A DNA stretch of 33,769 nt from Candidatus Eiseniibacteriota bacterium (GTDB taxonomy: Bacteria; Eisenbacteria; RBG-16-71-46; CAZAMP01). Below, in pieces: positions 1-33,769 of this stretch; positions within the stretch are counted from its first letter, which is position 1, and each line of letters begins with the position of its first letter. The DNA is taken from positions 1-33,769 of the forward strand of contig CBDCYW010000006.1 in the NCBI GenBank assembly GCA_965224245.1, written 5' to 3'. The notes under the pieces were generated by a model. It was not told where the DNA came from and did not search any database. It saw only the letters and a program-made list of their open reading frames with translations. The position numbers were made by a program, and so were the translations under genes.

Positions 1-626
1 ACATCCCCAGCGATGAGCCGGATCGTTCCGGTACATGGTTCCACCAACCGGTCTACGTCCGGAACGAGCCCCATGGTCCGGACGAGCGCAAACGCACGAA
101 CCGGAACGCCTGGGAAGACGTCCTGCACGTGCGAGGCCGCCGCGAGAAGCGTCGCGCCCTTCGTCACGACGTCGTCGACGATCGTAATGGCCGACGGGCT
201 TCCGAGCACGGCACGAGCTTCCATCGAGCTCAGGTGCTCGTGAACGGTGGGGCGTTCCCCGGGTGCGGCCGACGCCGAGCGCTGAACCGCCTGGATCCGC
301 CAGAGGCACTTCACCGTCTCGCGGCCCAGGCCTTGGGCGACAAGCTCCTCGCAGATTCGCCAGGCAGGCCAGAGCGCCCCGCGAACGAGCGGCGCCCTTC
401 GAGGCGTCGCCACGAGTGTCACGTGCGGACCAAGGAACTCGTCGAGTCCTGCAGTCTGTAGTGTGCCGACGACGCGCTCGACGACCTTTGCGATGACCTG
501 GGACTGGTCACGTTTGATCGCGTACGTCAGGTCGCGCGACCGCTGCGAGGTCTCGGAGCGACCCCGCGGCGAGTAGACGAGGAAGGAGCCGAAGGCGACG
601 TCAGAGCGTAAGGCGGGCGGCGGCAA
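1..626 (-). CDS. Phosphoribosyltransferase (PRTase)-domain protein, 3' end cut by window edge (full copy at 21299-21940)
   Basis: Same sequence as 21315-21940; PRPP-binding motif ITIVDDVVTKGATLLAA. Confidence 0.85.
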   Translation of the reverse strand, partial: MPPPALRSDVAFGSFLVYSPRGRSETSQRSRDLTYAIKRDQSQVIAKVVERVVGTLQTAGLDEFLGPHVTLVATPRRAPLVRGALWPAWRICEELVAQGLGRETVKCLWRIQAVQRSASAAPGERPTVHEHLSSMEARAVLGSPSAITIVDDVVTKGATLLAAASHVQDVFPGVPVRAFALVRTMGLVPDVDRLVEPCTGTIRLIAGD

Positions 627-1296
627 CGTCTCGCTCGGGTAAGAACTCGAAGACCGTATCCAGGGCGTCCACGGAGGCGCCTTGCGCGCCGTACGACGCC
701 ATTTCCTGTGGCCAGCCCAACGCCTCGTCCCCGAGGAGTTCCTCCATGAGGTACAGCGGCCGACCGAGGCGGAGCGCTTCCCAGCCCTGGTGAATGGTCC
801 CGCTCTTCCCCCCTGCCTCGACGATCACGGTCGCGTGCGAGACGAGCGCCATCGTCCGGTTGCGCATCGGGAAGTTCTTGCGGCTGGCCGGTGCGCCCGG
901 TGGGAACTGGGAGACGGCCAGGTGCTCCGCCATGATGCGCTCCTGCAGCACCCTGTTCTCCGGTGGATACGTCCGATCGAGCGGCGTGCCGAGCACGGCG
1001 ATCGTGCGCCCACCGGCAGCCATCGCCCCTTCGTGCGCGGCGGTGTCGATCCCGGCGGCAAGCCCACTCACGACGACCGCGCCGCGGGCCACCAAACGCT
1101 CGGCAAGTGTTCGTGCGCGCTCCACGCCAGCCGCTGATGCGCGCCGCGAGCCGACGATGGACACCCGGGCCCCCTGGCGGAGAACACCGATGTCGCCCGC
1201 TACGAACAACGAGCGCGGCGCGTTCTTCTGCTCGACTTGGTTCAGCGGACCGAGCAGCGTCTCTGGCGTGTGTTCCTCAAACTGTCTCGTCATCAT
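601..1296 (-). CDS. dprA: DprA/Smf-like protein (Rossmann/SLOG core only), paired with PRTase
   Basis: Motifs SIVGSRRAS, VSGLAAGIDTAAH, IAVLGT, FPMRNRTM, VEAGGKSGT; 231 aa, lacking the extra N- and C-terminal domains of competence DprA; overlaps the PRTase start. Confidence 0.9.
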   Translation of the reverse strand: MMTRQFEEHTPETLLGPLNQVEQKNAPRSLFVAGDIGVLRQGARVSIVGSRRASAAGVERARTLAERLVARGAVVVSGLAAGIDTAAHEGAMAAGGRTIAVLGTPLDRTYPPENRVLQERIMAEHLAVSQFPPGAPASRKNFPMRNRTMALVSHATVIVEAGGKSGTIHQGWEALRLGRPLYLMEELLGDEALGWPQEMASYGAQGASVDALDTVFEFLPERDVAAARLTL

Positions 1297-1483
1297 GGGT
1301 CTTCCTCACTTGGTTTCATAGTGCCCCATCTTCGCTGTTTCGGGAAGTCCCGCGTCAAGAGCCCATAAGCAACCTCCGGATCCTGGTCGAAAGCTACTTG
1401 GAGGCTTATACATACCCCCGAAGCCCGTCGACGACCGGCAGCATCGCTCCGCATCTTCGACCCCTCATGATGGAGGTCGCCAG

Positions 1484-2497
1484 ATGACCCTCTTCCGCCT
1501 GCACGCGTACAGCGTCAGTCCTCAGCGGACCACCGATGCCGTCGTCGAGCCGCCCGGCGGCGCCGTGAATGTCACGGCGGAGTTGCGGCAGGTCCTTGAG
1601 GAGAACACTCGCCGCGCTCGTTTTCCGAGCTGTACGGAGGTCCACTTCAACGTGGACGCTACCACCCGCACGACCCAGACGCGCGACGACATCATGTCCT
1701 ACGCGTTCGGCGAATCCGCCACGGCCAAGGCCGCTGCGGTGCGACTCGCGACGCGGCTCGCCGGGGCGATGGATTTGCGCTCTACGCACGCCCTCTTTGT
1801 TCTCGCCGCCGATCGCGACGACGACCGTCGCCGTGTCTCACTCTGGACGTTCCCGCAGGACGACGCGTTCCAGTTCCGGAACCGGCGTTCCGGCCCTACG
1901 ATCCGGTTGCTCACCGACGTGTTCAGCCAGTCTTCCCGTCTTCGCAAAGGCGCGCAGTTTCATGGTCGCAAGCTGCGGAACCACTTCCTCACCGGCCGCG
2001 TCCTCGACTTCCAGGCAAGCCACCCGTTTCGGGCCGTCGCGGACTTCTGGATTACGCACTTCCTCGATTGCTCACTCGCGATGGGCAACGATAGCGGCAC
2101 GAAGCTCCTTGCACGCACCCTCCAGAAGGCGCACCAAACGTGTGAGGATCTGGTACAGCGGGAGCAGCTGTACCTCGCGGCGATGCAGATGCGACGATCT
2201 ACTCGGAAGCGCATCTCCCTCTTTGGCTTCGCTGATCGGTACCTCGACGGCGACGCGAAGGCCACGTTTCTTGGCGCCGCGCCGACTCCGGATGCGATCC
2301 ACGCCGCCTTCGAGTTTCAGACGTCGGTGTTCGACGAGGTCATCAGCTTCCGGATCTTCGAGCTCGACAACGGCGTGTACGTCTCCTCTCCCCTGACGGA
2401 GATCGGAGAGTCCGTGAAGGTCACTGGAATCGCAGAGAAGAAGCTCTCGTGCAAAGGGACCATCGTCGACGAGAAGATGAGGACCCGACATGCCTGA
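1484..2497 (+). CDS. 337-aa protein, probable YejK/NdpA (NA37) nucleoid-associated-family homolog
   Basis: GGAGG RBS upstream; segment VADFWITHFLDC and C-terminus EIGESVKV..LSCKGT resemble YejK as I recall it, and the size matches. The CDS is solid; the family is tentative. Confidence 0.6.
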   Translation: MTLFRLHAYSVSPQRTTDAVVEPPGGAVNVTAELRQVLEENTRRARFPSCTEVHFNVDATTRTTQTRDDIMSYAFGESATAKAAAVRLATRLAGAMDLRSTHALFVLAADRDDDRRRVSLWTFPQDDAFQFRNRRSGPTIRLLTDVFSQSSRLRKGAQFHGRKLRNHFLTGRVLDFQASHPFRAVADFWITHFLDCSLAMGNDSGTKLLARTLQKAHQTCEDLVQREQLYLAAMQMRRSTRKRISLFGFADRYLDGDAKATFLGAAPTPDAIHAAFEFQTSVFDEVISFRIFELDNGVYVSSPLTEIGESVKVTGIAEKKLSCKGTIVDEKMRTRHA

Positions 2498-3110
2498 AGA
2501 CGACCTGAAGCGCCGGTACGAAGCTCGCCTCTCGGTGCTCGAGGAGCTCCAGACCCGGCTCGATGCGGAGACCCAGGACGCACTCCGCGGTCTCCCTCAC
2601 ATCGATCGCATCGCCTTCCGGGTCAAAGGTCCAGACTCGTTTGCCACCAAGGCGCACGATCCGGAGACGGATCCGCCGTACACGGATCCACTCGTCGAGA
2701 TCGAGGACCAGGTTGCCGGTCGTGTGATCGTCTTCTTCCTCGACGACATCGAACGCGTCGAGGATCGTCTCCGCGGAACGTTCTCGACCGTCGAGCGCGC
2801 TCACCGCCACCCTGAGCGGGACGAAGAGTTCGGGTACGAGTCTCGGCACTTCATCTACTCCATCCCGCCTCACCTCACTCCGAGCGGGTGGACTGATCGT
2901 GACGATGTTCCCACGACCTTCGAGCTGCAGATCCGCACGATCATGATGCACGCGTACGCGGAGCCGCAGCATAACCTCGCGTACAAGAGCGCGACCGACC
3001 TCCCGCAGGACATTCGGCGCGAGCTCGCGTGGATTGCGGCTTCAGCCTGGGGCGCCGACCAGGCCTACGAGCGCATACGGAAGTGGCACACGGACTCGAA
3101 TCACGACTAA
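2490..3110 (+). CDS. RelA/SpoT-family small alarmone synthetase-like nucleotidyltransferase (single domain)
   Basis: Synthetase motifs RVKGPDSF.K, EDQVAGRVI, GYESRH, FELQIRT, HNLAYK; 8-nt overlap with the upstream gene. Confidence 0.88.
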   Translation: MPEDDLKRRYEARLSVLEELQTRLDAETQDALRGLPHIDRIAFRVKGPDSFATKAHDPETDPPYTDPLVEIEDQVAGRVIVFFLDDIERVEDRLRGTFSTVERAHRHPERDEEFGYESRHFIYSIPPHLTPSGWTDRDDVPTTFELQIRTIMMHAYAEPQHNLAYKSATDLPQDIRRELAWIAASAWGADQAYERIRKWHTDSNHD

Positions 3111-3129
3111 CGTTCGCGTCCGAGCCCAC

Positions 3130-3149
3130 GAGTTTCGCCGGCGAAACTC
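3130..3149. promoter_or_regulatory. Perfect 20-bp palindrome GAGTTTCGCCGGCGAAACTC, candidate parS centromere site 1
   Basis: Perfect palindrome upstream of the par operon; the same 20-mer occurs inside parB (4929-4948). Confidence 0.65.
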
Positions 3150-3232
3150 ACCACGAAGCCGCTGCGAATGCGTGCGATTCGTGGAGCGCGAAGAAGAAAA
3201 TCGCCCTCGCCAGACCTGCGCCGCTTTCCGAC

Positions 3233-3241
3233 TTATCCACA
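3233..3241 (+). promoter_or_regulatory. Consensus DnaA box TTATCCACA
   Basis: Exact match to the canonical 9-mer, in an intergenic region of a GC-rich replicon. Confidence 0.6.
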
Positions 3242-3242
3242 G

Positions 3243-3272
3243 TTGCCGTCACATGCCCCTAGATGCTATGGT
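3243..3272 (+). promoter_or_regulatory. Candidate sigma70 promoter of the HTH-parA-parB operon
   Basis: TTGCCG (3243-3248), 18-nt spacer, extended -10 TG-c-TATGGT (3264-3272), 35 nt before ATG 3308. Confidence 0.45.
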
Positions 3273-3307
3273 GCCCGCCAGGGACTACCCACGGGGGCCG
3301 TAACCAC

Positions 3308-3538
3308 ATGACCAACAAGAAGTTGCACAGCACTACCGAGGTCGCAGAGCGCGCCGGCGTGAGCCGGGACACGCTGCTGCGCTGGCTCAAAGCCGGGAAG
3401 ATCCCGGAGCCAGGTCGCAATCGAAACGGCTGGCGAGTCTTCACCGAGAAGGAAGCGCGGGCGGTTGAGGAGTACGCCAACCGCTACACTCCGAGCCCGC
3501 GCCGGCGTCAGGGGCATCTCTTTCGTAAGGCGAACTAG
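3308..3538 (+). CDS. MerR/excisionase-type helix-turn-helix DNA-binding protein (76 aa)
   Basis: STTEVAERAGVSRDTLLRWLKAGKIPEPGRNRNGWRVFT; ends 2 nt before parA. Start chosen at ATG 3308 rather than 3263. Confidence 0.85.
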   Translation: MTNKKLHSTTEVAERAGVSRDTLLRWLKAGKIPEPGRNRNGWRVFTEKEARAVEEYANRYTPSPRRRQGHLFRKAN

Positions 3539-3540
3539 CG

Positions 3541-4332
3541 ATGTCCCCCCGCATCATCGCGGTCACCAACAACAAGGGTGGCGTCGGAAAGACGCACACG
3601 GTCTTTCACCTCTCCGGCGCGTTCGCGGAGCAAGGGAAGCGGGTCCTCGTCGTGGACCTCGACCCGCAGGGCAACCTCACGAGTCTCCTGCTCCCGAACC
3701 GCGAGCGCCCCGGCACGCTCTTCGACGTCCTCGTGGAAGACGTCCCGCTCGCGCAGACGGTACACGCCACCGAGTTCGACGGCATCTCCATCGTGCCGTC
3801 GACGCCGCAGCTCGAGAACCTCGACGCGTTCCTCCAGAACGAGCCTGACGCGCAGATCCGGCTCGCCGACGCGCTACAGGAACTCGCGCACGGCGACGCC
3901 GAGCCGTTCGACGTGATTCTCCTCGACTGCCCGCCGAGCCTCGCGCTCACGACGCGGAGCGCGCTCGCCGCGGCGCGGCACGTCCTGATCCCGCTCGAAG
4001 CGGACAAGTTCTCGGTCGAAGGCCTCGACCGGCTCGTCCGCGCGATCCAGTCGCTCAAGCGAGCAGTGAACCCGCACCTCGAGATCGCCGGGATCCTCAT
4101 CAGCCTCTTCAAGGAGCGGCGGACGATCGAGAACCTCTACGCCGAAGCTCTCGGTGACCGGGCCATCCACGTCTTCGAAACGCGCATCAAGGACTCGACC
4201 AAGTACCGGGAGGCGATCACCGCCCGGCGGCCCATCACGCACTACAAGCCGACGTCGGAGTTCGCCGACGCCTTCCGGAACCTCACCCGTGAACTCGAGC
4301 AGGCCTATGCCACCCGAACCCAAGAAGCGTAA
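3541..4332 (+). CDS. parA: ParA/Soj-family partition ATPase
   Basis: Deviant Walker A KGGVGKT, VDLDPQGN, Walker B ILLDCPPSL. Confidence 0.95.
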   Translation: MSPRIIAVTNNKGGVGKTHTVFHLSGAFAEQGKRVLVVDLDPQGNLTSLLLPNRERPGTLFDVLVEDVPLAQTVHATEFDGISIVPSTPQLENLDAFLQNEPDAQIRLADALQELAHGDAEPFDVILLDCPPSLALTTRSALAAARHVLIPLEADKFSVEGLDRLVRAIQSLKRAVNPHLEIAGILISLFKERRTIENLYAEALGDRAIHVFETRIKDSTKYREAITARRPITHYKPTSEFADAFRNLTRELEQAYATRTQEA

Positions 4333-5239
4333 GACCGCCCGGGACCGCCTGGGGGGCATGGTCGACAAGACCGTCAGCGTCCTCGACGAGGAACGGAGCA
4401 TCGAGGAGCCGGCCTTCGAGCACACGATCGAGAGCGCGGAAGTGCGGGCCGCGCTCCGACGGAACCGGCAGTACGGCGACCTGCCGCTCAAGGTCATCGA
4501 GGCCGACCCGGAGCAGGTCCGGAAGGTCGACACCACGAGCGAGGCGTTCGCGGAGTTCGCCGGGTCCATCCGCGAGCACGGCGTGCTCGAACCCATCACG
4601 GTCCGCTGGATCGCCGAGCGCGAGGTCTTCCAGGTCGTGACCGGCGAGCGCCGGTTCCGGGCGGCCCAGGTCGTCGGGCTGGAGATGATCCCCGCCATCG
4701 TCCGCGAGTTGAGCGACACCACGAAGGCGATCCACCAGCTCGTCGAGAACATCCAGCGCGAGGACATGAACCCCATCGACGAGGCCAAGGCCTTCCGGCG
4801 CTACCTCGCCGCCACCGGCGGCACGCAGGAGGCCCTCGCCAAGGCGGTGGGGAAGAGCAAGGCCTACGTTTCGCAAATCATGAGCCTCCTCGAGAAGCTC
4901 ACCCGGGAGGAGCAGGACGACCTCTCGGGAGTTTCGCCGGCGAAACTCCCCGGGAAATCGCTGATTCTAGAGGCGATCCGGATCCCCGACCCGGAAATTC
5001 GGCGGTCGGTCCTCCGCGGCGAGCTCACCCGGGACCAGGCACGGAAGCAGGTCCCCCGGCCTTCGAAGGCCCCGCAGCGCGGGCGCCCGAAGCATGCCTC
5101 AAAGAGCTTCAGCGTCGACGACCCACCAGCCACCGTGACCGTCCGGCTGAAGACCGGGACCCTGGACGAGGATGCCGTCCTCCGGGCGATCCAGGCCGCT
5201 CTGCGGCAGCAGCGGAAGCAGTCGAAGAGCCAGTCATGA
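4307..5239 (+). CDS. parB: ParB/Spo0J-family partition CTPase with HTH (~310 aa)
   Basis: SIREHGVLEPITVR, VVTGERRFRAA (GxxR motif), ENIQREDMNPIDEA, HTH TQEALAKAVGKSKAYVSQ; start ATG 4307 overlaps the parA end. Confidence 0.95.
   Translation: MPPEPKKRKTARDRLGGMVDKTVSVLDEERSIEEPAFEHTIESAEVRAALRRNRQYGDLPLKVIEADPEQVRKVDTTSEAFAEFAGSIREHGVLEPITVRWIAEREVFQVVTGERRFRAAQVVGLEMIPAIVRELSDTTKAIHQLVENIQREDMNPIDEAKAFRRYLAATGGTQEALAKAVGKSKAYVSQIMSLLEKLTREEQDDLSGVSPAKLPGKSLILEAIRIPDPEIRRSVLRGELTRDQARKQVPRPSKAPQRGRPKHASKSFSVDDPPATVTVRLKTGTLDEDAVLRAIQAALRQQRKQSKSQS
4927..4950. promoter_or_regulatory. 24-bp palindrome GGGAGTTTCGCCGGCGAAACTCCC inside parB, candidate parS site 2
   Basis: Perfect palindrome sharing a 20-bp core with 3130-3149. 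Confidence 0.65.
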
Positions 5240-5252
5240 CCCCGATCCGAGC

Positions 5253-5362
5253 AAGGGCTGTTGTGTTAGTAGAAAAGGGCTGTCGTGTTAGAAAACAAGG
5301 GCTGTTGTGGAAGCGAATCAGGGCTGTCGTGTTAGAAAACAAGGGCTGTTGTGTCAGAAAAT
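5253..5362 (+). repeat. Five tandem 22-bp iterons (consensus AAGGGCTGTYGTGTTAGAAAAC), probable oriV
   Basis: Units start at 5253, 5275, 5297, 5319 and 5341 with exact 22-bp period and no spacers; followed by an AT-rich tract and the rep gene. Confidence 0.9.
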
Positions 5363-5389
5363 CGCAGCTAAGCCGCTGCCACTAGCCAA

Positions 5390-5430
5390 GTTATCGCATG
5401 CCTAATATTCTTACTGTATTAACTTACTCA
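5390..5430. other. AT-rich tract next to the iterons, candidate DNA-unwinding element
   Basis: cctaatattcttactgtattaacttact in an otherwise GC-rich replicon; followed by IR CACACAC/GTGTGTG (5431-5437/5447-5453). Confidence 0.6.
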
Positions 5431-5482
5431 CACACACGGGAAGCAGGTGTGTGCGTTGACTGATCACGAAGACCCCAGACCC

Positions 5483-7126
5483 ATGCCGCAGCATCCGAAG
5501 GAGGATCGAACCCACGTCGTCGTCGCGAACCCCCTGGAGGGGATCTCGCCGAAGCTCATGCGCGAGGCAAACCTCCTGCGCCTCCCGACCTTTCCGCTCC
5601 AGAAGCGTCTCTCGTCCCGCTTCCGTTCCGACAACCACTCCGGGTTCTTCCGGCACCAGATCGAACGGCCGTCGCGGCCCGACGGCAAGGCGGGGCCGGC
5701 GGTCTGGCGCGTCGAGGGACCGGTCCGGCCAGCGGACAAGTCCACGTTCGTCGGCGTCGAGTCCTACCTCCGCCACCGCTTCCGGGACGCGGCCGTGCCG
5801 CGGCTCGTCGAGGTCGAGAAGATCGGACCGGTGCTGCGCCACATGGGCATTCGCGTGCCCGGCAAGCGCGACATCCAGGGCTTCGCCGAGAGCGTCCACA
5901 GGATCGTCGGCACGACCCTGTACTCCGCTGGCTTCTGGAGGGGGTTCCGGGCCGACCGCGAGAGCGGCCGCGAGGAGGAGTTCTACGTGACGGCGAGCTT
6001 CCACCTCTACGACGCCGCGTACTTCAAGGGCGACCCGCTTCCCGACGGATCCTACCTGGCCCGGGGCATGGTGCTGCGGTTGAGCGACGAGTACCTCGCG
6101 AGCCTGAACACGGCCAAGGTGATCCCGCTCGACTACGACCTCTGGATGAGCCTCCGCAGCACGTCCTCGCCGGGGAAGAAGGGGCTCGAGGGGAACTACG
6201 TCGCCCGCCGGCTCCTCGAGATCCTCTCGCCGAAGTTCTACGGCATGGTCCTCTCGCACGGCACGCACCTGCAGCAGGACTACGACGAGCTCTGCGAGTA
6301 CCTGCCGCTCGAACCCCGAGGCTACCTGTCCCAGGCGAAGGCCAGCCTCCAGACGGCCCACGAGTACCTCGTGAAGCGGCGCTTCCTCGGCCAGGAGCCC
6401 GAGTGGGAGTGGACCGCCCAGCGCCGGCGGCTGGTATACGCGCCCGGCGACCGGTACTACGATTTCCACCACGGCCAGCAGATCCGGCTCTTCGAGGGTG
6501 GTGAGGAGGCCGGCGGGACCGAGGAGAAACCCCGCACCGCGGCTGCGACCGAGCAGCACCCGGAGCCCGTGCTCGTGGACGAGCTCGTCCGCCGGGGCTT
6601 CGAGCCGCGCCAGGACGCCGAGACCTACGTGCGGACGCAGGCCGAGGAAGTCCGCCGGCAGCTCCCCTGGTTCGACTACGAGCTCGAGCGCCAGGGCGAT
6701 CGGATCCAGAGCCCGGGCGCCTGGCTTCGGAAGCGGATCGACCGCCGCATGGGCAAGCCCAGGGGCTACGTCAGCCCCGAGGAGGTCGCGGCGAAGCGCC
6801 GGCGAGTGGAAGCCGATCGAGACGCGAAGCGCCGGGCCGCCGCCGAGGAGGACGACCGTCGGGTGAACTGGTGGAAGTACCAGACCCCGGAGGAGAAGGC
6901 GCGGTCCTACATCGACGGGGTGTGGCTGTTCCGCTGGAAGAACAAGCACGGCTACGACCGCGAACCGAGCCAAGCCGAAAGGGACGAGGCCTACCAGACC
7001 CAGATTCGCAAGCTCGAAGTCGAGGCCAAGGCCCAACGGGCCGCGTACCGGCAAGAAACTGGCCAGGTTCCACCAGAGCCACCAGGACGCACGGAGAGCG
7101 CCGTTTCGGTTCCGGACAGGGGTTGA
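5483..7126 (+). CDS. Plasmid replication initiator protein (RepA/RPA- or TrfA-like winged-helix type, divergent)
   Basis: Directly downstream of the iterons; N-terminal EANLLRLPTFPL resembles the E.NL..P.F.L start of iteron Rep initiators; strong GC3 bias. Start (5447 GTG vs 5483 ATG) uncertain. Confidence 0.7.
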   Translation: MPQHPKEDRTHVVVANPLEGISPKLMREANLLRLPTFPLQKRLSSRFRSDNHSGFFRHQIERPSRPDGKAGPAVWRVEGPVRPADKSTFVGVESYLRHRFRDAAVPRLVEVEKIGPVLRHMGIRVPGKRDIQGFAESVHRIVGTTLYSAGFWRGFRADRESGREEEFYVTASFHLYDAAYFKGDPLPDGSYLARGMVLRLSDEYLASLNTAKVIPLDYDLWMSLRSTSSPGKKGLEGNYVARRLLEILSPKFYGMVLSHGTHLQQDYDELCEYLPLEPRGYLSQAKASLQTAHEYLVKRRFLGQEPEWEWTAQRRRLVYAPGDRYYDFHHGQQIRLFEGGEEAGGTEEKPRTAAATEQHPEPVLVDELVRRGFEPRQDAETYVRTQAEEVRRQLPWFDYELERQGDRIQSPGAWLRKRIDRRMGKPRGYVSPEEVAAKRRRVEADRDAKRRAAAEEDDRRVNWWKYQTPEEKARSYIDGVWLFRWKNKHGYDREPSQAERDEAYQTQIRKLEVEAKAQRAAYRQETGQVPPEPPGRTESAVSVPDRG

Positions 7127-7208
7127 CCCGTCCTGGACCCCGAAACGCGCTCCTGGACCCCTCCACGCAACGCAGCGAAGCCCTCACGGATCCACCACGC
7201 CTCACCCC

Positions 7209-7409
7209 ATGTCCCTCGATGCCTACACCGCATGGATCTTCACGGTCGGCGCTCTGACTGGTCTCGGTGTGGTCGCCTTGGGCTACGCCACCTACCAGCA
7301 GGTCTGGATCCTGCGCTATCTGCGCCGCCGGCGCCGAGGCCGTCGGCACCGGGGAGGAGAGGGTTGGTTCGGCCCACCCCGCCCTCCAGACAGAACGCGT
7401 CTCGGCTAG
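7209..7409 (+). CDS. Small single-pass membrane protein (66 aa)
   Basis: Hydrophobic stretch AWIFTVGALTGLGVVALGYA followed by an Arg-rich tail (positive-inside pattern). Confidence 0.5.
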   Translation: MSLDAYTAWIFTVGALTGLGVVALGYATYQQVWILRYLRRRRRGRRHRGGEGWFGPPRPPDRTRLG

Positions 7410-8449
7410 AGACGCCCGCGTGAGCGGTCAGCCCAAGCCAACGACAACCACCGGAGCTGCCCGTGACCGGGTAGGACGCTTCGGACTGTCCACCGGACAC
7501 TCCGGCGCGTTCCTCGGAGTCGGAGGCGAACCACGGACCCGGAAACGCCGGCGTTTGCCGGCGAACCCTCGTGGCCGAGGGTCGAGGGAACCAAGGCATC
7601 GCCCTCGTTCCTCGGGCTCCAGCGGTTGCTCGCCTGCGGCTCGCGTTGGCCTCCCTCCGCTGTCTGCCTGGACGCCCCGACGTGCCACTGGCACCTCGGG
7701 TCGTGCTGCGGCCTCCAGCTTCCGGTCGGCTTCGTTGCGCGCGCTCGCCCTCCGCCGGGCTTCAGGGAAACCGATTTTGCGTCCATCGCACCCTTCGGGG
7801 TACGATGAAAAACTGGACACCAGGTCGGCGCTGCACTGGAATGCAGCTCTCCCTGATTTCCAGTTTTTGCGCTCGTAACCTCGCTATGCAAAATAGATTT
7901 CCCTTTCGCCCGTCTCCGGGCCTCGTCCGAGCCCCTCAACACGTTCCCCCAAGCACACGAGCAGATCGTCGTGCGCATGGGGACCCCGCACGTGTTGAGG
8001 CGGCGTCGCCTCGCTCCTGGCCCGGCGCCGCTGGCGCCGCGCGGAGCGCGTCTCCTTGGGTCTTCGCCCCCACGGGCTGCCTCTGGTGGTGGCAGCGGAC
8101 GTGGGGGCTGCGACCTGCTCGGACGAGGCCCGGAGACCTCAAACCGAGACGGACGCCGGGTCCCGCCGGCCTTCGGCCGCCCGGCGTCCTAGACCTCGCC
8201 GGCGCCCCTTGGCGGGGCTTGCTCGGTCACTCGGTTTGGGCCTCGGGCGAGCGCGCGCGGAATGCGGTTGTCCCGCGCGATGGCGCGGGACCGGTTGCTC
8301 TCTTGGACCCCACCCTTGCCGCTGCGACCGCGTGCCCTCGGCGGCTGACGGATCGTTCCCGGTGGGGGGGAGCGCCCCTGCGGAGCGAAGCGACGGTTGC
8401 CCAGGGGCGCGGTGGGTGGTACGACGGAGGCCCGGCCGTCGTGGCCGGG
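7397..8449. other. ~1-kb element of nested inverted repeats (structured ncRNA or ssDNA origin/oriT region)
   Basis: Stems read directly: 7737-7750/8245-8258 (14 bp perfect), 7912-7932/8117-8137 (21 bp perfect), 7764-7780/7888-7904 (15/17), 7808-7817/7859-7868, 7934-7944/7990-8000, 8066-8074/8100-8108, 8138-8148/8230-8240, 8151-8160/8180-8189, 8372-8380/8402-8410; CTTCGG loops at 7793 and 8171. Confidence 0.75.
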
Positions 8450-8457
8450 TGAGCACT

Positions 8458-9507
8458 ATGCAAGGCAAACCTCGGATGCAAACGCTGATCGATCTTCGCC
8501 GCGGGGAGTCCCGCCGGGGCCGCATTCCGAAGGACGAACTCCCGCCCTGGGAGCCGGGCACGAGCGCCTTCCGGGTGCTCCGGTTCCTCCGGGATTACCG
8601 GTACCTCACGAGCGAGCTCGCCGGGATCCTCTACGAGGCCCACCATGGGCGGGGTCGGTACCAGGTCCGGAACCAGCTCACGTTGCTGGAGCGGTACGGG
8701 TACGCGAAGCGGCACCGGCGGCCCGCGGAGGTCGGGTCGAACCAGTACGTGTACACGCTGTCCGTGGAGGGCGGGCACCTCGTCATCGACGACAAGGACT
8801 GGTCGGCCGAGCGCCGGAAGGTCTACAACCGGGCCACGACGAAGTCGGACTACGAGCACGCCCTGGCCGTGACCTTCCTCCAGATCCTCTGGGACCTCGG
8901 GAGCCGCGAGCATGAGGATCTGTTCAGCACCGAGCTCTACTGGTCAGACAAGCACGGGGACGACCGGGAGATCACCAACGCCTTCGAGGCGACCGTCGAG
9001 GGTGATCCGGTCCGGATTCACCCCGATACGACGGTCCTCATTCGGCACGGCCGGCGGGACTACGTCCGGCCGATCTTCTTCGAGATCGAGCGATCGCGGA
9101 AGAACGACGAGCGGACCGCGAAGCGGTTCCGCGCGTACGCCGACCTCGTCACGGGCGGGCGGAAGGCCGTGGATGGGGTCTTCCAGAGGCACATGGGGCT
9201 CCGCCCGGAGCCCGGGATGGTCGTCTTCATCGCCGGCGACAGCGACCACGCGGCCCAGCTCTGGAAGCTCGCCCGCCGGCTCCTCGAGGTGGATCGTGTC
9301 GGGCACCGCAAGCTCCCCGAGTTCTGGTTCACGTCGCTTGACGAGCTGATCGAGGAGGAGACTGAAACCGTCGACGTCGGGACGTCCCGTAGCGGGGTTC
9401 CGCGCCGGCGGACCCGCATGACGCGGCGGATCATCCCGCCGCCGGCGTTCTTCGCCGAGGAGCTCTTCGTAAACCTCCACGGAAAGCGCGGTCGCCTCGT
9501 GGTGTGA
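8458..9507 (+). CDS. Replication-relaxation (Replic_Relax)-family protein: winged-helix + PD-(D/E)XK-like nuclease
   Basis: N-terminal wHTH (LRFLRDYRYLTSE..LTLLERYGY..YVYTLSVEG), then EHALAV, IHPDT, FFEIERS..KRFRAY. Start ATG 8458 (or 8476); the upstream in-frame extension to 8056 is low-complexity. Confidence 0.75.
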   Translation: MQGKPRMQTLIDLRRGESRRGRIPKDELPPWEPGTSAFRVLRFLRDYRYLTSELAGILYEAHHGRGRYQVRNQLTLLERYGYAKRHRRPAEVGSNQYVYTLSVEGGHLVIDDKDWSAERRKVYNRATTKSDYEHALAVTFLQILWDLGSREHEDLFSTELYWSDKHGDDREITNAFEATVEGDPVRIHPDTTVLIRHGRRDYVRPIFFEIERSRKNDERTAKRFRAYADLVTGGRKAVDGVFQRHMGLRPEPGMVVFIAGDSDHAAQLWKLARRLLEVDRVGHRKLPEFWFTSLDELIEEETETVDVGTSRSGVPRRRTRMTRRIIPPPAFFAEELFVNLHGKRGRLVV

Positions 9508-9549
9508 ACCCACAAGGCACGTCTTCCATCGTGCTAGGGGTATCGGGCG

Positions 9550-10908
9550 ATGAGCCGCGACTACGATGTCTTCATCAGTTACGCACACGAGGATAGTGGG
9601 TTCGTCGAGATGCTCGCGGAGGATCTCGCCAAGTGCGGTTTGCGGGTGTGGCGTGACACAGAACAGATCGTCGTCGGAGACTATCTATACAAGAAGCTTC
9701 AGGAGGGCCTATCCTGGTCCAAGCTGATGGTCTGCATTGTTTCGGAAGCCTACCTTAAGTCGGCTTGGTGCGAACACGAACGTGTCGACCGCATGTATCG
9801 AGAGGTAGAAGCATCGCGGATCGAAGTCCTACCAATCCTCCTCGACGATTCTCCCATTCGTGAAATCTTTCCAGGGAAGATCTACTGCGATTTCAGAGAC
9901 ATGCACCACTATCACGAAGCGGTGGATCGGCTCCTTGACGCCCTGTTCACTCACATCGGTCAGAGGAGCGATCTGACCCCGTACTTTGACAACACCGTGC
10001 GTTTCAACGTGTGGACGCCGCAACGGGCTTCTGTTTGGTACTCATGCAGGAAGCAGTTCTGGTACGAGTTCATCGCGGCGGAGGTGATCTACGGTCGGAC
10101 TGGTGGTGCCAAGTCTCGCCTGAAGGCCTTGAAGGAGTCGAGGGCTGTACGGCAGCTAATAGGTTACAAGGTGCGTGCTGAGATGAAGCGCTACCTCAGG
10201 GGGTGGGCAGACACGGAACCTGGTCAACTGGCTGATCGCATCCGACAGTTCGTTAGAGATCAACACGGCCCTACGCCTACGCCAGTGATGGAGTTCAACA
10301 ACGGGATTCCGGTCACGCCGGAGCAGCTTCAGAACTGGATCGAAAGAGGCGTGGAAAGGTATCGCACGTGGCGGGACTCCCTCGCATCTCGTTACTCCGA
10401 CTCCAACGGGTGGTCCACCGACAGGGCCCCGTTTTACAGCCCGCGCTACCAGTTCACGACGCCAAACTTCAAAATCGACGTGGGCTACACTCCCTTCGCT
10501 TGGACCGAGGACGAATCGACGGTTCTCTTTCTTGAAAACCGTCGCACGGACCGAACTTCTTCGCGGGCGAAGCGCCGGTTTAGGCTTCACGCTCTCGCGC
10601 TTTCACAACGCCGGTCCAAGACAGCGCGAGAGATCGCGGCACAGATCCTCTTTCTCGATGATGGCGTGGTAGAAGAAATGGTCTGCGAACCCTCGGAACT
10701 CGGGCAAGTGCAGCGAGAGACGCTGGCCATCGCCGAGCGCTATCATCGTGATCGCGTGTCGCGGCAACCAATTCAAGCTGACCTAGAACAGGTGAAGTGC
10801 CGCACCTGCAAGTACCTTAGCGTTTGCCATGAGGGTCTAGCCTTTCTCGATCTGCCAGTGAGTGGTGATGTGATTCCGCGCGAGGAGAATCAGACCCCGT
10901 TGTTCTGA
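9550..10908 (+). CDS. TIR domain fused to a Cas4/AddB-like (PDDEXK_1) Fe-S domain
   Basis: TIR: YDVFISYAHED, GLRVWRD, SEAYLKSAWCEHE, VLPILLDD. C-terminal domain: SCRKQFWYEF and CRTCKYLSVC (1+3 Cys pattern of Cas4/AddB). Confidence 0.8.
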   Translation: MSRDYDVFISYAHEDSGFVEMLAEDLAKCGLRVWRDTEQIVVGDYLYKKLQEGLSWSKLMVCIVSEAYLKSAWCEHERVDRMYREVEASRIEVLPILLDDSPIREIFPGKIYCDFRDMHHYHEAVDRLLDALFTHIGQRSDLTPYFDNTVRFNVWTPQRASVWYSCRKQFWYEFIAAEVIYGRTGGAKSRLKALKESRAVRQLIGYKVRAEMKRYLRGWADTEPGQLADRIRQFVRDQHGPTPTPVMEFNNGIPVTPEQLQNWIERGVERYRTWRDSLASRYSDSNGWSTDRAPFYSPRYQFTTPNFKIDVGYTPFAWTEDESTVLFLENRRTDRTSSRAKRRFRLHALALSQRRSKTAREIAAQILFLDDGVVEEMVCEPSELGQVQRETLAIAERYHRDRVSRQPIQADLEQVKCRTCKYLSVCHEGLAFLDLPVSGDVIPREENQTPLF

Positions 10909-11331
10909 GACGTACCGGGCGGCGAGCGGATGAGCGCGTAGGCCCGGTTGTGCTATTCTGCTCTGTACAGCCATGCAGCGTCGCGCCCGCCCCGCTTCGG
11001 CAACAGCGGATTTGGCGCGGTCACGTGGCACCCCCTGGTACGGGGTGGTGCGTGCGCGCAGTCACGAGTACCAGTCGTGGCCCGCGTGGGCGATGCCGGT
11101 TTGCTGTCGTACATTGGCCCCGCTCTTCGACGGCGGGGCCTTGTCGTCAGCTACCACTCGGGAAGGCGAAGGAAATCACCTCGCACTAGCCCCGGAAAGC
11201 GATTGACGAACTCCCCTCGAGATCCTCGCTAGCCCTCTTCGTCCCCCTCTTCCGCTCTCCCCGATCTGCTCCGCGCGCCCGTGCTCACCGGGGCGCGCGC
11301 TGACTCCTCAAAGATCAAGGAGGTCCGTGCC

Positions 11332-11616
11332 GTGGTAGCTCCACGAGACCGGTCCCGATTCCGCCTCGGGCAGACGGTCATCACCCGCGGTGCCCTGGGC
11401 ACGCTCTCCGGCGACGACGTCGCGACGGCGATGCTCCGTCACGCTCGTGGTGACTGGGGCGAGCTCGTCGCCGAGGACCGGGCCGCGAACGACCGGGCCC
11501 TTGAGAAAGGCGGCCGTCTGGTCTCCGCCTACCGGACCGCCCGGGGCACCAAGTTCTGGATCATCACCGAGGCCGACCGCTCGGTGACCACGGTACTCCT
11601 GCCCGAGGAGTACTGA
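11332..11616 (+). CDS. Conserved small plasmid/ICE protein (94 aa; RH..GDWG...W(I/V)ITE.DRS.TT.LLP.EY type)
   Basis: AAGGAGGT RBS at 11317-11324 then GTG 11332; sequence pattern is one I recognise from widespread plasmid hypothetical proteins. Confidence 0.8.
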   Translation: MVAPRDRSRFRLGQTVITRGALGTLSGDDVATAMLRHARGDWGELVAEDRAANDRALEKGGRLVSAYRTARGTKFWIITEADRSVTTVLLPEEY

Positions 11617-11749
11617 TCCGGCCGCAATCCCGTAACTGACGATTCGTCGTCCGACCCTGACATCATCCCGACCCGCGATCGTTCGTCTCCGGGCACGTAT
11701 GCGCGTCGCCTGGAGCCCGAACTGCGTTCGGGTCAGAGAGGAGCTGCTC

Positions 11750-12190
11750 GTGTCCGACGAGCCCCGCTACCGCGTCGGTGAAGCCGGAACGCCGACCTAC
11801 GAGGCGCCGCCCACGAGACCGGTGACCGAACCCGAGCGTGTCTCCACGCTCTGCCGAGGCCTGGCCCGGCTGCGGGTCGAGGTGTTCCAGGTGCTCCTGC
11901 TCGATGCCCGGCACCACCTGATCCGCAAGGTCACGGTGAGCCGCGGCAGTCTCAACGCCAGCATCGTTCATCCCAGGGAAGTGTTCCGGCCGGCCATCGT
12001 GGCCTCGGCCGGCGCGATCCTCCTGGTGCACAACCACCCGTCTGGGCACCCGGAACCGTCCCGGGACGACCTCGAACTCACGAAGCGCCTGGTGCGCGCC
12101 GGCGAGCTTCTCGGGATCCCGGTGCTCGACCACATCATCATCGTGAAGTCCGGGTACCTCTCGCTTCGCCGCGAGGGGCACCTCGGGTGA
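11750..12190 (+). CDS. radC: RadC-like JAB/MPN-domain protein (short mobile-element type)
   Basis: VHPREVF, HNHPSG, PSRDD, VLDHIII; GAGAGGAG RBS before GTG 11750. Confidence 0.92.
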   Translation: MSDEPRYRVGEAGTPTYEAPPTRPVTEPERVSTLCRGLARLRVEVFQVLLLDARHHLIRKVTVSRGSLNASIVHPREVFRPAIVASAGAILLVHNHPSGHPEPSRDDLELTKRLVRAGELLGIPVLDHIIIVKSGYLSLRREGHLG

Positions 12191-12198
12191 ATCCAACC

Positions 12199-12233
12199 GC
12201 GGTCGTCCGTTCCAACGGGCGACCGCTCTTCTC
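12199..12233 (+). terminator. Probable intrinsic terminator after radC
   Basis: Hairpin GCGGTCGTCCGTT-cc-AACGGGCGACCGC (one G-U) followed by TCTTCTC. Confidence 0.5.
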
Positions 12234-12287
12234 ATAGCGGTCAATGCACCGACCGTGCTAGCATTGAATCCGATAAGGAGGTCTGCG

Positions 12288-12557
12288 ATGCGTATCAATC
12301 ATGCAGTGGAGTTCGAGTTCTCCGGATGTGAGTACCATCCTCCCGCTCCTGCCGGCGTAGCCTTCGATCTCGAAATGGCTAAGCGCCTCCTCGGGGAGGC
12401 TGGGCATGTCGACCCATCACAGTACCAACTCAACATGTATCGGGATCTGTTGTTGGAGTTCGCTCGCTCGCTCGCAAAGGACTTCAGGCGGCTTGAGCCT
12501 ACGATTCAAGAGGACGTAGTTCGCCGTAAGGGTACGAAGGTCGCGCCACCAGCTTGA
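12288..12557 (+). CDS. Hypothetical protein (89 aa)
   Basis: TAAGGAGG RBS before ATG 12288; no recognisable motif. Confidence 0.6.
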   Translation: MRINHAVEFEFSGCEYHPPAPAGVAFDLEMAKRLLGEAGHVDPSQYQLNMYRDLLLEFARSLAKDFRRLEPTIQEDVVRRKGTKVAPPA

Positions 12558-12591
12558 TGCTTGGTCCCTAGCTTTCCCACGGCCTGTTCAA

Positions 12592-13986
12592 GTGGATCGC
12601 ACATTCACACTCGCGGTCCAGCGGCTCGCTGGCTTTCCAGGCACTGTTGCCGAGTGGAATAGCCTCGACTCCGCAAGCCAATCTGTTTCGCTACTGAATG
12701 TCGTCGAGGCGATTGGATCACTTGGGATCGGTTCGGCGCATCCTGCTGTCAGTTTCCTTTCGATTCTCTCTCGTTGGACACTTAGGCTGCGAGGGGCCGG
12801 TACGCGAGAGAGCGCTATGCTACGGCTTCGTCAGAAGCTAGCCCTTCAAGAGATCGTCGACTTCGACGATGTTGCGTTTGTTCACGCCGTTCGTGATCAC
12901 CCTCCGACCTTCATTGGAACCCTGGTTCTACTCGACACACTGCTTGCCCCCGCCATCCAAGAACGGCAGCTTGTAACACGATCGTATCTTGAAGATACTT
13001 TTCGGCTCGTGCTGGATCTGCTCCGCGCCGATCCGTCAATTCGGCCCGAGGACGCCATCTACCTCGAGCTTGTGATTCGGAAGGGTGGGTTTCCCAGAGA
13101 CGGCCTGACGAGCATTGCGTCTCCTCCGGAATTGGTTCGCGCTGTACTAGAGGGCGCTGGTCCTGGCCGTTTTCGTTCTCTTGCGTTCACAACCGAGTGT
13201 CTAGGTCGCATCGGAGATTGCCCAAAGCTCTTCTCTCAGGCTCTTCATCAGCTTCTTCATTTCGCCGAACAAGACTACCTTGTCCCCGGGGATGGCTCGC
13301 AGCAGGATCACGCCTTCCCCCCGAGTTTGAAATGCTCGGATGAGTTGGTCGCTGTCTACAACGCCTGCCTCCTACTCCGATCAGCTCGTTTCGCGCTGAA
13401 TCCAGACTCACTATCACGCCTCAGGACCTCTGTTCTCGCGAGCATGTTCTATCGTGGACAACGCTTTGACTCCCAAGCCGTCACGATCGCAGAGCAGATA
13501 GCCGAGATCATCAGCTCGGCAAGCAAACGAAACCGTCACCTTGGGCCCTCTGCTCTGGAAGATGATTGGCGGGATACTTTGGCCTGGGGCCTTGAGCAGC
13601 GTGGCTACAAGGTCCACGCCGAGGTTACGGAAACACATGGCTGCCGTCTGGACCTTCTCGTCAGTTCCTTCGAGAACGCTGATCCCATCTGTATCGAGCT
13701 GAAGCGCCTCAGCTACGCTCGCCAGCAGCGGGAACAGCTTGCGCAGCAGTTGCGCCGGTACGCTCGCGCAACAGATCGACATCTCGTTCTTGTTCTGATC
13801 AAAGACGTGCCCGGTCTCGTTGATGGTGAGGTTCCCAACGACGCCATCTTCGAAGACTTCTTCTTCGCGTCGGCGCCGATTGAAATAAGCCCGACGACAT
13901 CCTTGTGGTTTGCCCTCCTTCGCCCCGGCCTGCGCCTTGACCGCGATGTTTCTGTCTCACTCGTGCTACATGACGTGCTCGAGTAA
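12592..13986 (+). CDS. 464-aa protein with a helical N-terminal region and C-terminal PD-(D/E)XK nuclease domain
   Basis: EDDWRDTL...VHAEV...RLDLLV...ICIELKR catalytic pattern; lower GC than the backbone. Start uncertain. Confidence 0.65.
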   Translation: MDRTFTLAVQRLAGFPGTVAEWNSLDSASQSVSLLNVVEAIGSLGIGSAHPAVSFLSILSRWTLRLRGAGTRESAMLRLRQKLALQEIVDFDDVAFVHAVRDHPPTFIGTLVLLDTLLAPAIQERQLVTRSYLEDTFRLVLDLLRADPSIRPEDAIYLELVIRKGGFPRDGLTSIASPPELVRAVLEGAGPGRFRSLAFTTECLGRIGDCPKLFSQALHQLLHFAEQDYLVPGDGSQQDHAFPPSLKCSDELVAVYNACLLLRSARFALNPDSLSRLRTSVLASMFYRGQRFDSQAVTIAEQIAEIISSASKRNRHLGPSALEDDWRDTLAWGLEQRGYKVHAEVTETHGCRLDLLVSSFENADPICIELKRLSYARQQREQLAQQLRRYARATDRHLVLVLIKDVPGLVDGEVPNDAIFEDFFFASAPIEISPTTSLWFALLRPGLRLDRDVSVSLVLHDVLE

Positions 13987-14074
13987 CTGTCTGATGGAAC
14001 CCGTCTCCCTCGGGAGGGAACCCTCTTGATCGTTTCTCAGTCGTACCGTGAGACAGCCCCTCCACGTTCCTGAT

Positions 14075-14165
14075 ATGGCACACTCTGGTAATTCTGGGCC
14101 ATCGCAAACGCACGCTCGCCAGCCGCCTGCGAACATGATGGCAGACTTTCCCTAAGCTAAGTCTG
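14075..14165. other. Two ATGGCA-n-ACT motifs resembling the site at 15377-15408 (candidate recombinase sites)
   Basis: 14075-14102 ATGGCACACTCTGGTAATTCTGGGCCAT matches 15379-15406 at 19/28 with the same ATGGC..GCCAT spacing; 14137-14165 begins GATGGCAGACTT and has IR CAGACTT/AAGTCTG. Confidence 0.4.
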
Positions 14166-14170
14166 GGACG

Positions 14171-15307
14171 TCACTTGATCACCTCGAACATCACTGGGTC
14201 GATCGCATAGTAGAACTCGCCGCTGTCGACATTCTGCAGTCGTATGAGACCGAGCTTTTCAAGAAAGTCAACGTTCTCGTCGATCGGAAAGATCCACGTG
14301 GATCGTAGTCTCGTTGAGCGACAACGCTCTACAGCCTCACGCAGGATCGAAAATTGCTTCGATGTCAGCATCTCTTCAAGCTGAGTCGGGACTAGGCCAT
14401 GTCGCTCAACGGTGTCTAGAGTGTCGTGCATTTCGGCGGACTGACGGATGGAACGAATGAGTGTTTCCACATACGCAGGAAACATCAGATGCGCAGGCGA
14501 CTCCGTAGCGAGCTGGTCCGTTCCGAAGATACACCAGTACTTGCGGTCGATGATCCGTGGTCGTCTGGAGCCAAGCGCGCCAGTTGCTCGCCACTGATTC
14601 TCAATCCTTGCCCAGAAATCCATGTTGGCATCATTGACGTCAAACCTCGCGTTCCCTGCAGCGTCGATTTCCCGGACGATCTGTAGAAGGGAAGGACCAC
14701 CTGCCGGTTTGACCGGTAAGGGGGTGAGGATGATGGCTTGTCGCGGAAGAGTCGCTTCGTAGCGAGCGAGCAGCTCATCATACGGGATGATGTGACATCC
14801 AGGTGGTACGAGATCTTGCAGCTGAGCTGTACCCGTATCCGAGCGAGACTTTGAGGCTAACTCGTTGGTCAGGCCCGCAATGATAAAGAGGTAGCTCCGA
14901 TTGCCGACGATGACGTTCGTCCGGAATCGAGAGACCAGCTCGCGTTCAAGGTCACGGGCATAGACAGTTGCCTGAGTGATGGCGGTAGTGGTGTCACGCG
15001 TCAGGATGATCAAGCCCTTTCTCGGCTCAGTGATGAGCCTTGTGTCAGGGCGCTTTAGCTCAATGACTCCAAACGAGGAAATCACGGAAGTCTCGCGCGG
15101 GTAGAAGACGAAATCGGGTTCACTTCTTCCTGGTCTGCCAAGTGGTCGAATATCATGTGATTCAACACGCAATGGAAGGGAACGAGAAAGGAGGTAAGGG
15201 CATCGCGTGAAGAGTCCTTGAAAATCCTTCTCCGAAGATGGACCAGTGAGCAGCCGCTCGAATTGCCGTCGGGCCTCTTCTAGTTCCTCATGTGTTGGCT
15301 GTTCCAC
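14171..15307 (-). CDS. Shedu (SduA/DUF4263)-like anti-phage nuclease with C-terminal extension
   Basis: SEKDFQGLFTRCPYLL, EPDFVF, VIELKRP, TAITQATVY, FIIAG, IIPYDELL match the DUF4263 pattern. Likely start GTG 15307 with GGAGG upstream (ORF is open to 15406). Confidence 0.75.
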   Translation of the reverse strand: MEQPTHEELEEARRQFERLLTGPSSEKDFQGLFTRCPYLLSRSLPLRVESHDIRPLGRPGRSEPDFVFYPRETSVISSFGVIELKRPDTRLITEPRKGLIILTRDTTTAITQATVYARDLERELVSRFRTNVIVGNRSYLFIIAGLTNELASKSRSDTGTAQLQDLVPPGCHIIPYDELLARYEATLPRQAIILTPLPVKPAGGPSLLQIVREIDAAGNARFDVNDANMDFWARIENQWRATGALGSRRPRIIDRKYWCIFGTDQLATESPAHLMFPAYVETLIRSIRQSAEMHDTLDTVERHGLVPTQLEEMLTSKQFSILREAVERCRSTRLRSTWIFPIDENVDFLEKLGLIRLQNVDSGEFYYAIDPVMFEVIK

Positions 15308-15376
15308 GCCTAGCCTGCCTCCCGCCTCCTGCACGTCTGTCGACCTGCAGGCGTTGGGGCTTTGTTCCTCTTCCCA

Positions 15377-15408
15377 GGATGGCATACTTACGTAAGAAAG
15401 TGCCATCC
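15377..15408. other. 32-bp inverted-repeat site GGATGGCATACTT-ACGTAA-GAAAGTGCCATCC, candidate tyrosine-recombinase crossover site
   Basis: Outer 8-bp arms perfectly inverted, AT-rich centre, lox/dif-like geometry, immediately upstream of the recombinase; GGATGGCA recurs at 15461-15468. Confidence 0.55.
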
Positions 15409-15488
15409 GCGGGCTTGACGACCCTCCCCGGACCGGGGTAAAAAGCCCTCACAGTGTCATGGATGGCAGCTCTTCACCGGTTCGGGCC

Positions 15489-16076
15489 ATGCCCAAGAAA
15501 TACCAGCTCACAAACAGCGAATTCTACCTCCGGCCGGCCGACCTCGAGCGGGTGATCTACCGCGCCGGGAGCTTCCGCGACCGGTGCATCTTGAAGACCT
15601 TCGCGCAGACCGGCATCCGCCGAGCTGAACTCTCCGCCCTCGACGTCCGGGACCTCGACCTCGAGAACCGGCGACTCCGGGTCCGCGAGGGCAAGGGCGC
15701 CAAGGAGCGTCTCCTCCCGATCACCGAGGAGCTCGCCTCCGACCTCGCGCACCTGGTCGGGAAGCGGAAGATCGGCCCCCTGTTTCTTTCCCTCCGCGGC
15801 AGCGCCATCTCGCCGCGGTCGCTGAACCGGATCGTTGCCGACGCCGGCGAGCGTGCCGACGTGAAGAACCCGAACCCGAAGTACAAGGGCCGCCTCACCT
15901 GTCACCTGTTCCGGCACACGTTCGCGCGGACGTGGAAAGGGAAAGGTGGATCCATCGAGAGTCTCGCGAAGATCCTCGGGCACTCGTCGACATCGACCAC
16001 TGTGGACCTGTACGGCACCGAGAGCATCGACGACGTCCAGGACAACTACGACCGAGTAATGGCAGAAACCTCATGA
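15489..16076 (+). CDS. Tyrosine recombinase/resolvase, catalytic domain only (~195 aa)
   Basis: Catalytic set present: TGIRRAEL (R), GKGAKER (K), HLFRH, LGH, DLY (Y). Start ATG 15489 or 15459. Confidence 0.92.
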   Translation: MPKKYQLTNSEFYLRPADLERVIYRAGSFRDRCILKTFAQTGIRRAELSALDVRDLDLENRRLRVREGKGAKERLLPITEELASDLAHLVGKRKIGPLFLSLRGSAISPRSLNRIVADAGERADVKNPNPKYKGRLTCHLFRHTFARTWKGKGGSIESLAKILGHSSTSTTVDLYGTESIDDVQDNYDRVMAETS

Positions 16077-18628
16077 CCACAGGAGTCGCAATGCCCGAGA
16101 AGGCGCGCCCGAAAAAGATCGCGAAGAAGCCCAAGTACACCGTGGACAAGGCTTCGGGGCGCCTCGTGATTGCTGGACCGGAAGAGGTCAACGCCACTCA
16201 GCCACTTCTCGACACCCTCATGAAGGAAGCAGGTTGGAATCCGAAGCAGATCAAGTCGCGACCGCAGTGGCGGGTCCCGGCGTCTCCGTCCGGCAAGCGC
16301 CGGTGGCCAGTCGATATCGCGATCTTTGATGACCCAGATTATGCTGACGATCCTGAGCACGTGCGGATCCTCTGCGAGTGCAAGCGCCCCGACGAGGATA
16401 CCGGCATTGAACAGCTTAAAATCTATCTCGACCGCGAGCCGCATGCACGCGTCGGTGTCTGGTTCAACGGCCTCAACCACGCCGTGGTTTACAAGACGAG
16501 GAGCGGATACCAGCTAGCGCCCGACGGTACGCCCATCCCGACGCCGCAGGACCCGCTCTCCCCTACCGGGACGCGCGTCCTCACGTACTCTGTGCTCCGG
16601 CAGGCCCCTTCGCTGGTCCCCGTATTTCAGCGCATCCGGAACCGCTTGGCGACAATGGACCGCAACGTCAACCGGGACGAGGAGATTCTCCCAGACATTT
16701 CCGTTCTCCTGCTCCTCAAGATCCTCGACGAGCAACGTCACCGATTCCAAGAAAAGAAGCCTCTCCAATTCCAGATCGATGAGACGCCCTCTAAGACCGC
16801 CCGTCGCCTCAAGGATCTCCTGGATACCGAGGTCAAGCGGAACGCTCAGCTTTTCGGGGCGAATTCACGGGAGATCCGCTTCCAGATCGACGACGACAGC
16901 ATCTACTACACTGTCGAGATCCTTCAGAATTTCCGACTCCTCTCGAACGAAACAGACGCCGTTGCAGAGGCCTTCCAGGTCATTCGTGGCAAAGCCTACA
17001 AGGGCGAAGAAGGCCAGTATTTTACCCCGCAGTCCGTCGTTCGCGTAGCCGTAGCAGCGATCGATCCTCGACCGGACGACCGAGTCATTGATCCCGCGTG
17101 CGGCTCCGGCTCGTTCCTGGCGACTGCCCTCGAGAACGTGATTCAGCACCTCAAAGAGCGCTACGGGTCCGACAAAAGCGGAATGGATCTTGCCCGACGC
17201 GAGTGGTCGACCACCCAGCTTTTCGCGATCGACAAAGATTCCGTCTCTGTCCGGCTCTCGAAGGCCTACCTCTCCATGCTCGGCGACGGCAGCACTCACG
17301 TCTACAAGGCCGACTCCATTCGAGCAAAGGGGTGGACCGCAAGTCTCGCCGCGACGATTCAAGACGGTGCCTTCGACGTCGTCGTCACGAATCCCCCGTT
17401 CGGGACCAAGCTCAAAGTCTCGAAGGACGTCGGGCGTCAGGAAGGCTACTCGCTCTCGGCCGAGTGGAAAAAGCGCAACGAGCACTGGGAACCCACGGGC
17501 AGCTACGCCGAGCGCGACCTCGGGTTGTTGTTCCTCGAACGCAGCATCCACCTCCTCCGCGACGGTGGCCGCCTCGCGATCGTCCTTCCTGACACATACC
17601 TCTTTTCCGACCGCTACGCCTGGCTCGTCCAGTGGCTTGGCCAGTACACGGTTACGCATTCGATCAACGTGCCGATCGAGGCCTTCGAGCCCCACTGCCG
17701 CGCCAAAACTAGCGTCATCGTCCTCTGCAAGGAGGCCCCCGCGAAGGGGCGCGAGATCATCGGTTCGTTCTGCGAGACGTTCGGCGAGGACAAGCACGGG
17801 CACCCGCGCTTCAAGTTCGTCGAGGGTCGCCAGACCGAGGAACGCGACGACGAAATGTCCGAAGCAGCCGAACTCTTCAAGGGACGGTCGCCCCGAAAGC
17901 CCTCGAAGCTCCACTTCCGGTTTTCTCAGGACGAAGCGGTCACCCGCGGGGTCCTGGTTGCCTCGTACTGGTGGCGCAAACCCTACCTTGAGGCGTTGGA
18001 GACTTTTGCTCGCGACAACGATTGCGAGCTCGTCTCCGTCGGCCAGTTGATCGAAGACGGCGAGCTGAAGGTCCTCGATGGCCACGGCAGCCCCAGCTCC
18101 CACTACCACGGCCGCGGACCGATTCCCTACGTCAAGGTCATCGACATCAAGAACTGGCGGGTCAACGAGAACCCCAAGTACTCCATCCCAAAAGACGTTG
18201 CAGAGAAGTACCGGCGCCGGAAGGTTCTCGAACCCTACGATCTTGTTACACCAACTCGGGCAAGCAAGAACATCGGCCTGTTCGGCGTCCTCATGCCCTG
18301 GCAGACACACGTGATCCTCACGCGCGAGATCGCGATCTGGCGCATCCCCAGGGAAGCGAAGCGCGTCGACCCCTGGCTTCTCCTGGCCATGAACTCGCTG
18401 CGCTGCGTCCACGACCAGTTCCGATACCTCGTTCTGATGCAGATGAACCGCGAGGATCTTGGTAGCCGCTACAAGGAGCTCCTACTCCCGATCCCCACAA
18501 AGAAGACCCAACGTGAGAAGTGGTCGCGGCCGATCCGCGAGTACTTCGAGGCCACGGCCCGGGCCCGCTCCAGCTATGAGGACCTCGGCCAGCAGCTTGA
18601 TCCCAATCTCTTCGTCGATCGACCATGA
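16073..18628 (+). CDS. Fused restriction-modification enzyme (HsdR_N-like REase + N6-adenine MTase + TRD), Type IIG/Type I-like, 851 aa
   Basis: PVDIAIF..LCECKRP nuclease; GQYFTP, IDPACGSGSFL, VTNPPF methyltransferase motifs; C-terminal HsdS-like region (GPIPYVKVIDI..LLLPIP); ATGA overlap with the recombinase stop. Confidence 0.88.
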   Translation: MTTGVAMPEKARPKKIAKKPKYTVDKASGRLVIAGPEEVNATQPLLDTLMKEAGWNPKQIKSRPQWRVPASPSGKRRWPVDIAIFDDPDYADDPEHVRILCECKRPDEDTGIEQLKIYLDREPHARVGVWFNGLNHAVVYKTRSGYQLAPDGTPIPTPQDPLSPTGTRVLTYSVLRQAPSLVPVFQRIRNRLATMDRNVNRDEEILPDISVLLLLKILDEQRHRFQEKKPLQFQIDETPSKTARRLKDLLDTEVKRNAQLFGANSREIRFQIDDDSIYYTVEILQNFRLLSNETDAVAEAFQVIRGKAYKGEEGQYFTPQSVVRVAVAAIDPRPDDRVIDPACGSGSFLATALENVIQHLKERYGSDKSGMDLARREWSTTQLFAIDKDSVSVRLSKAYLSMLGDGSTHVYKADSIRAKGWTASLAATIQDGAFDVVVTNPPFGTKLKVSKDVGRQEGYSLSAEWKKRNEHWEPTGSYAERDLGLLFLERSIHLLRDGGRLAIVLPDTYLFSDRYAWLVQWLGQYTVTHSINVPIEAFEPHCRAKTSVIVLCKEAPAKGREIIGSFCETFGEDKHGHPRFKFVEGRQTEERDDEMSEAAELFKGRSPRKPSKLHFRFSQDEAVTRGVLVASYWWRKPYLEALETFARDNDCELVSVGQLIEDGELKVLDGHGSPSSHYHGRGPIPYVKVIDIKNWRVNENPKYSIPKDVAEKYRRRKVLEPYDLVTPTRASKNIGLFGVLMPWQTHVILTREIAIWRIPREAKRVDPWLLLAMNSLRCVHDQFRYLVLMQMNREDLGSRYKELLLPIPTKKTQREKWSRPIREYFEATARARSSYEDLGQQLDPNLFVDRP

Positions 18629-18813
18629 CCCGACGCGAGAATATCGATGCCCTCCTTGCGCACCTCGAGGAGGGCACTCTCGCTCGCGAGCTCGTCTCGC
18701 TCCTGCGCGAGACGGAACCCGACCGATGGGATCCGGTGCTTCGGGAACACCTAGAGCGACGCGTTCAGCAAGAAGTGAGTCGTCTTCGCAATGCCAAGGA
18801 TCAATCGTCTTGA
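18625..18813 (+). CDS. Small helical hypothetical protein (62 aa), translationally coupled
   Basis: ATGA overlap with the RM stop and 23-nt overlap with the ATPase start; amphipathic-looking sequence. Confidence 0.6.
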   Translation: MTRRENIDALLAHLEEGTLARELVSLLRETEPDRWDPVLREHLERRVQQEVSRLRNAKDQSS

Positions 18814-21292
18814 AGTCCAGGGCTTCCGCGCCTTCGGCGCGAAGCCACAGGTTCTGGACTTGCAGGGCCCCCTCGCTGTGCTCTGGGGTCCCAACAGCCG
18901 TGGCAAGACGAGCCTCGCCGAGGCCATCGAATTCCTACTGACCGGTCGCACAGTGCGTCGGGACTTTGTTGCCAGTGCTACCCGTGAGTTCTCCGGCTCC
19001 CTGCGCAATGCCCACCTATCGGCCGGCACGGACGTCATCGTCAAAGCAGAGATCGTCGACGCCGACGGTGAGCCCCACTCAGTCGAGCGGGTCCTCACCG
19101 CCGACTACACAGGACGGGATTCCTGCACGAGTGAACTCCGCATTGATGGGGCTGCCGCACAGGATCTCTCCGCTCTCGGGGTCCGTCTCTCACAGCCCCC
19201 GCTCGAGGCCCCGATCCTCATGCAGCACACTCTCCGCTACGTCGTTTCGGCAAAGCCGCAGGATCGCGCCGTCTACTTCAAAGCGCTCCTGGAGGTCTCA
19301 GACCTCGAGAGCGTTCGGACTGCGGTGGACCACTCGCGGAGCGCTCTTGACGCTCCACCCCCTCCCCTACTGGCCACGCTTCAACGCTGCGTCGCGCATG
19401 ACTTCGCCCAGTCTCTCCGACCGCTTCAAACGATATCGCCCTTGCAACAAGCCGAACTCGACGGGGCGATTTCCGAGGCGCTCGCCCTGATACTTCACGA
19501 CCAGGACATCCCGGACGGTCTTGAGAACCGCACGCGTGCCGTCGCCGATCTCCTCGGTACTAGGCGGCAGGCGACGTTCCCTACCAGCAGTTTCCAATTC
19601 GGCGCTGCTCCGTCCTGGACCCCGCCTGCCGAGCAGTCGTGGCAAGATCTCGCTCGCTTTATCGAGCTCCGTCGCGGCGTCGATCGGGAGGTTGCCCGAC
19701 TGACCGCTGTCTTCACTGCCGTTCTCGATATCCCGAGCGTTGCGCAGGCTCATGAGCCCGTCGACTGTCCTGTCTGCGAGACACCCGGAGCTCTTACGCC
19801 CGAACGTGTCGACGCCATCCGGCGCCACCTCCAAGCTCAGGAGCAATACCAAGCTGCTCGTCGTCGTGCCCAGACTGCATTGCAGCAGCTCCGGCAGTTC
19901 CGAGACCATGTTGAACGTTCCGTCCTCGCTGCCAGACCTGTGTTCCTTTCCTGGAACGATGACGAGCGCCGCCGGCGTTCCTTCACCGAGGAGGCTATTC
20001 GCACGCTCCTTGGTGCCGAAGCCGACGAGCTCGTGCCCCCCTGGCACGATCCACAGGGGCCTCTGGTTGAAGCCCTCGCCGGCGTCACGACGGAGGCAAC
20101 TCGCTACCGGCAGCTCCTCGACCAAATCGTTCTCGATGATCTCGATGAGGAGGCGACCGACGAACTCCAGACCCTCCAGCGGAATCTCATTCGGGCTGGG
20201 GAGCTCGCGTCTCAACGCCTCGACGAACTGCGAGCACCGCAACAGCCTCTCGTCGCTGCTCTCAACCGCGAGATCGACCGCCGAGGCCAAACAGAGGGCT
20301 GGCAGGATCTTCTCTCCCTTGCCGAGGGCCGCGCAGCGCTCCGTACGGCACTGATCGAACAGCGTGCTCGGCAGATTGTCCGCCGCGAACTTGAGGACGC
20401 CATTCGCGCCCTTGACCAGGCCAACGCGAGCGTTCTTGACGAGAAGTTTGCCGACCTAAGCGATGAGATCACGGTCTGGTGGGATCTCCTCAGACCCTCA
20501 GAGCCAACCTCTTTTGCCGGCGTGCGCCGCGGCGCGAGTGGCCGCCGATACATCGACCTGAAGGCGCGTCTCTCAACGGACCCGAACGACACTTCTGGTG
20601 GTGTGCTTCGAGACGTCGTCGCGGTATTCAGCGACTCGCAGCTCAACTGCCTCGGCCTCTCCGCCTTCCTTGCTCGAGCAACGCGCGAGGCCACGGGATT
20701 CGTCATCCTGGACGATCCGGTGCTCGCGAGTGACGACGAGCACCGGGCCATGTTTATTCACCGCGTCATCCAGCAGCTCCTGGACCAGTCCTACCAGGTG
20801 ATCGTCATCACGTACGACCAGGACACCTGGAAGGACATTCAGGACGCCTACCACCATCTCTCTCTCGACACGTTCCTCATCACCCTCGACGAGCCTGCCC
20901 GTGGTGCGATCGTCGAAAACCGGAGCGACACGCTCGACGCGCTGATTGCCCGTTCCGTGCCCTACATCTACAACAACGATCCGTCGATCCGGAAGATGGG
21001 GTGCGAGCGCTTACGAAACGCGGCCGAGCGCTTCTGCAAACTCCTCCTCATCAAGGAGCGCCGATCCAACGGCGAGGATAGTGCTAGCCTGAGCGATTAC
21101 GACGGCAAGAACCTCGGGGATCTCCTCGGCGACGTGTACCCCCTACTCACGGCCGACCCGTCGCACCCAGGCAAACTCCGCGTCATCGGGCGCCGCTTGA
21201 ATCCCGGAACGCACGACGACACCGTCCCCGCTGCCGGTGACCTCCGGGTCTGCCACGGCGACCTGCGGCAACTCCGCAGGACCTACCTCTAG
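18791..21292 (+). CDS. Rad50/SMC-like ABC ATPase with zinc hook and probable C-terminal HEPN-like domain (RloC-like)
   Basis: Walker A GPNSRGKTS, coiled coils with central CPVC, signature FSDSQ, Walker B FVILDDP, tail with LRNAAERF and RRLNPGTH. Confidence 0.8.
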   Translation: MPRINRLEVQGFRAFGAKPQVLDLQGPLAVLWGPNSRGKTSLAEAIEFLLTGRTVRRDFVASATREFSGSLRNAHLSAGTDVIVKAEIVDADGEPHSVERVLTADYTGRDSCTSELRIDGAAAQDLSALGVRLSQPPLEAPILMQHTLRYVVSAKPQDRAVYFKALLEVSDLESVRTAVDHSRSALDAPPPPLLATLQRCVAHDFAQSLRPLQTISPLQQAELDGAISEALALILHDQDIPDGLENRTRAVADLLGTRRQATFPTSSFQFGAAPSWTPPAEQSWQDLARFIELRRGVDREVARLTAVFTAVLDIPSVAQAHEPVDCPVCETPGALTPERVDAIRRHLQAQEQYQAARRRAQTALQQLRQFRDHVERSVLAARPVFLSWNDDERRRRSFTEEAIRTLLGAEADELVPPWHDPQGPLVEALAGVTTEATRYRQLLDQIVLDDLDEEATDELQTLQRNLIRAGELASQRLDELRAPQQPLVAALNREIDRRGQTEGWQDLLSLAEGRAALRTALIEQRARQIVRRELEDAIRALDQANASVLDEKFADLSDEITVWWDLLRPSEPTSFAGVRRGASGRRYIDLKARLSTDPNDTSGGVLRDVVAVFSDSQLNCLGLSAFLARATREATGFVILDDPVLASDDEHRAMFIHRVIQQLLDQSYQVIVITYDQDTWKDIQDAYHHLSLDTFLITLDEPARGAIVENRSDTLDALIARSVPYIYNNDPSIRKMGCERLRNAAERFCKLLLIKERRSNGEDSASLSDYDGKNLGDLLGDVYPLLTADPSHPGKLRVIGRRLNPGTHDDTVPAAGDLRVCHGDLRQLRRTYL

Positions 21293-21298
21293 TCACAC

Positions 21299-21940
21299 CT
21301 ACGGCGTCCTCACCACATCCCCAGCGATGAGCCGGATCGTTCCGGTACATGGTTCCACCAACCGGTCTACGTCCGGAACGAGCCCCATGGTCCGGACGAG
21401 CGCAAACGCACGAACCGGAACGCCTGGGAAGACGTCCTGCACGTGCGAGGCCGCCGCGAGAAGCGTCGCGCCCTTCGTCACGACGTCGTCGACGATCGTA
21501 ATGGCCGACGGGCTTCCGAGCACGGCACGAGCTTCCATCGAGCTCAGGTGCTCGTGAACGGTGGGGCGTTCCCCGGGTGCGGCCGACGCCGAGCGCTGAA
21601 CCGCCTGGATCCGCCAGAGGCACTTCACCGTCTCGCGGCCCAGGCCTTGGGCGACAAGCTCCTCGCAGATTCGCCAGGCAGGCCAGAGCGCCCCGCGAAC
21701 GAGCGGCGCCCTTCGAGGCGTCGCCACGAGTGTCACGTGCGGACCAAGGAACTCGTCGAGTCCTGCAGTCTGTAGTGTGCCGACGACGCGCTCGACGACC
21801 TTTGCGATGACCTGGGACTGGTCACGTTTGATCGCGTACGTCAGGTCGCGCGACCGCTGCGAGGTCTCGGAGCGACCCCGCGGCGAGTAGACGAGGAAGG
21901 AGCCGAAGGCGACGTCAGAGCGTAAGGCGGGCGGCGGCAA
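21299..21940 (-). CDS. PRTase-domain protein (partner of DprA-like protein), complete copy spanning the unit junction
   Basis: ITIVDDVVTKGATLLAA PRPP-binding motif; TTG start overlapping the end of dprA. Confidence 0.88.
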   Translation of the reverse strand: MPPPALRSDVAFGSFLVYSPRGRSETSQRSRDLTYAIKRDQSQVIAKVVERVVGTLQTAGLDEFLGPHVTLVATPRRAPLVRGALWPAWRICEELVAQGLGRETVKCLWRIQAVQRSASAAPGERPTVHEHLSSMEARAVLGSPSAITIVDDVVTKGATLLAAASHVQDVFPGVPVRAFALVRTMGLVPDVDRLVEPCTGTIRLIAGDVVRTP

Positions 21941-22610
21941 CGTCTCGCTCGGGTAAGAACTCGAAGACCGTATCCAGGGCGTCCACGGAGGCGCCTTGCG
22001 CGCCGTACGACGCCATTTCCTGTGGCCAGCCCAACGCCTCGTCCCCGAGGAGTTCCTCCATGAGGTACAGCGGCCGACCGAGGCGGAGCGCTTCCCAGCC
22101 CTGGTGAATGGTCCCGCTCTTCCCCCCTGCCTCGACGATCACGGTCGCGTGCGAGACGAGCGCCATCGTCCGGTTGCGCATCGGGAAGTTCTTGCGGCTG
22201 GCCGGTGCGCCCGGTGGGAACTGGGAGACGGCCAGGTGCTCCGCCATGATGCGCTCCTGCAGCACCCTGTTCTCCGGTGGATACGTCCGATCGAGCGGCG
22301 TGCCGAGCACGGCGATCGTGCGCCCACCGGCAGCCATCGCCCCTTCGTGCGCGGCGGTGTCGATCCCGGCGGCAAGCCCACTCACGACGACCGCGCCGCG
22401 GGCCACCAAACGCTCGGCAAGTGTTCGTGCGCGCTCCACGCCAGCCGCTGATGCGCGCCGCGAGCCGACGATGGACACCCGGGCCCCCTGGCGGAGAACA
22501 CCGATGTCGCCCGCTACGAACAACGAGCGCGGCGCGTTCTTCTGCTCGACTTGGTTCAGCGGACCGAGCAGCGTCTCTGGCGTGTGTTCCTCAAACTGTC
22601 TCGTCATCAT
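21915..22610 (-). CDS. dprA: DprA/Smf-like protein (copy 2)
   Basis: Same translation as 601-1296. Confidence 0.9.
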   Translation of the reverse strand: MMTRQFEEHTPETLLGPLNQVEQKNAPRSLFVAGDIGVLRQGARVSIVGSRRASAAGVERARTLAERLVARGAVVVSGLAAGIDTAAHEGAMAAGGRTIAVLGTPLDRTYPPENRVLQERIMAEHLAVSQFPPGAPASRKNFPMRNRTMALVSHATVIVEAGGKSGTIHQGWEALRLGRPLYLMEELLGDEALGWPQEMASYGAQGASVDALDTVFEFLPERDVAAARLTL

Positions 22611-22797
22611 GGGTCTTCCTCACTTGGTTTCATAGTGCCCCATCTTCGCTGTTTCGGGAAGTCCCGCGTCAAGAGCCCATAAGCAACCTCCGGATCCTGG
22701 TCGAAAGCTACTTGGAGGCTTATACATACCCCCGAAGCCCGTCGACGACCGGCAGCATCGCTCCGCATCTTCGACCCCTCATGATGGAGGTCGCCAG

Positions 22798-23811
22798 ATG
22801 ACCCTCTTCCGCCTGCACGCGTACAGCGTCAGTCCTCAGCGGACCACCGATGCCGTCGTCGAGCCGCCCGGCGGCGCCGTGAATGTCACGGCGGAGTTGC
22901 GGCAGGTCCTTGAGGAGAACACTCGCCGCGCTCGTTTTCCGAGCTGTACGGAGGTCCACTTCAACGTGGACGCTACCACCCGCACGACCCAGACGCGCGA
23001 CGACATCATGTCCTACGCGTTCGGCGAATCCGCCACGGCCAAGGCCGCTGCGGTGCGACTCGCGACGCGGCTCGCCGGGGCGATGGATTTGCGCTCTACG
23101 CACGCCCTCTTTGTTCTCGCCGCCGATCGCGACGACGACCGTCGCCGTGTCTCACTCTGGACGTTCCCGCAGGACGACGCGTTCCAGTTCCGGAACCGGC
23201 GTTCCGGCCCTACGATCCGGTTGCTCACCGACGTGTTCAGCCAGTCTTCCCGTCTTCGCAAAGGCGCGCAGTTTCATGGTCGCAAGCTGCGGAACCACTT
23301 CCTCACCGGCCGCGTCCTCGACTTCCAGGCAAGCCACCCGTTTCGGGCCGTCGCGGACTTCTGGATTACGCACTTCCTCGATTGCTCACTCGCGATGGGC
23401 AACGATAGCGGCACGAAGCTCCTTGCACGCACCCTCCAGAAGGCGCACCAAACGTGTGAGGATCTGGTACAGCGGGAGCAGCTGTACCTCGCGGCGATGC
23501 AGATGCGACGATCTACTCGGAAGCGCATCTCCCTCTTTGGCTTCGCTGATCGGTACCTCGACGGCGACGCGAAGGCCACGTTTCTTGGCGCCGCGCCGAC
23601 TCCGGATGCGATCCACGCCGCCTTCGAGTTTCAGACGTCGGTGTTCGACGAGGTCATCAGCTTCCGGATCTTCGAGCTCGACAACGGCGTGTACGTCTCC
23701 TCTCCCCTGACGGAGATCGGAGAGTCCGTGAAGGTCACTGGAATCGCAGAGAAGAAGCTCTCGTGCAAAGGGACCATCGTCGACGAGAAGATGAGGACCC
23801 GACATGCCTGA
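22798..23811 (+). CDS. Probable YejK/NdpA-like protein (copy 2)
   Basis: Same translation as 1484-2497. Confidence 0.6.
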   Translation: MTLFRLHAYSVSPQRTTDAVVEPPGGAVNVTAELRQVLEENTRRARFPSCTEVHFNVDATTRTTQTRDDIMSYAFGESATAKAAAVRLATRLAGAMDLRSTHALFVLAADRDDDRRRVSLWTFPQDDAFQFRNRRSGPTIRLLTDVFSQSSRLRKGAQFHGRKLRNHFLTGRVLDFQASHPFRAVADFWITHFLDCSLAMGNDSGTKLLARTLQKAHQTCEDLVQREQLYLAAMQMRRSTRKRISLFGFADRYLDGDAKATFLGAAPTPDAIHAAFEFQTSVFDEVISFRIFELDNGVYVSSPLTEIGESVKVTGIAEKKLSCKGTIVDEKMRTRHA

Positions 23812-24424
23812 AGACGACCTGAAGCGCCGGTACGAAGCTCGCCTCTCGGTGCTCGAGGAGCTCCAGACCCGGCTCGATGCGGAGACCCAGGACGCACTCC
23901 GCGGTCTCCCTCACATCGATCGCATCGCCTTCCGGGTCAAAGGTCCAGACTCGTTTGCCACCAAGGCGCACGATCCGGAGACGGATCCGCCGTACACGGA
24001 TCCACTCGTCGAGATCGAGGACCAGGTTGCCGGTCGTGTGATCGTCTTCTTCCTCGACGACATCGAACGCGTCGAGGATCGTCTCCGCGGAACGTTCTCG
24101 ACCGTCGAGCGCGCTCACCGCCACCCTGAGCGGGACGAAGAGTTCGGGTACGAGTCTCGGCACTTCATCTACTCCATCCCGCCTCACCTCACTCCGAGCG
24201 GGTGGACTGATCGTGACGATGTTCCCACGACCTTCGAGCTGCAGATCCGCACGATCATGATGCACGCGTACGCGGAGCCGCAGCATAACCTCGCGTACAA
24301 GAGCGCGACCGACCTCCCGCAGGACATTCGGCGCGAGCTCGCGTGGATTGCGGCTTCAGCCTGGGGCGCCGACCAGGCCTACGAGCGCATACGGAAGTGG
24401 CACACGGACTCGAATCACGACTAA
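23804..24424 (+). CDS. RelA/SpoT-family synthetase-like protein (copy 2)
   Basis: Same translation as 2490-3110. Confidence 0.88.
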   Translation: MPEDDLKRRYEARLSVLEELQTRLDAETQDALRGLPHIDRIAFRVKGPDSFATKAHDPETDPPYTDPLVEIEDQVAGRVIVFFLDDIERVEDRLRGTFSTVERAHRHPERDEEFGYESRHFIYSIPPHLTPSGWTDRDDVPTTFELQIRTIMMHAYAEPQHNLAYKSATDLPQDIRRELAWIAASAWGADQAYERIRKWHTDSNHD

Positions 24425-24443
24425 CGTTCGCGTCCGAGCCCAC

Positions 24444-24463
24444 GAGTTTCGCCGGCGAAACTC
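24444..24463. promoter_or_regulatory. Candidate parS palindrome (copy 2 of 3130-3149)
   Basis: GAGTTTCGCCGGCGAAACTC. Confidence 0.65.
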
Positions 24464-24621
24464 ACCACGAAGCCGCTGCGAATGCGTGCGATTCGTGGAG
24501 CGCGAAGAAGAAAATCGCCCTCGCCAGACCTGCGCCGCTTTCCGACTTATCCACAGTTGCCGTCACATGCCCCTAGATGCTATGGTGCCCGCCAGGGACT
24601 ACCCACGGGGGCCGTAACCAC

Positions 24622-24852
24622 ATGACCAACAAGAAGTTGCACAGCACTACCGAGGTCGCAGAGCGCGCCGGCGTGAGCCGGGACACGCTGCTGCGCTGGC
24701 TCAAAGCCGGGAAGATCCCGGAGCCAGGTCGCAATCGAAACGGCTGGCGAGTCTTCACCGAGAAGGAAGCGCGGGCGGTTGAGGAGTACGCCAACCGCTA
24801 CACTCCGAGCCCGCGCCGGCGTCAGGGGCATCTCTTTCGTAAGGCGAACTAG
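24622..24852 (+). CDS. MerR/excisionase-type HTH protein (copy 2)
   Basis: Same as 3308-3538. Confidence 0.85.
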   Translation: MTNKKLHSTTEVAERAGVSRDTLLRWLKAGKIPEPGRNRNGWRVFTEKEARAVEEYANRYTPSPRRRQGHLFRKAN

Positions 24853-24854
24853 CG

Positions 24855-25646
24855 ATGTCCCCCCGCATCATCGCGGTCACCAACAACAAGGGTGGCGTCG
24901 GAAAGACGCACACGGTCTTTCACCTCTCCGGCGCGTTCGCGGAGCAAGGGAAGCGGGTCCTCGTCGTGGACCTCGACCCGCAGGGCAACCTCACGAGTCT
25001 CCTGCTCCCGAACCGCGAGCGCCCCGGCACGCTCTTCGACGTCCTCGTGGAAGACGTCCCGCTCGCGCAGACGGTACACGCCACCGAGTTCGACGGCATC
25101 TCCATCGTGCCGTCGACGCCGCAGCTCGAGAACCTCGACGCGTTCCTCCAGAACGAGCCTGACGCGCAGATCCGGCTCGCCGACGCGCTACAGGAACTCG
25201 CGCACGGCGACGCCGAGCCGTTCGACGTGATTCTCCTCGACTGCCCGCCGAGCCTCGCGCTCACGACGCGGAGCGCGCTCGCCGCGGCGCGGCACGTCCT
25301 GATCCCGCTCGAAGCGGACAAGTTCTCGGTCGAAGGCCTCGACCGGCTCGTCCGCGCGATCCAGTCGCTCAAGCGAGCAGTGAACCCGCACCTCGAGATC
25401 GCCGGGATCCTCATCAGCCTCTTCAAGGAGCGGCGGACGATCGAGAACCTCTACGCCGAAGCTCTCGGTGACCGGGCCATCCACGTCTTCGAAACGCGCA
25501 TCAAGGACTCGACCAAGTACCGGGAGGCGATCACCGCCCGGCGGCCCATCACGCACTACAAGCCGACGTCGGAGTTCGCCGACGCCTTCCGGAACCTCAC
25601 CCGTGAACTCGAGCAGGCCTATGCCACCCGAACCCAAGAAGCGTAA
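24855..25646 (+). CDS. parA: ParA partition ATPase (copy 2)
   Basis: Same as 3541-4332. Confidence 0.95.
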   Translation: MSPRIIAVTNNKGGVGKTHTVFHLSGAFAEQGKRVLVVDLDPQGNLTSLLLPNRERPGTLFDVLVEDVPLAQTVHATEFDGISIVPSTPQLENLDAFLQNEPDAQIRLADALQELAHGDAEPFDVILLDCPPSLALTTRSALAAARHVLIPLEADKFSVEGLDRLVRAIQSLKRAVNPHLEIAGILISLFKERRTIENLYAEALGDRAIHVFETRIKDSTKYREAITARRPITHYKPTSEFADAFRNLTRELEQAYATRTQEA

Positions 25647-26553
25647 GACCGCCCGGGACCGCCTGGGGGGCATGGTCGACAAGACCGTCAGCGTCCTCGA
25701 CGAGGAACGGAGCATCGAGGAGCCGGCCTTCGAGCACACGATCGAGAGCGCGGAAGTGCGGGCCGCGCTCCGACGGAACCGGCAGTACGGCGACCTGCCG
25801 CTCAAGGTCATCGAGGCCGACCCGGAGCAGGTCCGGAAGGTCGACACCACGAGCGAGGCGTTCGCGGAGTTCGCCGGGTCCATCCGCGAGCACGGCGTGC
25901 TCGAACCCATCACGGTCCGCTGGATCGCCGAGCGCGAGGTCTTCCAGGTCGTGACCGGCGAGCGCCGGTTCCGGGCGGCCCAGGTCGTCGGGCTGGAGAT
26001 GATCCCCGCCATCGTCCGCGAGTTGAGCGACACCACGAAGGCGATCCACCAGCTCGTCGAGAACATCCAGCGCGAGGACATGAACCCCATCGACGAGGCC
26101 AAGGCCTTCCGGCGCTACCTCGCCGCCACCGGCGGCACGCAGGAGGCCCTCGCCAAGGCGGTGGGGAAGAGCAAGGCCTACGTTTCGCAAATCATGAGCC
26201 TCCTCGAGAAGCTCACCCGGGAGGAGCAGGACGACCTCTCGGGAGTTTCGCCGGCGAAACTCCCCGGGAAATCGCTGATTCTAGAGGCGATCCGGATCCC
26301 CGACCCGGAAATTCGGCGGTCGGTCCTCCGCGGCGAGCTCACCCGGGACCAGGCACGGAAGCAGGTCCCCCGGCCTTCGAAGGCCCCGCAGCGCGGGCGC
26401 CCGAAGCATGCCTCAAAGAGCTTCAGCGTCGACGACCCACCAGCCACCGTGACCGTCCGGCTGAAGACCGGGACCCTGGACGAGGATGCCGTCCTCCGGG
26501 CGATCCAGGCCGCTCTGCGGCAGCAGCGGAAGCAGTCGAAGAGCCAGTCATGA
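25621..26553 (+). CDS. parB: ParB partition protein (copy 2), with internal palindrome at 26241-26264
   Basis: Same as 4307-5239. Confidence 0.95.
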   Translation: MPPEPKKRKTARDRLGGMVDKTVSVLDEERSIEEPAFEHTIESAEVRAALRRNRQYGDLPLKVIEADPEQVRKVDTTSEAFAEFAGSIREHGVLEPITVRWIAEREVFQVVTGERRFRAAQVVGLEMIPAIVRELSDTTKAIHQLVENIQREDMNPIDEAKAFRRYLAATGGTQEALAKAVGKSKAYVSQIMSLLEKLTREEQDDLSGVSPAKLPGKSLILEAIRIPDPEIRRSVLRGELTRDQARKQVPRPSKAPQRGRPKHASKSFSVDDPPATVTVRLKTGTLDEDAVLRAIQAALRQQRKQSKSQS

Positions 26554-26566
26554 CCCCGATCCGAGC

Positions 26567-26676
26567 AAGGGCTGTTGTGTTAGTAGAAAAGGGCTGTCGT
26601 GTTAGAAAACAAGGGCTGTTGTGGAAGCGAATCAGGGCTGTCGTGTTAGAAAACAAGGGCTGTTGTGTCAGAAAAT
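26567..26676 (+). repeat. Five 22-bp iterons (copy 2)
   Basis: Same as 5253-5362. Confidence 0.9.
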
Positions 26677-26796
26677 CGCAGCTAAGCCGCTGCCACTAGC
26701 CAAGTTATCGCATGCCTAATATTCTTACTGTATTAACTTACTCACACACACGGGAAGCAGGTGTGTGCGTTGACTGATCACGAAGACCCCAGACCC

Positions 26797-28440
26797 ATGC
26801 CGCAGCATCCGAAGGAGGATCGAACCCACGTCGTCGTCGCGAACCCCCTGGAGGGGATCTCGCCGAAGCTCATGCGCGAGGCAAACCTCCTGCGCCTCCC
26901 GACCTTTCCGCTCCAGAAGCGTCTCTCGTCCCGCTTCCGTTCCGACAACCACTCCGGGTTCTTCCGGCACCAGATCGAACGGCCGTCGCGGCCCGACGGC
27001 AAGGCGGGGCCGGCGGTCTGGCGCGTCGAGGGACCGGTCCGGCCAGCGGACAAGTCCACGTTCGTCGGCGTCGAGTCCTACCTCCGCCACCGCTTCCGGG
27101 ACGCGGCCGTGCCGCGGCTCGTCGAGGTCGAGAAGATCGGACCGGTGCTGCGCCACATGGGCATTCGCGTGCCCGGCAAGCGCGACATCCAGGGCTTCGC
27201 CGAGAGCGTCCACAGGATCGTCGGCACGACCCTGTACTCCGCTGGCTTCTGGAGGGGGTTCCGGGCCGACCGCGAGAGCGGCCGCGAGGAGGAGTTCTAC
27301 GTGACGGCGAGCTTCCACCTCTACGACGCCGCGTACTTCAAGGGCGACCCGCTTCCCGACGGATCCTACCTGGCCCGGGGCATGGTGCTGCGGTTGAGCG
27401 ACGAGTACCTCGCGAGCCTGAACACGGCCAAGGTGATCCCGCTCGACTACGACCTCTGGATGAGCCTCCGCAGCACGTCCTCGCCGGGGAAGAAGGGGCT
27501 CGAGGGGAACTACGTCGCCCGCCGGCTCCTCGAGATCCTCTCGCCGAAGTTCTACGGCATGGTCCTCTCGCACGGCACGCACCTGCAGCAGGACTACGAC
27601 GAGCTCTGCGAGTACCTGCCGCTCGAACCCCGAGGCTACCTGTCCCAGGCGAAGGCCAGCCTCCAGACGGCCCACGAGTACCTCGTGAAGCGGCGCTTCC
27701 TCGGCCAGGAGCCCGAGTGGGAGTGGACCGCCCAGCGCCGGCGGCTGGTATACGCGCCCGGCGACCGGTACTACGATTTCCACCACGGCCAGCAGATCCG
27801 GCTCTTCGAGGGTGGTGAGGAGGCCGGCGGGACCGAGGAGAAACCCCGCACCGCGGCTGCGACCGAGCAGCACCCGGAGCCCGTGCTCGTGGACGAGCTC
27901 GTCCGCCGGGGCTTCGAGCCGCGCCAGGACGCCGAGACCTACGTGCGGACGCAGGCCGAGGAAGTCCGCCGGCAGCTCCCCTGGTTCGACTACGAGCTCG
28001 AGCGCCAGGGCGATCGGATCCAGAGCCCGGGCGCCTGGCTTCGGAAGCGGATCGACCGCCGCATGGGCAAGCCCAGGGGCTACGTCAGCCCCGAGGAGGT
28101 CGCGGCGAAGCGCCGGCGAGTGGAAGCCGATCGAGACGCGAAGCGCCGGGCCGCCGCCGAGGAGGACGACCGTCGGGTGAACTGGTGGAAGTACCAGACC
28201 CCGGAGGAGAAGGCGCGGTCCTACATCGACGGGGTGTGGCTGTTCCGCTGGAAGAACAAGCACGGCTACGACCGCGAACCGAGCCAAGCCGAAAGGGACG
28301 AGGCCTACCAGACCCAGATTCGCAAGCTCGAAGTCGAGGCCAAGGCCCAACGGGCCGCGTACCGGCAAGAAACTGGCCAGGTTCCACCAGAGCCACCAGG
28401 ACGCACGGAGAGCGCCGTTTCGGTTCCGGACAGGGGTTGA
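26797..28440 (+). CDS. Plasmid replication initiator (copy 2)
   Basis: Same as 5483-7126. Confidence 0.7.
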   Translation: MPQHPKEDRTHVVVANPLEGISPKLMREANLLRLPTFPLQKRLSSRFRSDNHSGFFRHQIERPSRPDGKAGPAVWRVEGPVRPADKSTFVGVESYLRHRFRDAAVPRLVEVEKIGPVLRHMGIRVPGKRDIQGFAESVHRIVGTTLYSAGFWRGFRADRESGREEEFYVTASFHLYDAAYFKGDPLPDGSYLARGMVLRLSDEYLASLNTAKVIPLDYDLWMSLRSTSSPGKKGLEGNYVARRLLEILSPKFYGMVLSHGTHLQQDYDELCEYLPLEPRGYLSQAKASLQTAHEYLVKRRFLGQEPEWEWTAQRRRLVYAPGDRYYDFHHGQQIRLFEGGEEAGGTEEKPRTAAATEQHPEPVLVDELVRRGFEPRQDAETYVRTQAEEVRRQLPWFDYELERQGDRIQSPGAWLRKRIDRRMGKPRGYVSPEEVAAKRRRVEADRDAKRRAAAEEDDRRVNWWKYQTPEEKARSYIDGVWLFRWKNKHGYDREPSQAERDEAYQTQIRKLEVEAKAQRAAYRQETGQVPPEPPGRTESAVSVPDRG

Positions 28441-28522
28441 CCCGTCCTGGACCCCGAAACGCGCTCCTGGACCCCTCCACGCAACGCAGCGAAGCCCTCA
28501 CGGATCCACCACGCCTCACCCC

Positions 28523-28723
28523 ATGTCCCTCGATGCCTACACCGCATGGATCTTCACGGTCGGCGCTCTGACTGGTCTCGGTGTGGTCGCCTTGGGCTAC
28601 GCCACCTACCAGCAGGTCTGGATCCTGCGCTATCTGCGCCGCCGGCGCCGAGGCCGTCGGCACCGGGGAGGAGAGGGTTGGTTCGGCCCACCCCGCCCTC
28701 CAGACAGAACGCGTCTCGGCTAG
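28523..28723 (+). CDS. Small membrane protein (copy 2)
   Basis: Same as 7209-7409. Confidence 0.5.
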   Translation: MSLDAYTAWIFTVGALTGLGVVALGYATYQQVWILRYLRRRRRGRRHRGGEGWFGPPRPPDRTRLG

Positions 28724-29763
28724 AGACGCCCGCGTGAGCGGTCAGCCCAAGCCAACGACAACCACCGGAGCTGCCCGTGACCGGGTAGGACGCTTCGGAC
28801 TGTCCACCGGACACTCCGGCGCGTTCCTCGGAGTCGGAGGCGAACCACGGACCCGGAAACGCCGGCGTTTGCCGGCGAACCCTCGTGGCCGAGGGTCGAG
28901 GGAACCAAGGCATCGCCCTCGTTCCTCGGGCTCCAGCGGTTGCTCGCCTGCGGCTCGCGTTGGCCTCCCTCCGCTGTCTGCCTGGACGCCCCGACGTGCC
29001 ACTGGCACCTCGGGTCGTGCTGCGGCCTCCAGCTTCCGGTCGGCTTCGTTGCGCGCGCTCGCCCTCCGCCGGGCTTCAGGGAAACCGATTTTGCGTCCAT
29101 CGCACCCTTCGGGGTACGATGAAAAACTGGACACCAGGTCGGCGCTGCACTGGAATGCAGCTCTCCCTGATTTCCAGTTTTTGCGCTCGTAACCTCGCTA
29201 TGCAAAATAGATTTCCCTTTCGCCCGTCTCCGGGCCTCGTCCGAGCCCCTCAACACGTTCCCCCAAGCACACGAGCAGATCGTCGTGCGCATGGGGACCC
29301 CGCACGTGTTGAGGCGGCGTCGCCTCGCTCCTGGCCCGGCGCCGCTGGCGCCGCGCGGAGCGCGTCTCCTTGGGTCTTCGCCCCCACGGGCTGCCTCTGG
29401 TGGTGGCAGCGGACGTGGGGGCTGCGACCTGCTCGGACGAGGCCCGGAGACCTCAAACCGAGACGGACGCCGGGTCCCGCCGGCCTTCGGCCGCCCGGCG
29501 TCCTAGACCTCGCCGGCGCCCCTTGGCGGGGCTTGCTCGGTCACTCGGTTTGGGCCTCGGGCGAGCGCGCGCGGAATGCGGTTGTCCCGCGCGATGGCGC
29601 GGGACCGGTTGCTCTCTTGGACCCCACCCTTGCCGCTGCGACCGCGTGCCCTCGGCGGCTGACGGATCGTTCCCGGTGGGGGGGAGCGCCCCTGCGGAGC
29701 GAAGCGACGGTTGCCCAGGGGCGCGGTGGGTGGTACGACGGAGGCCCGGCCGTCGTGGCCGGG
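28711..29763. other. Nested inverted-repeat structured element (copy 2)
   Basis: Same as 7397-8449. Confidence 0.75.
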
Positions 29764-29771
29764 TGAGCACT

Positions 29772-30821
29772 ATGCAAGGCAAACCTCGGATGCAAACGCT
29801 GATCGATCTTCGCCGCGGGGAGTCCCGCCGGGGCCGCATTCCGAAGGACGAACTCCCGCCCTGGGAGCCGGGCACGAGCGCCTTCCGGGTGCTCCGGTTC
29901 CTCCGGGATTACCGGTACCTCACGAGCGAGCTCGCCGGGATCCTCTACGAGGCCCACCATGGGCGGGGTCGGTACCAGGTCCGGAACCAGCTCACGTTGC
30001 TGGAGCGGTACGGGTACGCGAAGCGGCACCGGCGGCCCGCGGAGGTCGGGTCGAACCAGTACGTGTACACGCTGTCCGTGGAGGGCGGGCACCTCGTCAT
30101 CGACGACAAGGACTGGTCGGCCGAGCGCCGGAAGGTCTACAACCGGGCCACGACGAAGTCGGACTACGAGCACGCCCTGGCCGTGACCTTCCTCCAGATC
30201 CTCTGGGACCTCGGGAGCCGCGAGCATGAGGATCTGTTCAGCACCGAGCTCTACTGGTCAGACAAGCACGGGGACGACCGGGAGATCACCAACGCCTTCG
30301 AGGCGACCGTCGAGGGTGATCCGGTCCGGATTCACCCCGATACGACGGTCCTCATTCGGCACGGCCGGCGGGACTACGTCCGGCCGATCTTCTTCGAGAT
30401 CGAGCGATCGCGGAAGAACGACGAGCGGACCGCGAAGCGGTTCCGCGCGTACGCCGACCTCGTCACGGGCGGGCGGAAGGCCGTGGATGGGGTCTTCCAG
30501 AGGCACATGGGGCTCCGCCCGGAGCCCGGGATGGTCGTCTTCATCGCCGGCGACAGCGACCACGCGGCCCAGCTCTGGAAGCTCGCCCGCCGGCTCCTCG
30601 AGGTGGATCGTGTCGGGCACCGCAAGCTCCCCGAGTTCTGGTTCACGTCGCTTGACGAGCTGATCGAGGAGGAGACTGAAACCGTCGACGTCGGGACGTC
30701 CCGTAGCGGGGTTCCGCGCCGGCGGACCCGCATGACGCGGCGGATCATCCCGCCGCCGGCGTTCTTCGCCGAGGAGCTCTTCGTAAACCTCCACGGAAAG
30801 CGCGGTCGCCTCGTGGTGTGA
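29772..30821 (+). CDS. Replication-relaxation-family protein (copy 2)
   Basis: Same as 8458-9507. Confidence 0.75.
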   Translation: MQGKPRMQTLIDLRRGESRRGRIPKDELPPWEPGTSAFRVLRFLRDYRYLTSELAGILYEAHHGRGRYQVRNQLTLLERYGYAKRHRRPAEVGSNQYVYTLSVEGGHLVIDDKDWSAERRKVYNRATTKSDYEHALAVTFLQILWDLGSREHEDLFSTELYWSDKHGDDREITNAFEATVEGDPVRIHPDTTVLIRHGRRDYVRPIFFEIERSRKNDERTAKRFRAYADLVTGGRKAVDGVFQRHMGLRPEPGMVVFIAGDSDHAAQLWKLARRLLEVDRVGHRKLPEFWFTSLDELIEEETETVDVGTSRSGVPRRRTRMTRRIIPPPAFFAEELFVNLHGKRGRLVV

Positions 30822-30863
30822 ACCCACAAGGCACGTCTTCCATCGTGCTAGGGGTATCGGGCG

Positions 30864-32222
30864 ATGAGCCGCGACTACGATGTCTTCATCAGTTACGCAC
30901 ACGAGGATAGTGGGTTCGTCGAGATGCTCGCGGAGGATCTCGCCAAGTGCGGTTTGCGGGTGTGGCGTGACACAGAACAGATCGTCGTCGGAGACTATCT
31001 ATACAAGAAGCTTCAGGAGGGCCTATCCTGGTCCAAGCTGATGGTCTGCATTGTTTCGGAAGCCTACCTTAAGTCGGCTTGGTGCGAACACGAACGTGTC
31101 GACCGCATGTATCGAGAGGTAGAAGCATCGCGGATCGAAGTCCTACCAATCCTCCTCGACGATTCTCCCATTCGTGAAATCTTTCCAGGGAAGATCTACT
31201 GCGATTTCAGAGACATGCACCACTATCACGAAGCGGTGGATCGGCTCCTTGACGCCCTGTTCACTCACATCGGTCAGAGGAGCGATCTGACCCCGTACTT
31301 TGACAACACCGTGCGTTTCAACGTGTGGACGCCGCAACGGGCTTCTGTTTGGTACTCATGCAGGAAGCAGTTCTGGTACGAGTTCATCGCGGCGGAGGTG
31401 ATCTACGGTCGGACTGGTGGTGCCAAGTCTCGCCTGAAGGCCTTGAAGGAGTCGAGGGCTGTACGGCAGCTAATAGGTTACAAGGTGCGTGCTGAGATGA
31501 AGCGCTACCTCAGGGGGTGGGCAGACACGGAACCTGGTCAACTGGCTGATCGCATCCGACAGTTCGTTAGAGATCAACACGGCCCTACGCCTACGCCAGT
31601 GATGGAGTTCAACAACGGGATTCCGGTCACGCCGGAGCAGCTTCAGAACTGGATCGAAAGAGGCGTGGAAAGGTATCGCACGTGGCGGGACTCCCTCGCA
31701 TCTCGTTACTCCGACTCCAACGGGTGGTCCACCGACAGGGCCCCGTTTTACAGCCCGCGCTACCAGTTCACGACGCCAAACTTCAAAATCGACGTGGGCT
31801 ACACTCCCTTCGCTTGGACCGAGGACGAATCGACGGTTCTCTTTCTTGAAAACCGTCGCACGGACCGAACTTCTTCGCGGGCGAAGCGCCGGTTTAGGCT
31901 TCACGCTCTCGCGCTTTCACAACGCCGGTCCAAGACAGCGCGAGAGATCGCGGCACAGATCCTCTTTCTCGATGATGGCGTGGTAGAAGAAATGGTCTGC
32001 GAACCCTCGGAACTCGGGCAAGTGCAGCGAGAGACGCTGGCCATCGCCGAGCGCTATCATCGTGATCGCGTGTCGCGGCAACCAATTCAAGCTGACCTAG
32101 AACAGGTGAAGTGCCGCACCTGCAAGTACCTTAGCGTTTGCCATGAGGGTCTAGCCTTTCTCGATCTGCCAGTGAGTGGTGATGTGATTCCGCGCGAGGA
32201 GAATCAGACCCCGTTGTTCTGA
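30864..32222 (+). CDS. TIR + Cas4/AddB-like fusion (copy 2)
   Basis: Same as 9550-10908. Confidence 0.8.
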   Translation: MSRDYDVFISYAHEDSGFVEMLAEDLAKCGLRVWRDTEQIVVGDYLYKKLQEGLSWSKLMVCIVSEAYLKSAWCEHERVDRMYREVEASRIEVLPILLDDSPIREIFPGKIYCDFRDMHHYHEAVDRLLDALFTHIGQRSDLTPYFDNTVRFNVWTPQRASVWYSCRKQFWYEFIAAEVIYGRTGGAKSRLKALKESRAVRQLIGYKVRAEMKRYLRGWADTEPGQLADRIRQFVRDQHGPTPTPVMEFNNGIPVTPEQLQNWIERGVERYRTWRDSLASRYSDSNGWSTDRAPFYSPRYQFTTPNFKIDVGYTPFAWTEDESTVLFLENRRTDRTSSRAKRRFRLHALALSQRRSKTAREIAAQILFLDDGVVEEMVCEPSELGQVQRETLAIAERYHRDRVSRQPIQADLEQVKCRTCKYLSVCHEGLAFLDLPVSGDVIPREENQTPLF

Positions 32223-32645
32223 GACGTACCGGGCGGCGAGCGGATGAGCGCGTAGGCCCGGTTGTGCTATTCTGCTCTGTACAGCCATGCAGCGTCGCGC
32301 CCGCCCCGCTTCGGCAACAGCGGATTTGGCGCGGTCACGTGGCACCCCCTGGTACGGGGTGGTGCGTGCGCGCAGTCACGAGTACCAGTCGTGGCCCGCG
32401 TGGGCGATGCCGGTTTGCTGTCGTACATTGGCCCCGCTCTTCGACGGCGGGGCCTTGTCGTCAGCTACCACTCGGGAAGGCGAAGGAAATCACCTCGCAC
32501 TAGCCCCGGAAAGCGATTGACGAACTCCCCTCGAGATCCTCGCTAGCCCTCTTCGTCCCCCTCTTCCGCTCTCCCCGATCTGCTCCGCGCGCCCGTGCTC
32601 ACCGGGGCGCGCGCTGACTCCTCAAAGATCAAGGAGGTCCGTGCC

Positions 32646-32930
32646 GTGGTAGCTCCACGAGACCGGTCCCGATTCCGCCTCGGGCAGACGGTCATCACCC
32701 GCGGTGCCCTGGGCACGCTCTCCGGCGACGACGTCGCGACGGCGATGCTCCGTCACGCTCGTGGTGACTGGGGCGAGCTCGTCGCCGAGGACCGGGCCGC
32801 GAACGACCGGGCCCTTGAGAAAGGCGGCCGTCTGGTCTCCGCCTACCGGACCGCCCGGGGCACCAAGTTCTGGATCATCACCGAGGCCGACCGCTCGGTG
32901 ACCACGGTACTCCTGCCCGAGGAGTACTGA
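32646..32930 (+). CDS. Conserved small plasmid protein (copy 2)
   Basis: Same as 11332-11616. Confidence 0.8.
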   Translation: MVAPRDRSRFRLGQTVITRGALGTLSGDDVATAMLRHARGDWGELVAEDRAANDRALEKGGRLVSAYRTARGTKFWIITEADRSVTTVLLPEEY

Positions 32931-33063
32931 TCCGGCCGCAATCCCGTAACTGACGATTCGTCGTCCGACCCTGACATCATCCCGACCCGCGATCGTTCGT
33001 CTCCGGGCACGTATGCGCGTCGCCTGGAGCCCGAACTGCGTTCGGGTCAGAGAGGAGCTGCTC

Positions 33064-33504
33064 GTGTCCGACGAGCCCCGCTACCGCGTCGGTGAAGCCG
33101 GAACGCCGACCTACGAGGCGCCGCCCACGAGACCGGTGACCGAACCCGAGCGTGTCTCCACGCTCTGCCGAGGCCTGGCCCGGCTGCGGGTCGAGGTGTT
33201 CCAGGTGCTCCTGCTCGATGCCCGGCACCACCTGATCCGCAAGGTCACGGTGAGCCGCGGCAGTCTCAACGCCAGCATCGTTCATCCCAGGGAAGTGTTC
33301 CGGCCGGCCATCGTGGCCTCGGCCGGCGCGATCCTCCTGGTGCACAACCACCCGTCTGGGCACCCGGAACCGTCCCGGGACGACCTCGAACTCACGAAGC
33401 GCCTGGTGCGCGCCGGCGAGCTTCTCGGGATCCCGGTGCTCGACCACATCATCATCGTGAAGTCCGGGTACCTCTCGCTTCGCCGCGAGGGGCACCTCGG
33501 GTGA
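33064..33504 (+). CDS. radC: RadC-like JAB-domain protein (copy 2)
   Basis: Same as 11750-12190. Confidence 0.92.
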   Translation: MSDEPRYRVGEAGTPTYEAPPTRPVTEPERVSTLCRGLARLRVEVFQVLLLDARHHLIRKVTVSRGSLNASIVHPREVFRPAIVASAGAILLVHNHPSGHPEPSRDDLELTKRLVRAGELLGIPVLDHIIIVKSGYLSLRREGHLG

Positions 33505-33601
33505 ATCCAACCGCGGTCGTCCGTTCCAACGGGCGACCGCTCTTCTCATAGCGGTCAATGCACCGACCGTGCTAGCATTGAATCCGATAAGGAGGTCTGC
33601 G

Positions 33602-33769
33602 ATGCGTATCAATCATGCAGTGGAGTTCGAGTTCTCCGGATGTGAGTACCATCCTCCCGCTCCTGCCGGCGTAGCCTTCGATCTCGAAATGGCTAAGCGC
33701 CTCCTCGGGGAGGCTGGGCATGTCGACCCATCACAGTACCAACTCAACATGTATCGGGATCTGTTGTTG
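33602..33769 (+). CDS. Hypothetical protein (copy 2 of 12288-12557), cut by window end
   Basis: Same as 12288-12455. Confidence 0.55.
   Translation, partial: MRINHAVEFEFSGCEYHPPAPAGVAFDLEMAKRLLGEAGHVDPSQYQLNMYRDLLL

Follow-up and report, generated by a model that had tools for sequence, protein, structure and literature searches.

A large, branched and covarying fold upstream of MOBC relaxase genes: probably an oversized origin of transfer

Introduction

The locus considered here raises the question of what so elaborate a fold is doing directly ahead of a nuclease gene in an uncultured bacterium. In the window, by which we mean the whole 33,769-nt stretch of DNA that was analysed, an earlier note had described a folded non-coding element of about 1 kb, and had left its nature between a large non-coding RNA (ncRNA) and an elaborate origin of transfer (oriT) or single-strand origin. 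The adjoining gene encodes a Replic_Relax (PF13814) protein, a family equated in excerpts of three papers with the MOBC relaxases, which include TraX of pAD1 and MobC of CloDF13 (PMC5357655, PMC12857230, PMC6736028). We propose that the core of the element (7737-8258) is probably the oriT of a mobilisable 21.3-kb plasmid, namely the cis site of the MOBC relaxase encoded downstream, acting as folded DNA; most likely, this is not a new RNA but an unusually large and branched form of an established type of site.

Results

The plasmid and its largest non-coding stretch

The window is a circular 21.3-kb plasmid read 1.58 times: a 21314-nt unit is repeated exactly in the contig, and hence the stretch of interest is present twice. 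The principal genes and repeats around it are:

3541-4332: ParA gene, of the parA-parB-rep block
4154-5239: ParB gene, of the parA-parB-rep block
5447-7126, plus strand: replication initiator gene, closing the parA-parB-rep block; its product is a divergent winged-helix Rep of the RPA / TrfA-like type
7131-7168, plus strand: direct repeat in two copies, with TGGACCCC starting at 7134 in one and at 7154 in the other, after the rep stop codon
7209-7409, plus strand: small open reading frame (ORF) of 66 codons, from the ORF list; probably a gene, for whose product a single membrane helix is predicted ahead of a tail rich in Arg
8458-9507, plus strand: MOBC-type relaxase gene (Replic_Relax), encoding an N-terminal winged helix and a PD-(D/E)XK nuclease
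28711-29763, no strand given: second copy of the 1053-nt stretch, 100% identical, from the repeat of the 21314-nt unit

Positions 7410-8457 are non-coding and constitute the largest such stretch of the plasmid. Long ORFs cross it, yet the GC signal at third codon positions, which is 0.9-0.98 in the flanking genes, is absent from about 7130 to 8450, and we accordingly reject a protein-coding region. A repeated mobile element (MITE) is rejected on two grounds: within the genome the 1053-nt stretch matches its own contig only, and the copy at the locus labelled C26, though homologous, has diverged and has the same genes around it. Likewise, the size and three-domain fold are unsuited to an integrase att or dimer-resolution site, and a tRNA/tmRNA scan returned none.

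Among the neighbors, the Rep protein itself has no Pfam match, and a word-based search with it recovered it as the sole match; a profile made from it and two syntenic homologues reached 2388 proteins, with PF10134 (RPA) present in 19 of the 24 sampled. The small ORF has counterparts at the equivalent place at loci L003, L006 and L012, though the likeness is weak (41% to L012 and 19-39% to the others). Neither coupling protein nor mating-pore genes were found on the window's plasmid, a point that counts against reading the element as an oriT and that implies that transfer would need a helper.

An exceptional fold confined to a 522-nt core

The folded stretch and its flanks can be divided as follows:

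7397-7415, minus strand: hairpin picked up by a scan for intrinsic terminators, on this strand only
7416-7736: left flank, moderately structured, with several hairpins in the fold of 7397-7736
7737-7750: 5' arm of the outer stem P1, pairing with 8245-8258; perfect 14-bp inverted repeat
7757-7911: domain A, with three hairpins in the folds; AT-richest part, holding the conserved box TTT[C/G]CAGTTT
7912-8137: domain B, a long hairpin whose closing stem is a perfect 21 bp (7912-7932/8117-8137, repeat search)
8138-8240: domain C, a base helix CAAACCGAG/CTCGGTTTG around two hairpins; best conserved part in the alignments
8245-8258: 3' arm of P1, pairing with 7737-7750; perfect 14-bp inverted repeat
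8259-8457: right flank, a purine-rich spacer with a GC hairpin (8270-8291) and further hairpins (8372-8410 and 8431-8449)

Minimum-energy folds of the stretch and of the core reproduce the architecture proposed earlier, in which the outer 14-bp stem closes a core of 522 nt comprising three abutting domains. All the helices previously named were recovered in place by repeat search and folding, as were the flanking hairpins (7397-7415, 7676-7700, 8270-8291, 8372-8410 and 8431-8449). Among these, the repeat search reports the stems at 7934-7944/7990-8000, 8151-8160/8180-8189 and 7808-7824/7852-7868, and the long perfect stems of the core measure 21, 14, 11 and 10 bp. Folded against shuffled controls, the core has a z of -12.2 on the plus strand and -13.3 on the minus strand with RNA parameters, and of -11.2 on the plus strand with DNA parameters, with 0 of 100 shuffles as good in each case; 68 segments of 300 nt from elsewhere on the plasmid have a mean z of -0.32 (sd 1.17, minimum -3.5). 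The flanks are much weaker: 7397-7736 on the left attains a z of -4.1, which none of its 100 shuffles matched, and 8259-8457 on the right one of only -2.6. Hence, the exceptional object is the 522-nt core and not the whole 1053 nt.

The flanks nevertheless hold recurrent features. The last 20 nt ahead of the outer stem are common to the window and the C26 copy, and the hairpin directly after P1 (8270-8291 in the window) is present in all copies read. On its left side, the element is accompanied by terminator-like hairpins of the minus strand at three of the five loci scanned, namely the window, L003 and L004. A third copy of TGGACCCC is found at 8304-8311, on the side of the core opposite to the two tandem copies, and relatives have motifs of their own at the same two places, namely GGATATCC in L003 (4-5 copies) and TCGCGAA in L012 (5 copies); nothing clearly comparable was seen in L004, L006 and L005.

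Homologous copies and covariation

We compared complete copies of the element from the window, L003, L004, L006, L012, C26 and G090, together with a partial one from L005, where the locus is cut by the contig end. The single closing stem with three domains recurs in the six other complete copies and in the partial one, and each of the seven folds independently into this one architecture (z from -7.6 to -12.2), with core sizes ranging from 410 to 600 nt. In an alignment of five sequences, 29 of 100 pairs are changed on both sides, as against 11.8 +/- 2.4 in shuffles (0 of 500 reaching this) and 2-7 pairs in slid controls; in one of seven sequences, the figure is 17 of 47 as against 7.8 +/- 1.8. 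Such covariation across homologous upstream regions lends good support to the earlier suggestion of selection on the fold. It is seen in individual helices: two positions of P1 show CG/AU and CG/UA/GC pair types across the seven copies, and positions 12-14 of stem B are changed on both sides in L003 and L006. The copies from C26 and G090 have, at the place of domain B, a stem of quite different sequence, and the interior of this domain is highly variable in length. The box in domain A is present in five of five close copies in the alignments, and a regular expression matches it in L012. Conservation is concentrated in the stems: 87 of 200 paired columns are invariant, as against 25 of 157 unpaired ones, and loop lengths vary highly across the copies. 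For the alignment of domain C, RNAalifold predicted pairing between the junction of domain C with P1 and the 3' arm of stem B; the partial complementarity is real, but we treat the pairing as an artefact because the 5' arm was omitted from that alignment.

A covariance model built on domain C (R1) detects two distant copies at E-values of 2e-8 and 9e-12. In the family to which the L012 genome belongs, 101 genomes were searched with it, and that genome alone gave a match. A DNA pattern scan yielded three stretches, from which L011 and L013 were set aside as chance matches, given that every other motif, the box included, is missing from them. Nine protein relatives (P0002-P0010) were found, mostly on Logan contigs, which probably hold more copies of the element. 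PLSDB gave no protein match, and a blastn search of its 72,556 plasmids with 7700-8300 returned nothing pTEF1-like, the one match, of 42 nt, being due to chance; nothing similar to these plasmids was found there by either protein or DNA search, and the want of any sequence similarity counts against the oriT reading. IMG/VR yielded no relatives by protein or by DNA pattern, and peptide patterns found none among GTDB representative genomes.

Linkage to the relaxase and to the replication block

The claim that the element adjoins a Replic_Relax gene is borne out by the 8458-9507 protein, which matches PF13814 at 55.2 bits (cut-off 25.3; E 1.3e-14), and the linkage recurs at homologous loci, with the relaxases of L003, L012, C26 and G090 matching the same profile. 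At all seven complete loci, and at the truncated L005, the element precedes the Replic_Relax gene in the same orientation, about 200 nt away in the window, L003, L004, L006 and L012, and about 5 kb away in two distant loci. Matches to the covariance model occur at Replic_Relax loci only, even where the relaxases are just 28-36% identical. In the phylum of the host, the relaxase was found in 2 of 206 genomes; the element model matches 2 of the 151 genomes searched, which are those same two, at the same loci and nowhere else. Further, L003 has a gene for a type IV coupling protein (TrwB_AAD_bind, TraG-D_C) 2 kb downstream of the relaxase, and at G090 the element is followed by ssb, two ORFs and then the genes for a coupling protein, the relaxase and an integrase.

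The linkage to the parA-parB-rep block is as tight as that to the relaxase and counts against reading the element as an oriT: in the window, L003, L004, L006 and C26, the element is directly downstream of this block. The Rep beside it is RPA-like in the window, L003 and L006, and of an HTH_36 type, 16% identical, in L004 and C26. The retention of the element beside two unrelated types of Rep argues against a Rep-specific vegetative origin (oriV).

The MOBC relaxase

Excerpts of one source describe a MOBC "DEE" motif of conserved acidic residues (PMC6736028). In the family studied here, E127, D184, E203, E205 and K209 are invariant in ten of ten sequences and are putative catalytic residues. 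An AlphaFold model of the protein (pLDDT 74) resembles PadR/MarR winged helices in its N-terminus (E 2e-3 to 2e-2) and, for the rest, weakly resembles the PD-(D/E)XK proteins 1xmx, 1fok, 8q41 and 7lw7 (E 5e-3 to 2e-2), with a Foldseek search returning nothing at E <= 0.001 and a PDB sequence search nothing below E 0.15. When the family profile was compared with the TraX homologue of pTEF1, the winged helix alone was aligned (hhalign E 0.13), which counts against the oriT reading.

Strand and nature of the folded molecule

The alignment has Watson-Crick pairs in 398 of 470 cells (about 85%), with 23 G-T and 15 A-C combinations. As a test of strand, the wobble asymmetry gives no answer, the per-sequence counts being mixed and G-U pairs making up 2-9% of single folds on either strand. 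The earlier verdict that the strand could not be decided is nonetheless superseded in part. With DNA parameters, the strand complementary to the relaxase gene folds more stably in seven of seven copies, and the unpaired bases of the sense strand are pyrimidine-rich in all seven, those of the minus strand being about 68% A+G; with RNA parameters, the energy is lower on the minus strand in six of the seven. The cUUCGg loops, to which attention had been drawn as a feature of RNA, do occur on the plus strand; on the other strand they read C-GAA-G, the loop of the extra-stable DNA mini-hairpin that the earlier note had also cited.

A search of the whole window against Rfam gave 0 matches at the gathering score, and one of 7100-8500 at the looser limit of E <= 1 also gave 0. 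None of the public sequencing runs listed is of RNA, and one DNA run holds 0.32 of the words. As between the two possibilities left standing at the outset, the evidence favors the oriT or single-strand origin over the ncRNA: the MOBC neighbor and the linkage to it, the likeness to pTEF1, the DNA-like pairs, the better conservation of stems than of loops and the blank in Rfam all point this way.

Discussion

A large oriT and a possible mechanism

The placement of the core conforms to what is generally reported of oriTs, which occupy sizeable non-coding regions immediately ahead of the relaxase and have DNA secondary structure (bioRxiv 10.1101/2024.01.30.577996). Its size does not: with 410-600 nt and three branches, the core exceeds both the palindrome of pTEF1 and the quoted oriT definitions of 31 to about 350 nt (bioRxiv 10.1101/2024.01.30.577996), which counts against the reading, and it is not obvious that an oriT alone needs so large a fold. 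Further, the flanking short repeats are clear in just three of six loci and are arranged unlike those of pTEF1, which again counts against it.

Briefly, we envisage the following mechanism. The winged helix of the relaxase would dock on plasmid DNA, possibly at the plasmid-specific short repeats flanking the core, and its nuclease domain would then nick one strand in or beside the conserved three-way junction at which P1 meets the bases of stem B and domain C. The nested palindromes would matter through self-folding of the DNA, either as a structure extruded in the supercoiled donor or, more likely, in the single-stranded transferred DNA. The fold might be recognised again for termination and rejoining, and might also aid priming in the recipient. 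By analogy with transfer operons proximal to oriT, the folded and transferred strand would be the complement of the relaxase gene. In excerpts of one account, no covalent intermediate has been found for MOBC enzymes, and DNA recruitment and rejoining are described as an open question (PMC12857230).

A bolder version of this scheme, which we regard as tentative and rather doubtful, is that the element is more than a nick site and that the three-domain fold of its relaxase-complementary strand, be it transferred single-stranded DNA (ssDNA) or a 0.5-kb RNA, is read by its shape at the three-way junction by the PD-(D/E)XK relaxase, in the manner of junction-resolving nucleases.

Alternative explanations

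Instead, the core could function as ssDNA on the transferred or displaced strand, offering a promoter or a place for priming in the manner of Frpo/ssi elements or of a lagging-strand origin, with nic elsewhere or at its edge; this seems to us unlikely. Known Frpo elements are single long hairpins and not three-domain folds. The more stable folding of the template strand of the downstream genes in all seven copies, with DNA parameters, is nonetheless what such a site would lead one to expect, and the AT-richer conserved box of domain A is also in its favor. RadC, methylase and similar genes are typical of early-entry regions, and RadC, methylase and other genes do lie downstream of the element. 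By a sigma-70 consensus, which may not be that of these hosts, promoter-like hexamers occur within domain A at two loci, with 10 of 12 matches in L003 and 9 of 12 in L006, but at different places within it, and the window, L004 and L012 have none by this same, possibly unfitting consensus. The geometry is also adverse: a nick within the element followed by transfer of the template strand would bring the downstream genes in last. At G090, the element is directly upstream of an ssb gene, which is the position that excerpts of one source give for Frpo elements (immediately upstream of SSB genes in leading regions, acting by ssDNA folding); however, the Frpo regions searched in the literature span 50-350 bp (PMC11541004).

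A transcribed, structured ncRNA of 0.4-0.6 kb, acting as a partner or regulator of the relaxase or as a replication or copy-number RNA, is a further candidate of low probability. The strong fold, conserved with covariation, is as expected of it, and purine-rich unpaired bases are typical of structured RNAs, as is seen in the minus strand with its roughly 68% A+G and its lower RNA energy in six of seven copies. The left-hand terminator-like hairpins on the minus strand of three of the five loci, along with the consistent strand asymmetry, would also suit a transcript; on the plus strand, there are the cUUCGg-type loops and, after the outer stem of all copies read, a hairpin, which in L003 has a T-run. 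These cues conflict, however, with the UUCG loops and trailing hairpin indicating the plus strand, and the loop composition, energy and left terminators the minus strand; G-U pairs are few and equally common on both; and no conserved promoter was found in the five loci scanned. In most functional RNAs, loops and junctions are better conserved than stems. Here the reverse obtains, with terminal loop lengths varying freely, and the perfect 21-, 14-, 11- and 10-bp stems resemble DNA palindromes such as those of pTEF1. The absence of Rfam matches at the gathering score and at E <= 1 stands against an RNA as well.

It is most improbable that the core is part of an oriV served by the Rep encoded just upstream, despite its position directly after parA-parB-rep in the window, L003, L004, L006 and C26, its residence in the plasmid's largest non-coding stretch, the AT-richness of domain A and the two tandem repeats after the rep stop codon, since it is conserved beside unrelated RPA-like and HTH_36-type initiators (16% identical), is without an iteron array by repeat search, co-occurs with Replic_Relax at every locus and at G090 heads a module of ssb, coupling protein, relaxase and integrase genes, the contig there ending 1 kb further on, beyond which a rep gene is possible.

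Significance

If the core is indeed an oriT, as we favor, the outcome would be an annotation rule, namely that a nested palindrome upstream of a PF13814 gene marks an oriT, rather than any new principle. If the fold is in fact read by shape, this would account for the way in which MOBC relaxases locate their substrate, cut it and join it again, and the element would be among the largest conserved architectures of ssDNA (or plasmid RNA) known. MOBC is the least understood relaxase family and is restriction-enzyme-like; with its very large size for a cis site, rich covariation, three separable domains and clear strand bias, the element is well suited to the question of whether DNA shape is what these enzymes recognise. 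It also marks small plasmids and islands with defence-type cargo in poorly known environmental phyla.

Comparison with known systems

The closest parallel to the proposed oriT is oriT2/TraX of pAD1 from Enterococcus faecalis (with homologues on pTEF1 and pAM373), the prototype of MOBC, with which it has the relaxase family PF13814 in common (the pTEF1 relaxase matches the profile at E 2e-6). On the pAD1-like pTEF1, the gap upstream of the Replic_Relax gene contains a perfect 25-bp palindrome set inside a perfect 18-bp one, along with five direct repeats, and its DNA fold has a z of -11.5. Thus, the two share a non-coding gap upstream of the relaxase gene, nested perfect palindromes, a fold far stronger than shuffles and, clearly at three of the six loci here, short direct repeats nearby, and in the window's relatives also a linked coupling protein with an equal domain set. 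The nick of pAD1 is reportedly inside its palindrome (Francia and Clewell 2002), and TraX, in excerpts of another source, binds direct repeats 70-120 bp from nic (PMC12857230). The differences are equally plain: pTEF1 has one hairpin of about 142 nt with two nested stems, whereas the window's element has an outer stem and three domains; no sequence similarity between the two elements was found by blastn, and the proteins align over the winged helix alone; the five evenly spaced repeats are without a clear counterpart at the loci studied here; and the hosts are uncultured, high-GC environmental bacteria rather than Bacillota.

CloDF13 likewise has a MOBC relaxase and is described in excerpts as a small mobilisable plasmid relying on the mating pore of a helper, with no covalent relaxase-DNA intermediate reported there for its MobC (PMC6736028); the annotation of its sequence record names no mobC. 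Frpo/ssi elements resemble the core in acting via folded single-stranded plasmid DNA and in being directly upstream of ssb, as is the G090 copy (PMC11541004). They differ in being single long hairpins that rebuild -35/-10 boxes, as against three domains with no conserved promoter boxes in the five loci scanned. Finally, the single-strand origins (sso) of rolling-circle plasmids and the minus-strand origins of phages are extensively folded, orientation-dependent ssDNA, and by this description they too resemble the element. However, the sso belong to small rolling-circle replicons with an HUH Rep, whereas the plasmid of the window has ParAB and a winged-helix initiator.

Plasmid context and gene content

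The host genome comprises 6.9 Mb in 27 contigs, and the window is one of these in its entirety. A 21314-nt unit repeats exactly along this contig (0 mismatches at that spacing), which makes it a circular plasmid or episome of 21.3 kb, read 1.58 times and assembled past its own start. All features within 1 to 12455 occur twice through this repeat, which is also the only reason that the element stretch recurs at 28711-29763. The gene content was assigned by Pfam and is listed with the parts of the fold.

Features of the plasmid and of the folded element (window coordinates)
601-1296 (-) and 21299-21940 (-): adjoining genes of DprA and of a 213-residue protein
3541-4332: ParA
4154-5239: ParB
5447-7126: 559-residue protein, no Pfam match
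between the 559-residue protein gene and the Replic_Relax gene: non-coding gap
7737-7750/8245-8258: P1, perfect 14-bp outer stem enclosing domains A, B and C
7757-7911: domain A, three hairpins
7912-8137: domain B, perfect 21-bp closing stem (stem B)
8138-8240: domain C
8458-9507 (+): Replic_Relax (PF13814)
3' of Replic_Relax: TIR + PD-(D/E)XK protein, then RadC
9550-10908, 12592-13986, 14171-15406, 15932-18628, 18791-21292, 2490-3110: cargo set, comprising the TIR + PD-(D/E)XK fusion, a weak PDDEXK_3 protein, a Shedu-type (SduA_C) protein, a large (898-residue) N6-methylase, an SMC/Rad50-like ATPase and a small RelA/SpoT-like synthetase
elsewhere on the plasmid: MerR-type regulator, tyrosine recombinase

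Judged by its domains, the cargo looks like a defence set. The plasmid also carries DNA-uptake-type genes, namely those of DprA and the 213-residue protein, the latter with a faint ComF/GntX 'DNA utilisation' likeness (E 0.009, far under the cut-off). Neither a coupling protein nor pore genes were found in its Pfam-assigned content; it would therefore be mobilisable only with a helper. In the genes flanking the gap, GC at the third position is 0.90-0.98, and from about 7130 to 8450 it shows no frame preference. Long ORFs do cross the gap; a coding reading of them is ruled out by this lack of frame preference, which marks them as by-products of 70% GC.

A branched fold of exceptional stability

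All the stems described in the earlier note were recovered by inverted-repeat search and folding, and the 522-nt core (7737-8258) also folds far better than its shuffles: z was -12.2 for RNA of the plus strand, -13.3 for RNA of the minus strand and -11.2 for the plus strand under DNA parameters, with 0 of 100 shuffles as good in each case. Across 68 300-nt windows elsewhere on the plasmid, the mean z was -0.32 (sd 1.17, minimum -3.5), and the flanks of the core are ordinary to moderately structured (-4.1 left, -2.6 right). The exceptional object is this core.

The 3' arm of stem B (8117-8131) is 87% complementary also to 8238-8252, between domain C and P1, a stretch that 7918-7932 resembles; RNAalifold paired the two once the 5' arm was omitted. 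The complementarity could reflect a second way of pairing, or be merely incidental.

Relatives and covariation

The relaxase has only nine relatives (47-54% identity) among 5.8 billion proteins, most of them on contigs of 4-25 kb. Four JGI metagenome loci were used (L003-L006, L005 being cut by its contig end). L012, a contig of 17.7 kb from a Polyangiaceae MAG, came from scanning GTDB species genomes for a DNA pattern; the two other matches of that scan were dropped, as they had none of the other motifs. R1, a covariance model built on domain C and the 3' arm of P1, added two copies: one on contig C26 of the host's own genome (E 2e-8) and one in G090, a genome of the same class (E 9e-12). PLSDB and IMG/VR yielded nothing resembling element or relaxase, and across 101 genomes from the family to which the L012 genome belongs, R1 matches that genome alone.

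The seven complete copies span 407-601 nt and, folded singly, share one plan of P1 around A, B and C (z -7.6 to -12.2). RNAalifold predicted 100 pairs from five copies aligned plainly with MAFFT, and 29 of these pairs show pair-keeping changes on both sides, against 11.8 +/- 2.4 in column shuffles (0 of 500 reach 29) and 2-7 when the structures were slid by 1-3 columns; 89.6% of cells are paired versus 81.5% in shuffles. The poorer alignment of seven copies gave double changes in 17 of 47 pairs versus 7.8 +/- 1.8 (0 of 500 shuffles). For example, the window has GCTCGCCC/GGGCGAGC within P1, where L004 has GCCCGCCC/GGGCGGGC and L006 has GATCGCCC/GGGCGATC, and the three pairs that follow the conserved foot of stem B read TCG/CGA, AAG/CTT or AAA/TTT. 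Stem B of the copies in C26 and G090 is of unrelated sequence, yet a perfect stem of ~18 bp stands in the same place. Since compensatory changes exceed the shuffles and stem B is kept despite unrelated sequence, the pairing itself is under selection, as the earlier note had proposed for the fold.

Linkage to the relaxase

A profile of the 559-residue protein and two syntenic homologues matched 2388 proteins; 19 of 24 sampled matches contain PF10134 RPA, some with Rep3_N or TrfA as well. The protein is thereby identified as a divergent replication initiator, and we name the local order on that account: parA, parB, rep, a small membrane ORF, element, relaxase, as also in L003 and L006. In L004 and the C26 copy, an unrelated HTH_36-type protein occupies the rep position and the element is still present. 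The relaxase occurs in two of 206 genomes of a phylum sample, and R1 matched those two alone among 151 genomes searched, at identical loci and on the relaxase-gene strand. The element tracks the relaxase family, not the Rep type.

The diverged C26 copy lies at 40478-41039 (4478-5039 of the fetched locus, L020) of a 58.7-kb contig, in the order ParA, ParB, HTH_36 protein, element, RadC, CBASS-type SMODS cyclase (opposite strand), integrase, Replic_Relax. In G090 the element is followed by ssb, two ORFs and the genes for a type IV coupling protein, Replic_Relax and an integrase, in that order; the locus is laid out as an integrative mobilisable element whose DNA-transfer operon is headed by the fold. 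In L003 a coupling protein lies 2 kb 3' of the relaxase.

Several smaller features accompany these loci. Three of them carry a RadC-like JAB gene a few kb 3' of the element (window 11699-12190, L003 9319-9765, L020 6412-6699), and L006 has a second Replic_Relax gene at 10731-11657, ~4 kb 3' of the first (E 6.8e-20). The small ORF between rep and element encodes one hydrophobic helix (window 7209-7409, L003 2862-3086, L006 4925-5092, L012 2157-2354), with clear likeness solely between window and L012 (41% identity). The block of small ORF and element is flanked, directly after the rep stop codon and directly before the relaxase start, by a plasmid-specific short motif: TGGACCCC in the window (7134, 7154, 8304), GGATATCC in L003 (2853, 2875, 3715, 3726, 3737) and TCGCGAA in L012 (2141, 2272, 3226, 3261). 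Two of the three are palindromic and would suit operator or parS-type sites; no counterpart was found in L004 or L006.

PF13814 is listed as the MOBC relaxase family of TraX (pAD1) and MobC (CloDF13) (PMC5357655, Table 2), and its PD-(D/E)XK fold was assigned by Steczkiewicz et al. 2012 (PMC3424549). PMC12857230 and PMC6736028 describe MOBC enzymes as restriction-endonuclease-like, with an N-terminal winged helix and a metal site of the DEE type, and without a covalent intermediate so far observed; TraX is described as binding five direct repeats that lie 70-120 bp from nic. In our alignment of ten relaxases E127, D184, E203, E205 and K209 are invariant, and the AlphaFold model (pLDDT 74) begins with a winged helix of PadR/MarR type and continues into an alpha/beta domain whose closest solved structures, all weak matches, are PD-(D/E)XK proteins.

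Function of the element

The earlier note had offered two readings, a large ncRNA or a single-strand origin/oriT. Relaxase linkage and likeness to pTEF1 make oriT the best-supported reading, and we consider it probable. Several observations favor DNA: (i) aligned cells are Watson-Crick in 398 of 470 cases, with 23 G-T and 15 A-C; (ii) the G-U share of single folds is 2-9% on either strand; (iii) invariant columns number 87 of 200 paired versus 25 of 157 unpaired; (iv) terminal-loop length varies freely among copies; (v) no Rfam match was found in the window; and (vi) no conserved promoter was found among the loci scanned. In all seven copies pyrimidines predominate among the unpaired bases of the relaxase-sense strand (56-121, versus 28-62 purines), and the complementary strand folds more stably in 7/7 copies with DNA parameters and 6/7 with RNA parameters. 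This asymmetry speaks for one particular strand acting in single-stranded form. In oriT-proximal transfer operons, the transferred strand is their template strand; by analogy, the complement of the relaxase gene would be transferred here.

A single-strand promoter or priming site akin to Frpo or ssi is also suggested, as ssb lies directly 3' of the element in G090 and Frpo elements are located 5' of SSB genes (PMC11541004); promoter-like hexamers, however, occur in just two of five loci, at differing places. The position after rep likewise suggests an oriV, a reading weakened by retention of the element across two Rep types and by a core in which the repeat search found no iterons. One element could also combine such functions. 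A large structured ncRNA is unsupported and improbable: a minus-strand RNA would also fit the asymmetry of fold stability and loop composition, and minus-strand terminator-like hairpins left of the element (window, L003, L004) would accord with such an RNA, but the UUCG-type loops and the hairpin right after P1 point to the plus strand, so that the RNA cues are contradictory, and no run containing the element stretch was found among public RNA sequencing runs.

Comparison with known oriT sites

For the preferred oriT reading, we compared the element with pTEF1, a pAD1-like plasmid of E. faecalis V583. Its Replic_Relax gene (PF13814, E 2e-6) is separated from the coupling-protein gene by a 699-nt gap. 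In this gap lie five direct repeats with a spacing of 11 nt and two perfect palindromes, one of 25 bp inside one of 18 bp, which together span 142 nt; folded as DNA, the gap gives z -11.5. Francia and Clewell reportedly placed the pAD1 oriT2 in the matching region in 2002, and we take the pTEF1 gap to be that region. As in the element, perfect nested palindromes lie 5' of a MOBC relaxase with short repeats close by, whereas the pTEF1 palindrome is unbranched and three to four times smaller. More broadly, an oriT survey (bioRxiv 10.1101/2024.01.30.577996) places oriTs in large non-coding regions just 5' of the relaxase (median 628 bp), ascribes DNA secondary structure to them and gives definitions spanning 31 to about 350 nt. 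Set beside these, the element is a new form of a known kind of site, branched and far larger.
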